The notes under the pieces were generated by a model, which saw only the letters and a list, made by a program, of their open reading frames with translations, had not been told where the DNA came from and did no database searches. From contig CAMNGH010000001.1 in assembly GCA_946538065.1 (NCBI GenBank), positions 1 to 58,923 on the forward strand: 58,923 nucleotides of DNA, read 5' to 3'. The position numbers and the translations under genes are program-made. Source of the stretch: an uncultured Holosporaceae bacterium (GTDB lineage: Bacteria > Pseudomonadota > Alphaproteobacteria > UBA3830). Below are positions 1 through 58,923 of this stretch, piece after piece; the first letter of the stretch is position 1; each line of letters opens with the position of its first letter.

Positions 1-104
1 ATGGCATGCTTTAAAGTAGATACGCCGTCTATTTGAAAATCTCCCTCGCCGATTTTCTTAAAACCGCAAATAACCGCGAGTTCTGATACCATAATTTTTT
101 TCAT
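1..104 (-). CDS. lpxD: UDP-3-O-acylglucosamine N-acyltransferase LpxD, first 34 codons only (gene runs off the window start)
   Basis: Reverse translation from ATG at 104 gives MKKIMVSELAVICGFKKIGEGDFQIDGVSTLKHA, matching the LpxD N-terminal pattern (compare E. coli ..[29 protein letters not shown]). It lies directly downstream of bamA-skp, the conserved cluster order. Absent from the ORF track because it is truncated. Confidence 0.55.
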   Translation of the reverse strand, partial: MKKIMVSELAVICGFKKIGEGDFQIDGVSTLKHA

Positions 105-138
105 TTCCCCGAAAAAATTTTTATCTATCATTTTTTCC

Positions 139-645
139 TCAGTTCGCTTCTATCCTTACCTTAATTGAAAGATTTCGCTTGTTAAGCTCGTTTATTGTCT
201 CTGATGTTATATTAACGCAAGCAGAATCATCAAAGTAAACTATCGCATCTTGAGCTATAACTACGTTTATCTTCTTGCGCTTACAAAGTTCTTTAATAAC
301 CTGCTTTATCTCTTTATCCAACTGCGTTATTGCTTTGTTATAACCTGCGGAAATTGCGTACTTTTTCTCTCGCACCATGTCGTACAGCATTACCTGTAAT
401 TCTTCGATTTTATGAGTATCCGCGCTTGTTTTTTTGGTGTTATCCATCGACTTTATTTGACCTTCAATTTCCGACAATTCTGCTTTGGAATCATCGTTAA
501 TTTTTTTTACTTGCTCTTCGATGCTTTTCCCAGCAGAAGACTCTGCGGCCACCTTTTTCAAATCTACCACAGCAATCTTAACGCCTTTTCCAAAAACCGA
601 AAAGCTCACTAATAACAAAAATAGCGCATATAATCGCATACGCAT
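139..645 (-). CDS. skp: periplasmic chaperone Skp/OmpH
   Basis: ~168 aa with a signal peptide and Lys/Glu-rich coiled-coil composition typical of OmpH/Skp. Immediately downstream of bamA. ATG at 645 overlaps the bamA stop (TGATG); the track start at 648 is GTG. Confidence 0.85.
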   Translation of the reverse strand: MRMRLYALFLLLVSFSVFGKGVKIAVVDLKKVAAESSAGKSIEEQVKKINDDSKAELSEIEGQIKSMDNTKKTSADTHKIEELQVMLYDMVREKKYAISAGYNKAITQLDKEIKQVIKELCKRKKINVVIAQDAIVYFDDSACVNITSETINELNKRNLSIKVRIEAN

Positions 646-2942
646 CACATAAATCCTGTCAATGTAAACGTTTGTTTCATATCAAACGATTTCTTCTTCA
701 ATGGGAAACCGAATACAAACGATAAAGGAACCCCTAATGGAGATCTAGCCCACTCAATTGCAACACCAGCAGAAATTCTCATTGCGCTGGAATCCTTTAC
801 CTGTTCTTTGCTGTACCTTGTTCCCCATGCGCTACCAAAATCAAGGAACGCTACACCGTTCATACCGATTTCTCTTGTAGATAACGGAGCTTTCACCATA
901 AAACTCAACGTCCAATATTTATTTCCACCAACGCTGTTATTTTTTAAATCACGAGTTCCGACACCATATGAATCGAATCCACGCATACTGATTCCATCTC
1001 CGCCGAGCGCATATCTGTCACAGCTTCTTGTATTCCTGATTTCTTTTATATAACCGATATTTCCGCTTGTTACGAAAGTTAACTTCTGAGTCAACGGATA
1101 ATAATAATTCGAACTCAATTCGTTCTTGAAATATCGAACACCGCCTCCAAGTCCCGCATAAGAGTTCGTCATGGAAATATCATAACCATCTCTAGGTTCA
1201 TATGGATTATCCGTCGCGTTATAGAACAGAACCGACGTCAATTCACCACATGTAAACTTACCGTATTCATCTCTCATCAACGGAGTATTTACGACATTGC
1301 TTGGTACACTGCTATACAATTTACCATCTGCTTTGTTCCACCAAGATCTGTCGTTATGCGACAAAGTATACGCAACTTTATGACCTATATGCTCACTTAT
1401 ACCGTAGCGGAAGAATGGTGATATATATGCAGATTTCGTGATACTTTGATCGACCTTCTTTCTGTCATATCTGTGTGCTCCGACATTAACTCCAACTCCG
1501 AAATTTTTATCCATAAAGCGTGGTTCGAAAATTCCGGCTTTGCATCCGTAGTATTTCTGCATCCAGAACACATCAGTCGAAACTGAACGCCCCGTTCCGA
1601 ACAAGTTATTTTCAACGAATCCGACAAAACCTCCGAAGCCGTCAGAGTCACTGACGTTTAATCCGAAACGCAGCTGCGCTGTACTCTCTTTTTCTTTTAC
1701 ATTTACAATCAAGACTCGCTTATCTTCTGTCGAGCCGGGTTTATCACTAATTTGGACATCTTCAAAATACCCCATACCTTTCAGACGTTCCACTGTACGC
1801 TGGATTTTATATGCGTTAAATGCATCGCCTTCATGTACAGAAAACTCACGACGAATTACTCTATCCAATGTCCGAGTATTCCCAACAATTTCGATTCTCT
1901 CGATAAACGCCTTTGGTCTTTTTACAATTGTATAATTTACACTCGCTGTTTTGTTTACTTTGTCATAATCAATTTTAACATCAACATCGATAAACGGATT
2001 ATCTTGCAGTGAAACTTCTTTTCTAATTTTATCTCTTGTTGAATTTATCAAACCTTCGTTGAAAAGAATTCCATCTTTTATTTCAATAAATTTTTCAAAA
2101 TCTTTCGCGCTGATTTTATCAACGGTAGAGTGCAGGCTGACACCCTTTATCTTATATTTATCCCCTTCTTCTAAAGTAAAGGTGCAATAATGTGATTTCT
2201 TATCGAAATCCATTTCAGCCGATGTAGAAACGACCATAAAAAACGGATAGCCGTTATTTTTATAAAAAGTCGTCAGATTTTCTATATCAACATCAATCTT
2301 ATCTTCCCTGAAAACATGACTTTCATAATCCCAGAAACGCCAAATTTTTTCTTCTTTCGTTGATAGAATATCTTTCAGCTCATCATCACTGAAATTTTTA
2401 TTTCCAATGAACAAAATCTTCTTTACTGTCGTTTTGTTTCCTTCATGAATTTCGAAAACTAAATCGATTTTGTTTCCGGTTCTTCTGATAATTTTCGGAT
2501 TTATATTCGCGGAATAATATCCCAACGTTTTATAAGCCAACTGCAAATCCGACAGAATATCTTTTACAACAGATAAACTAAACAGACGCCCCTCACCTAT
2601 TCTGCCGTTAATAACATTTTTCAATGCATCATTGCTTGCCGCATCGTTCCCCTCGAATGCAACCTTATCAACCATAGGTCTTTCCTGACAGATAACAACC
2701 AGAGAACTGCCTCTCTTCGCAAATTTTATATGAGAAAAAAATCCCTTTTGATAAAGATTTTTCAATGATGTATCGACATCTTTTTGAGTATATTCACGAT
2801 TTGGTTTGATTGTAATACTATCTTCAATCGCCGCGATTTCGACTCTGTCGAGTCCTTCATATTCTATTTTATTGACCACATCAGCCGAAGTTTTAAAACA
2901 AAATAAACCTATGACGGGAGCGAGTAAAACAATCTTCTTCAT
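645..2942 (-). CDS. bamA: outer membrane protein assembly factor BamA (Omp85)
   Basis: 765 aa with a signal peptide, POTRA-like repeats (e.g. IEIVGNTRTLDRVIRREF, KKILFIGNKNFSDDELK) and a C-terminal beta-barrel ending in an aromatic residue. Sits in the rseP-bamA-skp-lpxD context. Confidence 0.95.
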   Translation of the reverse strand: MKKIVLLAPVIGLFCFKTSADVVNKIEYEGLDRVEIAAIEDSITIKPNREYTQKDVDTSLKNLYQKGFFSHIKFAKRGSSLVVICQERPMVDKVAFEGNDAASNDALKNVINGRIGEGRLFSLSVVKDILSDLQLAYKTLGYYSANINPKIIRRTGNKIDLVFEIHEGNKTTVKKILFIGNKNFSDDELKDILSTKEEKIWRFWDYESHVFREDKIDVDIENLTTFYKNNGYPFFMVVSTSAEMDFDKKSHYCTFTLEEGDKYKIKGVSLHSTVDKISAKDFEKFIEIKDGILFNEGLINSTRDKIRKEVSLQDNPFIDVDVKIDYDKVNKTASVNYTIVKRPKAFIERIEIVGNTRTLDRVIRREFSVHEGDAFNAYKIQRTVERLKGMGYFEDVQISDKPGSTEDKRVLIVNVKEKESTAQLRFGLNVSDSDGFGGFVGFVENNLFGTGRSVSTDVFWMQKYYGCKAGIFEPRFMDKNFGVGVNVGAHRYDRKKVDQSITKSAYISPFFRYGISEHIGHKVAYTLSHNDRSWWNKADGKLYSSVPSNVVNTPLMRDEYGKFTCGELTSVLFYNATDNPYEPRDGYDISMTNSYAGLGGGVRYFKNELSSNYYYPLTQKLTFVTSGNIGYIKEIRNTRSCDRYALGGDGISMRGFDSYGVGTRDLKNNSVGGNKYWTLSFMVKAPLSTREIGMNGVAFLDFGSAWGTRYSKEQVKDSSAMRISAGVAIEWARSPLGVPLSFVFGFPLKKKSFDMKQTFTLTGFM

Positions 2943-2946
2943 AAAA

Positions 2947-4077
2947 CTACCTCACAATATTCGAAATAAACTTCTCAACAGCATTAATACGCAAAATATC
3001 ATTCACAGTCGTTGCCAACATTATCAATATCAACAACCCTGCACATGCAATCATAATATATTCTTCAAATTTTTCATTAAGTTTTCTTTTTGTAATCTGC
3101 TCAATAAAACACAATAATATTCTTCCGCCATCCAAAACCGGCAACGGAAACAGATTAATAAATCCAAGATTCAAAGACAATGCCACGGTAAACATTATCA
3201 ACATTGCGAAATTGCCTTCTTTCGATAAGTCACCAGCGATAGTCGTTATACGAACAATTCCGCCGAAATCATCTAATGATTTTTTCCCGGCGAATAATTG
3301 CGCAAACATATGCCCCATTTCTTTTGTGGAATATACGCATTCTTGAAATGCACGCACAACTGCCCCGGTAAAACTTTTCTTTTCAAATACCGGATCTGCC
3401 GAACGAATACCCACCAGCTTCGTTTTTTTTGTTCTTCCGATTAATGTTTTAGTCTCTTTAATTTCAGGAGAAAGAACTATATTTTTCTGTACACCATTAC
3501 GTTCTACGAGAAAATCCAACTTTCCCGTTTCGTCTTTCATAATATTGATAACTATTTCTCTGTATTTTTTTATCGCATGTCCGTTAACAGAAATAACCCT
3601 GTCTCCAACAGATAAACCTGCTTTCGCTGCCGGACTGTTTTCTTGAACACTACCAATGATAGGTTCATAGGTCGGAATTCCGTAAAATAATCCCATAGCG
3701 ATAACTACAACAAACGCATATATATAATTAAATAGGGGGCCACCAAACGCCACCCAAATTTTTTCCCAATTTGTTTTACTGGAAATAGCTTGTTTACGTT
3801 CTTCCTCCGCCAAATTTTTTACGTTTTTATCTTCTGTTGCTGATGCAATATCGCCATCACCAAGCATCATAACGAAACCGCCTACAGGAAATAATGAAAA
3901 ACACCAGCGTGTGCCATGCTTATCGGTAAAGCCGAAAATTTCAGGCCCCATTCCAATAGAAAATTTCGTCACTTTTACACCGACCTGTTTTGCTGTTAAA
4001 AAATGCCCATACTCATGTACAACAACGATTATGTTAACTATAAGAAAAAACGAAATTATGTAATATAAAATACTCAT
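2947..4077 (-). CDS. rseP: RIP site-2 zinc metalloprotease RseP
   Basis: HEYGH zinc motif about 20 aa from the N-terminus, a PDZ region (AAKAGLSVGDRVISVNG) and a C-terminal LDGG motif. ATG at 4077 is preferred over the TTG at 4104, which overlaps cdsA. Confidence 0.92.
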   Translation of the reverse strand: MSILYYIISFFLIVNIIVVVHEYGHFLTAKQVGVKVTKFSIGMGPEIFGFTDKHGTRWCFSLFPVGGFVMMLGDGDIASATEDKNVKNLAEEERKQAISSKTNWEKIWVAFGGPLFNYIYAFVVVIAMGLFYGIPTYEPIIGSVQENSPAAKAGLSVGDRVISVNGHAIKKYREIVINIMKDETGKLDFLVERNGVQKNIVLSPEIKETKTLIGRTKKTKLVGIRSADPVFEKKSFTGAVVRAFQECVYSTKEMGHMFAQLFAGKKSLDDFGGIVRITTIAGDLSKEGNFAMLIMFTVALSLNLGFINLFPLPVLDGGRILLCFIEQITKRKLNEKFEEYIMIACAGLLILIMLATTVNDILRINAVEKFISNIVR

Positions 4078-4087
4078 AGGAATAAAC

Positions 4088-4801
4088 TTAAAAAAACATA
4101 TCAATCAAAACGAAAACAATAGATGCCATAAGCAAACTATCACACCTATCTAACATACCACCATGTCCCGGAAACATATCGCTCATATCTTTCACTGCCA
4201 AACGTCTTTTGAAAAATGATTCCAGTAAGTCACCGACCACCGCGGATAAAATCAAAATCTGAACTACAAATATATTGTCCCATTTTATTGGCAGGCACAT
4301 TCCACGAATACACGTCGTAAAGAGTAAATCCTGCAGACACAAATACCCTATGTTCGCTAAAACAAATCCGCCGAAAAATCCTGCCCACGTTTTTTTAGGA
4401 CTGATTTTTGGACACAATTTTGGCCCCTTAATAATTTTTCCAAACATATAAGCACCAATATCGGTTAAGCTTGCCGTACAAATCAAAAAACCGCATCCAA
4501 CGGCACCACAAGAATACAAACAACGAACAAAAGCGCTTATTCCGACAAAACAAAAAATTGCCGCACTAATCCGCAACAAAATACGTCCCTTAATTTTCGG
4601 AGAGAAAATTTCATACGCCATAATCGCATACACTCCGCAACACAATATTGCGAAAACGTAACGAGGAACAAAAAACAACGTAACAACTATCGGAACGAAC
4701 ATAAAAGATGAAACAACTCGAGTCAGAAACTCTTTTTTATCACTGACTCCGATGGTTACTGTTTCACTTACCATATCGTCTTTTCCTTTGCGAGAACTCA
4801 T
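4088..4801 (-). CDS. cdsA: phosphatidate cytidylyltransferase CdsA
   Basis: Polytopic membrane protein with the CTP-transferase signature region (SFFKRRLAVKDMSDMFPGHGGMLDRCDS). Sits in the uppS-cdsA-rseP order. An alternative ATG at 4774 is possible. Confidence 0.9.
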   Translation of the reverse strand: MSSRKGKDDMVSETVTIGVSDKKEFLTRVVSSFMFVPIVVTLFFVPRYVFAILCCGVYAIMAYEIFSPKIKGRILLRISAAIFCFVGISAFVRCLYSCGAVGCGFLICTASLTDIGAYMFGKIIKGPKLCPKISPKKTWAGFFGGFVLANIGYLCLQDLLFTTCIRGMCLPIKWDNIFVVQILILSAVVGDLLESFFKRRLAVKDMSDMFPGHGGMLDRCDSLLMASIVFVLIDMFF

Positions 4802-5456
4802 CTACTATAGCCTTTAAATCATCTTCGTTGAAGTCCGGCCACAACTTATCCAGAAAAAATATTTCGGAATAAGCCAACTGCCATATCAAAAAGTTACTGA
4901 TGCGTTGCTCGCTTGTTCTTACAACGGCATCAGGATATGGTAGTTTTTTCGTATCCAAGTACGAGGCGAACCTTTCTTCAGTTATATCATTAATTGAACA
5001 TTTTTCATCAGAAATATCTCGAGCGATTTTCTTCATCGCCCTTATAATTTCGTCACGACCACCATAATTAATAGCTGCAATTATTGTAAGCGCAGTATTA
5101 TTTGCAGTTGTGTCTTCTAAATATTTAATTTTTTCAAATATATCTTTCGGAAATTTTGTAACATCACCAATCGTGACAAACCTAAAATTATTCCGCGCAA
5201 AATATTCTCCAGCATCAAACACTTCTCTGAAAAGACCGAATAACCCTTTTACCTCTTCCTTTGAACGATTCCAATTTTCAGTTGAAAACGCATAGTACGT
5301 TACATACTTAATACCATACTTCGGAAGAACTTCCGTTATTTTTCTTACCGCTTCGTACCCTTTTTTATGACCGCTAAGCGCCGGCATTCCGTGAGCTTTA
5401 GCCCAGCGACGATTTCCGTCTAAAATAAAAGCGATATGTTCCAGCGAATTATCCAT
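4764..5456 (-). CDS. uppS: di-trans,poly-cis-undecaprenyl-diphosphate synthase UppS
   Basis: HIAFILDGNRRWA N-terminal motif, FSTENWNR, and RTSEQRISNFLIWQLAYSE near the C-terminus. Confidence 0.95.
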   Translation of the reverse strand: MDNSLEHIAFILDGNRRWAKAHGMPALSGHKKGYEAVRKITEVLPKYGIKYVTYYAFSTENWNRSKEEVKGLFGLFREVFDAGEYFARNNFRFVTIGDVTKFPKDIFEKIKYLEDTTANNTALTIIAAINYGGRDEIIRAMKKIARDISDEKCSINDITEERFASYLDTKKLPYPDAVVRTSEQRISNFLIWQLAYSEIFFLDKLWPDFNEDDLKAIVDEFSQRKRRYGK

Positions 5457-6002
5457 TTACACTTTCATTATTTCTTTTTCCTTGACGGACAGAGCTGTAT
5501 CAATTTTTTTAATGTACTCATCCGTAAGTTTTTGAATATCATCCGACAATTTTTTCAGTTGATCTTCTGTGATTTCTTTATTCTTTTCCTGCTTCTTCGC
5601 GTCGTCCATTCCTTCGCGTCTTACGTTACGAATAGCGATGCGAGTTTGTTCGGCATATTTTCCCGCCAGCTTACAAATCTCTTTTCTTCTCTCTTCACTC
5701 AACTCAGGAATGGAGATTCTTATCAATTGACCGTCTACCATTGGACTTAATCCGATAGGCGCGTTTCTGATGGCAACTTCCGTCGGCTTAATCAATGACG
5801 AATCCCAAACTTGCACCGTCAACAACCTTGCTTCAGGCGCGCTAATCGTTCCCACCTGCTGAAGAGGAACCATACTTCCATACGCTTCAACCATGATGTT
5901 ATCCAAAATCGTAACGGAGGCACGACCTGTTCTCAAACTGCCGAAATCTCTCATGAGATTATCAATCGCAGCATTCATTTTTTTCTTTAAATTATCTAGC
6001 AT
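5457..6002 (-). CDS. frr: ribosome recycling factor
   Basis: 181 aa with typical Frr motifs (FGSLRTGRASVTILD, PELSEERRKE). Confidence 0.96.
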   Translation of the reverse strand: MLDNLKKKMNAAIDNLMRDFGSLRTGRASVTILDNIMVEAYGSMVPLQQVGTISAPEARLLTVQVWDSSLIKPTEVAIRNAPIGLSPMVDGQLIRISIPELSEERRKEICKLAGKYAEQTRIAIRNVRREGMDDAKKQEKNKEITEDQLKKLSDDIQKLTDEYIKKIDTALSVKEKEIMKV

Positions 6003-6017
6003 TGCTTTCTCCTCTTT

Positions 6018-6728
6018 TCAGCATATCACAGAACACTGTCCGTTTCCTGCTATAACTTTTTCCAAATTTCCCGGTTCTTTTATTGAGCAAACGACAATCG
6101 GTATATTGTTTTCACGAGCCAAAGTCACCGCCGTATGATCCATCACCTTGATATCCTTTTCCAATACATCTTTGTAAGACAGTTGTTCCAAAAACTTAGC
6201 ATTCGGATTTTTTACGGGATCATCAGTGTACACTCCGGGAACTTTCGTCGCTTTCACCAGCACATCGCAATCTGTTTCCAACGCTCTTAACGCAGCTGCC
6301 GTGTCCGTCGTGAAATAAGGATTTCCCGAACCCGCCGCACAAATAATCACGCGCCCCTTTTGCAAATGTCTCAACGCTTTTCGTCTGATATACGGCTCAC
6401 ACACATTCGGCATACTGATTGCCGACATCACTCGACACTGTACACCTATTTTTTCCAAAGAATTTTGAAACGCAACTGAGTTCATAACCGTTGCGAGCAT
6501 ACCGATATTGTCCGCCGCGGCTCTGTGCATTCCGTAAGCGGCAGCGGAAACACCTCTGAAAATATTTCCACCACCGATTACAACACACACTTCTACTCCA
6601 CTGTCATAGACAGCTTTCACCTCGTTAGCGATTCTGTCCACAGTCTTTACGTCGAGACCGAACTCCAAATCGCCCATAAGAAATTCGCCGGACAATTTTA
6701 AAAGTATGCGACGATATTTCTTACCCAT
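6018..6728 (-). CDS. pyrH: UMP kinase
   Basis: [12 protein letters not shown]-terminus and [11 protein letters not shown] motif. Sits in the tsf-pyrH-frr order. Confidence 0.96.
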
Positions 6729-6744
6729 GAGTTTTCTCCTGACT

Positions 6745-7668
6745 CTAGCCTAATTGCGCGGCAACCTCCGCGGCAAAGTCGACCGTTTGTTTTTCGATTC
6801 CCTCGCCGAGAACGAACTTGATAAATCCTTTAACGGTGATTGGCGCGCCGATTTCTTTTGCGGCTTCCGCAACCACATCTTTTACCCTGCTGGTACCGTC
6901 AATGACATACACTTGCTCGAGCAAAACGACTTCTTCGTAGAATTTTCTGATGCGTCCTTCAACGATTTTCGCAATGAATTGCTCCGGCTTTCCGCTGTTC
7001 TTAGCTTGCTCGGAAACAACGCTCTTTTCTCTCTCCAACAACGCCGGATCCAAGTCTTCAATTGTCGTAGATTGAGGATTCGCCGCTGCGATGTGCATAG
7101 CGATTTTTTTACCGAGCTCCAGCAATTTCGCCTTATCACCCGTTGACTCCAACGCAACCAAAATTCCGATTTTTCCGAGATTCGCGGAAATTTTATTGTG
7201 AACGTATGAAGCAATTACGCCGTTATTCACACTCATGTGAGCGACACGACGCAGTGTCATATTTTCACCGATAACCGCAATTAAGTTCGTCAACTCATCA
7301 GCGACATTACGTCCCGTATTCGGATACTCTTTCGTCTTCAACGCTTCGATATCGGCATTGCTCTCGCAAGCGATAGTTACAACATCGTCGACGTATTTCT
7401 GGAAAAGTTCGTTTCTCGCAACGAAATCCGTTTCGGCATTGACCTCAATCAAAGAACCTTTTGTTCCGTTGACGCAAACGCCGACCAAACCTTCAGCAGC
7501 AACTCTGCCGGACTTTTTTGCGGCAGCCGCCAAACCTTTTTTGCGCAACCAATCGATAGCTTCCTCGATATTTCCGTCACAAGCGACCAACGCCTTCTTG
7601 CAATCCATCATACCGGCACTTGTACGCTCTCTGAGAGCTTTTACGTCCGCTGCAGTAATTTCAGCCAT
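6745..7668 (-). CDS. tsf: translation elongation factor Ts
   Basis: [27 protein letters not shown]-like N-terminus, 307 aa, directly downstream of rpsB. Confidence 0.96.
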
Positions 7669-7683
7669 ATTCCGTCTCCCGTC

Positions 7684-8487
7684 TTACTCGTTTACTTCAT
7701 CTTGAGCTTCGGAAGCTTCTTCCTGCTCTTCACTTACTTGTTCTTCGTTAGCCTGCTCAACAACCGGATTCTCTAACGCTCCGACATCAACGCCGGCTGA
7801 AGTCAATCCTTTCTGGATACCTTCGATAACCGCGTTTTCAATAGCCGTGCAGTACAAATCTATTGCTCTGGTGGAATCGTCGTTTCCTGCGATAGGATAA
7901 TCGACCAAAGTCGGATCTGAGTTCGTATCGCAAATACCGATAACAGGAATTCCCAACACGCGAGCTTCCTGCACCGCCGTCTTATCCATTGTCACGTCCA
8001 ACACGAACAATAAAGAAGGAATTCCGCCCATGTTACGGACACCGCCGAGCGCCTTGTTCAACTTCGCAATATCTCTTTCGGTATTCAAAATTTCTTTTTT
8101 CTTCAGCGTAATGTTTTCATCCTGAAGTCTGTTCTCCAATGTCTCCAACTTTTTAATGGAGCGTGAAACAGTCTTCCAGTTCGTCAGCATACCGCCGAGC
8201 CAACGATGGTTGACATAGTACTGACCGCAACGTGCCGCCGCTTCAGCAACTCTTTCCGTCGCTTGTCTTTTCGTTCCAACGAACAAAATACGACCGCCAC
8301 TTGCTGCAATATCAGTTGCGACCTTTATCGCTTCCTGCAACATAGCGTGTGTCTTGTCCAAATTGATAATGTGAATTTTATCTTTTGAACCAAAAATATA
8401 AGGCGCCATTTTCGGATTCCAACGACGTGTTTGGTGACCGAAATGTACACCTGCCTCTAATAAATCTTTAATCGAAATGTTTTGCAT
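7684..8487 (-). CDS. rpsB: 30S ribosomal protein S2 (with acidic C-terminal tail)
   Basis: LLEAGVHFGHQTRRWNPKM motif, 267 aa, Glu/Gln-rich C-terminal extension. Confidence 0.97.
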   Translation of the reverse strand: MQNISIKDLLEAGVHFGHQTRRWNPKMAPYIFGSKDKIHIINLDKTHAMLQEAIKVATDIAASGGRILFVGTKRQATERVAEAAARCGQYYVNHRWLGGMLTNWKTVSRSIKKLETLENRLQDENITLKKKEILNTERDIAKLNKALGGVRNMGGIPSLLFVLDVTMDKTAVQEARVLGIPVIGICDTNSDPTLVDYPIAGNDDSTRAIDLYCTAIENAVIEGIQKGLTSAGVDVGALENPVVEQANEEQVSEEQEEASEAQDEVNE

Positions 8488-8548
8488 AATACTCCTCTTT
8501 CTTCGGTTAAAACAGAGAAAATCAGGCTCATCCCAACTTCCTCACCTC

Positions 8549-8613
8549 CGCAGAAACTAACGCCGAAACCTCGGACCGAACGGACATTTAGACTCTAAAC
8601 ACCCATTTCTGCG
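8549..8613 (-). promoter_or_regulatory. candidate structured 5' leader of rpsB (three-way junction)
   Basis: On the minus-strand RNA, CGCAGAAA (8613-8606) pairs perfectly with UUUCUGCG (8556-8549). This stem encloses two hairpins: UUUAGAgUCUAAA (8587-8599) and CCGAgguuUCGG (8563-8574). It lies between the predicted promoter and the rpsB SD/ATG. Confidence 0.3.
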
Positions 8614-8626
8614 TGCGTACAAAGTA

Positions 8627-8655
8627 TTTATACACATAAATCATAAAAAACTCAA
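8627..8655 (-). promoter_or_regulatory. predicted sigma70-type promoter for rpsB-tsf
   Basis: Minus strand reads TTGAGT (8655-8650), 17 nt, TATAAA (8632-8627). This predicts a ~130-nt leader. Confidence 0.35.
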
Positions 8656-8897
8656 TGAGAGGCGAGAAAATGTAACTTGAAAATTAAAAACAGAGGCAGA
8701 AAACAAGCGCTCACCTGATTAACAAATGGACGCTTAGATGTTCTTAGTACATTATTGTTTGAATTCTTTCGAATTTCTCACCTTCTATTTCCACATTCAG
8801 ATAACTACGTTATGATTAATCTTAATGCAATTATCTGTAATGCATTATTGTACGAATGTGATTAATTTTTCACGATCTGATATGAAGAAACATCGTT

Positions 8898-8920
8898 GAT
8901 AGTATCACCATGATACTATC
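8898..8920 (-). terminator. perfect 10-bp inverted repeat downstream of the rsmD stop (possible terminator or protein-binding site)
   Basis: GATAGTATCA-cca-TGATACTATC, 25 nt past the rsmD stop on the minus strand. No clean U-tract follows, so terminator function is uncertain. Confidence 0.3.
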
Positions 8921-8944
8921 ATGACGTTTATCAAAAGTTAACTG

Positions 8945-9499
8945 CTATGCGCAACTCATCTCAAACACTCGAAACAAGGATATTCCCAGCTGTTTGGACG
9001 TAATCAGTTTCAAGAAAGATAAATCTTCTGCGTTGTTTTTGTCTTCTTCTGTTATCAAAAACGCGTGTTCCGCGAGCCAATTGGTTTGTGTCAGTCGCTC
9101 TATCGTTTCCGCAATGGAAACTTTTCCGTACGGAGGATCGAGAAATACGATATCGCACTTCTGCTGTTTCGGATTGCGGATTTTCGTAATATCCTCGCAA
9201 ATAATTGTCGCATCTTTTGCAATGTTCAGCTGCCCCACATTCGTACGCAGAGTTGCTATTGCTTCCCTGTCCTTATCAACGAAAAAAGCATGTCGTGCCC
9301 CTCTGGACAATGCTTCTATTCCCAAAGCGCCCGCTCCCGCGAAGCAATCAAGAATTATTTTATCTTCGAAAAATCCGTTTTGCAGGGCCTCTAAAGAATC
9401 AAACAGCGATTGCCGAAATCTGGATAAAGTCGGACGCGCAGAAGGCGGAGCGCCGATTACTCTTCCCTTATATTTTCCCGCGATAACGCGAATGGACAT
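8945..9499 (-). CDS. rsmD: 16S rRNA (guanine966-N2)-methyltransferase RsmD
   Basis: IRVIAGKYKGR N-terminus, DCFAGAGALGIEALSRGA SAM-binding motif and DPPY catalytic motif. ATG overlaps the suhB stop (TAATG). Confidence 0.88.
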   Translation of the reverse strand: MSIRVIAGKYKGRVIGAPPSARPTLSRFRQSLFDSLEALQNGFFEDKIILDCFAGAGALGIEALSRGARHAFFVDKDREAIATLRTNVGQLNIAKDATIICEDITKIRNPKQQKCDIVFLDPPYGKVSIAETIERLTQTNWLAEHAFLITEEDKNNAEDLSFLKLITSKQLGISLFRVFEMSCA

Positions 9500-10269
9500 T
9501 AGAGCTGCGCCGCCAACGGCAACAAATCGATGTTGGTCATGATGGCGACCTCACGATAATCCTCCGTCGGTTTACCGTTTTTATCGGCAAGAATTCCGCC
9601 AGCTTCTTTTATCAGGAGCATACCCGCAGCGACGTCCCACCTGTTAGGATTCGGAGCGGAGTACAGCAAATCCATACGCCCCGCAGCAAGATACGCCATA
9701 TTCAAAGTCGTTGATCCGGTGCGTCTGATGCTCGGTGAAATAAACTTCAAACGGCTTTCCATTTCATCGGATAATGTTCCAAAGGAAATGAGCAAATCAG
9801 ACAACGTTCGCTTTTTGGAAACGCGAATTTTTTTATCGTTCACGTACGCACCGTAACCTTTTTCCGCCCAGAACATTTCGTTTTTCACCGGATCATAAGT
9901 GACCGCCGCGACGACTTCTCCGTTCTTCTCAAGAGCCACTGATATAGCCCAATGCGGAAATCCGTGCATGTAGTTAACTGTACCGTCTAACGGATCAACT
10001 ATCCATCTGTAAGACGGTTCTGAGCCGACTATCTCTGCCGATTCTTCCGACAGCAACGAATATGTCGGGCGCGCATACAACAGTTCTTCTTTCAGAATTT
10101 TATCGGCTGTCAGATCTGCGCTCGTTACGAAATTTTTATTACTTTTCACGGAAACCTGCAGATTCTCCAACTCCGAAAAATCACGCAACAATCCTTTGGA
10201 AGCTTTAATTACAGCCTTAGTCATCACTGTCATTATCGATGAATGATTTGGCAACTTAACACTTATCAT
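9499..10269 (-). CDS. suhB: inositol monophosphatase family protein (SuhB-like)
   Basis: Motifs EES..., WIVDPLDGTVNY and AAG(M)LLIKEAGG. ATG at 10269 with AGGGGA 6 nt upstream is preferred over the TTG at 10287. Confidence 0.85.
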   Translation of the reverse strand: MISVKLPNHSSIMTVMTKAVIKASKGLLRDFSELENLQVSVKSNKNFVTSADLTADKILKEELLYARPTYSLLSEESAEIVGSEPSYRWIVDPLDGTVNYMHGFPHWAISVALEKNGEVVAAVTYDPVKNEMFWAEKGYGAYVNDKKIRVSKKRTLSDLLISFGTLSDEMESRLKFISPSIRRTGSTTLNMAYLAAGRMDLLYSAPNPNRWDVAAGMLLIKEAGGILADKNGKPTEDYREVAIMTNIDLLPLAAQL

Positions 10270-10350
10270 TCTGCATCCCCTAAACAAAATAAAAAAGCTT
10301 CCGATCTAAAAAACCGAAAGCTTTCAATAAAACGAGTGAAATAAAAACTA

Positions 10351-10773
10351 TTATCTCTTTGAGAATTGGTAACTACGTCTCGCTTTCATAAGACCGTATT
10401 TCTTTCTCTCAACCGAACGACTGTCTCTGGTCAACATGCCGGCAGACTTCAAAACCGAACGCAAATCCGGCTCATAATCTACCAATGCTCTGCTGATTCC
10501 GTGACGAACAGCACCTGCTTGTCCTGACAATCCGCCACCGCAAACGGTGCAAAACACATCATAGCGTCCCGTTCTGTTCGCTACTGTAAACGGCTGTAAA
10601 ACCAATGTCTGCAAAACAGGTCTAGCGAAATAATCGAATACCTTCTTTCCGTTGACGATGATATCGCCATTTCCCGGTTTTACCCAAACACGAGCTACCG
10701 ATTCCTTACGACGTCCTGTGCCGTAAGTTCTTCCCAAGGAATCTACTTTGTTCTCAGTCTCTGTAGCTGACAT
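10351..10773 (-). CDS. rpsI: 30S ribosomal protein S9
   Basis: [19 protein letters not shown] and a C-terminal [11 protein letters not shown]. Confidence 0.96.
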
Positions 10774-10775
10774 TC

Positions 10776-11240
10776 TTAACTCCTCTTCACATTCTTTGCG
10801 TTCATGGAAGCGACATCCAAAACTTTCGGCTGTTGTGCCGCATGAGGATGATTCTCTCCAGAATAAATCTTCAAATTTCTCAACATTTGTCTTCCCAACG
10901 GTCCCTTTGGAAGCATACGCTCGACCGCTTTAGAAATAACTCTCTCAGGAAACTTACTGCTCAAACGCTCTTTCAAAGTGCGCTGTTTGATACCGCCAGG
11001 ATATCCAGTGTGCCAATAGAACACATGGTCATCCATTTTGTTTCCCGTCACCTGAATTTTATCCGCGTTTATTACAACAACGTAATCGCCACAATCCATG
11101 CTTGGCGTAAACTCAGGCTTATGCTTTCCACGCAAATAACTCGCAATAACCGCAGACAACCGACCTAAAATCATATCTTTGGCGTCTACGACAACCCAAT
11201 CTTTTTTTATTTGATCTGCTCTAAGAGAAAATGTCCTCAT
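10776..11240 (-). CDS. rplM: 50S ribosomal protein L13
   Basis: [32 protein letters not shown] motif. Sits in the rplM-rpsI pair. Confidence 0.96.
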
Positions 11241-11302
11241 TTGTAATCATTCCTAATACGTAAGCACCTTATACCAGTAATATCAAAATTCTTCAAGCCA
11301 CC

Positions 11303-11830
11303 TTAAACAATTTTCTCGATTTGAGAGAATCCCAAATCAACATTCGTCGGCCTTCCGAATATCGATACTGCAACTTTTACACGCTCTTTTTCCTGATCGA
11401 CTTCATCAATTACTCCCTGGAATGACGTAAACGGACCGTCACAAACAGTAACAGCATCACCGACTTCGTAACTGACGGAATGGCGAGTGTTCGTCGCACT
11501 ATCTTCCACCTTCTTAACTATTCTATCGACCTCAGCCTGTGAAATAGGAAGCGGCTTACCTTTCGCTCCCAAGAAACCGGAAACTTTCGGAATTGACCTA
11601 ACCAAATGCCAAGTCTCATCCGTTAAACTCATTTGAACCAATATATATCCCGGGAAGAACTTTCTGGAGGATTTAACCTTCTCTCCTTTTTTTATTTCTA
11701 TAACCTCTTCCGTAGGAATCAAAATTTCCCCGAACATGGATTCCAAATTTTTTCTTTTGGCCTGTTCATATATGGATTCTCGAACTCTCTGTTCAAATCC
11801 CGAATACACGTTAACAACGTACCACTTCAA
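11303..11830 (-). CDS. nusG: transcription termination/antitermination factor NusG
   Basis: KWYVVNVYSGFEQRV NGN N-terminus and a KOW region (GDAVTVCDGPFTSFQGVI). Downstream of secE. Confidence 0.95.
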   Translation of the reverse strand: MKWYVVNVYSGFEQRVRESIYEQAKRKNLESMFGEILIPTEEVIEIKKGEKVKSSRKFFPGYILVQMSLTDETWHLVRSIPKVSGFLGAKGKPLPISQAEVDRIVKKVEDSATNTRHSVSYEVGDAVTVCDGPFTSFQGVIDEVDQEKERVKVAVSIFGRPTNVDLGFSQIEKIV

Positions 11831-11842
11831 AGCACAAGCTCC

Positions 11843-12028
11843 TTAAATACCCAAAATTTTCTGTAAGCAATAGACTATAACCGCATCAGATACAAAGAAA
11901 TACAGCATAGCGCAAATAACCATTAAGACGACAGCAACGGTCATACCCATGGTTTCTTTCCTAGTAGGCCACGTAACTCTCTGCAATTCCCGTCTTATTT
12001 CGCTTACAAATTCAGCCGGATTAACCAT
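11843..12028 (-). CDS. secE: preprotein translocase subunit SecE
   Basis: 61 aa with a single C-terminal TM and the E..KV.WP.R.E pattern (ELQRVTWPTRKET). Sits in the tRNA-Trp-secE-nusG order. Confidence 0.9.
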   Translation of the reverse strand: MVNPAEFVSEIRRELQRVTWPTRKETMGMTVAVVLMVICAMLYFFVSDAVIVYCLQKILGI

Positions 12029-12050
12029 CTACAAACCCCATCTACGACAC

Positions 12051-12128
12051 TGGCAGGGGCGGAAGGAATCGAACCCTCAACCTGCGGTTTTGGAGACCGC
12101 CACTCTAACCTAATTGAGCTACACCCCT
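12051..12128 (-). tRNA. trnW: tRNA-Trp (anticodon CCA), 3' CCA encoded
   Basis: Minus strand reads AGGGGTGTAGCTCAATTAGGTTAGAGTGGCGGTCTCCAAAACCGCAGGTTGAGGGTTCGATTCCTTCCGCCCCTGCCA. Acceptor stem is AGGGGTG/CGCCCCT, anticodon stem GCGGT/ACCGC with loop CTCCAAA, and T-arm GAGGG-TTCGATT-CCTTC. It occupies the classical position upstream of secE. Confidence 0.93.
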
Positions 12129-12196
12129 AATGTAAGCCACACTCTACCACAAAAAGCCCAATTCTCACAACAACATTTTTGCGACAGCCGATAGAA

Positions 12197-13570
12197 CTAA
12201 GAATTTCTACGTAAAAACGCCGGTATTTCCAAATCCTCTTCCTGAGTTTCCGCCTGAGGCTGAGGCTTCGCTACATATTCATCTTTTTTAGAAGCTGAAA
12301 ACGATCTCTTTATTCCAGTTAATCTCTCAAACAACGAAGGTGATTTTTTCTTCGCCACAGGAGCATCATTATTAACGACAGTAAGGCTCGGTGCGACCTT
12401 CTCAACGTTTTCCGCAGGCTTTTCTTCTACGACTTCCGTTTTCTCTGCGCTCTCGCTTACACCATCCATAATCACGTTTGTTTTAGCTTGATTAGACTGA
12501 ACCGTTTCCTCATATTCTTTCTTTTTTTGTTCTACTGCAGCTGCGTCAATACCCGTAGCAACAACAGAAACTCTCATGCGACCGTTCATCTTTTCATTAA
12601 AGGTAGAACCGAAAATAATGTTTGCTTCAGGATCAACCTCTTCACGGATTCTATTCGCGGCTTCATCAACTTCATACAATGTCATATCGTAACCGCCGGT
12701 AATATTGATAAGAATACCTCTGGCGCCTTTCATCGACACATCATCTAATAATGGGTTAGAAATTGCAGCTTCAGCAGCATCAATTGCGCGCTTATCACCT
12801 TCAGCTTCACCCGTTCCCATCATAGCCTTACCCATTTCGCTCATAACAGTTTTAATATCGGCGAAATCGAGGTTTACCAAACCAGGCATTACCATTAAAT
12901 CGGTAACACCCTGCACACCTGAACGCAAAACATCATCTGCCATTTTGAAAGCATCGGCAAAAGTCGTTCTTTCGTTAGCAACTCTGAAAAGATTCTGATT
13001 AGGTATCACAATCAACGTATCCACGTACTGCTGCAATTCATCGATACCTTTTTCAGCAATACGCATTCTGTTCGTCCCCTCGAAATGGAACGGTTTAGTT
13101 ATAACACCAATGGTCAAAACGCCATGTTCTTTAGCAATTCTTGCGATTACGGGAGCAGCTCCGGTACCTGTTCCACCGCCCATACCGGCAGTGATAAAAA
13201 CCATATTGCTATTCTTCACATAGGACACGATATCATCAATAGCCTCTTCGGCAGAAGCGCGTCCGACGTCTGGTCTTGCACCAGCGCCAAGGCCTCCGGT
13301 AATTTCCAATCCCAACTGAATACGACGCTCACACAACGACTGCAATAACGCTTGCGCATCAGTATTTGCAACGACGAAATCCACGCCCTCTAAATTTGAG
13401 CGAATCATGTTATTTACGGCATTTCCGCCAGCGCCGCCAACACCGAAAACCGTAATTTTAGGTTTCAAATAATCTCCGGAATTTGAAAAACCGTTTTCCT
13501 TAAAAAAATCGCCCTGCTCGTCTGCTATCAAAGACTTTTTATCAGTGATTTCATCGGTCGCTGTAGTCAT
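12197..13570 (-). CDS. ftsZ: cell division GTPase FtsZ
   Basis: [13 protein letters not shown] and [13 protein letters not shown] tubulin signature motifs, a long Lys/Glu-rich linker and a C-terminal [10 protein letters not shown] peptide. Confidence 0.97.
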
Positions 13571-13624
13571 CTATGTCCTCATAAAGAATTTGCCACGGAT
13601 AATAATACAGCAATTCACTTGAAT

Positions 13625-14860
13625 TTACAACCCAATTTGCAAGTTATTTTCAAGCCATTTTAACGCTTTTTTCAGAATCCCAACTTTCTCGGATTTTCTA
13701 GACGTTCCGGGGACATCTTCACATATTTGTGAAAAAATTATCATTCCCAAAGCGACAGAAAAATCGTTATCTATTTGCACATCTGTACCATCGATAGCGT
13801 CACTAATTTTTTTCAATTTGATTTTTTTATGTAAAACACTTTCTGCGGAATCTTTCATGCCGGTTAAAAGGCTGCCACCACCTGTTATAATAACGCTTCT
13901 TGAAAATTCCTCGCCAAATACGGAATCCTTTATTTTTTGCTTTACAGCCAATAAAATTTCCTCAACACGAGGTCCGATAATCTGATTCAAAGAACTTTTC
14001 GGAATTTGTTGCAAACTAATTACATCATCGTCTTCAATAACCGGCGCAAATATCATATCCTGCTCGTCTGCTATTGAGACTATTGACGCTCCGTGCAGTG
14101 TTTTTAATCTCTCAGCATTTACTGATGAAATATTTAAGCCGTAGGCAATATCTCCGGTTATGCTTTTTCCACCCAAAGGAATGATTTCCGAACCACAAAA
14201 CATACCATTGTAGAAAAATGATATTGACGTAGTTCCGCCACCAAAATCTACAACTATTTGGTTTCCCGCAGAATCAGATTCGTCCATGACATACAATCCT
14301 GCAGCGTATCCAGAAGCTACAACACCAATTGGTTCGATATGGCATCTGGATAAACATACCAACAAATTATGTAATTGTGGTTTTGGAACGGTAACCAAAT
14401 TAACATTTACACTCAACTGATTTGCTATCATTCCTACCGGATCTTTTATTCCGTTGAGCGAATCAATACTGTACAAAATAGGAATAGAATGAATTATTTC
14501 TCTATCGCCCATTCCTTTGTTGCAAGCAGAAATTAAATACATCAAATCATCAGGCGTTACTATTCTCCCGCCAATATTCAAAGACATATTAACGATTTTA
14601 GATTCGACATTTTTTCCTGAAATACTTACATATACGCTTTTCACGCGATAATTTGCCATTTGTTCGGCTGTTTCAACTGCTTTCGCAATTGCTTTTTCTA
14701 CCGCGCCCATATCAATAATAACCCCGGATTTAACCCCGAGGCATGCGCAGTATCCAACGCCCAAAAGATTGAAACGTCCATCCTCAAACACATTTGCAAT
14801 ACAACAGCAAACTTTTGTGCTTCCTATATCCAGCGTTGTCACTATATTTTTAGTTGCCAT
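13625..14860 (-). CDS. ftsA: cell division protein FtsA
   Basis: Actin-like ATPase motifs (LDIGSTKVCCCI, VVDFGGGTTSISFF). ATG at 14860 is preceded by AGGTGA; the track start at 14869 is GTG. Confidence 0.93.
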   Translation of the reverse strand: MATKNIVTTLDIGSTKVCCCIANVFEDGRFNLLGVGYCACLGVKSGVIIDMGAVEKAIAKAVETAEQMANYRVKSVYVSISGKNVESKIVNMSLNIGGRIVTPDDLMYLISACNKGMGDREIIHSIPILYSIDSLNGIKDPVGMIANQLSVNVNLVTVPKPQLHNLLVCLSRCHIEPIGVVASGYAAGLYVMDESDSAGNQIVVDFGGGTTSISFFYNGMFCGSEIIPLGGKSITGDIAYGLNISSVNAERLKTLHGASIVSIADEQDMIFAPVIEDDDVISLQQIPKSSLNQIIGPRVEEILLAVKQKIKDSVFGEEFSRSVIITGGGSLLTGMKDSAESVLHKKIKLKKISDAIDGTDVQIDNDFSVALGMIIFSQICEDVPGTSRKSEKVGILKKALKWLENNLQIGL

Positions 14861-15581
14861 GACTTTCACCTTTTTTCGTTAAGATGACCCTGTCAGGTAT
14901 TCTCAAATCTATTTCTTCAATATCATCATTAAAAAAGCCATCACTATTCGAAATTTCGTCGAGCACACTAAACGCATACCTCAATTCTTTTTCTGGAAGT
15001 TTTACCGTGATACCTCTATTTATTTTTATGTTCCAACGCCTGTTTCCTATCCTCACGGCGAATACTAACTGCTTTCTGATTTTCGGAAACTTTTCTAGCT
15101 GCCAAAGAAAATTCGCAGCTTCTTTTGACGCGCCTTCTCCCACGACTATAGGTAAATTACTGAAATCGCCGATGCCATCATTTTCAAGAACCATTCCGTC
15201 AGCATCGACTAAATATAATTTGTATTTCGATTGTAAAATCGCTATGGGAATTCTTTCAGCTACTCTCACATAAATTGTATTTGGTAAAACTCTTTGAACT
15301 ACCGCCGACTTTATCCACGCGACATTTTCAAGTTTGTTTTTAACGTCTTCAATAGACACCTTAAGAATATTGCTTTTATACCTCAACCCTGACGTTTTAA
15401 GCAGAAGAATATCCGGTACTTTTTCGTTACCATCAAACACAATTTTTTTCACAGAAAATACAGGATTCCCTGCGTTTATAATATTTTTCGAATAAAAATA
15501 TCCAGCTGCCGCAACTGTCACTGCGAAAAGTACAAATTGAAACAGATTACTTTTCAGTATAGACGCTAAATATCGTAGCAC
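14850..15581 (-). CDS. ftsQ: cell division protein FtsQ
   Basis: N-terminal TM plus POTRA-like region (VKKIVFDGNEKV), placed between ddl and ftsA. GTG start overlaps the ddl end. Confidence 0.85.
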   Translation of the reverse strand: MLRYLASILKSNLFQFVLFAVTVAAAGYFYSKNIINAGNPVFSVKKIVFDGNEKVPDILLLKTSGLRYKSNILKVSIEDVKNKLENVAWIKSAVVQRVLPNTIYVRVAERIPIAILQSKYKLYLVDADGMVLENDGIGDFSNLPIVVGEGASKEAANFLWQLEKFPKIRKQLVFAVRIGNRRWNIKINRGITVKLPEKELRYAFSVLDEISNSDGFFNDDIEEIDLRIPDRVILTKKGESHGN

Positions 15582-16477
15582 GCTTCCTCTACCATATATT
15601 GAACCAATTGATTAAACGTCATTCCGATAGCTTTCGCCTGCTCCGGCAACAACGAAGTAACCGTCATTCCCGGCTGACTATTCAACTCAAGAATAAACAA
15701 TTCTCCCGTTTTATCATTGTATCTAAAATCTACTCTTGATATTCCACGACATCCAACAGCAAGATGCGCCTTCAATGCCATGTCCATCGCTTTTTCACGA
15801 ATATCACTTGGAATCTTTGCTGGAAGTTCATGAAAAGAACACCCATTACAATATTTATTATGATAATCATAAAAGCCCGATTTAACCAAAATTTCAGTCA
15901 CCTCAACCGGCTTATTATTAATGATGCCAACCGTTAACTCTCTTCCTGGAATATACGCTTCAACTAGAACGTTGTCTTTATAACACCAATCTATTGCGTT
16001 CAATTCTTTTTCATTTTGCACGACGAACACACCCGCTGACGAACCTCCATCTATAGCTTTAACAACAAAAGGATACGCCATCGACGGATGTTCGCGAAAC
16101 TCTTTCCAATTAACAACTTTTCCATCAGCGACTTTGAGCCCTGCCTTTTTAAAAATTGTACGAGCCAAATGTTTATCCATAGCAATAGCTGATGCGACAA
16201 CGCCGGAATGTGTATAAGGTATTTGCATTAAATTCAGTAAAGCCTGAATATCACCGTTTTCACCTGTACCGCCATACAATCCGTTTAATACGCAATCAGG
16301 TTTTTCATTTTTCAGAAAAGTGACTAAAGCAAGCACATCACCTGTAAAGTCAAATTCCACAACTTCATATCCTAAATCCTTTAATGCAGTTGCAAAGCCA
16401 TCAGCAGAGCTTAGAGATACCTCCCTCTCCGTCGATGTCCCTCCTTTTAAAAGACACACTTTTTTAAATTTACTCAT
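15566..16477 (-). CDS. ddl: D-alanine--D-alanine ligase
   Basis: ATP-grasp Ddl motifs (GGTSTEREVSLSS, LYGGTGENGDIQALL, ELNSQPGMT). ATG at 16477 with AAGGA upstream is preferred over the TTG at 16495. Confidence 0.94.
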   Translation of the reverse strand: MSKFKKVCLLKGGTSTEREVSLSSADGFATALKDLGYEVVEFDFTGDVLALVTFLKNEKPDCVLNGLYGGTGENGDIQALLNLMQIPYTHSGVVASAIAMDKHLARTIFKKAGLKVADGKVVNWKEFREHPSMAYPFVVKAIDGGSSAGVFVVQNEKELNAIDWCYKDNVLVEAYIPGRELTVGIINNKPVEVTEILVKSGFYDYHNKYCNGCSFHELPAKIPSDIREKAMDMALKAHLAVGCRGISRVDFRYNDKTGELFILELNSQPGMTVTSLLPEQAKAIGMTFNQLVQYMVEEACYDI

Positions 16478-17375
16478 GTTTATTCCTTTCGCCAATACGA
16501 ATTATTTCCCACTCAAGTTGCACACCTGTTTTTTCTGCGACTTGTTTTATGATTTTCTCGCCTAAATTTTCTATCTCTTCAGCAGTTGCGCCACTTTCAT
16601 TAATCAAAAAATTGCAATGTTTTTCCGATACCATTGCACCACCTAACCTCATTCCGCGACATCCTGCGGCTTCTATTAACTCCCAAGCCTTCTTATTCTC
16701 AGGATTTTTAAAAGTTGAACCGCATGACTTTTTTTCTATCGGTTGACTCTCTCTTCTTTTTTCGACTATTTCTTTCACTCTCTTCGGAATCGAATATTTT
16801 ACATTCGTCGCACCTTTAAACCACGCGCGTGTAATAATTAAGTCATCAGAAATCCCGGAAGTTCTATACCCGAATTTTATGTCATTTGACTTCAACCATT
16901 TTATCTGCCCTTTTGATGTAACAGCTTCGCATTCAAATAAAACTTTCGATATCTCTGAGCCGAAGCAACCGGCGTTCATTTTTATCGCGCCGCCGACAGT
17001 TCCTGGCAATCCCATTAAAAATTCAAATCCACCGAGTTCATGATCCATTGCGATAGTCGACAATTTACTGCACTGAACTCCTGCGCCGACTTCAAGAATA
17101 CTGTCTTCAACAAATACTTTTTTAAACCAATCCCCCAGAATTATAACCGTTCCGCGAATTCCTCCGTCTCTGATAAGCACATTGGACATTGCCCCCAAAA
17201 CTGTAATTTTTTCATCTGCGGGGATATTTCGCAGAAATAGTATCAAATCGTCCATATCTTCCGGAACAAACAAAACATCAGCAATACCGCCGACACCAAA
17301 GCGTGCTTTTTTACCCAAGCTTACTTTCTCCTGAAGCACACCGCGGACAGGAGGGAACTTATTAAAAACTGACAT
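16470..17375 (-). CDS. murB: UDP-N-acetylenolpyruvoylglucosamine reductase MurB
   Basis: FAD-binding domain (RFGVGGIADVLFVPED, GLPGTVGGAIKMNAGCFG) and CGSTFKNP motif. Confidence 0.94.
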   Translation of the reverse strand: MSVFNKFPPVRGVLQEKVSLGKKARFGVGGIADVLFVPEDMDDLILFLRNIPADEKITVLGAMSNVLIRDGGIRGTVIILGDWFKKVFVEDSILEVGAGVQCSKLSTIAMDHELGGFEFLMGLPGTVGGAIKMNAGCFGSEISKVLFECEAVTSKGQIKWLKSNDIKFGYRTSGISDDLIITRAWFKGATNVKYSIPKRVKEIVEKRRESQPIEKKSCGSTFKNPENKKAWELIEAAGCRGMRLGGAMVSEKHCNFLINESGATAEEIENLGEKIIKQVAEKTGVQLEWEIIRIGERNKHE

Positions 17376-18799
17376 TAATTTTTCCTTTCCGAAATCATCA
17401 TGTCCGCAAGTTTATACGCCCACTGTGTGATATCACCTGCTCCAAGAAACACTACTAAATCGCCGGCTTTTACTTTATCTTGCAATTTTTCTTTTAATGT
17501 CTCAACGTCCTGCGCGAAGTCCGACGGTACTCCGTGAATTTCATCTAAACACTTCAATAAAGAAAAATGATCGACACCATTACTGACTTCTCCTGCGGAA
17601 TAAATCGGAGTCACAATCACATAGTCGCTTAATTGTAATGCCTTTCCGAAATCAAGCAGGAAATTATGTAACCTTGTATATCTATGTGGCTGTATTACAG
17701 CATAAATTTTTCCATGGCATGAATTTCTCGCAGCCTTCAAAACTGCACTTATTTCTACAGGATGATGAGCATAATCATCGATAATTTTTACGCCGTCTAT
17801 CTCCGCAACTTTGGTAAAACGTCTTTTTACACCCATAAACGAACCCAACGCAACTCGCATATTTTCCTCAGAAATTCCGAGCTCCAAACCGGCACAAACC
17901 GCCGCTAACGCGTTTTGCACGTTGTGTTCTCCGTACATCCCCGATGTAAATTTCTTCCATCCGCCAGACAAATCAATTCCGTATCTTTTGATTATTCCCT
18001 TCGAAAATACGACATCAAACTCTGCACCACTTTCTGACAGCACGATATTTTCACATGACACATCGGCATCTTTTGAAAGTCCATAGGTTATTATCCTGCG
18101 ATCTATAGTATTTTCTGCAATTTTCCTTACTTCAGGATGATCCACACATAAAATTGCAGCGCCATAAAACGGTATATTTTCTACAAACTTTGAAAACAAA
18201 GAACTTAATTCAGAATAATCTTTAAAATTATCAATATGATCAAAATCAATATTCGTGACAACAACCATTGTCGACATTAATTTTGTAAATGACCCATCTG
18301 ATTCATCAGCTTCAACAACTATCCAATCTCCTGAACCGAGTCTGGCGTTACTGTTGTATGCATTTATTACGCCTCCGTTGATAACCGTCGGATCCAAATC
18401 TGCTTGCTCTAGCATCGCTGCGATCAACGAAGTCGTTGTCGTTTTTCCATGTGTTCCTGCGACAGCAATTGACATTTTCATCTTCATCAATTCTGCCAAC
18501 ATTTCTGCTCTTTTTACGACAGGAATTTTCAAACGTCTTGCTTCCAATATTTCCGGGTTATCTTTCGAAATTGCAGAAGATACAACAACAACAGACGCGC
18601 CATGTACATTCGTCTTATCATGACCGATTTTAATGTCCACACCTTTTCGTTCAAGTCGAACTGTCATTGCATTTTCTTTTAAATCGCTACCGCTGACTTT
18701 ATATCCGAGATTCACGAGGACATCTGCTATCCCGCTCATACCTATTCCGCCGATACCCACAAAATGAATAACACCGGCGTTTATCGGAAATTTTCTCAC
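17375..18799 (-). CDS. murC: UDP-N-acetylmuramate--L-alanine ligase MurC
   Basis: IHFVGIGGIGMSGIA N-terminus and GTHGKTTTTS P-loop. GTG start with GGAG upstream. Confidence 0.95.
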   Translation of the reverse strand: MRKFPINAGVIHFVGIGGIGMSGIADVLVNLGYKVSGSDLKENAMTVRLERKGVDIKIGHDKTNVHGASVVVVSSAISKDNPEILEARRLKIPVVKRAEMLAELMKMKMSIAVAGTHGKTTTTSLIAAMLEQADLDPTVINGGVINAYNSNARLGSGDWIVVEADESDGSFTKLMSTMVVVTNIDFDHIDNFKDYSELSSLFSKFVENIPFYGAAILCVDHPEVRKIAENTIDRRIITYGLSKDADVSCENIVLSESGAEFDVVFSKGIIKRYGIDLSGGWKKFTSGMYGEHNVQNALAAVCAGLELGISEENMRVALGSFMGVKRRFTKVAEIDGVKIIDDYAHHPVEISAVLKAARNSCHGKIYAVIQPHRYTRLHNFLLDFGKALQLSDYVIVTPIYSAGEVSNGVDHFSLLKCLDEIHGVPSDFAQDVETLKEKLQDKVKAGDLVVFLGAGDITQWAYKLADMMISERKN

Positions 18800-18814
18800 G
18801 TATTCTCTCCCTGT

Positions 18815-19840
18815 TCAAATTTGCTCTATTAAATTCAAGAACCTAATTCTATCGTTTTCTAACGAGCCATTCATCATATGAGATGATGCATTTTTTAGCA
18901 ATTCTCTATTGTGTAAAAGAGATTGTATTTTTTCAGCTATTGCTTTATCAATTCCGTCTTTTTCTTCAAACACCCATGCACCACCTTTTTTTTGATAATA
19001 CATAGCATTGAAAAATTGGTGATTCTGAGAAGCTTTTGGAAATGGTATCAATATCGCAGGACATCCCAAAGCAGACAATTCCGCAAGAGTCGATGCTCCT
19101 GAACGACATATAGCTAATTGAGAATCATTCATAAAATCTGCAACATTATCGATAAATTTCAAAAGAGTATGTTCCACATGCAACTCATCATAAGCACTCG
19201 ATAATTTATCGATATCTCCGTAACTAACCTGTTGTACTATTTCAATTTCTTGTTTTTCCTTTTCTTTCAATTGCGAAAAAACATTCGGCATAATTTCTGA
19301 AAAAGAAATCGCTCCCTGACTACCTCCAATAATGAGAATCTTTATTTTTCTATCACATTCATATGGAGTTTTTCTGCGAAATTCTTTTCTGACAGGTGCC
19401 TGTATTTGTATCCAATCTTTTCCCAAATCAAACGACGATAATTTTAAATCAGCAATTTTCGAAAGCCAAAGATTTGCCTTGCCCATAACCGAATTTTGTT
19501 CGTATAAAACAACTTTTGTTCCAAGCAATTTAGCGACAATAACCGGAACAAACGTCGATATTCCACCAAAGCTAACAATTACATTCGGACGTTTGCGTCG
19601 CCAAATTTTCAGCAATCTAAAAAACACAATGGCGAAACTGACGATAATCCACGGCAGACGTTTATAAGAAAAACGAACTGTTTCAAAAACGATTTTTCGG
19701 TTGATATCCTTACAAAACACTTCTCCGCGCTTGTCTGTAATCATGCAAACGTCATGCCCGTTTTTCTGTAAATCGTTAAACAATGCACAAGCCGGAAACA
19801 AATGCCCGCCTGTACCTCCTGCGCAAACAACTACCCTCAA
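18815..19840 (-). CDS. murG: undecaprenyldiphospho-muramoylpentapeptide beta-N-acetylglucosaminyltransferase MurG
   Basis: CAGGTGGHLFPA N-terminal motif and a GASTLAE region. TTG start preceded by GAGGA. Confidence 0.93.
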   Translation of the reverse strand: MRVVVCAGGTGGHLFPACALFNDLQKNGHDVCMITDKRGEVFCKDINRKIVFETVRFSYKRLPWIIVSFAIVFFRLLKIWRRKRPNVIVSFGGISTFVPVIVAKLLGTKVVLYEQNSVMGKANLWLSKIADLKLSSFDLGKDWIQIQAPVRKEFRRKTPYECDRKIKILIIGGSQGAISFSEIMPNVFSQLKEKEKQEIEIVQQVSYGDIDKLSSAYDELHVEHTLLKFIDNVADFMNDSQLAICRSGASTLAELSALGCPAILIPFPKASQNHQFFNAMYYQKKGGAWVFEEKDGIDKAIAEKIQSLLHNRELLKNASSHMMNGSLENDRIRFLNLIEQI

Positions 19841-19897
19841 ATCATCCTCAAAACAACATCTTAATTTTAGTTAAACAAGCCTATCGTGTCCAGCTTT

Positions 19898-21031
19898 TTA
19901 GAGCTCCGTTTCTTTTATTGCATATTCTCTTCGGTCTTCTTTTATTCCGGCCAAAGAAACCTTTCCTGCATTTTCATAACACTTTCCCTGCAACGCCTTA
20001 TTATTTCTAAACAACTCGTACTCTTCAAAAGAAATTTCAGCACGATTGCTCAGCATATTTTTATTCGCTTGAGACATAAGCATACTTTTATATTCATCTG
20101 CGACAATCAAACTGAAATATTCCGCGACGCTACCAGAACCATAACTAAACATACCAATCCTTTTTCCGCTCATATCCTCCGCTGTATTATCCAACAAAGA
20201 TATCAAGCAAATATACAAAGATGCAGAACAACTATTTCCGATAATCGCGTTATATATTAGTGAATTGTCTATTGATTTTTCGCCGAAAAGTTGTTTGTTC
20301 GCTTTGCGAGCCATCTTACAAAACGGAGAATGAAAGCAAGCATAATCTATATTATCTATCGTCAACTTTGACATCTGTAAGTATCGATTAAAACAGATAT
20401 CCATCGACTTAAGATAATTATGTGCCGACAATTTTCCGTCAAAAATTGCTTCCGTTGCATAAGTCGGTCGCCAAAAATCCATAATATCCGTAGAATAAAT
20501 TCCAGAATACGGTTCAAACTCGGCAATTCTCGGATTTTTTGAAACAACTATTGCAACAGCGGCTCCACCTTGCGTTGGTTCTCCTGATGTGTTTTTAGAA
20601 TATTTTACAATGTCCGAACCAATAACTAATACTTTTGAATTCGGATTGCCCGCTATATACGTCTTAGCTAATTGCAAAGCCGCAGTAACGGAATAGCATG
20701 CCTGTTTTAAATCGAAAATACGACAGTTATCAGATAATCCCAAAAAATGATGAACGTATATCCCTGCAGCCTTCGACAAATCAAATGAAGATTCAGTTGC
20801 AAATATTACCATATCAATTGAATTTCTATCATCTATTTTCGATAAAGATTTTTCAGCTGCATCAACGGCTATCGTTACTATATCTTCATTTGGAGGGAAA
20901 ACCGACATTTCTGTTTGTCCGATTCCGACACAATATTTAGCATAATCGACTCCGCGCTCTGCTGCTAAAGTTGATAATTTCAAAACATATTTTGATGTAG
21001 AAAATGCAATTGAATCTATTCCTATTTTCAT
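19898..21031 (-). CDS. mvaS: hydroxymethylglutaryl-CoA synthase (bacterial MvaS type)
   Basis: 377 aa. The N-terminus MKIGIDSIAFSTSKYVLKLSTLAAERGVDYAKYCVGIGQTEMSV, a catalytic-Cys context (DLKQACYSVTAAL) and a GSGSVAE motif are typical of bacterial HMG-CoA synthases. Confidence 0.88.
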   Translation of the reverse strand: MKIGIDSIAFSTSKYVLKLSTLAAERGVDYAKYCVGIGQTEMSVFPPNEDIVTIAVDAAEKSLSKIDDRNSIDMVIFATESSFDLSKAAGIYVHHFLGLSDNCRIFDLKQACYSVTAALQLAKTYIAGNPNSKVLVIGSDIVKYSKNTSGEPTQGGAAVAIVVSKNPRIAEFEPYSGIYSTDIMDFWRPTYATEAIFDGKLSAHNYLKSMDICFNRYLQMSKLTIDNIDYACFHSPFCKMARKANKQLFGEKSIDNSLIYNAIIGNSCSASLYICLISLLDNTAEDMSGKRIGMFSYGSGSVAEYFSLIVADEYKSMLMSQANKNMLSNRAEISFEEYELFRNNKALQGKCYENAGKVSLAGIKEDRREYAIKETEL

Positions 21032-22068
21032 TTGCTCTGCCTCTCTAATGCAATATGAGACTTCATTAATTCACCTTGATTCGTCTGTGCTGCCATAAGT
21101 GAAAGCTCCGAACACAACGTTGTTGTCCCGATAATCGCCGCTAATCTTTTAGCAGTTCCTTCCTCTGTTGGATTACAGCGCAATTGCTCCAAATTCCTCA
21201 AAGCAAAGTCAAAATGCTTCCCGTTACCTACAGTTCCTACGATAATATTCGGCATATTCACGGAAAAATACAAATCTCCGTTTCTTATTTCTGCAAAAGT
21301 TATTCCTTGTGACGCTTCAACTATATTCGCCGCATCCTGTCCTGTAGCTAAATACATAGCAAGAAGAATATTCGCATAATGTGCATTTGCCGTCCGAACA
21401 CCTCCCGACAAAATACTTCCGATTAGATTTTTCTTCACATTTAAATCGACAATTTTTTCCGGCGTCGTTTTCAGAACAGAATTACAAACTTCGCGAGAAA
21501 CAATCATTTCTGCCGAAACACGCTTCCCTCTTCCCAGGATTCCATTAACCACAGATGCTTTCTTATCCGTACAAAAATTACCGGATATAGAAACGTATTT
21601 CATATAAGGACATTGGGAAATAATCAATTTTAAAACTGCATCCATTGCCGCCGTCACCATATTGTGCCCTGCAGCATTCCCCGTCGTTATCGACAACCTT
21701 ATATACAATACATTTCCTACATTTTCTGCCCGAATTTCTTTAAATTTTGCAAAGTTACTTGTAGTGAGAACAATATTTGCGATATCGACTTGATGCTCTT
21801 CTATCCATTTTTTACAAAGCAACGCCAATTGCGAATTTTCAGCTTCAAGTATAGACGACCTGGACATTCCGTCATCTGAAACGGAAACTAAAACGCCATC
21901 CGTTTTTTGGGAAACTAGTGCGCCACGTTTTACAGAGCTCCATAATGGAGTTTCAAACGTCGCTAATGGGACTAAAATTTCCTCAGCCTTTCCATCGTAA
22001 ATCATTTTTATAAGACCAACATTCTTCGTCGGAATTACTGTAACAACGGACGTATCTTGAAAGTTCAT
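21028..22068 (-). CDS. hydroxymethylglutaryl-CoA reductase, short class-I-like, divergent motifs
   Basis: 346 aa. Class-I-like blocks are PLATFETPLWSS (cf. ATTEGCLVAS), SGNFCTDKKASVVNGILGRGKRV (cf. [21 protein letters not shown]), NAHYANILLAMYLATGQDAAN, VGTVGNGK and C-terminal MKSH. The 4-nt overlap (ATGA) with mvaS indicates an operon. Confidence 0.8.
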   Translation of the reverse strand: MNFQDTSVVTVIPTKNVGLIKMIYDGKAEEILVPLATFETPLWSSVKRGALVSQKTDGVLVSVSDDGMSRSSILEAENSQLALLCKKWIEEHQVDIANIVLTTSNFAKFKEIRAENVGNVLYIRLSITTGNAAGHNMVTAAMDAVLKLIISQCPYMKYVSISGNFCTDKKASVVNGILGRGKRVSAEMIVSREVCNSVLKTTPEKIVDLNVKKNLIGSILSGGVRTANAHYANILLAMYLATGQDAANIVEASQGITFAEIRNGDLYFSVNMPNIIVGTVGNGKHFDFALRNLEQLRCNPTEEGTAKRLAAIIGTTTLCSELSLMAAQTNQGELMKSHIALERQSK

Positions 22069-22146
22069 AATCTCTCACAATTACTTTGATAATATAGTAT
22101 ATATTGAATTCGTCGATAAAAACAGATGCTTACAGGATTTGTCTTT

Positions 22147-23415
22147 CTACAAAAAATCAGGCTTTGATTCCAACTGAATTTTTTTAGTTTCTTCACGCTC
22201 GACATAGTTAAAAGTCGCAACGTGATTACAGTAATCACATATAGATTTCCACTCCGACTCTTCTCTCCCGCACACAGAACATTGCCAAACGAAATTCACA
22301 CTCTTTGAATCAAGCGTTCGTGACAATATCTCCTTTGCAGATAACGGTTTTGGCTCTTTTAATTTTTCTGCGACATCCGTAAGTAATTCTGCGATGAAAT
22401 CGTATTGCTCTTTGCTGTATGCAACCAGCAAATTTTGAAATGCATTAAGATACATTTTTTCTTGCACTTCTATTTCTGCCAATCCGAAATACGCAATCCA
22501 AGATTCAGGAGCGACATATGTCAATTTTTCTGCTGATTGCATTTTATCTTTAATCGACAATTGCTCTCCACAATTAACATACTGTGCGAATAACTTGCGA
22601 GTAGGCGCAACTTCAAAAGTTTGCATGATTACTTTCTTAGCATCGCGATATTCTCTTTCTTTCTGCAAAATGCCGGCATAATGTAACGATATCTGTTCCA
22701 AATGCGGAGCGAGTTTAAACGCCTTCTTAGCCGCATTTTTATCGTCTGTATATAAACTTTCTTCGTACAAAATTACTGCATTCATTAAATCTCGGTCTGA
22801 AGATTTTTCCAAACGATTTGCATGCTTTTTTGCTTCCGAAAAATTTTTACTTTTTAATGCGATTGAAATCGCTTGCTTAATAAATTCTTCTGCTCTTGGC
22901 TGAACTTTCAAAACAGCATCCAACGCGTTCAAAGCGTCACTATTAGAACCATTTTTTATTGCTAATTGGCTTAAACTATACGCTCCAAATGCAGTATGTT
23001 TTTCCTTATCACATAGACTGTAAAAAATCGATTTCGCTCTATGCTCATCGCCGTTAATTAAATTAAACTGACCTTCGAGCCACGATATAATCGGAATATC
23101 TCCCAAGTATTTTTTTGCTCTTTTCAAACGCGTGGCGACAGCAGAAATATCTTTCAGTAATAGTGCAGAAAAGGCTTCTTGCAAACTTTCCAATCCCTTT
23201 TCATGATTCGGCGCACCTGCAAAAAATGATATTACTCTTTTAAAAATCCAAACAAAAAAATTATAGAGATAACAAAAAACGGCAAATATCGCTATCAAAA
23301 GCCACATCTGCACATCGGCTGTAAATCCGGCAATATTGACCGAAACTGAACCTTGCCAAAAGAAAGCCATTCCCATTAAAAATATAAGAATGACGAATTT
23401 TAAAAAAGCGAACAT
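22147..23415 (-). CDS. HemY_N/TPR-type membrane protein (heme-biosynthesis-associated, HemY-like) with C-terminal zinc ribbon
   Basis: 422 aa with two N-terminal TM helices followed by TPR-like repeats. The C-terminal CSVCG...CDYCNH CxxC pair matches the alphaproteobacterial HemY-like protein architecture. Confidence 0.7.
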   Translation of the reverse strand: MFAFLKFVILIFLMGMAFFWQGSVSVNIAGFTADVQMWLLIAIFAVFCYLYNFFVWIFKRVISFFAGAPNHEKGLESLQEAFSALLLKDISAVATRLKRAKKYLGDIPIISWLEGQFNLINGDEHRAKSIFYSLCDKEKHTAFGAYSLSQLAIKNGSNSDALNALDAVLKVQPRAEEFIKQAISIALKSKNFSEAKKHANRLEKSSDRDLMNAVILYEESLYTDDKNAAKKAFKLAPHLEQISLHYAGILQKEREYRDAKKVIMQTFEVAPTRKLFAQYVNCGEQLSIKDKMQSAEKLTYVAPESWIAYFGLAEIEVQEKMYLNAFQNLLVAYSKEQYDFIAELLTDVAEKLKEPKPLSAKEILSRTLDSKSVNFVWQCSVCGREESEWKSICDYCNHVATFNYVEREETKKIQLESKPDFL

Positions 23416-23416
23416 C

Positions 23417-23614
23417 CTACATCGCTAAATTCACAATAATATTATAAGCTGCTTTAACCTGATCCGCGCCATAAGCCAAGGTTTCTTTAATGTAATTAAT
23501 CGCCCACTGTGCCTGAGAAAAAATTCCCATATTATCTGTGAGATACGCTGCAGCGATTATCAGCACAATCACAAAAAGTATTTTCAATAAACTTTTTAAA
23601 CTTTTCATTTTCAT
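23417..23614 (-). CDS. small membrane protein, unknown function
   Basis: 65 aa with one N-terminal TM (ILFVIVLIIAAAYL). ATGA overlap with the upstream gene and a 1-nt gap to the HemY-like gene suggest real co-translation. Confidence 0.5.
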   Translation of the reverse strand: MKMKSLKSLLKILFVIVLIIAAAYLTDNMGIFSQAQWAINYIKETLAYGADQVKAAYNIIVNLAM

Positions 23615-24249
23615 TCTCCATTACATGGTGATGATAACACATAGCCAGATATCTCTGCCACCTTTTTTAAATCCACGCGCTTAAGTTTAATAAATTTGTC
23701 TACATACTTCCTTATATCCGCCGGAATAACATTTGCTTTTTTTTCTGAATCATTCAATAAATCATCGACTTTTTTCAACAATTCGCTATCCTCTGCAAAA
23801 ACCTCTTTAAATTGCTTCAATTCTGCATCAATAGCCTCTCCCGATTCCATCTTATTTTTGAGTGCTAACCAAACCTTCCATTTCGTTCTTAGCTTGGCAT
23901 TATCATGTTGAACTTGTCTTATCGTTTTGCATTCGTCTATATCTTTTTTCAATTCCGCAACTGTATTTTTCAATGACATCAGTTCCGTATTTGTCGTCTG
24001 ACGGCAGGCGTGCATTTTCTGTTCAACATCACCGTTACAATTTCGGCAAATCTTTTCGCACATAAAATAAGAAACCACACAGCAAATTATCAGTGTTACC
24101 ACTGCCGACAATATACAACACTTTCCGCAAGCCCCTGTCTGCTTCGTTTGTTTAGGTTCATTAGATTGTTCCGATTTCGGAGTAGTCTTTATCTCAGATT
24201 TTTTTGTCTCCGATTTAACCTTCTCTTCCGTCGTTTTTCTCTTCACCAT
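23611..24249 (-). CDS. membrane-anchored coiled-coil protein, possible reduced alpha-Mic60 (mitofilin-like) homologue
   Basis: 212 aa with a Lys-rich N-terminus, one TM (CCILSAVVTLIICCVVSYFMC), a Cys-rich stretch and a coiled coil. Starts 4 nt after the gatB stop with GGAG upstream, and lies immediately upstream of the HemY-like gene. Confidence 0.55.
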   Translation of the reverse strand: MVKRKTTEEKVKSETKKSEIKTTPKSEQSNEPKQTKQTGACGKCCILSAVVTLIICCVVSYFMCEKICRNCNGDVEQKMHACRQTTNTELMSLKNTVAELKKDIDECKTIRQVQHDNAKLRTKWKVWLALKNKMESGEAIDAELKQFKEVFAEDSELLKKVDDLLNDSEKKANVIPADIRKYVDKFIKLKRVDLKKVAEISGYVLSSPCNGE

Positions 24250-24253
24250 TTTT

Positions 24254-25726
24254 CTACTCCGCCAACAACTTTTTCAAAACATCATTTAACAATTGCGGAT
24301 TTGCTTTGCCTTGCGTTTTTTTCATGCCTTGTCCGACAAAGAATCCAAACAGCTTATCTTTTCCGCTTTTGTACTCTGCAACTTTATCCGCATTTTCTGC
24401 CAAAATCTCACGCAATGTTTTTTCGATTTCATCCGTAGATGTTATTTGCTTCCAACCTTTTTCATCAACTATGACAGTCGGAGACTTTTGCTCTTCCCAC
24501 ATCAACTCCAAAACATCTTTCGCGATTTTTCCCGAAATCACATTGGTTTTTATCAGCATTACCAATTCTGCTAACGCATCGGGACTTATACGACTGGAAG
24601 TAATATCTGCGCTGTTTTTATTCAGCAACGCGAACAACTCACCCAACATCCAATTGGAAAGCATTTTCGCAACAGACTTATCATTTGATTTCGTACTGCT
24701 TAACGCCTTCTCATAAAAATTCGCAATTTCGATTTCAGAAGCGATTAAATCAGCATCGTACTTCGGCAGTTCATAATCTTTCTGCAATCTGTTCGACTTT
24801 GCATCCGGCAACTCCGGAATTGTTTCGCGAATTGCGTCTATTCTCGACTGTTCCAACACCAACGTCGGCAAATCAGGATCAGGGAAATATCTGTAATCCT
24901 GTGCATCTTCCTTCGAACGCATTGTTCTCGTCTTTCCCGTTGAACTATCGAACAATCTCGTTTCCTGCTCGACCTCTCCGCCGTTCTCCAAAATTTCGAT
25001 TTGTCTTTCAATTTCGAAATTCACCGCCGTCGCCAAAAACTTTATTGAGTTCACGTTTTTAATTTCGGCACGTGTTCCGAACGGAGTATTCGGGCGGTGC
25101 ACCGACACGTTCACGTCCGCACGCATACTGCCCTCATCCATATTTCCGTCACACGTTTTTAGGTAACGCAAAATGGAACGCAATTTTCTCAGGAAAGTCG
25201 CAGCTTCTTCCGCCGTACGCATATCAGGCTTCGTCACAATTTCCATAAGAGCAATACCCGAACGATTTAAATCAATATACGTCTTCGTCGGACTTTGATC
25301 GTGAATACTCTTTCCCGCATCTTGTTCAACGTGAATGCGCTCGATATTTACTTTCTTCAAAGTTCCGTCCGCTTGCTCGACCTCGATATATCCGCCCGTT
25401 ACTATCGGATGGAAAAATTGCGAAATCTGATATCCCTGTGGCAAATCTGCATAGAAATAATTCTTACGGTCGAAACTTGAAACTTTGTTGATATTACCAT
25501 TTAAGCCAAGCCCCGTTTTTATCGCTTGATCAATACAGAAGCTGTTCAAAACAGGTAACACACCCGGCAACGCCGCATCCACAAACGACACGTTTTCATT
25601 TGGCGGAACTCCGAATTTCGTAGAGGCTGAAGAAAACAACTTCGACTCGGAAATTATCTGAGCGTGAACTTCCAAACCAATTACTACTTCCCACAATCCT
25701 GAAGATGTTTCAATAAAATTATCCAT
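24254..25726 (-). CDS. gatB: Asp-tRNA(Asn)/Glu-tRNA(Gln) amidotransferase subunit B
   Basis: WEVVIGLEVHAQI N-terminus, 490 aa, C-terminal GatB/YqeY domain. Confidence 0.96.
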   Translation of the reverse strand: MDNFIETSSGLWEVVIGLEVHAQIISESKLFSSASTKFGVPPNENVSFVDAALPGVLPVLNSFCIDQAIKTGLGLNGNINKVSSFDRKNYFYADLPQGYQISQFFHPIVTGGYIEVEQADGTLKKVNIERIHVEQDAGKSIHDQSPTKTYIDLNRSGIALMEIVTKPDMRTAEEAATFLRKLRSILRYLKTCDGNMDEGSMRADVNVSVHRPNTPFGTRAEIKNVNSIKFLATAVNFEIERQIEILENGGEVEQETRLFDSSTGKTRTMRSKEDAQDYRYFPDPDLPTLVLEQSRIDAIRETIPELPDAKSNRLQKDYELPKYDADLIASEIEIANFYEKALSSTKSNDKSVAKMLSNWMLGELFALLNKNSADITSSRISPDALAELVMLIKTNVISGKIAKDVLELMWEEQKSPTVIVDEKGWKQITSTDEIEKTLREILAENADKVAEYKSGKDKLFGFFVGQGMKKTQGKANPQLLNDVLKKLLAE

Positions 25727-27177
25727 TATCTTACCTCCTTTAATGTTGGGAAATTTGCCTCTGTTTCAATCACACTGCCGACCTGAATCAATAAATCTTC
25801 CCTGAAATGCGGCGCTATCAACTGCAGTCCGAGCGGACGCCCAGCCTTATCTAAGCAAACGGGTACCGACAATCCCGGCAGACCTGCGATATTCGCTGTC
25901 ACCGTAAAGACATCGTTCAAATACATCGTCACTGGATCTTTCGGCTCTTCACCAATTGCAAACGCTCCCGTCGGTGTAGTTGGCGTCAGCAAGACATCAA
26001 CATTTTTAAACGCATTCTCAAAGTCTTGCCTGATTAATTTTTGAATTTTCAACGCACGCATATAATATGCATCAAAATATCCTGCAGACAGAACATAAGT
26101 TCCGACGAGAATTCTGCGTTTGACCTCTTCGCCGAACCCCTCCCCTCTCGTATTTTCATACATTTCATTGAGGCTCTTCCCTTCCGCGCGATATCCGTAC
26201 CTGACACCGTCATATCTCGATAAGTTTGCGGAAGCCTCCGCAGGAGCAATAATGTAATATACCGGCAACGCATATTTTGAATACGGTAGCGACACATCAA
26301 CAATTTCCGCTCCCGCTTTTTTTAGGATTTCCGCGCCTTTATTCCAGCATTCGATGATTTCGTTCGACATACCGTCCACGCGAAACTCTTTCGGAATACC
26401 TATTTTCAACCCTTTTACGGATTTTCCCGCAAATTCCTCAAAATTAGGAACAGGGATATTCGCCGACGTCGAGTCCTTATCGTCATATCCGGAAATAACT
26501 TTCAGAAAAATCGCCGCATCTTTAACTGTTTTCGCCAAAGGTCCAGCCTGATCCAAAGACGACGCGAACGCAACCATTCCGTATCTCGAACATCTGCCGT
26601 AAGTCGGTTTTAATCCGACACAACCGACAAACGCCGCCGGCTGACGAATCGAACCGCCGGTATCAGACCCCGTCGCGGCAACACACAAATGACCTGCAAC
26701 AGCAGCTGCCGAACCGCCCGACGAACCGCCCGGGACTAACTTCTTCACCGTATCCCAAGGACTGATAACATTTCCGTAGTAGCTGGTGATATTCGCCGAT
26801 CCCATCGCGAACTCATCCATATTTGTTTTGCCGAGAAACACCGAACCCGCATCCAACAATTTTTGCGTCACGGTAGATTCATAAGGAGGAACGAAATTGT
26901 ACAGCATTTTCGAACCGGCTGTTGTACGCACTCCCTTTGTTAAAAACAAATCCTTTATCGCAAGAGGAATTCCTTCCAGCTCTCCCGCGTTTCCACTCGC
27001 AATTTTTTCATCTGATTTCTTTGCCGCCTCCAGCGCTTGCTCCGCGCACACGGTAATATAGGCGTTGAGATTACTGTATTTCTCTATTCTCTCGAGAAAA
27101 CATTTCGTTAACTCCACCGACGAAAATTTCTTACTGAGAAGAGCTTGTTTCGTATCAAAAAGCGACAATGTATGCAT
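25726..27177 (-). CDS. gatA: Asp-tRNA(Asn)/Glu-tRNA(Gln) amidotransferase subunit A
   Basis: Amidase signature ([27 protein letters not shown]), 483 aa. Stop overlaps the gatB start. Confidence 0.96.
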
Positions 27178-27309
27178 ATAATTTCTCCGTACAACACCAA
27201 AGATTTGCAGGTATTTTAAACGACTATTAACAAAATTAAAAGATAAGTTTTTGAAGGAACGCTCACCTGAATAATTCCGTCCGAGGAAATTTTCGATGCG
27301 ACAGGTTCC

Positions 27310-27385
27310 GCAGATTTAACATTTCGTGTTAAAATTTATAACAGTTGATGTTAAAAATGAAATAAAGCTTATATTTCAATTGGTT
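27310..27385. repeat. ~76-bp intergenic direct repeat, copy A
   Basis: gcagatttaacatttcgtgttaaaatttataacagttgATGTTAAAAATGAAAT... matches 30399-30474 with about 5 mismatches; the first 38 nt are identical. Contains short palindromes TTAACAtttcgTGTTAA and AACAgttgaTGTT. Lies just 3' of the stop of the 168-aa gene. Confidence 0.85.
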
Positions 27386-27402
27386 GCGTAAGTTCTATTA
27401 TC

Positions 27403-27909
27403 TCATATCTTCTTGTCGTACTGTTTTGTTCTGCTGTTTTGCCCTTTTCCATTATTCCGATTTTCTTTATGACATTTGCAATCTCGATAAATGCATTCCC
27501 CGTTTTGTGTGGGCAGTATTTCCGGCGTGATATATTCCGCATCAAAATCGTACAGAAAAGCTAGCCGTTGCACTCGCTCGAAATACTTCATCTCCTTTGC
27601 CGGATTTTCCAGAATCAATACGACTTTGGCGCGCTTTCCCGTCATATTCTGATAATGCAACGCTTGTCCCACCGACTCGGCCCATTTGTTTGCAAAATCA
27701 AATTCGACCGCATGCGTATCCGTCAGACAATCCACCCGCGTATAATCATCGTTTATAAACTCTTCCTCACCGTTATGCTCCGCTGACCACGCATGCTGAT
27801 ACGACGACTCACTGTGTTCATGCGCCACACAACAGTTTGCCCAAGACAGAACCACAAAAACAACAGCCATTAAACTTTTCTGAAAAACATCTTTCATATA
27901 CAACCTCAT
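27403..27909 (-). CDS. secreted hypothetical protein (possible PD-(D/E)xK-like fold)
   Basis: 168 aa with a signal peptide (SLMAVVFVVLSWANCCVA). The conserved-looking core RVDCLTDTHAVEFDFANKWAESVGQALHY resembles uncharacterised proteobacterial periplasmic proteins. ATG at 27909 overlaps the upstream stop (TGATG); an alternative ATG at 27897 has GAGG upstream. Confidence 0.6.
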   Translation of the reverse strand: MRLYMKDVFQKSLMAVVFVVLSWANCCVAHEHSESSYQHAWSAEHNGEEEFINDDYTRVDCLTDTHAVEFDFANKWAESVGQALHYQNMTGKRAKVVLILENPAKEMKYFERVQRLAFLYDFDAEYITPEILPTQNGECIYRDCKCHKENRNNGKGQNSRTKQYDKKI

Positions 27910-29855
27910 CAGAGTAAATTTTGGATTTTTTGATCGGTTTCTTTAACCCACTGTTTGTACTTTTTCAGCACATCCTCCAAGCAATAATTGATAGCGACAG
28001 AATCGTATCCATTCAGTGGATCAACCCATCGATAAAGACGAAGCAACAAATTTGCCCTTTTATCTTTGGCTTCCTTAGGTTCAAAAAACAAACCAACCAT
28101 GGCGTTATTCGCCTTATATAAAACATAGCGGTCTAAAAAACGCCAAGATCTATCATTACTGACTTTGTATTTTTCCTTCAGCAATTTATTCAAATAATCA
28201 GCCATCTTTCTAGGATAAACTACACTGACAACGCATACCTTTTTGTTTTCATCAATAGCGACGCTTACTCGATCTACCGGTAAATTTCCGCTACTGAAAT
28301 CCTTAGGATCCAAAATCAAAATTTTAAGATTTGGTGCTGCGAAAATCTCAGGATTGTCCGCCAATCTGAATAAGTGAAAATAAGGTTCTTTCCACGTCTC
28401 TGAAGGTCTACCTTCCTTATCTGTGGTAAATTCATTTACAACTTTATATCGGAATCTAATTTCGTTTTCTGTTGTCTCGCCTAATTTTATATCGTACGGA
28501 GACGGATTCTGTGGCATAGAACGTACCTTTGATTCTAAATTAGAATATTCATCGCTCTGATATTCCAAAAAAGTTTTTGAACTATCAACAAAACAACGCA
28601 CCTTCTTTTTTGCTTTTTTACATAATATGTATTCCTTATCACGCTCCAATACTGAGTATTTTTTTGATAATCTTTTGCTTATATTTTTAAAACAATCATT
28701 GGAATAAAATAAAAGAACAGCTTGTACTGTATTTTTTTTGTCTACCAAAACTATCGCTTTTTGCAAAGAATTTTTTGAATTCAAATTTGAAACATTTAAC
28801 TGCAACGCCTTAAAATCTTCGAGCTCTTTTCTCATTTTTCCCAAATGCGGCGCTTCCATTACAATTTCATATTTTTGTTTCATTTCATCTTCTGTAGTAG
28901 TTCCTACGTTAATTCCTAACGGTTTCAAATCATCGACACCGTCGGATACCAGATTAACAGAAGTATTCTTGTCATTTGATTTATCGGCCTCTTTTACAGA
29001 TTCCGATGTTGTAAGACTCTGTAATAATGATTTTCTGTCTTCTAACTTATCTTTGTATTTATCAAATTCAGAATCCCAACAATGTATAGTAAGCCCTTTT
29101 CCTGATTTTTTGAGTTTTATCATTATACCGGCAGATTTGTATTCGACAGTAGTTAAGCCTTCTTTATGTTCTTCTTTACTTAATACGAAATCTTTAGAGA
29201 TATACTTACTCTTCACATAATCAAACGCACTCACAGATGCTTCCAACGAAATATTGTGAACTAATCCGTTTTCATCGCAAAATACGGTTACATCACCTAA
29301 CGGCAATTCTTTTGTTCCAAAGTCATTAGAATCGAAGACATACCCTTTCCAATTTTCTCCAACAAGTTTTTTTAAATACACTACACGTGTAGCCTGATAC
29401 TTTCCTTCCAAATCCTTTATTGTTGTGCGTCCTAATTCAATTCCGAGGATTTTAAAAGGCTCAGCGGGAGATTTTTCCGTAATTTTTTCGGTCGCAGATG
29501 TGCTTAAATCGGTTTCTGTATTTGTCGCATTTTCAGCACTATCAACCGCCCTTGCATCTTCGGATTCTGCGGGAACGCTCTCGTTTGGCTGTTGTTGAAC
29601 ATCGCTCTGCTGTTCTTCAACAGGTGTCTGAGTCTCAGCATTTTCTGTCTTCGTCGTTTCTCCATCAACTGATTTTTCTTCTTCGGGTTCTGCAGAAACG
29701 CTCTCGCTTGGTTGTTGAACTTCTTGCAATTCGTTAGTTGTATTTTGCTCTTCAATTAGTGTCGTAGCGTCTGCAGCACACGCTCCGTCTATCAGAAAAA
29801 TTCCGACGAAAAACATCAACCAAATTTTCAGTTTATTTATCTCACTTCCGCGCAT
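27909..29855 (-). CDS. large secreted modular protein, unknown function
   Basis: 648 aa with strong RBS AAGGAG and a signal peptide (IWLMFFVGIFLIDGACAADA). An acidic/Gln-rich duplicated segment precedes three ~150-aa modules, each opening with an LG(I)xxGxTTxxE(i/m)xxxY-type motif. Confidence 0.7.
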   Translation of the reverse strand: MRGSEINKLKIWLMFFVGIFLIDGACAADATTLIEEQNTTNELQEVQQPSESVSAEPEEEKSVDGETTKTENAETQTPVEEQQSDVQQQPNESVPAESEDARAVDSAENATNTETDLSTSATEKITEKSPAEPFKILGIELGRTTIKDLEGKYQATRVVYLKKLVGENWKGYVFDSNDFGTKELPLGDVTVFCDENGLVHNISLEASVSAFDYVKSKYISKDFVLSKEEHKEGLTTVEYKSAGIMIKLKKSGKGLTIHCWDSEFDKYKDKLEDRKSLLQSLTTSESVKEADKSNDKNTSVNLVSDGVDDLKPLGINVGTTTEDEMKQKYEIVMEAPHLGKMRKELEDFKALQLNVSNLNSKNSLQKAIVLVDKKNTVQAVLLFYSNDCFKNISKRLSKKYSVLERDKEYILCKKAKKKVRCFVDSSKTFLEYQSDEYSNLESKVRSMPQNPSPYDIKLGETTENEIRFRYKVVNEFTTDKEGRPSETWKEPYFHLFRLADNPEIFAAPNLKILILDPKDFSSGNLPVDRVSVAIDENKKVCVVSVVYPRKMADYLNKLLKEKYKVSNDRSWRFLDRYVLYKANNAMVGLFFEPKEAKDKRANLLLRLYRWVDPLNGYDSVAINYCLEDVLKKYKQWVKETDQKIQNLL

Positions 29856-30029
29856 TATTCTCTCCTTAAATATTTCACACAGCCCTGCTATTCTCCTTTA
29901 TAGCAAACCGAGATTAATAAAAAGTTAACTTACTCAAGAAAGTCAAACAATCATCGATGCAACGAATTATTTTGTGTTCACCGTTTCAGTAAATCATCTA
30001 GGCAATAACTAACCGTGACATAGTCATAA

Positions 30030-30333
30030 CCGCTTAGTGGCCCGATTCCCGAAAAAACGCGAGAAGGCACATTCGTGCCTTTGTTCTTCGATTCTTTAGA
30101 TTCAAGAAACAATCCGATAGTTGTATTCGGTGCTTTTAGAAAAAAGTAACGGAGACTTGGTCGGCATTGAAGTAAAATCGAAAAGTAGTGTCTCAGGTAA
30201 GGATTTTGATGGCATTAAAGAATTGAAAAATTCAGCAGGTTCGTCATTTAAATGTGGTATTGTTTTATATCTGGGAAATACTACTGTACCGTTCGCACAA
30301 GACATGTACGCCGTTTCGATACAGGCACTCTAA
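30030..30333 (+). pseudogene. decayed C-terminal remnant of an AAA-ATPase with DUF4143 domain
   Basis: ORF 30121-30333 translates to ..LLEKSNGDLVGIEVKSKSSVSGKDFDGIKELK..FKCGIVLYLGNTTVPF, the typical DUF4143 C-terminus. Upstream sequence only reads through in other frames with stops, and no ATPase domain is present. Confidence 0.5.
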
Positions 30334-30398
30334 CTCCTCATCGCGCGAATTATCTCTCTTAAATCAATGACTTCTTCAATTTTACTTTTGTTGTTTTT

Positions 30399-30474
30399 GC
30401 AGATTTAACATTTCGTGTTAAAATTTATAACAGTTGGTGTTAAAAATGAAATCAAGCCTATATTCCAACTGGTT
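30399..30474. repeat. ~76-bp intergenic direct repeat, copy B
   Basis: See copy A. Lies 10 nt 3' of the stop of the CckA-like kinase gene. Confidence 0.85.
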
Positions 30475-30484
30475 ATAAGCACTT

Positions 30485-32965
30485 TTATCCCAATACTTCT
30501 TTGACTTTGCTTGCCAGCTCTTTCAGGTTGAACGGTTTAGGTAAGAAGTGAACTCTGCTGTCATTAGCGATTGATTCGCGGAAGCTGTCTTCTGTATATC
30601 CCGAAATGAATATCACTTTCATCTTCGGATTATATTCTTTGATTTGCTTCATAAGGGTCGGACCGTCCATTTTCGGCATGACGACGTCTGTAACTATTAA
30701 GTCTATGGTTTCCGCGCCTTTTTTGATGAACTCCAATGCGGATTCGCCGTTTGACGCTTCAATGACACGATATCCTTTGTCTCTCAATGCGCGCGAACTG
30801 AACATCCTAACTGCATCTTCATCTTCTACAAGTAAAATTGTTCCCGTTCCTGTAAGATCGGCGACTTTATGCTCTGTGGCCGCTTCTTTCTGATTAATCT
30901 CCTCGGCTTCCTGTCCCGTTATCATTGGGAAATACAGGCTGAATTTTGTACCGACTCCGACTTCGCTCTCCACGGAAATAAATCCGCCCGTCTGATTGAC
31001 GATTCCGTACACCGTGGACAGTCCGAGTCCCGTTCCGTGCCCTTTTTCCTTCGTCGAGAAGAACGGATCGAAGATTCGATTCAGTTGGGCGTTATCTATT
31101 CCGCAACCTGTATCCGCAACTTCAATCAAAACATATTTACCCGGAGGCATTGTGTCGCCCCTTAGGAACTTGGATTCTTTTGAAATATACGGCGACGTTT
31201 GAATCGTAAGAGTTCCTCCGTCTTTCATCGCGTCTCTGGCGTTAACAGCGAGGTTCATAATGACTTGCTCAAATTGAATTTGATCGACTTTTACAAAACC
31301 TAAGTCGCGACCGTGAATGACTTTTAACGTGACTTTTGCGCCAAGCAGTCGTTTCAGTAATGCCGACAATTCGCTAATCATATCCGTAACGCTTAATGTT
31401 TTCGGTTGCAATGTTTGTTGACGCGAAAATGCTAATAACTGCCTGACTAAATTTGATGCCCTGTTTGCATTTTGCTTTATCTGCATGACGTCGTTAAACG
31501 ATTGGTCAGATGGAATGTATTTCTCCAGTAATAAATCACAGTAACCAATCATCGCTGTCAACAGGTTATTGAAATCGTGAGCAATACCACCGGCCAATTG
31601 CCCAACTGCTTGCATTTTCTGCGACTGAACAAATTGATGTTGTAGTTCTTTGCGCTCTGTAATGTCGATAAAGTACATTACCAGGCCATCGTTATCTTTA
31701 GTGCGTTTGCTCTCATCAATTTTGGTGACGTACACCATGACAGATTTTTGCGGCTGAGTTTTGAACTGTATTTCAAACGGCGCAATTGAACGATAAACAG
31801 CATTCATCAATTGATATAATTTTTCCCTCACGACCTCTCTATCGTTTTCTGAAAGGTAATTCAAAAACGAAGTATTTTCGACGTTTTCCTGATTAATAAT
31901 TGTTCTGAACGCGCGATTGCTTGCATTAATAACTTCTGCACCATCAGTGATAATAATTCCGACAGGAGCATCTTCGAAGATATGTTCAAAATACAGTTTC
32001 GTTTTACCTAATGCCTGAATTAAATCATCGCTTTGCTGAACTTCACGCGTTATCATGTAAATAGTGAGATCGTCTTTTGTTTTCAATGTTTTCTTCATAA
32101 CGACTTCAATGCCGTCGCTAATTTCCGATTTCAATGTAACTTTTACCGGTAAGGCGTTTGTTAATTTACCGTACGTAGTTGACGGCACCAGCTCTTCGCT
32201 TTTTTCCTTAATAATAAATTTATCAAGACTATTGTTTATGATGTTTTCAACTTTGCTCCCCAACCAATATGAAAAAGTGTTATTGCAAAATACGATTTCA
32301 TTTTCTTCGTTAACGCAAAGGTATCCTACATTTGAGCTATTAATAATTTCCAATAAAAAATTACTACTGGTTTCAAGAGAATCTATCTTATTGCTTGACG
32401 GGGTTAAATCAATAATAGTCCAGCCGAAGAACCCTTTATGTTCTGGCAACGGTGATACTGAAATTCGCCACAACGCCGTACTGTCCGAATGCAAATCCAT
32501 TGGGACATCTATGTGAGACTGCTTTTGATTTTCCGCAGCGATTTGCAAATTGTGAATTGCCTCAACGACTTTCGGATATTTTCCGAAACACAAAATAAAA
32601 TCTTCTATTGTTCTTATGCGAAATCCCGGAAATAAATTCTGCGCTACTCTGTTAACAAACACGCACTTTCCGTTTTCGGCGAACACAAAAAACGCGAACA
32701 TCGCTGCGTCAAATCCATTAGTTGCAATGCTTTTTTGAAAAGTCACAAGGTGATTATGCGCATGCATCTTTTTTATCTCTCTCGAAAACGAAAGACATAT
32801 TAATCCTGTTGTGAGAGTGGCAATTACAGCGGAATAATTATCCTCGGCAATTCCGGTAATAATGGCAAACAACAAAAAAAACAGAAATACGCATATCAAA
32901 AGCACATGTTTAAACGGTATTTGTTTCTTAGATAAAAATTTTTCTAAATCAATAAAAAAATCCAT
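30485..32965 (-). CDS. cckA: hybrid sensor histidine kinase/response regulator, CckA-like
   Basis: 826 aa with N-terminal TM helices, PAS-like regions, an H-box (GQLAGGIAHDFNNLLTAMIGYCDLLL), HATPase N/G boxes (NLAVNARDAM, DTGCGI, GTGLGLS) and a C-terminal receiver (ILLVEDEDAVR...DLIVTDVVMP...KPF). The H-box and architecture match alphaproteobacterial CckA. The orthology call is inference. Confidence 0.6.
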   Translation of the reverse strand: MDFFIDLEKFLSKKQIPFKHVLLICVFLFFLLFAIITGIAEDNYSAVIATLTTGLICLSFSREIKKMHAHNHLVTFQKSIATNGFDAAMFAFFVFAENGKCVFVNRVAQNLFPGFRIRTIEDFILCFGKYPKVVEAIHNLQIAAENQKQSHIDVPMDLHSDSTALWRISVSPLPEHKGFFGWTIIDLTPSSNKIDSLETSSNFLLEIINSSNVGYLCVNEENEIVFCNNTFSYWLGSKVENIINNSLDKFIIKEKSEELVPSTTYGKLTNALPVKVTLKSEISDGIEVVMKKTLKTKDDLTIYMITREVQQSDDLIQALGKTKLYFEHIFEDAPVGIIITDGAEVINASNRAFRTIINQENVENTSFLNYLSENDREVVREKLYQLMNAVYRSIAPFEIQFKTQPQKSVMVYVTKIDESKRTKDNDGLVMYFIDITERKELQHQFVQSQKMQAVGQLAGGIAHDFNNLLTAMIGYCDLLLEKYIPSDQSFNDVMQIKQNANRASNLVRQLLAFSRQQTLQPKTLSVTDMISELSALLKRLLGAKVTLKVIHGRDLGFVKVDQIQFEQVIMNLAVNARDAMKDGGTLTIQTSPYISKESKFLRGDTMPPGKYVLIEVADTGCGIDNAQLNRIFDPFFSTKEKGHGTGLGLSTVYGIVNQTGGFISVESEVGVGTKFSLYFPMITGQEAEEINQKEAATEHKVADLTGTGTILLVEDEDAVRMFSSRALRDKGYRVIEASNGESALEFIKKGAETIDLIVTDVVMPKMDGPTLMKQIKEYNPKMKVIFISGYTEDSFRESIANDSRVHFLPKPFNLKELASKVKEVLG

Positions 32966-32973
32966 TCTTCCCC

Positions 32974-33873
32974 TTAGTCGCCGGTTCCTTCTTCTAATCT
33001 AACTTTTGACGCAATAAATGCAACAATTAATATAAAACTTATCAATAATAAATACGCGCCTGACGTTATATGGATAAAATCTGCAAACAGCATTTTCAGT
33101 CCAACAATGCATAATATTACGCCGACACCGTATTTTAAATAACGGAATTTATCGATAGCTATAGCGAACGACATATACAGAGAACGTAGTCCGATAATTG
33201 CTAAAGCATTAGATGTGTAAATTATCAATTTATCCGAAGTGACGGAAAACAACGCGGGAATAGAATCGAATGCAAACACGATATCGCAAATTTCTATGAA
33301 AAATACAATAACGAAAAGAATCGTCGCATGCAGTTTTCCGTTTTCATATACAAATAAATTACCGTTATGTTTTCCATCGTATACATGAATATACTTTTTT
33401 ATAAATTGTATCTGAGAATTAATATCCTTCTTTTTTTCTCCAAAAGTTTGAATGCCTGCGTATAGAATCAGTCCGCCGAAAATGTATATTGTCCAACTGA
33501 AGACTGCCAGCAATTTTCCTACAGCAAAAATCATGATTGCGCGCAAAATTAACGCACTCCATATACCGATGAACAGAAGTTTATGCTGATATTTTCTTTC
33601 AATACCGAATTGCGAAAATATCATGAAGAACACGAATATATTATCAATACTGAGAGATTTTTCCACGAAGTACGATGTCAGATAATCATACGCCGAATCG
33701 ATACCAAACATACCGTAAATTACTGCGGAAAATCCAAGTCCGGCAATTATCCAAGATATGGTCAATATGATGGCACAACGCGCGGACGAATTAAGCGATA
33801 AAATTACGAAATCCGCAATGATAAACAGCAAAATCGCAAGATTAAAAACTGTAAAAAAAACTAAACTACTCAA
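32974..33873 (-). CDS. TerC family integral membrane protein
   Basis: 299 aa, polytopic, with TerC-type motifs (EKSLSIDNIFVF, FAFDSIPALF). TTG start. Confidence 0.8.
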   Translation of the reverse strand: MSSLVFFTVFNLAILLFIIADFVILSLNSSARCAIILTISWIIAGLGFSAVIYGMFGIDSAYDYLTSYFVEKSLSIDNIFVFFMIFSQFGIERKYQHKLLFIGIWSALILRAIMIFAVGKLLAVFSWTIYIFGGLILYAGIQTFGEKKKDINSQIQFIKKYIHVYDGKHNGNLFVYENGKLHATILFVIVFFIEICDIVFAFDSIPALFSVTSDKLIIYTSNALAIIGLRSLYMSFAIAIDKFRYLKYGVGVILCIVGLKMLFADFIHITSGAYLLLISFILIVAFIASKVRLEEGTGD

Positions 33874-33954
33874 GCCCGCACTCTTTCATACGAACTTATT
33901 GTAATTTTTAATTAAATATAAAACAACCACCTGAATTTCAGATACAAAAATTTC

Positions 33955-34698
33955 TCAAAGGAAAGCGGGACTCTGAGAAAAACTTACGTTACATCGTGTT
34001 TTTTTGAAAAGTGTATATCCATCAGGCTGATGCCCCTCATTAATAAAACCATCTTCTTTTAATTTCGTTTGCAATGGTTCATTTAACATATCCTTACTGA
34101 TTTTTACGATTTTTACATTGCTTGGAATTGTTAATAATGTCACTTCACCTATCAATCTTAGAGCTAAGAATTCAAGCCCAGAGAATGATGCCAACTGTTC
34201 TGATAGTATACTCGCTTTGTCCCTATCGACAGAGATATTTTCAAGAGATAAACCTTTTAATTTTTCTGAGTTTATTGCTTGTAACATTGCTTGAGCTAAA
34301 CGGTAATTAGTATTTTCTAATTTTAAGAACTCAACTTTCTGGCCTTCCAATATCTCTGGATTCATTGCTGGATTACCTACAAAAAACCAATTAACAAGAG
34401 ACGAATCATCTTTCAGTGCACCTTTCAGGTCTTTTAAAGAAGTTGGGCTTAAAGCTCCATCTATTGTTATTTCAGTAGTTATGTTTTTTCTTATAGCTTC
34501 AATAAAACAGCTAGGTATTTTATCTCTTTCATTGCGCGCCTCTCTGTAATCTGGAGGAAGTTCGACTGGCATTGGACTTCTACTACTTAAAGATGGTACA
34601 TCTTCTCTACCCGGAATCGGTTTATCTGACATTCCCCAAGAATCAAACGAAAATACGCAGATAAAAGAGATTGCCGTTAAAGCTTTTTTTGTGTTCAC
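33955..34698 (-). CDS. secreted hypothetical protein with RI-like leucine-rich-repeat character
   Basis: 247 aa with a GTG start (GGAG 7 nt upstream) and a signal peptide. The segment KVEFLKLENTNYRLAQAMLQAINSEKLKGLSLENISVDRDKASILSEQLASFSGLEFLAL has the ~28-aa LxxLxLxxNxI...A..L periodicity of ribonuclease-inhibitor-type LRRs. Confidence 0.5.
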   Translation of the reverse strand: MNTKKALTAISFICVFSFDSWGMSDKPIPGREDVPSLSSRSPMPVELPPDYREARNERDKIPSCFIEAIRKNITTEITIDGALSPTSLKDLKGALKDDSSLVNWFFVGNPAMNPEILEGQKVEFLKLENTNYRLAQAMLQAINSEKLKGLSLENISVDRDKASILSEQLASFSGLEFLALRLIGEVTLLTIPSNVKIVKISKDMLNEPLQTKLKEDGFINEGHQPDGYTLFKKTRCNVSFSQSPAFL

Positions 34699-34773
34699 AT
34701 TTCATCTCCATCATTAAGCAAACTTATCCTTAAAGTTATTGGCATTCTCTATCCATATTGTAGAACGATTTTA

Positions 34774-35115
34774 TTAAATAAAATCTCTTACTATATCGAA
34801 TGTTTTACATGCCATATCTATTTCTTCTTCTGTCGGAACGCGATCATAATCATTCTCTTCATTCGGAAATGTCGCATACAACCATATTTTACAAAACAAG
34901 TTTTCAAATCCATTAACGCCAGCTATAAAACGGGCATACTCTACTGGCATATATCCTGAATAAACGTTTTGTATAAGAGGACAACACATTACAGCATTTT
35001 GATAGAATTCGTCTCTATCTTCATCATACTTATCAATAGACCAAGCTTTCTCAGCGCATCCATTTATAAATAACGCTATAAGTACCGATTTAATTAACGC
35101 TGTTTTTATTGGCAT
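34774..35115 (-). CDS. small putative lipoprotein, unknown function
   Basis: ATG at 35115 with GGAGAGAGAA upstream. Lipobox-like LFINGC, ~113 aa. No recognisable family. Confidence 0.5.
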   Translation of the reverse strand: MPIKTALIKSVLIALFINGCAEKAWSIDKYDEDRDEFYQNAVMCCPLIQNVYSGYMPVEYARFIAGVNGFENLFCKIWLYATFPNEENDYDRVPTEEEIDMACKTFDIVRDFI

Positions 35116-35192
35116 TTCTCTCTCCGATCTTTTGCGAAGAACGTTATTCAAACTTCTTTCTTCTGTAAAGACTAAAAGATAATTTTTTCTCT

Positions 35193-35633
35193 TTACTCGT
35201 CGTTAACGCCCCAGAGTTCTTCTTTTTTCATCCAGCCTTTAATTTTATGTGTTTCTATCTTTACCCAGTCCTTGTCTTTTTTCATAACCCTAACTATGAC
35301 ATTTTTTTCAACTCTTGCAATCGGCTGAGATTTTGATGCGTACTTATAAAGAATCGATACATCTTTGGTAACTATTGCTGTGTTTTTGCGAGATAGCATA
35401 TTTTGATGAACCCAACCTTCTGTTCCATCGATAAAACGCACTTTTCGCCATTGATTAAACTCGGCAACAAATACCATAGGTAAATCCGGCATTAAGAAGA
35501 CCCAACTTACCGGATACTCCGTTCCGGGACCAACTCGCATATTTACTTCAGATGACTTCAGGCTCACAAACTGCGCAACGCACATTATATTTGTAACGCA
35601 ACAAAGCAATGCAATATATAACAAGCGCCTCAT
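35193..35633 (-). CDS. SH3b-domain protein (COG3807/DUF1058-like)
   Basis: Signal peptide followed by LKSSEVNMRVGPGTEYPVSWVF...WRKVRFIDGTEGWVHQNML and a second SH3-like half (WVKIETHKIKGWMKKEELWG). ATG at 35633 preferred over the TTG at 35648. Confidence 0.75.
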   Translation of the reverse strand: MRRLLYIALLCCVTNIMCVAQFVSLKSSEVNMRVGPGTEYPVSWVFLMPDLPMVFVAEFNQWRKVRFIDGTEGWVHQNMLSRKNTAIVTKDVSILYKYASKSQPIARVEKNVIVRVMKKDKDWVKIETHKIKGWMKKEELWGVNDE

Positions 35634-35706
35634 GTGATAACTTCTCAAAAAACAACCTGAATGATATCACAAACTTTGCTTATGGCAAAATTTTTTCGTC
35701 GATTTG

Positions 35707-37209
35707 CTACATTCTTCTGTAGCCTAGTGCTTCAGATATTTGCAGTTTATCAATTGAATCTGCTCCTGCAATATCTGCTAACGTTCGAGCCAACTTAACT
35801 ATTCTGTAGTATCCTCGCGCCGAAATCTTAGCTTTATCTATACATCTGTATAAAATTTCTTTTGCGCCATCTGTTAGGTATTTTTCTAATTCATGTCCAT
35901 CTGCTTCAGCATTGGTACTAAACGAAAGATTTTTATAACGTTCCGCTTGAATTTCTCTCGCCTGAATTACCCTCTTTCTTACGTCACAAGATGTTTCAAT
36001 ACTGGATTTATCTTGGGCAAAATCAGCAACAGTTACATCTGGAACATCTACAAATATATCTATTCTGTCCAACAATGGACCAGAAATTTTCCGCATATAT
36101 TCTTCACCACAACGAGGCGCTCGCGTACATTCTTTTTGCGGATTTCCCAAATAACCGCAACGGCATGGATTCATCGCTGCGATTAACTGAATTCGTGCAG
36201 GGTATGTAACATGATTATTTGCCCTGGAAATAGTAATATCTCCTGTTTCAAGAGGTTGACGCAATGCTTCTAACGCAGCGCGACTAAACTCTGGAAGCTC
36301 ATCTAGAAACAACACTCCTCGATGCGCAAGTGAAATTTCTCCCGGTTTTGCATTAGCTCCACCTCCGACAAGTGCAGGCAACGACGCTGAATGATGCGGT
36401 GCTCTGTATGGCCTGTCCACGATTAATCCTACATTATTTACCTGCCCTGCCAAACTATGAATCATCGTAACTTCCAGAGCTTCCTGCGGAGTAATTGGAG
36501 GAAGAATGCTCGGAATACGCGACGCCAGAAGAGATTTACCAACCCCCGGAGGTCCGAGCATCAGCATATTGTGCGCACCTGCTGCTGCAACTTCCAACGC
36601 ACGTTTAGCAACGATTTGCCCTTTAATATCGCTCAAACAACCACAACTCATTTGTCGAATTGTATTTTCGGTATTCTGAATTGTAACTCGCGGAAGAATT
36701 TGCGTACCGTTAAAATGATTCACTAGCTCCAACACACTAGCAGGTGCTAAAATTACGTTATCTCCTGCCCATGCCGCTTCCTGTCCACACTCTTGAGGAC
36801 AAATTAAAACTTTATTTGATGATTTCGCAAAAATAGCGGCCGGTAAAACTCCAAGCACTTTTGCAATTGAGCCATCTAACGACAACTCACCGAGTGCTAC
36901 TACATTATCGACTTCTTCCTGCGGAATAATGCCCATAGCAACCAGCAACGCTAAAGCTATCGGCAAATCATAATGGCTACCTTCCTTTTGAACATCTGCC
37001 GGAGCTAAATTTACCGTGATACGTTTTGAAGGCAGAGATATTCCCATCGAAAATAAACAGGCACGTATACGTTCTCTGGATTCTGCAACAGTTTTATCAG
37101 GTAATCCGACAATCGTAAAACTCGGAAGTCCATTAAGCATCTGCAACTGCACATCAATTTCTATTGTAGAAATTCCTAAAAATGATACAGTCTTGACGCT
37201 TGCATGCAT
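35707..37209 (-). CDS. comM: Mg-chelatase-like AAA+ ATPase YifB/ComM
   Basis: 500 aa with a Lon-like N-domain, Walker A (GPPGVGKS), Walker B (GVLFLDELPEF) and a CRCGYLG zinc motif. Confidence 0.9.
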   Translation of the reverse strand: MHASVKTVSFLGISTIEIDVQLQMLNGLPSFTIVGLPDKTVAESRERIRACLFSMGISLPSKRITVNLAPADVQKEGSHYDLPIALALLVAMGIIPQEEVDNVVALGELSLDGSIAKVLGVLPAAIFAKSSNKVLICPQECGQEAAWAGDNVILAPASVLELVNHFNGTQILPRVTIQNTENTIRQMSCGCLSDIKGQIVAKRALEVAAAGAHNMLMLGPPGVGKSLLASRIPSILPPITPQEALEVTMIHSLAGQVNNVGLIVDRPYRAPHHSASLPALVGGGANAKPGEISLAHRGVLFLDELPEFSRAALEALRQPLETGDITISRANNHVTYPARIQLIAAMNPCRCGYLGNPQKECTRAPRCGEEYMRKISGPLLDRIDIFVDVPDVTVADFAQDKSSIETSCDVRKRVIQAREIQAERYKNLSFSTNAEADGHELEKYLTDGAKEILYRCIDKAKISARGYYRIVKLARTLADIAGADSIDKLQISEALGYRRM

Positions 37210-37796
37210 TATTTTACATTATCCTTTACTTTTACGTAGCACACAACTTTTTCAACACCGGACGTCGTTCTTGCATGATTCAAAACAATATCCCTCTCAT
37301 ACTTATTCTGCGCTGTACCGCAGATGTATACGACACCTTTTACAGTCGTTATATCATAGTTCAAAGACTGCACGTTACCATCAAATGCCAAAGAAGACTT
37401 AATTCTAGACGTAATGCTGGAATCTATCATTAAATCTTTTGCGTTTGGTGCTTCCTGAACTTTTGTTTCGTCGAATACCTCTTTCCAACCGCTAACACTC
37501 TTTACAAGTTGTATGGCGCGCTGACACTGGGATTCATCATCCATATATCCAATAACAACGACCATTCCGTGTTTTACAGAAAGTTCAACTCTGTCAAAGA
37601 TATCTTTATCGTCATTCAATAATTTTGCATTTATTTTTGCTTGCAATTCCGTATCGGAAATGCTTCCGATTACGCCGTTATCATTTCGAACAGCGGTAGT
37701 GCCGACAACAGCCGCGCCTCCAAATGTCCAAGTAACAGGATCACATGCAGAACACAACAACAATGGTAATGTGGTAACAATATATTTTACTTTCAT
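37209..37796 (-). CDS. dual-BON-domain outer-membrane lipoprotein (DolP/YraP-like)
   Basis: 195 aa with a lipoprotein signal (LLLCSAC). Collinear by eye with E. coli YraP/DolP (GAAVVGTTAV...; two BON repeats ending SGVEKVVCYVKV). Confidence 0.8.
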   Translation of the reverse strand: MKVKYIVTTLPLLLCSACDPVTWTFGGAAVVGTTAVRNDNGVIGSISDTELQAKINAKLLNDDKDIFDRVELSVKHGMVVVIGYMDDESQCQRAIQLVKSVSGWKEVFDETKVQEAPNAKDLMIDSSITSRIKSSLAFDGNVQSLNYDITTVKGVVYICGTAQNKYERDIVLNHARTTSGVEKVVCYVKVKDNVK

Positions 37797-37834
37797 CTAA
37801 GTATCCTCTCGCAATGGTTTAATCATATCATTTT

Positions 37835-38911
37835 TTACTGTTGCGTACCAGGGACACTTTGTTCAGGGCGATTACTCAAAATTTTGTAAAGTTCTGAAAT
37901 CGTACTCATAACGGATGCTCCGCTTTTCATATTTATTTCTAATAATTCTTGAAATGTTTTTTTCCCGATTGCGTTCGCGATTTTTATCAATATAGATGCC
38001 GGACTTTGTGGTTGCTTTTTTTCCAAAAACACTGCTATTTCTCGCAAAGCGTCATATGCTTGCTCTAAAGTCGCCTCATCTTCTTGCGACTGAACTGAAT
38101 TAGTTTTTACATCGTCTGCGGGTTCAGCTTCACTACTTTGAATAACCTCAACTTTAGCCGTTTGTTCTGCAATCTGTTTTTCTTTTTCAGCCAAATTTTG
38201 CGATGTTGTACGTTGGATATCATCAAGGCATTCCAAAATTTCACTAAAGCTTGGCGCATCGTTTCCACATTTCTCCGTCAAAAAAGCATCCAACGCTTTT
38301 ATACTGTCCGTAAGTTTTTTTATGTCTGAATCCAGTTTGCGGAAAAATTCTATGGACGAAGACAAAACGCTCTTACGTATTTGCTTTAGAGATATTCCTT
38401 TCGTATTTTTTATTTGCAAATTATGTCGTGCCATCATCCAGTCTGATAAAGTGTAAACAATCGACGCGCTGTCAGACGGATCCGTTATCGGCAGTAACAC
38501 CATACGCTCTCGCATTTTTTCTATCAGAAAAAAGAACGGAGACAGTCTATAAGTCGTATCTTTATTATTTATCAACGGATAGATATCATTCCAAAACTTT
38601 TTGCACAAAGCCTGCAACAACTCTATTCCGTCATTCAGTCCACTGAATCCTTCTTTAACCGTCCATGCCTCAGTTAACCAAACGGCAATTTGAATATCCT
38701 TAGTTTTATTTTTGAGTAGATCATCACATAATTTGCAAACCTCAGACCAATTGGCTTTCTTCAACTCTGTCTGCCAAATTCCCTGCGACAATTCGCTGTC
38801 ATCTTCCCTTCTGTATTCCTGAATTTGGTCATAGACGTAATCGTAACGCAAATTATCGCCACATGGTTTTTCTTCAGAAATCGGAGATAGATAATCTTCT
38901 ATATTCCGCAT
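37835..38911 (-). CDS. tssA: type VI secretion protein TssA (ImpA_N domain)
   Basis: N-terminal ImpA_N signature ISEEKPCGDNLRYDYVYDQIQEYRRED...W..V...C..LL..KTKDIQIAVWLTEAW. ATG overlaps the tssM stop (TAATG). Confidence 0.88.
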   Translation of the reverse strand: MRNIEDYLSPISEEKPCGDNLRYDYVYDQIQEYRREDDSELSQGIWQTELKKANWSEVCKLCDDLLKNKTKDIQIAVWLTEAWTVKEGFSGLNDGIELLQALCKKFWNDIYPLINNKDTTYRLSPFFFLIEKMRERMVLLPITDPSDSASIVYTLSDWMMARHNLQIKNTKGISLKQIRKSVLSSSIEFFRKLDSDIKKLTDSIKALDAFLTEKCGNDAPSFSEILECLDDIQRTTSQNLAEKEKQIAEQTAKVEVIQSSEAEPADDVKTNSVQSQEDEATLEQAYDALREIAVFLEKKQPQSPASILIKIANAIGKKTFQELLEINMKSGASVMSTISELYKILSNRPEQSVPGTQQ

Positions 38912-41900
38912 TATTCTTCTCCTTTGTTCCCTTCTTCCGGAATCTCTTTTGCCGTTGAAGTTTGCTCATCAAAAGACACATTTACATCAAGAGGCGTTTC
39001 AGCTGTTCCTTCTTCTGATGCTGTCGAGGTGTTGTTAGATTCTTCAGATTCTGTTGTCCCATGCAAGCTCGGACACGTTGTCGGGAAAACCGGCCATGTA
39101 AGTGGCGTCACTTTATCTTCTGCTTTAATTAACGGTGTAATTTTCAAAATCATTTTGGATGTCATTTCGACATTGTTCTTAGATTTATCGTAAATCGGAA
39201 CATTGAACTGCAACAGAACTCCTTCAGGATATTCGATACCCTGATTTAATTTATGTTCTTCTATTAACCTGAATATTGCCCATCTTCCGGCATATGCAAA
39301 TTTCGCCTGCGAACCTTCAATCGTTAAACGTCCCTCGGCTTTTTTTTCATTTGGTTGTTCGTCAGCGGATCCGACCCACTTAAAAATTGCGTTTACTTTA
39401 TTACCGTTAAAGAACGCACTATTTGCTTCATTATTTACTTCGACATCGTCAATTGTTACGCTTCTCTCAACTACTGAAGAAGTTAACGCTTCTAAATCTG
39501 GAGATGGACGCAATTGCACTTTAAATAATACCGCAGCAGAAGCCGCATCTGACCCCTTTGAATGTTTAATCCATGTTTTCAAAAAAGGTAGGATTTTATT
39601 TGCCGAACGAAGGAAGCTTAAAGCATCTTCATTGATGCCTTTCTTCTCGCGATTCTGCTCGAGGGTAGTATCAATACCTTTGCAATTTTGCTCTAACATG
39701 TTCACAAAAGTTTCGATATCCTTTAACGACGCTTCATCCTCTGAACTACCAAATGGGAATTTGTCCTTCAGATTATTATTAAAGAAGCTATTTAAATTAT
39801 TATACGCTTCAGCGGCTTTATCATATTGAATTACATCAACACGCGATAATAATGACTTTGCGACTTGAGAACGTTTCGACATAAAGAAATCGCCGCCAGT
39901 TTCGGAAATATTCTTAATCTCTCCCTGACTATCGAATCCGTCAACAGAAACTTTCGACAAGCTATTTGTCATAAATTCTTCTAACGCAGCAATTGAGTTA
40001 CCTGGTTTCTTCGCTTCGTAATCATCGACATTAGCTATAATTTCTTTCCATTTTGCAACCAAACGCGTAGCTGTCACTTGCTCCGAAATATACGGCATTG
40101 TAAGTAAATCTATAATCGGAGAGGCCAAATCTTTAGCTAAAAATCTGATTCTTTCAAATTGTGACGTTAAATACTCGCGCACACCAGCCTCGTCATCGAT
40201 GTTTAAGAACTTTGGCTTTTGATTTCCGTTCCAATTATCAAAAATCGCATTTCCTGTCGCGTATGGAGTTTCTAAATTAAATAACGCATCAATTTTCTCA
40301 AGCAATGCAGAATAGTGAGATACTATTAACTGTGTAAGCTCGATGTTATGACTGTCTCCATCCTCCTTAATGCTCTCCAAAAACTTCACAATTTTCGGAA
40401 GAATCGTAGAAACATTTCTGATGTTTGTCGCTTGTCTTTTATACGCATCCTCTAACAGTTTGCGAGCATTCCCTAGTGGAGCATCTTCAAATATTTCCGC
40501 ATTACCTAATGACGCCGCGATGGTCGGTAGGAAACACTTTTGTGCTACAATTTTATACATATCGTAGTACTGCGCACGCATATCTGCCGGCATAGTTTCA
40601 GCAAACACATAATACTTATCGATTAATTCAGAAAGTTTTCTCAAACGCTTAATATCCCAGAACAACATTTTGTCATCCAAAACCGTTGTCGTAAATGTTG
40701 CTGAAGGAACTACACAGATAAATTCCTGTTCCAAAAGCGCATGTAACTCCTTCTTTAAATTCTCGGCATCAGCAGATAATGCCTGAATATTTGCCGAAAG
40801 CAAAGGTCCGGTTAAATCCGTTTGAAACGCTCGCAAGCGCATTTTATATTTCTGAAACTCAGTTTCTGCTTGTTTAATAAGAGATGCTGTACATTCCGCG
40901 CTAATAACATCTGACGTTTTCAATGTTTCAATAAGACTATTATATTCTTTTGTCGGAGAAAAATGTTCTTGAGCTATCCAACTGAAATTTTTATTTTGCA
41001 AAATTTCTGAAAGCAACGTCAATTTCTTATATGTTTTCGCTAATTGCGCCTGCGAATATGTGGCAGATGAATTTTTCGCGGCATCAGAAATTTTTTCTAT
41101 ATCCTCAGTAATATTTTGCAATATTTTTTCTATCGTCACATCCAAAGTATCTTTTAAAAACGCTCCGAAAAGATTACGTAAACCATTTTCTATTTTCGGA
41201 CGGAACGCTTCTATATCGAATTTCGGAGGCATGAGTCGCCTGTTCGGCACGTGATTTTTCATTTCCTCCGTAATTTCAAATTTGTCCTTAAATAAAGCCG
41301 TTGTTAAATCTATAACGCTGTTTCTATCTTCAAGATTTCGTATTGAATTATATTCCGAACTGATTTTTTTCAGACTTGCGACTTTGTTGGTAAATTCCCG
41401 CAAATCCTTAAAACTTTTAAAAGACTTAACATCAAACAAATCTTTTTTCCGATTCGGAGATGCTACATCATTATCTATATCGCGCAAAAAATTATTTGTA
41501 TTCAGATTCAAATCGATGTACATCGCTCTTATAACTACGGAATCAAATACCAATCCCAAAGTATTTTTAATATTGCGATGCAAACTCGAAAACCACGATT
41601 GAGGAACAAATATGGACGTAATATCCCAACGCTTAACAATCGGCATATTTTGCAACAATGCAGCAGTGCGCTTGTTTATTGCACTTTGCTCTGCACCGCC
41701 GTTTAGGTCGGACTGCATTTTTCTAACCTGAGATATCGTTGTTTTTATAGAATATAATGTTCTGTAATACTCATGTATTTTATTTTTGATATTATTGTTA
41801 CCGAAAAACCATCCGAGAGAAAAAGTAACGACTGTTCCTGCTAAAATCAATTTATTGCGAAATGATACTTGCCCTACGTCTATTGCGTCCAAACTTATTG

Positions 41901-43140
41901 GATATGCTAGGTTATATTCTTTAAAAATTTTCTCTGTAAATAAATCTTGAACAAAATACAACTCATTATTGTATGCTCCGGAATAGTTCACTGTCGTAAG
42001 CAACTGCGGACTAAGCGCATTTGGTTGCAATAATTCTGCAGACGCTTCTTCGATAGTCTTCTGCTGTCCTGTAAAATATATTCCTCTCAAAATTAATCCT
42101 TCTTCCGGATTATGCGAGTGGAACATTGCATTTAAGTACGCAGTTAATGATTTTTTCGTCTTATTAATTTCGGATTCAAATAAGATAGCTTTTTCTAAAT
42201 CTTCAGAGACTCTTTTTTCTTGTGCAAAATGAATGACTGCCTTTCTAATTCCCTCGTTTATCGTTCTAAAAGCTTCATCTACCCACACCGTAGAAAATGC
42301 AGTATTCAATGAATACGGACACGACCAACCAAACATTTGTTGTTTTGCGGATTCGTGCAACAAATGTGCGAATTCTGAAAATCCGGTAATCAAATCAGAT
42401 TTCGTAACAATCAAATAAATCGGTAGACGGAAATTCACGTCATGCTGAAATTTAAAAATCTTATTAAACATTTCTGTGGCGTGTTTTTCTACCGCAGAGT
42501 CAGACAAAAGCATATCGGCAGGAAGTGTTACAATTATTCCATCCAATGGCCTGCGTGGACGAATAAACATAAACAACTCACTTATAAACGACCAGAACTT
42601 ATGCTCATCTTCCTTTAATTCTGTTTTCGGTAATTCAAAAATTGCGCCTTTTTTAAATAACTTCCACATGGAATCAATAGCCGAACCATCTGCGGTTAAA
42701 TGTTCCAAATTTAAACTATTTAATAGAGTTGTCTTACCACTTTTTTCAGCTCCGACCATCATAAAACACGGTAGCTTATATCTCCAACGAAGGTCATAGG
42801 TACTGTTTTTTATTATCTCCAAAACTTGAAAGAAAATTTTAGTTATCGGACCGGCATGCATAAAACCATACATCGATAAAATTTCACCGAGGCGTCCGGA
42901 TAAAATCGGCAAATCTTCATGCCGAATTTTTTGTATCGGTTTTGATTTTTTCGTATCGTCCTTCGGTGCATCACGACGAACTATCGGTTTCGGTTTTGAG
43001 TTTACATATATTACGCAAATGCCAAAGAATATTATCACAAGTAAAACCGCAACAACCACCATTCCAACAGATACAAACGGAATAAACTGTGATGGAATCA
43101 CCGCTAATTTATCTGATAATAATTCTTTCACCGCATCCAT
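38911..43140 (-). CDS. tssM: type VI secretion membrane subunit TssM (IcmF-like), unusually long
   Basis: N-terminal TM, Walker A (GAEKSGKTTLLNS), an IVTKSDL NTPase motif, a second TM near residue 450 and a ~950-aa C-terminal region. ATG at 43140 (GAGGGAATAATT upstream, 2 nt after the tssL stop) is preferred over the track start at 43212. Confidence 0.88.
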   Translation of the reverse strand: MDAVKELLSDKLAVIPSQFIPFVSVGMVVVAVLLVIIFFGICVIYVNSKPKPIVRRDAPKDDTKKSKPIQKIRHEDLPILSGRLGEILSMYGFMHAGPITKIFFQVLEIIKNSTYDLRWRYKLPCFMMVGAEKSGKTTLLNSLNLEHLTADGSAIDSMWKLFKKGAIFELPKTELKEDEHKFWSFISELFMFIRPRRPLDGIIVTLPADMLLSDSAVEKHATEMFNKIFKFQHDVNFRLPIYLIVTKSDLITGFSEFAHLLHESAKQQMFGWSCPYSLNTAFSTVWVDEAFRTINEGIRKAVIHFAQEKRVSEDLEKAILFESEINKTKKSLTAYLNAMFHSHNPEEGLILRGIYFTGQQKTIEEASAELLQPNALSPQLLTTVNYSGAYNNELYFVQDLFTEKIFKEYNLAYPISLDAIDVGQVSFRNKLILAGTVVTFSLGWFFGNNNIKNKIHEYYRTLYSIKTTISQVRKMQSDLNGGAEQSAINKRTAALLQNMPIVKRWDITSIFVPQSWFSSLHRNIKNTLGLVFDSVVIRAMYIDLNLNTNNFLRDIDNDVASPNRKKDLFDVKSFKSFKDLREFTNKVASLKKISSEYNSIRNLEDRNSVIDLTTALFKDKFEITEEMKNHVPNRRLMPPKFDIEAFRPKIENGLRNLFGAFLKDTLDVTIEKILQNITEDIEKISDAAKNSSATYSQAQLAKTYKKLTLLSEILQNKNFSWIAQEHFSPTKEYNSLIETLKTSDVISAECTASLIKQAETEFQKYKMRLRAFQTDLTGPLLSANIQALSADAENLKKELHALLEQEFICVVPSATFTTTVLDDKMLFWDIKRLRKLSELIDKYYVFAETMPADMRAQYYDMYKIVAQKCFLPTIAASLGNAEIFEDAPLGNARKLLEDAYKRQATNIRNVSTILPKIVKFLESIKEDGDSHNIELTQLIVSHYSALLEKIDALFNLETPYATGNAIFDNWNGNQKPKFLNIDDEAGVREYLTSQFERIRFLAKDLASPIIDLLTMPYISEQVTATRLVAKWKEIIANVDDYEAKKPGNSIAALEEFMTNSLSKVSVDGFDSQGEIKNISETGGDFFMSKRSQVAKSLLSRVDVIQYDKAAEAYNNLNSFFNNNLKDKFPFGSSEDEASLKDIETFVNMLEQNCKGIDTTLEQNREKKGINEDALSFLRSANKILPFLKTWIKHSKGSDAASAAVLFKVQLRPSPDLEALTSSVVERSVTIDDVEVNNEANSAFFNGNKVNAIFKWVGSADEQPNEKKAEGRLTIEGSQAKFAYAGRWAIFRLIEEHKLNQGIEYPEGVLLQFNVPIYDKSKNNVEMTSKMILKITPLIKAEDKVTPLTWPVFPTTCPSLHGTTESEESNNTSTASEEGTAETPLDVNVSFDEQTSTAKEIPEEGNKGEE

Positions 43141-43142
43141 AA

Positions 43143-43880
43143 TTATTCCCTCAACGCAATGAATGAAATTTCCGTTAGCAGATTGTGAATATCTTTCGTT
43201 TCGTACAGCCAAACAATCGAGCTAATAGATAAAAACATAAACACGAAAAACGCGCACATATAATTTATAATCGATGCTTCCGGCAACATTTTGCGATGTA
43301 TTGTCGGAATAGTATGTGTATATTCTTTTTGAAACAATCGATGCCCAACCATTAGCATTGAATTATCTCGCTTTTCTATAAATTCCAGCAACTTATTTCT
43401 ATACGAATTTATCTGTACAGATTCATCATCTGCACCACGATATTTACCTTCAAACCCTAACGCCAACATCTTCAAATAAATCTCAGCTTTATCTGCAGAA
43501 AATTCATCATGCTCCGCTAACAATTTATTTATACGATTAAAAATTTCATCTCCTGCAATTTGTGTATTGAAAAATTTTTGCTCAAGAATATTATCTTCCC
43601 AAAATTGTTTTCCTTCCCATTCCGAATTAAGGAAAATATCATCTGCAAGAGCAACCATGATATACACGACTTCCGAATAATGCGCTATCGTATGCTTTTC
43701 ATTTTCCATAGCAATTTTTATAAATGAACTCATTGAACGATAAATCGCATGAAAATCTACGTTTTCTTTAGTCTCTTTTATATTTTCTTGTGCATTGAAA
43801 ATAGCCACGCAAAAATTACCAAACATTTCGCGCAAAATCTGTGCAAGCTCTGTCGTGTGTTGACGATTAGCAGTCTGCAT
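43143..43880 (-). CDS. tssL: type VI secretion membrane subunit TssL (DotU family)
   Basis: 245 aa with the DotU core (LALGFEGKYRGADDESV) and a single C-terminal TM. No OmpA/PG-binding extension. Confidence 0.88.
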   Translation of the reverse strand: MQTANRQHTTELAQILREMFGNFCVAIFNAQENIKETKENVDFHAIYRSMSSFIKIAMENEKHTIAHYSEVVYIMVALADDIFLNSEWEGKQFWEDNILEQKFFNTQIAGDEIFNRINKLLAEHDEFSADKAEIYLKMLALGFEGKYRGADDESVQINSYRNKLLEFIEKRDNSMLMVGHRLFQKEYTHTIPTIHRKMLPEASIINYMCAFFVFMFLSISSIVWLYETKDIHNLLTEISFIALRE

Positions 43881-45159
43881 ACAATATGACCTCCTCTGGT
43901 GTGAAGTTTACGGAGCTGTTAACTAAACACAATTTTTCCGCAGGTTTTATGTAACTCGGCTGCACTTTCACAGATATAATTGTCATACCATTTGGTTGAG
44001 TTATATATTCTCCTCTTTCGAGAACAACTCTTTCCGCACCTAACACTCTCTTGTCTCTTATCATTGGCATCATAGATTCACTTGCAATTCTCACGCCGTT
44101 AATCCAGTGCAAAATATCGTCATCTGTCAGAATAAATGGTTTTTGAATACCAATAGCGAGGGTACCTTTCTCCAGCCACTCTTTTTTCATTTGCAATTTG
44201 AACGTATCACCATCTTTATCGAAATGAATAATGTCATACTGTTGTTTCAGCCTACCAAGGACATCTTGCATATACTGCAACAGGCCATTAAATGTCTGAA
44301 ACAAATTTTCGTGATCATATATAGTTAACCTTGGAATTAACTGTGTCGGATTAATCGAAACGATAAACGCAATTGCATTCAGCAAATATTTATAGAGTTC
44401 AAAAGGCTGAATATCATTCGTTCTTACAGCAGCTTCCAATGGTAATGCCGCTTGAATTAACAAACGCAAACTCGCCATCGACTCATCTGAGGCTGTGCGA
44501 GAATAATTGTCTTTCCTGTCCGCGAAATACGAAACCTTTCCCCTGATAATTTGCGCTATCTCTCGGCACATTTCCGAAATTTTCGAATGCTCATTTATCG
44601 TAATGTAAGGAGCGATATAATCAGTACTTACAACACCACCATCTATCGATTTCTGTGCCTCAAATATCGGAAAACCTGTGTAGCGTGCGTCAACTTCATT
44701 TTCTAAAAGCAGTTTCAAACGTGGTTTTAAAGTTGATATATTTTTCGGGTTATCCCCTGTATTTTCATCGCATACATTGGATATTTCAGAAGAATAATAA
44801 CGAGCCATATCTCCCGTTAATTGATTTTCTCCCATCTTACGAGCAGGAACGGCGAGATAAATTTTTACAGGTGTACTGCTAACTGTGAAATAGTCACTGA
44901 GATTTCTTTCCAAAGGATTATCATGAAGAGCATCAAAATCGAAAAACAGACCATCCTTAAAAATACCGCGCGCATTTAATACACGAATCACGCCGGAAGA
45001 TAAAGCAGATGTGTCGATTTTTAAATCATAAACACCATATCCAAATGCGGAATGGGCCGAACTGAACTCTCTGAATAAATGCTGCAGATAATTTTCTGAT
45101 TGCTGAAAATGCTGAGGTGAAATCAACATTCCTTCATACCACTGAACACACGCTTCCAT
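43867..45159 (-). CDS. tssK: type VI secretion baseplate subunit TssK
   Basis: N-terminal VQWYEGMLISPQHFQQSENYLQ is the TssK signature; ~430 aa. ATG at 45159 chosen; the track start at 45174 is TTG. A 14-nt overlap with tssL supports an operon. Confidence 0.88.
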   Translation of the reverse strand: MEACVQWYEGMLISPQHFQQSENYLQHLFREFSSAHSAFGYGVYDLKIDTSALSSGVIRVLNARGIFKDGLFFDFDALHDNPLERNLSDYFTVSSTPVKIYLAVPARKMGENQLTGDMARYYSSEISNVCDENTGDNPKNISTLKPRLKLLLENEVDARYTGFPIFEAQKSIDGGVVSTDYIAPYITINEHSKISEMCREIAQIIRGKVSYFADRKDNYSRTASDESMASLRLLIQAALPLEAAVRTNDIQPFELYKYLLNAIAFIVSINPTQLIPRLTIYDHENLFQTFNGLLQYMQDVLGRLKQQYDIIHFDKDGDTFKLQMKKEWLEKGTLAIGIQKPFILTDDDILHWINGVRIASESMMPMIRDKRVLGAERVVLERGEYITQPNGMTIISVKVQPSYIKPAEKLCLVNSSVNFTPEEVILYADC

Positions 45160-45262
45160 TTCAACACCACACAACTACTTATCTTCAGGATACGCGTCAA
45201 ATGGTTAACGATTTATTTACATTTTCGAAAAATCTCAAAAAATCGTAAATTTTTTTGGAGCT

Positions 45263-45982
45263 TTATATGCCGATTTTCTTTACTTCCCCTAGCTTACTCG
45301 CAACGTATTTATTCCAAACGTCCAAGCGATGTTTCATCGTGAGTTGCTTCGCTTGCTCCAGTCGGAATTTCGCCACGTCTTGATGATTACCCGAACGCAA
45401 AACTTCAGGCACTGTAACGCCGTGGAACTCCGCAGGTCTGGTGTATTGATTGTACTCCAGTAGCGGCTCTTGAAACGAGTCATTGTGTATCGATTCAGCA
45501 TTACCAACCACCTCAGGCAACAATCGCACGCATCCTTCAATTACGGCCATGGCGGCAACTTCTCCTCCCATCAGCACGAAATCACCTATGGAAATTTCCT
45601 CAAAACCGTAAACGTCCAAAATCCGCTGGTCAACGCCTTCATATCTTCCGCACAAAAATGTCACTCCTGCAGATTTACTGATGTCGGAAAAATCCTGTTG
45701 AGTAAATTGTCGCCCACGCGGTGAAAAATATACTTTGCGCATTTTTTTAGCATCGTCCGACAACGTCTCAAACGCTTTTTCAAAAGTCAGTGGTGACAAA
45801 ACCATGCCGTTCCCTCCACCGTAAGGAATCGAATCGATGCGATCGGATTTCACGGGAAACTGTTTCAAATCAATTAAATTTAGCGCCCATTTTTTCTGCT
45901 CAAGCGCCTTTCCAATTAACGAAACTCCCAGATTACCGGGAAAAGCCTCTGGAAAAATTGTAAAAACATTCGCCTGCCACAT
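45263..45982 (-). CDS. trmD: tRNA (guanine37-N1)-methyltransferase TrmD
   Basis: Begins MWQANVFTIFPEAFPG, with CGRYEGVDQR and GGEVAAMAVIE motifs. ATG at 45982 is 1 nt after the rimM stop. The track's longer ORF to 46114 overlaps rimM and is rejected. Confidence 0.94.
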   Translation of the reverse strand: MWQANVFTIFPEAFPGNLGVSLIGKALEQKKWALNLIDLKQFPVKSDRIDSIPYGGGNGMVLSPLTFEKAFETLSDDAKKMRKVYFSPRGRQFTQQDFSDISKSAGVTFLCGRYEGVDQRILDVYGFEEISIGDFVLMGGEVAAMAVIEGCVRLLPEVVGNAESIHNDSFQEPLLEYNQYTRPAEFHGVTVPEVLRSGNHQDVAKFRLEQAKQLTMKHRLDVWNKYVASKLGEVKKIGI

Positions 45983-45983
45983 T

Positions 45984-46448
45984 TTACTCTCGAAAATTTT
46001 TAAAAGCGTCTGCGGATAACAACAATTCACCGTTCGTTTCGGGAAAATTAGTATTCGTAAACGGCACCAAAAACCGTTGTCCGTCATACGACAGCTCAAC
46101 GATATCTCCCGCACCGTAATTACACACGTCTGTAATTACGCATGTACTTTCGGAATCGCGCACTTTAATTTCACGTCCTATTAAATCGTGCAAATAAAAC
46201 TCTCCGTTTTCCAACGGCTCAAGTTCATCTTCTTTTATAAATAGAGACATACCTTTTAACGTTTCTGCGACGTTTCGGTCGTTAACATTTTCGAGAGTAA
46301 TAACGTTTGGCTTGAGCACACGAAAAGCAAACGCCTCTCCGACATCGTTATAAAGTTTTCTATATTTCTTGAGGTTATCAGAATAAGACTCGATGCGCAC
46401 TGCCCCGCGTATACCGAACGCTCCGACAATGCGCAAAATCTCTATCAA
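45984..46448 (-). CDS. rimM: 16S rRNA processing protein RimM
   Basis: 154 aa with GAFGIRGAVRIESYSD N-terminal motif and a PRC-barrel C-terminus. Sits in the rpsP-rimM-trmD order. TTG start. Confidence 0.88.
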   Translation of the reverse strand: MIEILRIVGAFGIRGAVRIESYSDNLKKYRKLYNDVGEAFAFRVLKPNVITLENVNDRNVAETLKGMSLFIKEDELEPLENGEFYLHDLIGREIKVRDSESTCVITDVCNYGAGDIVELSYDGQRFLVPFTNTNFPETNGELLLSADAFKNFRE

Positions 46449-46453
46449 CTATA

Positions 46454-46819
46454 TTACTCGGCTGGAGTCTCAGCAGCTGCAGCAGCGGCTTCTTGCTGTG
46501 CCTGCAATCTCTCTTGAGCTTTCTTCTTCGGAGCGGATTTTTTAGGAGTTTCCGTAATCGCCGGCTTCTCGCACAATCCCATTTTACTTAACAAGATAGC
46601 AACTCTGTCTGACGGTTTCGCGCCAACAGAAAACCAATATTTTACTCTATCTTCTTTTACGGTGACGCGCGACGCATCATCATGATCTAAAAACGGATTA
46701 TAAGTTCCGACTTTTTCAATAAAAGATCCGTCTCTTGCATTTCTGGAATCTGTTACGACCATTCTGTAGTACGGGTGCTTTTTCGCTCCTCCGCGAGCTA
46801 AACGAATTTTTAAAGCCAC
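46454..46819 (-). CDS. rpsP: 30S ribosomal protein S16 (with Ala/Lys-rich C-terminal extension)
   Basis: (V)ALKIRLARGGAKKHPYYRMVV. GTG at 46819 with GGAG 6 nt upstream is preferred over the TTG at 46837. Confidence 0.93.
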   Translation of the reverse strand: MALKIRLARGGAKKHPYYRMVVTDSRNARDGSFIEKVGTYNPFLDHDDASRVTVKEDRVKYWFSVGAKPSDRVAILLSKMGLCEKPAITETPKKSAPKKKAQERLQAQQEAAAAAAETPAE

Positions 46820-46952
46820 AAATATCTCCACATTCAATATGGAATAACTTTTAACAACTATAGCATTAAAAGTCCAGTAGCAGACAGAAAAAATTATATT
46901 TCTGCATAAATCCGTTCTTTATAGAAAGACAATTAAATTTGAGAAAACGAAA

Positions 46953-48048
46953 CTACTCCGCTACTTTTGAACTGATAGACGCCTGCAAAAACTCGTCGAT
47001 TTCTCCGTCTAATACAGCAGCAACATTTCCTTTTTCGAAATTGGTTCTTAAATCTTTCACCATTTGATACGGCTGCATAACGTACGAGCGAATTTGGTGC
47101 CCCCAACCGATTTCGTTCTTGTCTCCTGTGTTGGCTTGCTCTTCTTTCTTTCTCAATTCCAATTCATACAAACGAGAACGCAACATTTCAAACGCCGTTG
47201 CCTTGTTACGATGTTGTGAACGATCCGTTTGACATTGCACGACTATTCCCGTCGGGATATGTGTAATGCGAACGGCGCTTTCCGTTTTGTTGACGTGCTG
47301 ACCGCCTGCCCCTGACGCGCGATACGTATCGATACGCAAATCAGAATCGTTTATTTCCACATGTATGGAATCGTCAACAACAGGATACACTCCGACAGAT
47401 GCAAAACTCGTGTGCCGTCTGGCATTGGAATCAAACGGAGAAATTCTGACTAACCGATGTATACCCGCCTCACCTTTCAGCCAGCCATAAGCTTTCAATC
47501 CGCTTATTTTGATGGTAGTGGATTTTATACCTGCTTCTTCGCCGATGCTTTCTTCTATAATTTCAACACCGAAATTATGACTCTCAGCCCAACGAGTGTA
47601 CATACGCAACAGCATTTGAGCCCAATCTTGAGCTTCTGTTCCGCCCGCGCCTGCATGTATTTCCAGATAGCAACTATTCTTATCGGCCTCTCCCGAAAAG
47701 AAACATTCCAACTGATAAACTTTTATTCGCTGTGCTAAATCTTTAAAAGCACTTTCAGTTTCCGCTACCAAAGAAGCGTCATTTTCTTCCTCAGCAAGTT
47801 CCAGCATAGTTTTCAAGTCGTTATATTCCGATTCTGCAGACGTAAATCTGTTAACCTCATTTTCCAACTGAGATTTCCGTTGCATGACCTGTTTAGCTTT
47901 TTCCTGATCCTGCCACAGGTCATTTGACGCACTTAATTCCGCTAATTCCTCAACTTGCTTTTTCAACGTGTCGAGGTCAAAGAAACCTCCGAAGCAAATC
48001 CAGCGATGTATTTATTTCATCAGAGATATGTTTTATTTCTTCACGCAT
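46953..48048 (-). CDS. prfB: peptide chain release factor 2, expressed via programmed +1 frameshift
   Basis: Frame 0 from ATG at 48048 reads MREEIKHISDEINTSLDLLRRFL then an in-frame TGA. A +1 shift at CTT TGA C continues DLDTLKKQVEELAEL... into the 337-aa ORF, which carries the SPF and GGQ (GAGGQHVNKTESAVR) motifs. Confidence 0.93.
47976..47993 (-). promoter_or_regulatory. prfB +1 frameshift site with upstream SD-like element
   Basis: Minus strand reads CGGAGGTTTCTTTGAC: an internal GGAGG SD-like element, 3-nt spacer, then slippery CTT followed by the UGA C stop context (CTTTGAC at 47982-47976). This is the canonical RF2 autoregulatory arrangement. Confidence 0.9.
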
Positions 48049-49310
48049 GGTACTTCCTCGATTTTCTTTTTCGGTTGTTTAATAAACATTACTCCAACTG
48101 CTGCAACAAATGTAATGCATGAGTTAACAAGGAAGGTCGTTTCCGCTCCGCAATGTTTCCAAAGTTCACCTGTTACAATGTTCGAAATACACATACCAAT
48201 GCAGCATATCAAATTAAAGATACCAATAGATGTTCCCTTAATCTGAGGAGGTGAATAATCCGACACCATAGCATAGAATGTACCCTGGGTAGCTCCGTAG
48301 TGAATACCGTAAATTGCAACACCAGCCATGACATGCCAAATTTCCGTCGCGAACGTCAGAACAATACATGAAACCAGCATCATACAGAACCCAAACGCCA
48401 AGAAGATTTTGCGTTCATGTCTATCAGACCAACTTCCGACAATCTTAGACGTTGGAGAGTTAAACAAATACATGAGAGCCAGCACCAACGGCGCATATTT
48501 CACTTCCAATCCCAAGTGTTGCGCACGATATACCAAAAACGATTCGCTGTAACGAGAGCACATAAAAATGAAACAAATGAATAAGTAGAACCAGAAATGA
48601 GACCCCAACTGCTTAATGTCATCTTTTTTAATCGGAAATCCTTTTCTTTTGTCTTTCAATCGAACAATATTCTCCGGTTCTTTTATTCCGAAATATATCA
48701 ATGCAACAGCTATCAAAATAGGAATCGCTGCAAACATGTACACCATACGGATGGTTAGCACTGAACTGCCGAAATAAAGCAAAAGCAAAAATCCGGCTAC
48801 AGAGCCCACCATAGAACCTAAAAACGCAAAACTCTGTCTGATACCGTAACTGGCGCCCTTCAACTCTTTCGGAGCACAATCTGCTATCAACGCATCACGT
48901 GGCGTATCTCTCAAACCATTTGTAATTCTCTCGATTAATTGAGCAGAGACGTACAATCCCAGTCCTTGCGACAATGCAAACATCGGCTTTGCGAAAGCTG
49001 CACACAAATATCCGATGAGCATGAGAATTTTCCTTTTTCCCATCCAATCACTGAGAACTCCGGAAAACATTTTTACAAGATATGAAAGAGCCTCAGACAA
49101 ACCTCTTATATATCCCATCGCGGCAGGAGAAGCACCGAGAATGTTAATAATAAACTCCGCAGAAAAAGCTGTAATAATGACAGAGGCGGAATTCGAAAAG
49201 AAACTGACAATACCGACAATCCAAATCGTTCTCGGTAACGCAGATTTAAGTACGGATGTTGCTGTCGATTGAGAAGCAGTAGAAATATTTTTATTCATTG
49301 ATAAATCCAT
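48033..49310 (-). CDS. MFS transporter
   Basis: 425 aa with about 12 predicted TM segments and MFS-like loop motifs (GVLSDWMGKRK, GSWSDRHERK). The 3' end overlaps the prfB start by 16 nt. Confidence 0.8.
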   Translation of the reverse strand: MDLSMNKNISTASQSTATSVLKSALPRTIWIVGIVSFFSNSASVIITAFSAEFIINILGASPAAMGYIRGLSEALSYLVKMFSGVLSDWMGKRKILMLIGYLCAAFAKPMFALSQGLGLYVSAQLIERITNGLRDTPRDALIADCAPKELKGASYGIRQSFAFLGSMVGSVAGFLLLLYFGSSVLTIRMVYMFAAIPILIAVALIYFGIKEPENIVRLKDKRKGFPIKKDDIKQLGSHFWFYLFICFIFMCSRYSESFLVYRAQHLGLEVKYAPLVLALMYLFNSPTSKIVGSWSDRHERKIFLAFGFCMMLVSCIVLTFATEIWHVMAGVAIYGIHYGATQGTFYAMVSDYSPPQIKGTSIGIFNLICCIGMCISNIVTGELWKHCGAETTFLVNSCITFVAAVGVMFIKQPKKKIEEVPCVKK

Positions 49311-49388
49311 GAATTAATACGCCCTACTTCTAACATAAAATTTACAATTTGGACAGAATATTTTTTGAACTTTTTCAACATTAAACTG

Positions 49389-49418
49389 TTGGTATAAAAA
49401 ATTGTAGTCTGTTATAAT
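49389..49418 (+). promoter_or_regulatory. predicted sigma70-type promoter for SRP RNA (and possibly dnaX)
   Basis: TTGGTA (49389-49394), 18 nt, TATAAT (49413-49418). The predicted start falls ~7-9 nt downstream, at the 5' end of the SRP RNA helix. Confidence 0.5.
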
Positions 49419-49426
49419 CAACCTTT

Positions 49427-49510
49427 GGAGTCGTCAGACGTACAGGATTGCAAACCCGGTCAGGTTCGGAAGAAAGCAGCCGTAGCAACACCGAGCGGGT
49501 TGGCGCCTCC
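49427..49510 (+). ncRNA. ffs: signal recognition particle RNA (4.5S, small bacterial type)
   Basis: Contains CCCGGTCAGGTTCGGAAGAAAGCAGCCGTAGCAA, matching the conserved domain IV of 4.5S RNA (E. coli CCAGGUCAGGUCCGGAAGGAAGCAGCCAAGGCAG). The termini GGAGTCGTC / GGCGCCTCC pair. It occupies the classical position upstream of dnaX. Exact ends are +/- ~10 nt. Confidence 0.8.
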
Positions 49511-49531
49511 TGTTAAGTCGGAAAGAGCAGC

Positions 49532-50791
49532 ATGTGTGTTTATATTCCTTTAGCCAGAAAATACAGACCTCAGAGATTTGCTGATGTAGTCGGGCAAGAT
49601 GTCGCCGTAAAAATTATTACGCGAGGAATGCAAAAAAACAGATTAGGTGCGGCGATGTTATTCTCCGGCACCCGAGGTATTGGAAAAACGACAATTGCAA
49701 GAATTCTGGCAAAAGCCTTTAGGTGTGAAAATTTCGACGGAACAACTGCAGAGCCATGTTGCAAATGCGCATCGTGCTTAAGTTTCGCACACGATAATCA
49801 AATCGACGTTATTGAAATCGATGCGGCAAGCAATACAGGCGTTGATGATGTAAGAGAAATAATAGAATCCTGTCGATATAAACCGACCACAGGGAAATTC
49901 AAAATATTCATTATTGATGAAGTCCATATGCTCTCAAAAAGTGCTTTTAACGCACTTTTAAAAACGTTGGAAGAACCGCCAGAACACGTAAAATTCCTAA
50001 TGGCAACAACGGAAACATATAAAATTCCGGAGACAATTTTGTCTCGCGTTTTAAAGTTTGATTTGAAGCCGGTTGACGCAGGATTGATTACACAATACCT
50101 GTCTTCAGTCTGTAATCGTGAAAACATTTCTGCAGGAGCGGAAGCCCTTTCGTTAATTGCAAAAGCCGCTAACGGTTCTATTCGCGACAGTTTATCAATT
50201 TTAGACCAAGCAATAAACATGTCAGACAACAACACCATAACGGTCGATGACGTAAAAGCTATGCTGTGTTTGTCTGACGATACAGATATTATTGAACTAT
50301 TAAGATTAATTCTCTCTAACGATGTAAAATCCGCTGTTTCAAAATATCGTGAAATCATCAAGGATGATATTTCGAGCACAAGCATAGCGAATTTGCTGTT
50401 AGATTATGTCCATGTTATGACATGCATTAAGACAGGAGTTGCTCCGCTCGAAAACATATATTCAGAAGCGACTATATCAAAACTAAAAGAAATGTCGGGA
50501 AAAGTTTCTCTGCCGGCCCTATCCAAAATTTGGCAAATGCTTATTAAAGGATTAAATGAGCTAAGCATGTGTGAACATCCCGAAATAGCCCTCGAAATGA
50601 TAATTATCAGGATTGTTTACTCATCCGGATTACCGGATTTGTACGAGTTGATACAAAGTTGCGGAAAATCGACAACTTCTGTTGCAAAATCTAAAGAAAT
50701 GCACGATATAAAAAATAGTACGACAAATAATACTGAGACATCTTTAGCCGACTCAGCTATGAGAATGTTTCCAAACGCAAAATTACAATAG
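49532..50791 (+). CDS. dnaX: DNA polymerase III subunit gamma/tau (short, gamma-sized)
   Basis: LARKYRPQRFADVVGQ, Walker A (GTRGIGKTT), a zinc module (CCKCASC), Walker B (FIIDEVHML) and SRV sensor. Only 419 aa. Confidence 0.93.
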   Translation: MCVYIPLARKYRPQRFADVVGQDVAVKIITRGMQKNRLGAAMLFSGTRGIGKTTIARILAKAFRCENFDGTTAEPCCKCASCLSFAHDNQIDVIEIDAASNTGVDDVREIIESCRYKPTTGKFKIFIIDEVHMLSKSAFNALLKTLEEPPEHVKFLMATTETYKIPETILSRVLKFDLKPVDAGLITQYLSSVCNRENISAGAEALSLIAKAANGSIRDSLSILDQAINMSDNNTITVDDVKAMLCLSDDTDIIELLRLILSNDVKSAVSKYREIIKDDISSTSIANLLLDYVHVMTCIKTGVAPLENIYSEATISKLKEMSGKVSLPALSKIWQMLIKGLNELSMCEHPEIALEMIIIRIVYSSGLPDLYELIQSCGKSTTSVAKSKEMHDIKNSTTNNTETSLADSAMRMFPNAKLQ

Positions 50792-50800
50792 GAGGAAAAG

Positions 50801-51112
50801 ATGAATAATAATTTTAATCAATTAATGAAACAAGCTCAGGAAATGCAAGCAAAACTGATGGCAGCTCAAAACAAAATGAATGAGTTGGAAGTTTCCGGCA
50901 CATCAGGTGGTGGCATGGTAACTGTCGTCATCAGCGGTAAAGGAGATATGAAAAAACTCACCATCGATCCGAAATTGTTGTCTCCTGATGACGCAGAAAT
51001 GGTAGAGGATTTGATTGTCGCAGCATTTAACGACGCAAAATCGAAACTCGAAGCAAAAATTTCAGAACAAATGGGAGGTATTCTGCCGGCAGGTATGAAA
51101 TTACCATTTTAG
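50801..51112 (+). CDS. ybaB: nucleoid-associated protein YbaB/EbfC
   Basis: 103 aa with the LMKQAQEMQAKLMAAQNKM...VSGTSGGGMVTVVISGKGD pattern. Strong GGAGG RBS, directly downstream of dnaX. Confidence 0.93.
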   Translation: MNNNFNQLMKQAQEMQAKLMAAQNKMNELEVSGTSGGGMVTVVISGKGDMKKLTIDPKLLSPDDAEMVEDLIVAAFNDAKSKLEAKISEQMGGILPAGMKLPF

Positions 51113-52242
51113 AACTTGGGATCGTAGCCTATTAGCATAGTCCCCGTCCTTTCATCGATAGAGGCAGGTCCACCGCACGTCGCTATTCCGTTATCTTTTT
51201 TGACTAACCGCAGTGTAGCGTCCTTTCCATCGGATTCTAATCGTTTTTTTAAATTAGCCGCATTCACGTTATGCTGTTGACGCCAGGCATTGAAAAGACA
51301 TTGCGTAACCATTAAATTTATAGAATAACGCGTGCTCAGTTTCTTTAAATTTTTCGCAACAGAAGGCATTAGATCGTATCCTCCTTTTATTAATAAAGAG
51401 ATAGTCACTATTTTTTCTCTATTATTTTCCAAAAACACGTTAAACGCTTTTATATTTTGTTCTTCAAGTATTATGAAAATTTCTGCTTCATCTTTGAGTA
51501 CAAGCGATGCAAGAATCAAATTAGTCACATATACAGGCTCATCCTCACAATTTAAATATATCTTGTTTGCAGACTCAAGTAACGCTAGCATCTCACCATA
51601 GCTAATCGAATTAATTTTATGTAAAACGACCTTACCTTTGCGAAATTTTATCTCAACAGAATTTCTTTGTTCTCCTTGAAAAAAGACTCGATCTGAACAA
51701 ATACCCGATCCCCTCGATCTAGTTAACGGCAATTCCACATCTTTGTCTTCACAAGACGACGCTCTCTGTCCGAAAACATTATCCTCTTTCGATCTTTCTC
51801 TAAATTTTTTCTCCCACATAGTTTGACTCGACATCCCTGGTGCCCAGGCTCTTACGGTTTCATAGATTCTGGAATCCAAATCCCTTTTCTCCAGACAAAT
51901 TTTAGCTAGCATCTTCTCTTTGAAATTATTATCATTTTCTAATTTTTCACTAAATCCTTTAAATACTTTCTCAGTTTGACTCGACATCCGTCCCCCTAGT
52001 GCCCATGTTCTCACGGGTTCATAGATTCTGGAATCCAAATCCCTTTTCTCAGACATTTCCTTAATTTGACGCGACATCTCTGGATATATAGATGTCAATT
52101 TCCTCGATGAGCGCTTCTCATCTGGTTCTGGTACCGTTGCACTATCTTTCGGTACTCCCATTCCTTCAACTGCTCCACAGATAAGGACTGTCGCAAACGT
52201 CATCATAAATAGATACTTATTGGTTTTCATTTTTTGCTCCAT
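51109..52242 (-). CDS. secreted repeat protein, unknown function (possible LRR-like C-terminal half)
   Basis: 377 aa with a signal peptide (YLFMMTFATVLICGAVEG). Carries a tandem ~53-aa repeat (EKRDLDSRIYEPVRTWA...MSSQT / EKRDLDSRIYETVRAWAPGMSSQT). The convergent stop overlaps the ybaB stop. Confidence 0.6.
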   Translation of the reverse strand: MEQKMKTNKYLFMMTFATVLICGAVEGMGVPKDSATVPEPDEKRSSRKLTSIYPEMSRQIKEMSEKRDLDSRIYEPVRTWALGGRMSSQTEKVFKGFSEKLENDNNFKEKMLAKICLEKRDLDSRIYETVRAWAPGMSSQTMWEKKFRERSKEDNVFGQRASSCEDKDVELPLTRSRGSGICSDRVFFQGEQRNSVEIKFRKGKVVLHKINSISYGEMLALLESANKIYLNCEDEPVYVTNLILASLVLKDEAEIFIILEEQNIKAFNVFLENNREKIVTISLLIKGGYDLMPSVAKNLKKLSTRYSINLMVTQCLFNAWRQQHNVNAANLKKRLESDGKDATLRLVKKDNGIATCGGPASIDERTGTMLIGYDPKF

Positions 52243-52428
52243 TCTTCATATTCTCAATGCAGATGTCTTACATGTAAATTTACTCCACACAGCAACCTAG
52301 TATAATAATCCACCTTCATATATCAAGTGATTTGATAATCATTTTTCATTTGCTTCTTTCTTAAACGCCATATTTGCATTCGTATTTCAGATGGTTTACT
52401 CTCAAATGTTTCATAATGGAGACGAAAG

Positions 52429-52809
52429 ATGAAAAAAATTATCATTGCGATTATCGGTTGTTTAATCTTACTTTTCGGATTAAAAATGGTAATAGATTCA
52501 GATAAAGGAACAGAAATGACTCAACAATTCACTCAAGTAAGAGCGTCTCATATTTTAGTAGAAACTGAAAAAGAAGCTAATGATATATTGAACAATGTAA
52601 AGAACGGAACAATTTCGTTCGAAGATGCCGCCAAAAAATTTTCAAAATGTCCATCAGGAGCCCAAGGAGGCGATCTCGGATATTTCGGACGAGGAATGAT
52701 GGTTAAAGAATTTGAGGATTCCGCATTTGCGACAAAGAAAGGAGAAATTTCTGCTCCTGTAAAAACCCAATTCGGATGGCATTTAATAAAAGTAATCGAT
52801 AAGAAATAG
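52429..52809 (+). CDS. membrane-anchored parvulin-type peptidyl-prolyl isomerase (PpiC family)
   Basis: N-terminal TM followed by VRASHILV...CPSGAQGGDLGYFGRGMMVKEFEDSAF...KTQFGWHLIKV. Confidence 0.9.
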   Translation: MKKIIIAIIGCLILLFGLKMVIDSDKGTEMTQQFTQVRASHILVETEKEANDILNNVKNGTISFEDAAKKFSKCPSGAQGGDLGYFGRGMMVKEFEDSAFATKKGEISAPVKTQFGWHLIKVIDKK

Positions 52810-52812
52810 AAA

Positions 52813-52832
52813 CTGCCGGGCTTAACCGGCAG
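52813..52832. terminator. bidirectional rho-independent terminator candidate between ppiC-type gene and hcp
   Basis: CTGCCGG-gcttaa-CCGGCAG is a 7-bp GC-rich stem, flanked by AGAAA on one side and CTTTCAGCTTTT on the other. It lies between two convergent stops. Confidence 0.5.
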
Positions 52833-52835
52833 CTT

Positions 52836-53399
52836 TCAGCTTTTGCCTTCTACCTTTAACTTACTGAAGTCGAATTTCATTCCGACTTGTCCGGTTTTTG
52901 TACCTTTAGCGTCGTATTTTATCTTTAAATCTTCAACGGCACTGTAGCCAAACGAAAATATTATGTGATCTCCTGATTGACGATAAAACTTTATCAAACA
53001 GTTTTCATAAGTCAGTTCTTGTGCCGTAACTTGCTTGCCGTGATTGCTTATCAATCTGTGTATATTAATCTCGTCTAAAACTTTTCCGGCGAGCATACCT
53101 TCTTGCAATAGTGGTCCCCATGAACCGTACTTCATGCAAACTATAACATCTTCACCAACAACTTTTCCGTCTCCGGTATGTTCACCTGAAGCATCGTGAG
53201 TTGCGTGTCTTTCAGAACCTGTATCAATCCACAGACACGGAGCCCCGTCTTTTTCCGAACCATCGATATCACTACTGAAAATATCATCGCACTTTATGAG
53301 AAATTGCGGAGTATGACTACCTTTCTTCTTAGCCTCCTCCTCCATCTTCTCTACTTTTTGATCAACACCTCTTATCCTTGCTTCAAAATCTGCATTCAT
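52836..53399 (-). CDS. hcp: divergent Hcp (TssD) tube protein, paralogue 2
   Basis: Collinear by eye with Hcp1-type proteins (FLIKCDDIF.S...CLWIDTG; GKVVGEDVIVCMKYGSWGPLLQEGMLAGK; IIFSFGYSAVEDLKIKY). ATG at 53399 is preceded by AAAGGAGGGAATT; the track start at 53417 is TTG. Confidence 0.72.
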   Translation of the reverse strand: MNADFEARIRGVDQKVEKMEEEAKKKGSHTPQFLIKCDDIFSSDIDGSEKDGAPCLWIDTGSERHATHDASGEHTGDGKVVGEDVIVCMKYGSWGPLLQEGMLAGKVLDEINIHRLISNHGKQVTAQELTYENCLIKFYRQSGDHIIFSFGYSAVEDLKIKYDAKGTKTGQVGMKFDFSKLKVEGKS

Positions 53400-53489
53400 A
53401 ATTCCCTCCTTTTTCAAGTAAGGCGTATTACCTTTTCCAAGCTAATACGCAACAATACTACAAAAACAACACTGTATAGCTTTATCTCA

Positions 53490-54056
53490 CTACTTCAATT
53501 CAACCTTTAAAGATGAACTGTCAAATGCAACAGCTGTATTTCCTATCTTTGTGCCATCTGTACCGTAAGCCGTATTCGTATCCACTACCTTTACAAAGTT
53601 AAATGCAAAAGTAATAACGTCTCCATCCTGGACATACTGTTCTATTTTGCAGACGGTATAATCTATTTGTTGAATTATCACTTTCGTTCCTTCAATACAG
53701 GAGAAACGAATTAAGCTCAAAGCCTTTACGTTTTTACCTTCATACATATATTGCTGAATCAGCGGAGCCCATGAACCATATTTCATACTTACGATAACAG
53801 TTCTGGAAGTAATTCTTCCATCTCCGGTTAACTCACCCCCGGCATCATAAGTCGTTTTCCTAGATGCTCCGACCTTTACCCACAAGCATGGCGTAGAATC
53901 TCCATCAAATCCTTCTACATCACTGTCGAAAAAATCTTCACACTTTATCATCCACTGTGGCAGAACAGACGATACCACAACCTCGTTTAAGCTGCCACTT
54001 TCATCTCTCAGATCCACTGATTGTGAACCGAAATCTTTCCAACTTTTAACAGCCAT
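53490..54056 (-). CDS. hcp: divergent Hcp (TssD) tube protein, paralogue 1
   Basis: 188 aa. WMIKCEDFFDSDVEG...CLWVKVG, GRITSRTVIVSMKYGSWAPLIQQYMYEGKNV and VITFAFNFVKVVDTNTAY align with the Hcp blocks MFIKI.dvKGES / v.dlsftKy.DkstP.L..a...Gk / v.l.f..v.v.Y. Directly downstream of the sheath gene. Confidence 0.75.
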   Translation of the reverse strand: MAVKSWKDFGSQSVDLRDESGSLNEVVVSSVLPQWMIKCEDFFDSDVEGFDGDSTPCLWVKVGASRKTTYDAGGELTGDGRITSRTVIVSMKYGSWAPLIQQYMYEGKNVKALSLIRFSCIEGTKVIIQQIDYTVCKIEQYVQDGDVITFAFNFVKVVDTNTAYGTDGTKIGNTAVAFDSSSLKVELK

Positions 54057-54109
54057 CTAAATCTCCATAACTACTACACAACTTCAACTACTCCATTTAT
54101 CGCCTAGGT

Positions 54110-56194
54110 CTAACCGGCTGCCGGTGGTGGCAATGTAGCCACAAGCCTAATAGATGCCGTAAGTTCCTCTAACTGGAAATGAGGTCTCAAGAAAATAGTC
54201 GCTTTATAAGACCCAGGTTTACCCGGAATATCAAATACGTCTATTCTCGCCTCTCTTAACGGATATCTCGCTTTCAATTCCTGGTTTGCCGCATCATTCA
54301 ACAAAACGTAACTTGCAATCCAGTTATTCAAATACAAAGCAACATTATCTCGAGTCAGGAACGAGCCTACTTTATCTCGCATAATTGCTTTTATGTAATG
54401 AGCGAACCTCGAAGCCGCCAACAGATACGGAAGTCTTGCGCTGAGTGCAGCATTAGCATTTGCCTCATCCGTATTGTAAACTTTTGGTTTCTGAGTGGTT
54501 TGACCTCCGAAGAATGCAGCAAAATCCGTTCCTTTACTATGGCATATTGCTAAGAATCCCATATTGCTCAATTCTTTCTCTCGCCTGTCGGTAATTGCTA
54601 TCTCTGTCGGACACTTCAATGCAATATCTCCATCGGTGGTCTTAAATGTATAAGCAGGCAGACCTTCAACCAGTCCTCCACCTTCAACACCACGAATAGC
54701 AGCAGGCCATTTATATAACGAAACAGCATGTCCAATTCTCTCTCCCATCACGAAAGCTGCATTTCCCCAACAGAACTGAGAGTTATCTGCGCCGTCAATA
54801 GATTCGACATAATTCAATCCGTCAACCGGCAATGTATCAGGTCCATAAGGAAGTCTCATTAAAACTCTCGGAAGGACAAGTGCGACATATCTTGAATCCT
54901 CGCTGTCTCTGAAAGACCGCCACTTTATCATTTCTGTGCTCTCGAATATCTTTGAAATATCTCTTGGTTCAGCGAGATGTGCAAAGCTATCCATATCGAA
55001 CATTTTTGGATGCGCTGCCGCAATAAACGGAGCATGAGCCGCCGCTGCGACATTCGAAATCTTCTCCAACAGCAAAATATCCTGCGGATGACGAGTAAAT
55101 TCGTATCCACCGATTAAGCATGAGTACGGATGACCGCCGAAAGTGCCATATTCTTCTTCGTATACTTTCTTAAACAACTGGCTTTGGTCGAATTCAACCG
55201 CATGCTCCAAGTCATCCAAAAGCTCTTTCTTGGTTACGTTCATCACTCTTATCTTTAATTGAGTGCTGGTTTCCGTATTCATAACCAAGTAGTAAAGTGC
55301 TCTCCAAGTCCCCTCTAATTCCTGAAACGCTTTGTTATGAAGAATTTCATTAATCTGCGTGCTCAATATAACATCGATATCCGCAATTGCTTTTTCAACA
55401 AATACTAACGGGTTCTTTACGCTGGTAATTTTTGCTTCTTCAATTTTAAATAACAGTTCAATTAAGATATTACAGGCGTTGACTTCTGCTTCAGGATCAC
55501 GCGCCATTTTACCTTCATTAAACATTTCCTTCAGGATTTCTCTAGTTGGTTTTGAAGCATCTGCCGCCGGAGCTGCCGCACCATCTGCCGGTTTTGCAGC
55601 ATCCGCTGGTTTTGCAGGCGCATCTTTTGCCTGAGAAGAATCTGTCTGCTCTGTCGTCGTAGCGAAATCAGCAGTAACTGTCTGCTTATTTGCCTTCAAA
55701 ACCGCATCTATCTGAAGCTTCAGCGCTGCTCTCAAATCCGCATCAGAGACTATTTCTTTAACCAAATTCTGGAGAGGATCATTACCCTCAAGCTTCACGA
55801 CCAAATCATTCAGTCGAACTCTCGAAGAATAAATCTTATTAAGTTTCGGGACTTGCTTTGCAATACTCACAGGACCGAAATCATCGATATGCTTAAAGAA
55901 GAGTTCCGCGTTAAGATCTTCCGCCCCATCACCCAATGTATCTTTTACCTGTATAGCCAATCTTGGATTAATCGACATCATAAATTCAGGTAGATTATCT
56001 CTGTCCACTTCAACGAATTTCCTCATCTTTATCGGAGGTAACTCATCTGCCGGCATACCTGACAAATCCGCCAAAACTCCCAAAACAAACGGAAGTTCTT
56101 TCATAACAATAGCATTTCCGATTTCTACGTCATACGTAATTTGCACTCGTGGCGGACGTACTCTATCTAATACATGCTGTGTACTTTCAACCAT
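54110..56194 (-). CDS. fused type VI secretion sheath protein TssB-TssC (VipA-VipB in one polypeptide)
   Basis: Residues 1-~165 are TssB-like ([34 protein letters not shown]). Residues ~165-215 form a low-complexity linker ([28 protein letters not shown]). Residues ~215-694 are TssC-like ([21 protein letters not shown]...[16 protein letters not shown]...[22 protein letters not shown]). The 694-codon ORF is uninterrupted. Confidence 0.85.
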
Positions 56195-56294
56195 TATAAC
56201 ACCCTTAATCCAACTCCGGATCGCGGCCTTACCACGACCCTAACTTACTATATTTCTTACAGACTAAATCAAATTGATTTACAATAAGTTAATT

Positions 56295-58226
56295 CTACAA
56301 AAAAGTAATTGGATCAATATCTATTTGAATTTTAACGTTTTTTGGCGTTTTTTGAGAAAAAATCCATTTTTTTATTGCAGAATTTATCGATTTTTTTTGA
56401 GTAGATTGCAGCAAAATACGCCACCTGACTCTTCCTCGCAATAAAAAAATCGGAGCAGGAGCAGGACCGAATATTTTTATTCCAGACGGACATGTATCTC
56501 GCAATTGTTGTGCTACCTTTTTCGTCAGTTCTTTATTGGTGCCGGAGATAATCAGCGATGCAAAGTTAGAATATGGTGGCAATTTATTTGTGCGACGTGA
56601 TTCGATTTCCATATTCAAAAAGGTCATTGGGTTATCAGATTTGAGTGCAGTATATAAAGAATGATTCGGGATAAACGTCTGTATCAATATTTGCCCTTCT
56701 TTCTCCGCACGCCCTGCACGTCCTGCGACTTGATTTATCAACTGATATGTTTTTTCGGCAGCTCGTAAATCCGCTCCGTTCAATCCTAAATCACCATCGA
56801 CAATTCCTACCAGCGTAATATTCGGAAAATGATGTCCCTTCGCTAAAATTTGAGTTCCTATAATAATGTCAGTTTCGTGATTAGTGATTTCATCAATTAG
56901 TTTTTCTATATTTTTTTCGGAATTCATTGTGTCGGAAGAGGCTATTTTAATGCGCGCGCTCGGTAATTTAGATTGAAGTTCCTCAAAAATCCTTTCAACT
57001 CCAGAACCGAATGGAATATATGAATCTTCTTCTCCGCAACTGATACACTTTTTCGGAATATTCATTTTATGTCCGCAGTAATGACAGATTAATTTCTCCG
57101 AATCTTTGTGATAAACCAGCCATGAAGTGCAATTCGGACAAGCGATTTTCTCACCGCATGATTTACATAGAGTTATAGGAGAGTAGCCGCGTCTGTTTAA
57201 ATAGATTAGACATTGTTCTCCACGAGCAATAGTCGCTTTTATATTGTCTAACAACGGCGGAGAAATATGTCCGTCGAATTTGTTTTGGCGCATATCTATA
57301 AGTCGTATCGGCGGAATTTTTGATACACCAAACCGATTTTCAAGCAGAGCATATCCGTATTTGCCACTTTTCGCGTTTATGTAACTTTCCAGAGATGGTG
57401 TCGCTGAAGACAAAATGACTTGGATATTTCGCAAGTGTCCCAGAACAATAGCCATGTCTCTGGCGTTATAAAAACCACCATCTTCTTGTTTGTAAGAAGA
57501 GTCGTGCTCCTCGTCTACTACGATAAGCCCGAGATTCTGAAACGGTAAAAACAAAGCCGAACGCGCTCCGACAATAATGCACGGTTCGCCGGATATCGCT
57601 TTCAGCCATGCTTCTCGTCTGTGTTTCGGTGTAATACCGGAGTTCCAGATAATCGGTTTAAAGCCGAAATACTTTTCGATTCTGTCTGAAATTTGCTTGG
57701 TTAACGCAATTTCCGGAAACAGTATCAGTACTTGTTTTTTCTGCTCGAAGATTTTTTTCGCGACAGCGAGATACACTTCCGTCTTTCCCGAACCCGTAAC
57801 GCCATGCAACAAGCACGGTTTGTTTGCGGATACAATTATTTTTTCGTAAGCAGATTTTTGCTCTTCATTTAATGATATCGGTGCGGCATCGGCAAGCGAC
57901 TGTGTTTTAATATCGGAATTTTTCTTGGTGGTGAACACTGTTTTTTCGCAAAGTATCATTTTCAATACTTGCCCTCTTGGAATGAAGGTATACGACGATA
58001 CCCACTCTAAGAAGTCGCAGTTTACTTTTCCGATATTGTACTCAAACTTTTTTACAATGGATTTCAACTCGATAGTCTCATCGGGCTCATCGTTAGTAAC
58101 AATGCCAATTGTGTTTTTACTTCCGAACGGTACTTCAACGACATCACCGATTTTCACCTCGAAATCGCTTTTATACGAGAAGGCGTTGTTAAACGGTCCG
58201 ATTGGAAGAACAGAAACAGTACTCAT
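56295..58226 (-). CDS. priA: primosomal replication restart helicase PriA
   Basis: LNEEQKSAYEKI, Walker A (GVTGSGKTEVY), DEEHD, a Cys4 zinc cluster (CKSCG...CPNC...CHYCG...CISCG) and GTQILAKGHHFPNITLV. ATG at 58226 (MSTVSVLPIG...) is preferred over the track start at 58334, which would overlap the divergent rlmB-like gene. Confidence 0.92.
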   Translation of the reverse strand: MSTVSVLPIGPFNNAFSYKSDFEVKIGDVVEVPFGSKNTIGIVTNDEPDETIELKSIVKKFEYNIGKVNCDFLEWVSSYTFIPRGQVLKMILCEKTVFTTKKNSDIKTQSLADAAPISLNEEQKSAYEKIIVSANKPCLLHGVTGSGKTEVYLAVAKKIFEQKKQVLILFPEIALTKQISDRIEKYFGFKPIIWNSGITPKHRREAWLKAISGEPCIIVGARSALFLPFQNLGLIVVDEEHDSSYKQEDGGFYNARDMAIVLGHLRNIQVILSSATPSLESYINAKSGKYGYALLENRFGVSKIPPIRLIDMRQNKFDGHISPPLLDNIKATIARGEQCLIYLNRRGYSPITLCKSCGEKIACPNCTSWLVYHKDSEKLICHYCGHKMNIPKKCISCGEEDSYIPFGSGVERIFEELQSKLPSARIKIASSDTMNSEKNIEKLIDEITNHETDIIIGTQILAKGHHFPNITLVGIVDGDLGLNGADLRAAEKTYQLINQVAGRAGRAEKEGQILIQTFIPNHSLYTALKSDNPMTFLNMEIESRRTNKLPPYSNFASLIISGTNKELTKKVAQQLRDTCPSGIKIFGPAPAPIFLLRGRVRWRILLQSTQKKSINSAIKKWIFSQKTPKNVKIQIDIDPITFL

Positions 58227-58313
58227 CTGAGCAATATCCAAACACTTACACTTTATATATAGCCTTTTTATTTCATTTGCGGTAGCCTTACGGTGATGAA
58301 ACATCGGGATAGT

Positions 58314-58923
58314 ATGAATAAAAAACGTCATCAATCAGAGGCTATGTGGCTGTATGGAAAGCATGCGGTAAAGGCGGCTTTGCAAAATCCGCAACGTGAA
58401 GTGCTCAGGTTTGTGGTATCTGAAAATAATCTCGATTTTGCAGAAGAATGTCATGTGCGTGGCATAAAAACGGAAATCGCGGATAAGAATTTTTTTGCGA
58501 TAACTTTTGGTAAGGAGGCAACACATCAGGGATGTGCGGTGCAAGTGAAAAAGCTTCCTGAAGTGTTTATAGAAGATGTTATCGAGGATGAAAATGATAC
58601 TCGTCCGATAGTTTTTCTCGATAAAGTAACTGATCCTCAAAACGTCGGAAGTATCATGCGAGCTGCGGCGGTATTCGGCGCAAGAGCAATTGTCATTGCA
58701 GAAGACAACAGTCCAGAGTTGACGGCTTCTGTTGCAAAAACCGCGTCAGGAGCAGCTGAAATTATTCCGATAATTCGTGTTACGAATTTAGTACACACCA
58801 TCAAAGACTTAAAAAAACAAGGTTTTTGGTGCGTTGGTTTAGACGAACGTGGGGATAAAACAATCAGCGAAGTGCCACTGGATGGGAAGATCATTTTTGT
58901 TATAGGTAGTGAGGGAAGCGGAA
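58314..58923 (+). CDS. SpoU/TrmH-family RNA 2'-O-methyltransferase (RlmB-like), 5' part; runs off the window end
   Basis: Plus-strand translation gives MNKKRHQSEAMWLYGKHAVKAALQNPQREV...FLDKVTDPQNVGSIMRAAAVFGARAIV...GFWCVGLDERGD...IIFVIGSEGSG, the SpoU motifs 1-2. Not in the ORF track because no stop lies within the window. An alternative start is ATG at 58344. Confidence 0.85.
   Translation, partial: MNKKRHQSEAMWLYGKHAVKAALQNPQREVLRFVVSENNLDFAEECHVRGIKTEIADKNFFAITFGKEATHQGCAVQVKKLPEVFIEDVIEDENDTRPIVFLDKVTDPQNVGSIMRAAAVFGARAIVIAEDNSPELTASVAKTASGAAEIIPIIRVTNLVHTIKDLKKQGFWCVGLDERGDKTISEVPLDGKIIFVIGSEGSG

What the first reader, a model, noticed from the sequence alone, without database searches (positions are those of the whole stretch)
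54110..56194. TssB and TssC sheath subunits fused into a single 694-aa polypeptide
One uninterrupted ORF begins with a complete TssB/VipA-like module (about residues 1-165, [34 protein letters not shown]). It then runs through a ~50-aa Ala/Pro/Lys/Asp-rich linker ([28 protein letters not shown]). The linker DNA at ~55555-55625 is locally GC-rich and built from imperfect ~15-nt repeats. The ORF continues into a full-length TssC/VipB-like module ending in the canonical ...[21 protein letters not shown]. In the T6SSs I know (subtypes i, ii, iii) the small and large sheath subunits are separate proteins that form the protomer by a beta-strand handshake. A covalent fusion would fix 1:1 stoichiometry. 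It would also bury the TssC N-terminal helix, which ClpV uses in Vibrio-type systems to recognise contracted sheaths. This raises the question of how, or whether, this sheath is recycled; no clpV is in the window. I am not aware of a described natural TssBC fusion, but I cannot search to confirm.
Basis: partly seen in the sequence, partly recalled or inferred. Interest (0 to 1): 0.8.

Follow-up and report, generated by a model that had tools for sequence, protein, structure and literature searches.

The report
Fused TssB–TssC type VI sheath gene
This gene really does encode the two sheath proteins of a bacterial type VI secretion "spring" as one chain joined by a floppy linker, but the arrangement turns out to be common in protist-symbiont bacteria and some other lineages and was already noted once in 2013, so it is a neat but modest finding.

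Summary
Window 54110-56194 (minus strand) is one uninterrupted 694-aa ORF. It has a full-length TssB match (aa 6-163), a roughly 50-aa Ala/Pro/Lys/Asp-rich, GC-rich, weakly repetitive linker, and a full-length TssC match (aa 219-689). It is not an assembly error. All 120 closest database clusters are fused; the single apparent exception is a scaffold gap inside the linker. Both modules are under strong purifying selection (dN/dS 0.02-0.05). The linker varies from 0 to 84 aa among 78 fused homologues and is predicted to be disordered. DNA-level checks found true fusions in 14 of 80 species-representative genomes: Holosporales/Caedibacter-type Alphaproteobacteria and a marine gammaproteobacterial clade. 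There is also an independent recent fusion in Pseudomonas aeruginosa PA99, where the old ribosome-binding site and tssC start codon now lie inside the linker and clpV sits in the same cluster. The claim that the fusion would bury the ClpV-docking helix is not supported, because that helix is retained next to a flexible tether. Natural fusions were mentioned in one sentence by Lossi et al. 2013 but have apparently never been characterised. Verdict: a real, functional single-chain sheath, a new member of a known kind, of moderate-to-low interest.

The parts
54110..56194 (-). tssBC: single 694-aa ORF encoding the fused T6SS sheath protomer
   Evidence: ORF list; Pfam and NCBIfam matches; closest solved structure 9n4v has separate TssB and TssC chains that align to aa 1-153 and 213-693.
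55700..56194 (-). TssB (small sheath subunit) module, aa 1-165
   Evidence: TIGR03358 at aa 6-163; AlphaFold pLDDT 81-94 for aa 40-170 with a C-terminal helix at 152-168; dN/dS 0.045 against the closest relative.
55550..55699 (-). Linker, aa ~166-215: the first ~15 aa ([15 protein letters not shown]) are conserved in close relatives; the rest is a hypervariable Ala/Pro/Lys/Asp-rich tether
   Evidence: pLDDT 23-34 with essentially no secondary structure (two 3-residue strands in run 2). Among 78 fused homologues the core is 0-84 aa long, the majority residue occupies only 0.13 of sequences per column, and 8.5% of residues are bulky hydrophobics against 35.8% in the modules. GC content is 52-59%.
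55558..55617 (-). Weak tandem repeats inside the linker (18-nt and 12-nt periods)
   Evidence: Tandem Repeats Finder. The 92%-identical relative P0001 carries an extra copy of the [17 protein letters not shown] unit (alignment A1).
54110..55549 (-). TssC (large sheath subunit) module, aa 216-694, plus the stop codon
   Evidence: TIGR03355 at aa 219-689; PF05943 plus PF18945; dN/dS 0.016; Foldseek ranks 1-9 are all T6SS TssC chains.
55520..55537 (-). ILKEMF (aa 220-225): positional equivalent of the ClpV-docking consensus LLDEIM of VipB
   Evidence: Aligns to LLDRII in 9n4v_A; predicted helix at 220-226; motif survey of the clade; consensus as cited in PMC5924787.
53490..54056 (-). hcp-like gene 1 (188 aa), immediately downstream of tssBC
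   Evidence: 45% identical to hcp-like gene 2; only a faint match to a solved Hcp (9qpe, E = 0.47); the same gene order occurs in relative L084.
52836..53417 (-). hcp-like gene 2 (193 aa)
   Evidence: Pfam T6SS_HCP 23.8 bits against a cut-off of 23.5; PDB 4w64 Hcp1 at E = 0.0012.
52810..52835 (-). Terminator-like hairpin that would close a tssBC-hcp-hcp transcription unit
   Evidence: Consensus scan: 10-bp stem with 6 G-C pairs and a T-rich tail. This is a pattern match only.
43867..45174 (-). tssK (second T6SS locus in the window)
   Evidence: PF05936 at 7e-49.
43143..43880 (-). tssL (DotU family)
   Evidence: PF09850 at 7e-28.
38911..43212 (-). tssM (1433 aa)
   Evidence: IcmF-related_N at 1.7e-44 and a weak IcmF_C match.
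37835..38911 (-). tssA
   Evidence: ImpA_N at 2e-36.

Best explanation
The gene encodes a functional single-chain sheath protomer of a proteobacterial (subtype-i-like) type VI secretion system in a Holosporales-type alphaproteobacterial endosymbiont. A complete TssB and a complete TssC are joined, in the same N-to-C order as in single-chain phage sheaths, by a disordered low-complexity tether. The tether connects the C-terminal helix of TssB to the N-terminal helices of TssC. In solved sheaths these elements pack together as the surface-exposed 'domain 3'. The tether should therefore loop out on the outside of the sheath without disturbing the beta-strand handshake, which uses the TssB N-terminus and the TssC C-terminus. 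The fusion probably arose by loss of the stop codon between adjacent tssB and tssC, which turned the intergenic spacer into linker. The linker then drifted in length by repeat slippage. The likely benefit is obligatory 1:1 co-expression and co-folding of two subunits that form an obligate heterodimer, with interdigitated beta-strands, in solved sheaths, in a reduced genome whose T6SS genes are scattered. Shown here: the single ORF, the completeness of both modules, purifying selection, clade-wide conservation, linker variability and predicted disorder, and the origin mechanism in the PA99 case. Inferred: that the protein stays uncleaved, the assembly geometry, and the selective benefit.
For: One ORF with full-length TssB and TssC matches. 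The closest solved sheath, A. vinelandii 9n4v, aligns as TssB to aa 1-153 and TssC to aa 213-693, and the handshake termini are conserved. 119 of the 120 closest database clusters are fused, and the exception (P0103) is a 10-N scaffold gap in the linker. dN/dS is 0.045 for TssB, 0.016 for TssC and 0.093 for the linker against a 92%-identical relative that shows the same priA-tssBC-hcp-hcp order. The linker is 0-84 aa long, poorly conserved, depleted in hydrophobic residues, and unstructured in two AlphaFold runs. Natural fusions with near-zero linkers exist (P0108, P0117, L059), so the two ends must lie close together in the fold. Published structures place the TssB C-terminal helix and the TssC N-terminal helices together in outer-layer domain 3 (PMC5807055). 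TssB corresponds to the N-terminal part and TssC to the C-terminal part of phage gp18 (PMC5924787). Origin mechanism: in PA99, indels bypass the old TGA, and the old GGAGA ribosome-binding site and tssC ATG are now read in frame. In 40 of 66 split loci, tssB and tssC are separated by a single in-frame stop codon. T6SS context: hcp-like genes lie downstream, and tssK-L-M-A lies at a second locus, as published for this bacterial group.
Against: There is no protein-level evidence that the 77-kDa product stays intact. The AlphaFold models are only moderate (mean pLDDT 61-69, pTM 0.56-0.60) and are monomeric, so assembly geometry is inferred from published structures of split sheaths. Whether this T6SS is active is unknown. 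tssE/F/G, vgrG and any clpV lie outside the window. Split relatives nested in or near the fused clade (L013, L014/15, L080 and Ca. Bodocaedibacter) show that the fusion is dispensable, so the proposed benefit may be small or absent, meaning the fusion could be neutral.
Confidence: 0.8

Rival explanations
1. The fusion is an artefact: a missed stop or frameshift in a repetitive, GC-rich stretch, or a decaying pseudogene.
For: The linker is repetitive and GC-rich. It does cause assembly trouble elsewhere: a scaffold gap in L085 produces a spurious split.
Against: The same uninterrupted ORF occurs in more than 100 independent assemblies from NCBI, JGI, ENA and Logan. It was verified at the DNA level in L004, L005, L008, L009, L020, L022, L030, L059 and L084. 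dN/dS of 0.02-0.05 shows strong constraint. Errors would tend to split the gene, not fuse it consistently.
Confidence: 0.02
2. The gene is translated as one chain, but the working sheath is still a TssB/TssC heterodimer. Either the exposed Ala/Pro/Lys-rich linker is cut by a protease, or TssC is also made separately from an internal start.
For: The linker is long, disordered and exposed, so it is a plausible protease substrate. In PA99 the ancestral ribosome-binding site and tssC ATG persist inside the linker, so free TssC could still be made there. In the window, in-frame ATGs at aa 224 and 231 (KEMFNEGKM) are preceded by purine-rich sequence.
Against: Fusions with almost no linker (P0108, P0117, L059) leave no room for cleavage yet are conserved. 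The window's linker contains no Met or vestigial start. The first in-frame ATG (aa 224, M of KEMF) lies inside the docking helix and the second (aa 231) just downstream of it; their position may reflect protein-level constraint. Internal initiation would leave TssB permanently fused anyway.
Confidence: 0.1
3. The linker is an adaptive functional element rather than a passive tether. It could be a surface 'brush' or docking site that changes how the contracted sheath is recognised and recycled, for example ClpB-dependent or single-shot use in a ClpV-less system, or it could tune assembly.
For: The docking motif has diverged to ILKEMF/ILKEIF/ILQKIF in the clade, whereas the ClpV-associated PA99 fusion keeps LLDEII. 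No clpV was found in the window or within 10 kb of 14 fused loci in the old clade. The T6SS gene list of the complete Ca. Bodocaedibacter genome has no ClpV. Francisella shows that ClpB can replace ClpV (PMC5924787). The linker's dN/dS of 0.09 is not neutral, although dS is near saturation.
Against: Linker length ranges from 0 to 84 aa with almost no sequence conservation, which argues against a specific binding function. Split relatives exist within the same clade. T6SS genes are scattered in these genomes, so absence of clpV near the gene says little. PA99 shows that a fusion is compatible with a clpV-containing cluster.
Confidence: 0.15

Closest known systems
Canonical T6SS-i TssB/TssC (VipA/VipB) heterodimeric sheath; the closest solved example is the Azotobacter vinelandii extended sheath-tube complex (PDB 9n4v)
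   Same: Both modules are full length and collinear. 65% identity over the 403 columns Foldseek aligned to 9n4v_A. The handshake termini and the domain-3 helices are retained. The gene is linked to hcp and tssK/L/M/A.
   Different: It is one polypeptide instead of two, with a ~50-aa disordered insert between the TssB C-terminus and the TssC N-terminus. The ClpV-docking consensus has diverged (ILKEMF against LLDEIM).
Natural DUF770+DUF877 fusion proteins noted by Lossi et al. 2013 (e.g. the 622-aa protein of gamma proteobacterium HdN1; PMC3597794)
   Same: The same domain combination occurs in one chain, and that paper uses it as an argument that tssB and tssC fused or split during evolution.
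   Different: That mention is a single sentence with no analysis. The present protein belongs to an alphaproteobacterial endosymbiont clade and has a longer, hypervariable linker. The HdN1 sequence itself was not examined here.
Fused TssBC of the Pseudomonas aeruginosa PA99-type accessory T6SS cluster (P0120, 683 aa, CP042967.1)
   Same: It has the same B-linker-C architecture, 58% identity over the full length, and a disordered-looking Ala/Pro/Ser/Glu-rich linker.
   Different: It has an independent and recent origin, nested with 100% bootstrap among split Pseudomonas homologues. The linker is the former intergenic region with the ribosome-binding site and ATG still visible. It keeps LLDEII and has clpV in the same compact cluster. 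Published H4-T6SS work treats TssB4 and TssC4 as separate.
Single-chain sheaths of contractile phages, R-pyocins, eCIS and T6SS-iv (gp18-like)
   Same: One polypeptide supplies both the N-terminal and C-terminal handshake strands. TssB corresponds to the N-terminal part and TssC to the C-terminal part of gp18 (PMC5924787).
   Different: There is no sequence membership: only T6SS families match. The T6SS-specific domain-3 helices are retained, whereas pyocin sheaths lack domain 3 (PMC5807055). This is a secondary re-fusion within T6SS-i, not an ancestral single-chain form.
Scattered T6SS of Holosporales endosymbionts (Ca. Bodocaedibacter vickermanii; Midha et al. 2021, PMC8163844)
   Same: The locus layout [tssB-tssC-hcp] and [tssK-tssL-tssM-tssA] among housekeeping genes is identical, with a divergent Hcp and no ClpV listed.
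   Different: In Ca. Bodocaedibacter, tssB (513 nt) and tssC (1455 nt) are separate genes. Here they are one gene.
Francisella IglA/IglB sheath (T6SS-ii)
   Same: It is a T6SS of an intracellular bacterium with no dedicated ClpV; ClpB disassembles the sheath. This is a possible functional analogy.
   Different: IglA and IglB are separate and only distantly related (E = 2e-69 and 2e-6). Use of ClpB by the present system is pure conjecture.

Membership tests
T6SS contractile sheath small subunit TssB (TIGR03358 / PF05591) | Full-length profile match above the curated cut-off | tested here: met
   TIGR03358 156.9 bits (cut-off 97.25), aa 6-163, model positions 1-158 of 160. PF05591 157.3 bits.
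T6SS contractile sheath large subunit TssC (TIGR03355 / PF05943 + PF18945) | Full-length profile match above the curated cut-off, including the C-terminal gpW/gp25-like domain | tested here: met
   TIGR03355 670.4 bits (cut-off 271.5), aa 219-689, model positions 3-473 of 473. PF05943 434 bits and PF18945 147 bits.
Canonical T6SS-i sheath | TssB and TssC are two separate polypeptides that form a heterodimer | tested here: not met
   A single uninterrupted ORF covers both modules. The same holds in 119 of 120 close relatives.
Canonical T6SS-i sheath | Conserved N-terminal TssB strand and C-terminal TssC strand used for the inter-protomer handshake | tested here: met
   This was tested at sequence level only. 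RVQITYDVE and [18 protein letters not shown] are invariant or nearly invariant in 78 homologues, and the TssC C-terminal strand aligns to 9n4v_A. The strand geometry itself was not testable.
Canonical T6SS-i sheath | Genomic association with hcp and other core T6SS genes | tested here: met
   Two hcp-like genes lie downstream, and tssK, tssL, tssM and tssA lie 9-18 kb away in the same window.
ClpV-recycled sheath (Vibrio type) | N-terminal TssC helix carrying the LLDEIM-like ClpV-docking consensus | tested here: inconclusive
   The helix is present and conserved in the clade (predicted helix 220-226), but it reads ILKEMF, with Asp replaced by Lys. The consensus is taken from PMC5924787.
ClpV-recycled sheath (Vibrio type) | A T6SS-type clpV/tssH gene in the genome | not testable with these tools
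   None is in the 58.9-kb window, but T6SS genes are scattered in this lineage and the rest of the genome is not available.
Natural TssB-TssC fusion proteins (Lossi et al. 2013) | DUF770/VipA and DUF877/VipB domains in one polypeptide, in B-to-C order | tested here: met
   The order is B to C in all 239 two-module proteins examined. Prior mention.
Single-chain phage / pyocin / eCIS sheath (gp18-like) | Membership of phage-sheath sequence families, with no T6SS-specific domain 3 | tested here: not met
   Only T6SS families hit in Pfam. The significant Foldseek hits are all T6SS chains, and a phage sheath appears only at E = 1.3. The domain-3 helices are retained.
Holosporales-type scattered T6SS (Midha et al. 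2021) | [tssB-tssC-hcp] and [tssK-tssL-tssM-tssA] at separate loci among housekeeping genes | tested here: met
   Window layout compared with the published description. The nearest named relatives are Holosporaceae MAGs.

The most novel reading that the evidence does not exclude
The old fused clade (Holosporales-type endosymbionts plus a marine gammaproteobacterial group) represents a ClpV-independent T6SS variant. In it, the single-chain sheath, with its diverged docking helix and a variable surface tether, is recycled by another route such as ClpB, or is not recycled at all. The related short fused forms that lack domain 3 altogether would then be a further step towards a pyocin-like, single-shot sheath inside the T6SS-i lineage.
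Probability: 0.15. Interest if true: 0.6.

Novelty: new member of a known kind. Interest (0 to 1): 0.33.

Why it matters
[quoted passage not shown] This window documents that a covalently fused, single-chain version is the norm in a whole clade of protist endosymbionts and has arisen at least twice. That has three practical uses. (1) Annotation: NCBI names these proteins only 'sheath large subunit', so automated T6SS detectors may score tssB as missing in such genomes. (2) Engineering: nature has already tested linkers from 0 to more than 80 residues between TssB and TssC, which is useful for designing single-chain or tagged sheaths. (3) Recycling: comparing fused sheaths that have ClpV (P. 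aeruginosa PA99) with those where ClpV may be absent (the endosymbionts) gives a concrete way to ask how contracted sheaths are recognised for recycling. None of this overturns current models.

Tried and rejected
(1) Eight of the ten literature searches looked for a described natural fusion or for the T6SS/ClpV of this bacterial group. They found nothing explicit. Exact phrases such as 'TssB-TssC fusion' gave 0 papers, until a looser query led to the single sentence in Lossi et al. 2013. The P. aeruginosa H4-T6SS papers never mention a fusion. (2) P0103, the only apparent TssC-only close relative, looked like a secondary split. I rejected that: a run of 10 N in the linker shifts the frame. (3) L051 (Tundrisphaera) was flagged as fused by my first ORF script. 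I rejected that as an off-frame ORF in a high-GC genome; blastp shows separate 193-aa and 502-aa genes. (4) 60 of 66 split loci have tssB and tssC in the same frame. I do not read this as enrichment, because the locus tool ranks by best tblastn segment, and a segment can run through an in-frame stop. It only shows that a one-mutation route to fusion is widely available. (5) I looked for a junction Trp as a sign of code-4 read-through artefacts among metagenomic representatives. The test was confounded by the conserved WRGL motif, so the counts (120 of 149 with both modules) are treated as upper bounds. P0166 clearly looks like several merged genes. (6) I searched for clpV next to fused genes. 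This was uninformative because T6SS genes are scattered in these genomes. (7) The Kudryashev 2015 structure paper was not held, so I used Salih et al. 2018 instead. (8) The AlphaFold models stayed at moderate confidence even with 78 sequences. I used them only for local order and disorder, not for geometry.
Full report
OBSERVATION. The window carries a single uninterrupted ORF at 54110..56194 on the minus strand (694 aa, ATG start). Pfam places T6SS_VipA at aa 10-161, VipB at 268-568 and VipB_2 at 577-688. The NCBIfam equivalog models place a full-length TssB (TIGR03358, aa 6-163) and a full-length TssC (TIGR03355, aa 219-689, model positions 3-473 of 473), both far above their curated cut-offs. 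Between them lies [50 protein letters not shown] (aa 166-215, nt 55550-55699). This stretch has 52% GC (58.6% in its core) against 41-42% in the modules. It contains weak tandem repeats of 18-nt and 12-nt period.

IS IT REAL? A search of 5.8 billion proteins returned 120 listed clusters at 58-92% identity. Of these, 119 carry all three Pfam domains in one protein of 586-762 aa, from NCBI, JGI, ENA and Logan assemblies, and many are named Holosporaceae or Alphaproteobacteria MAGs. The one exception, P0103 (471 aa, TssC only), is an artefact. Its contig has a run of 10 N inside the linker, and another frame reads straight through (...[26 protein letters not shown]...). The closest relative, P0001 (92% identity), shows the same gene order: priA, tssBC, then two hcp-like genes. 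Against it, dN/dS is 0.045 for TssB, 0.016 for TssC and 0.093 for the linker (dS is 0.9-1.5, close to saturation). A sequencing error or a pseudogene is excluded for practical purposes.

HOW WIDESPREAD, AND HOW MANY ORIGINS? I scanned one genome per GTDB species and then checked each of the 80 returned loci at the DNA level. 14 have a true single-ORF fusion. Eight are alphaproteobacterial: Holosporaceae, Holosporales, two Caedibacter sp. MAGs, a rumen MAG labelled only 'uncultured proteobacterium' (RUG14145, L008; it groups with the alpha clade in the TssC tree), and three other unclassified alpha MAGs. Six are Gammaproteobacteria: Algicola, Thalassomonas, Woeseiaceae, Psychrosphaera, Kangiella and Arenicella. 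The other 66 are split. A neighbour-joining tree of the TssC module with 100 bootstraps gives three results. The gammaproteobacterial fusions form one clade (100% support). This clade is sister (74%) to an alphaproteobacterial clade (90%) that is mostly fused. That alpha clade also includes split members: L080 at its base, and L013 and L014/15 inside it, although the deep nodes are poorly resolved. A published relative, Ca. Bodocaedibacter vickermanii, also has separate tssB (513 nt) and tssC (1455 nt) genes. So either an old fusion was followed by a few fissions, or several fusions occurred; the tree does not decide between these.

Independently, Pseudomonas aeruginosa PA99 (CP042967.1) and other P. 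aeruginosa assemblies encode a 683-aa fused protein. It is nested with 100% support among split homologues from P. citrulli, P. crudilactis and other Pseudomonas. So there are at least two origins.

An exhaustive HMMER search of 1.84 billion cluster representatives found both modules, always in B-to-C order, in 120 of the top 149 new hits, with linkers up to about 250 aa. These proteins cannot be checked at the DNA level, and some are clearly merged gene calls; P0166, for example, contains two TssBC copies, a kinase and TssK. I treat those numbers as upper bounds.

HOW FUSIONS ARISE. I aligned the PA99 junction with its split relatives. Small indels upstream put the ancestral tssB TGA out of frame. 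Translation then runs through the former intergenic spacer, where the old Shine-Dalgarno GGAGA is read as Gly-Glu, and into the old tssC ATG (...PGEAAMPKSS...). Among the split loci, 40 of 66 have tssB and tssC separated by exactly one in-frame stop codon, with the next in-frame ATG 0-63 nt downstream. Because of the way loci were ranked, this is not evidence of enrichment. It does show that a single mutation would be enough to create a fusion in many lineages. In the window itself no vestigial start survives, and the linker looks like a product of repeat slippage: P0001 carries an extra [17 protein letters not shown] unit.

STRUCTURE AND MECHANISM. The closest solved sheath is the extended Azotobacter vinelandii sheath-tube complex (9n4v). 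Its separate TssB chain aligns to aa 1-153 and its TssC chain (residues 12-492) aligns to aa 213-693. Foldseek ranks 1-9 are all T6SS TssC chains and ranks 10-15 are TssB chains. Two AlphaFold runs (15 and 78 sequences; mean pLDDT 61 and 69) agree locally. TssB is confident (pLDDT 81-94) and ends in a helix at 152-168. Residues 172-216 are unstructured (block-mean pLDDT 28-32, rising to ~46-53 at the edges). The TssC N-terminal helices at 220-226, 234-254 and 262-285 are confident again (85-94). Among 78 fused homologues the linker core is 0-84 aa long. The majority residue is shared by only 13% of sequences per column, against 71-84% in the modules. The linker has 8.5% bulky hydrophobic residues against 35.8% in the modules.

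Published structures show that the TssB C-terminal helix and the TssC N-terminal helices form the tri-helical 'domain 3' in the outer sheath layer (Salih et al. 2018, PMC5807055). They also show that TssB corresponds to the N-terminal part and TssC to the C-terminal part of phage gp18 (PMC5924787). Natural fusions with almost no linker exist (P0108, P0117, L059). Taken together, the two joined ends must lie close to each other on the sheath surface. A tether there should leave the inner handshake untouched, since the handshake uses the TssB N-terminus and the TssC C-terminus, and both are conserved. I therefore infer a single-chain protomer that assembles like the canonical heterodimer, with a floppy loop on the outside. 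That the product remains uncleaved, and that 1:1 co-expression is the selective advantage, are inferences.

THE ClpV QUESTION. The helix is retained directly after the flexible linker, and it aligns to residues 13-60 of 9n4v_A. In PA99 the fused protein keeps LLDEII, close to the LLDEIM consensus of VipB residues 19-24 (PMC5924787), and clpV lies in the same compact cluster. A fusion as such is therefore compatible with a ClpV-containing system. In the window's clade, however, the equivalent position reads ILKEMF, ILKEIF or ILQKIF, with Asp replaced by Lys or Gln. No clpV is in the window or within 10 kb of the other fused loci of the old clade. The T6SS gene list of the complete Ca. Bodocaedibacter genome contains no ClpV. 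Because T6SS genes in these genomes are dispersed over four or more loci, absence near the gene proves nothing. Whether this lineage recycles its sheath with ClpV, with ClpB as Francisella does, or not at all remains open.

CONTEXT. The window is otherwise housekeeping: bamA, rseP, ftsZ/A, murC/G, gatA/B, dnaX, prfB-like, rpsP, rimM, trmD and priA. It holds two of the T6SS loci described for Holosporales families: [tssBC-hcp-hcp], closed by a terminator-like hairpin, and [tssK-tssL-tssM-tssA].

PRIOR KNOWLEDGE AND NOVELTY. Exact-phrase searches for a natural TssB-TssC fusion found nothing. The classic comparative study (Boyer 2009), a 2023 T6SS review, the Holosporales review and the H4-T6SS papers do not mention one. 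Lossi et al. [quoted passage not shown] The architecture is thus known in principle and visible in domain databases, but to my knowledge it has not been characterised. This gene is a new member of that known kind. The new information here is fourfold. The fusion is the rule in a large endosymbiont clade. It arose at least twice. The linker is a hypervariable disordered tether. One origin event can be read directly from the DNA.

VERDICT. Interest is about 0.33.

Noticed in passing
window 52836-54056 (-): Two tandem, 45%-identical Hcp-like paralogues (188 and 193 aa) follow tssBC. They are so divergent that only one barely passes the Pfam Hcp threshold (23.8 against 23.5 bits; PDB 4w64 at E = 0.0012). 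This may explain why a recent review says Holosporales T6SSs appear to lack genes for some main components, which it lists, with the TssD/TssJ labels apparently swapped, as the outer-membrane-complex protein and the inner tube.
   Followed up: partly
L001 9947-12052 (P. aeruginosa PA99, CP042967.1); also L002, L003: Some P. aeruginosa strains carry an accessory T6SS cluster (tssA, tssM, tssL, tssK, then tssBC, hcp, tssE, tssF, tssG, clpV) whose sheath genes are fused. The former ribosome-binding site and tssC ATG are still readable inside the linker. Published H4-T6SS papers describe TssB4 and TssC4 as separate, so this variant seems unreported.
   Followed up: partly
Proteins P0141, P0203, P0205, P0209, P0218, P0232, P0246, P0248: Short fused TssBC representatives (about 530-585 aa) join TssB at roughly residue 120 directly to TssC at roughly residue 265. 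They therefore appear to lack the whole surface 'domain 3', including the ClpV-docking helix, and resemble two-domain pyocin sheaths. No DNA or genomic context is available for them.
   Followed up: no
Proteins P0182, P0166, P0129, P0231: Very long 'fused' representatives exist. Examples are a WD40 propeller plus TssB plus TssC (1644 aa), and two TssBC copies plus TPR, a Ser/Thr kinase and TssK in one 2151-aa product. Others have 300-450-aa N-terminal extensions of unknown nature. At least some are probably merged gene calls.
   Followed up: partly
L085 5288-7416: A scaffold gap (10 N) inside the repetitive linker makes a fused gene look like a 235-aa ORF plus a 471-aa TssC. NCBI also names the fused proteins only 'sheath large subunit'. 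Both effects hide the fusion and could make tssB appear absent in automated T6SS calls.
   Followed up: yes
L006-L083 (66 split loci): In 60 of 66 split loci, tssB and tssC are in the same reading frame, and in 40 they are separated by exactly one stop codon. The sample is biased by tblastn ranking, so an unbiased count is needed before reading anything into it, such as readthrough or fusion-proneness.
   Followed up: partly
window 37835-45174 (-) and 45263-51000: The second T6SS locus (tssK-tssL-tssM-tssA; TssM is 1433 aa and its ORF overlaps the end of tssL by about 70 nt) is separated from tssBC by trmD, rimM, rpsP, a release factor, an MFS transporter and dnaX. The scattered layout matches that published for Holosporales families.
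   Followed up: yes
L088 12131-14242: In one fused relative (P0098), a 703-aa protein with an adenylate/guanylate cyclase domain lies immediately downstream of tssBC, in the position where hcp normally sits.
   Followed up: no
window 51109-52242 (-), 27909-29855 (-), 27403-27909 (-), 33955-34698 (-), 34774-35151 (-): Several sizeable ORFs (377, 648, 168, 247 and 125 aa) have no Pfam match at the thresholds used. Given the T6SS context and endosymbiont origin, they could be lineage-specific effectors or accessory proteins.
   Followed up: no
window 19898-21031 (-): There is an HMG-CoA synthase-like ORF, which suggests a mevalonate pathway, among cell-division and murein genes in what looks like a reduced alphaproteobacterial genome.
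   Followed up: no
window 1-58923: GC skew is strongly and uniformly negative on the plus strand, and almost every gene is on the minus strand. The only local reversal, at about 49-51 kb, coincides with dnaX on the plus strand.
   Followed up: no
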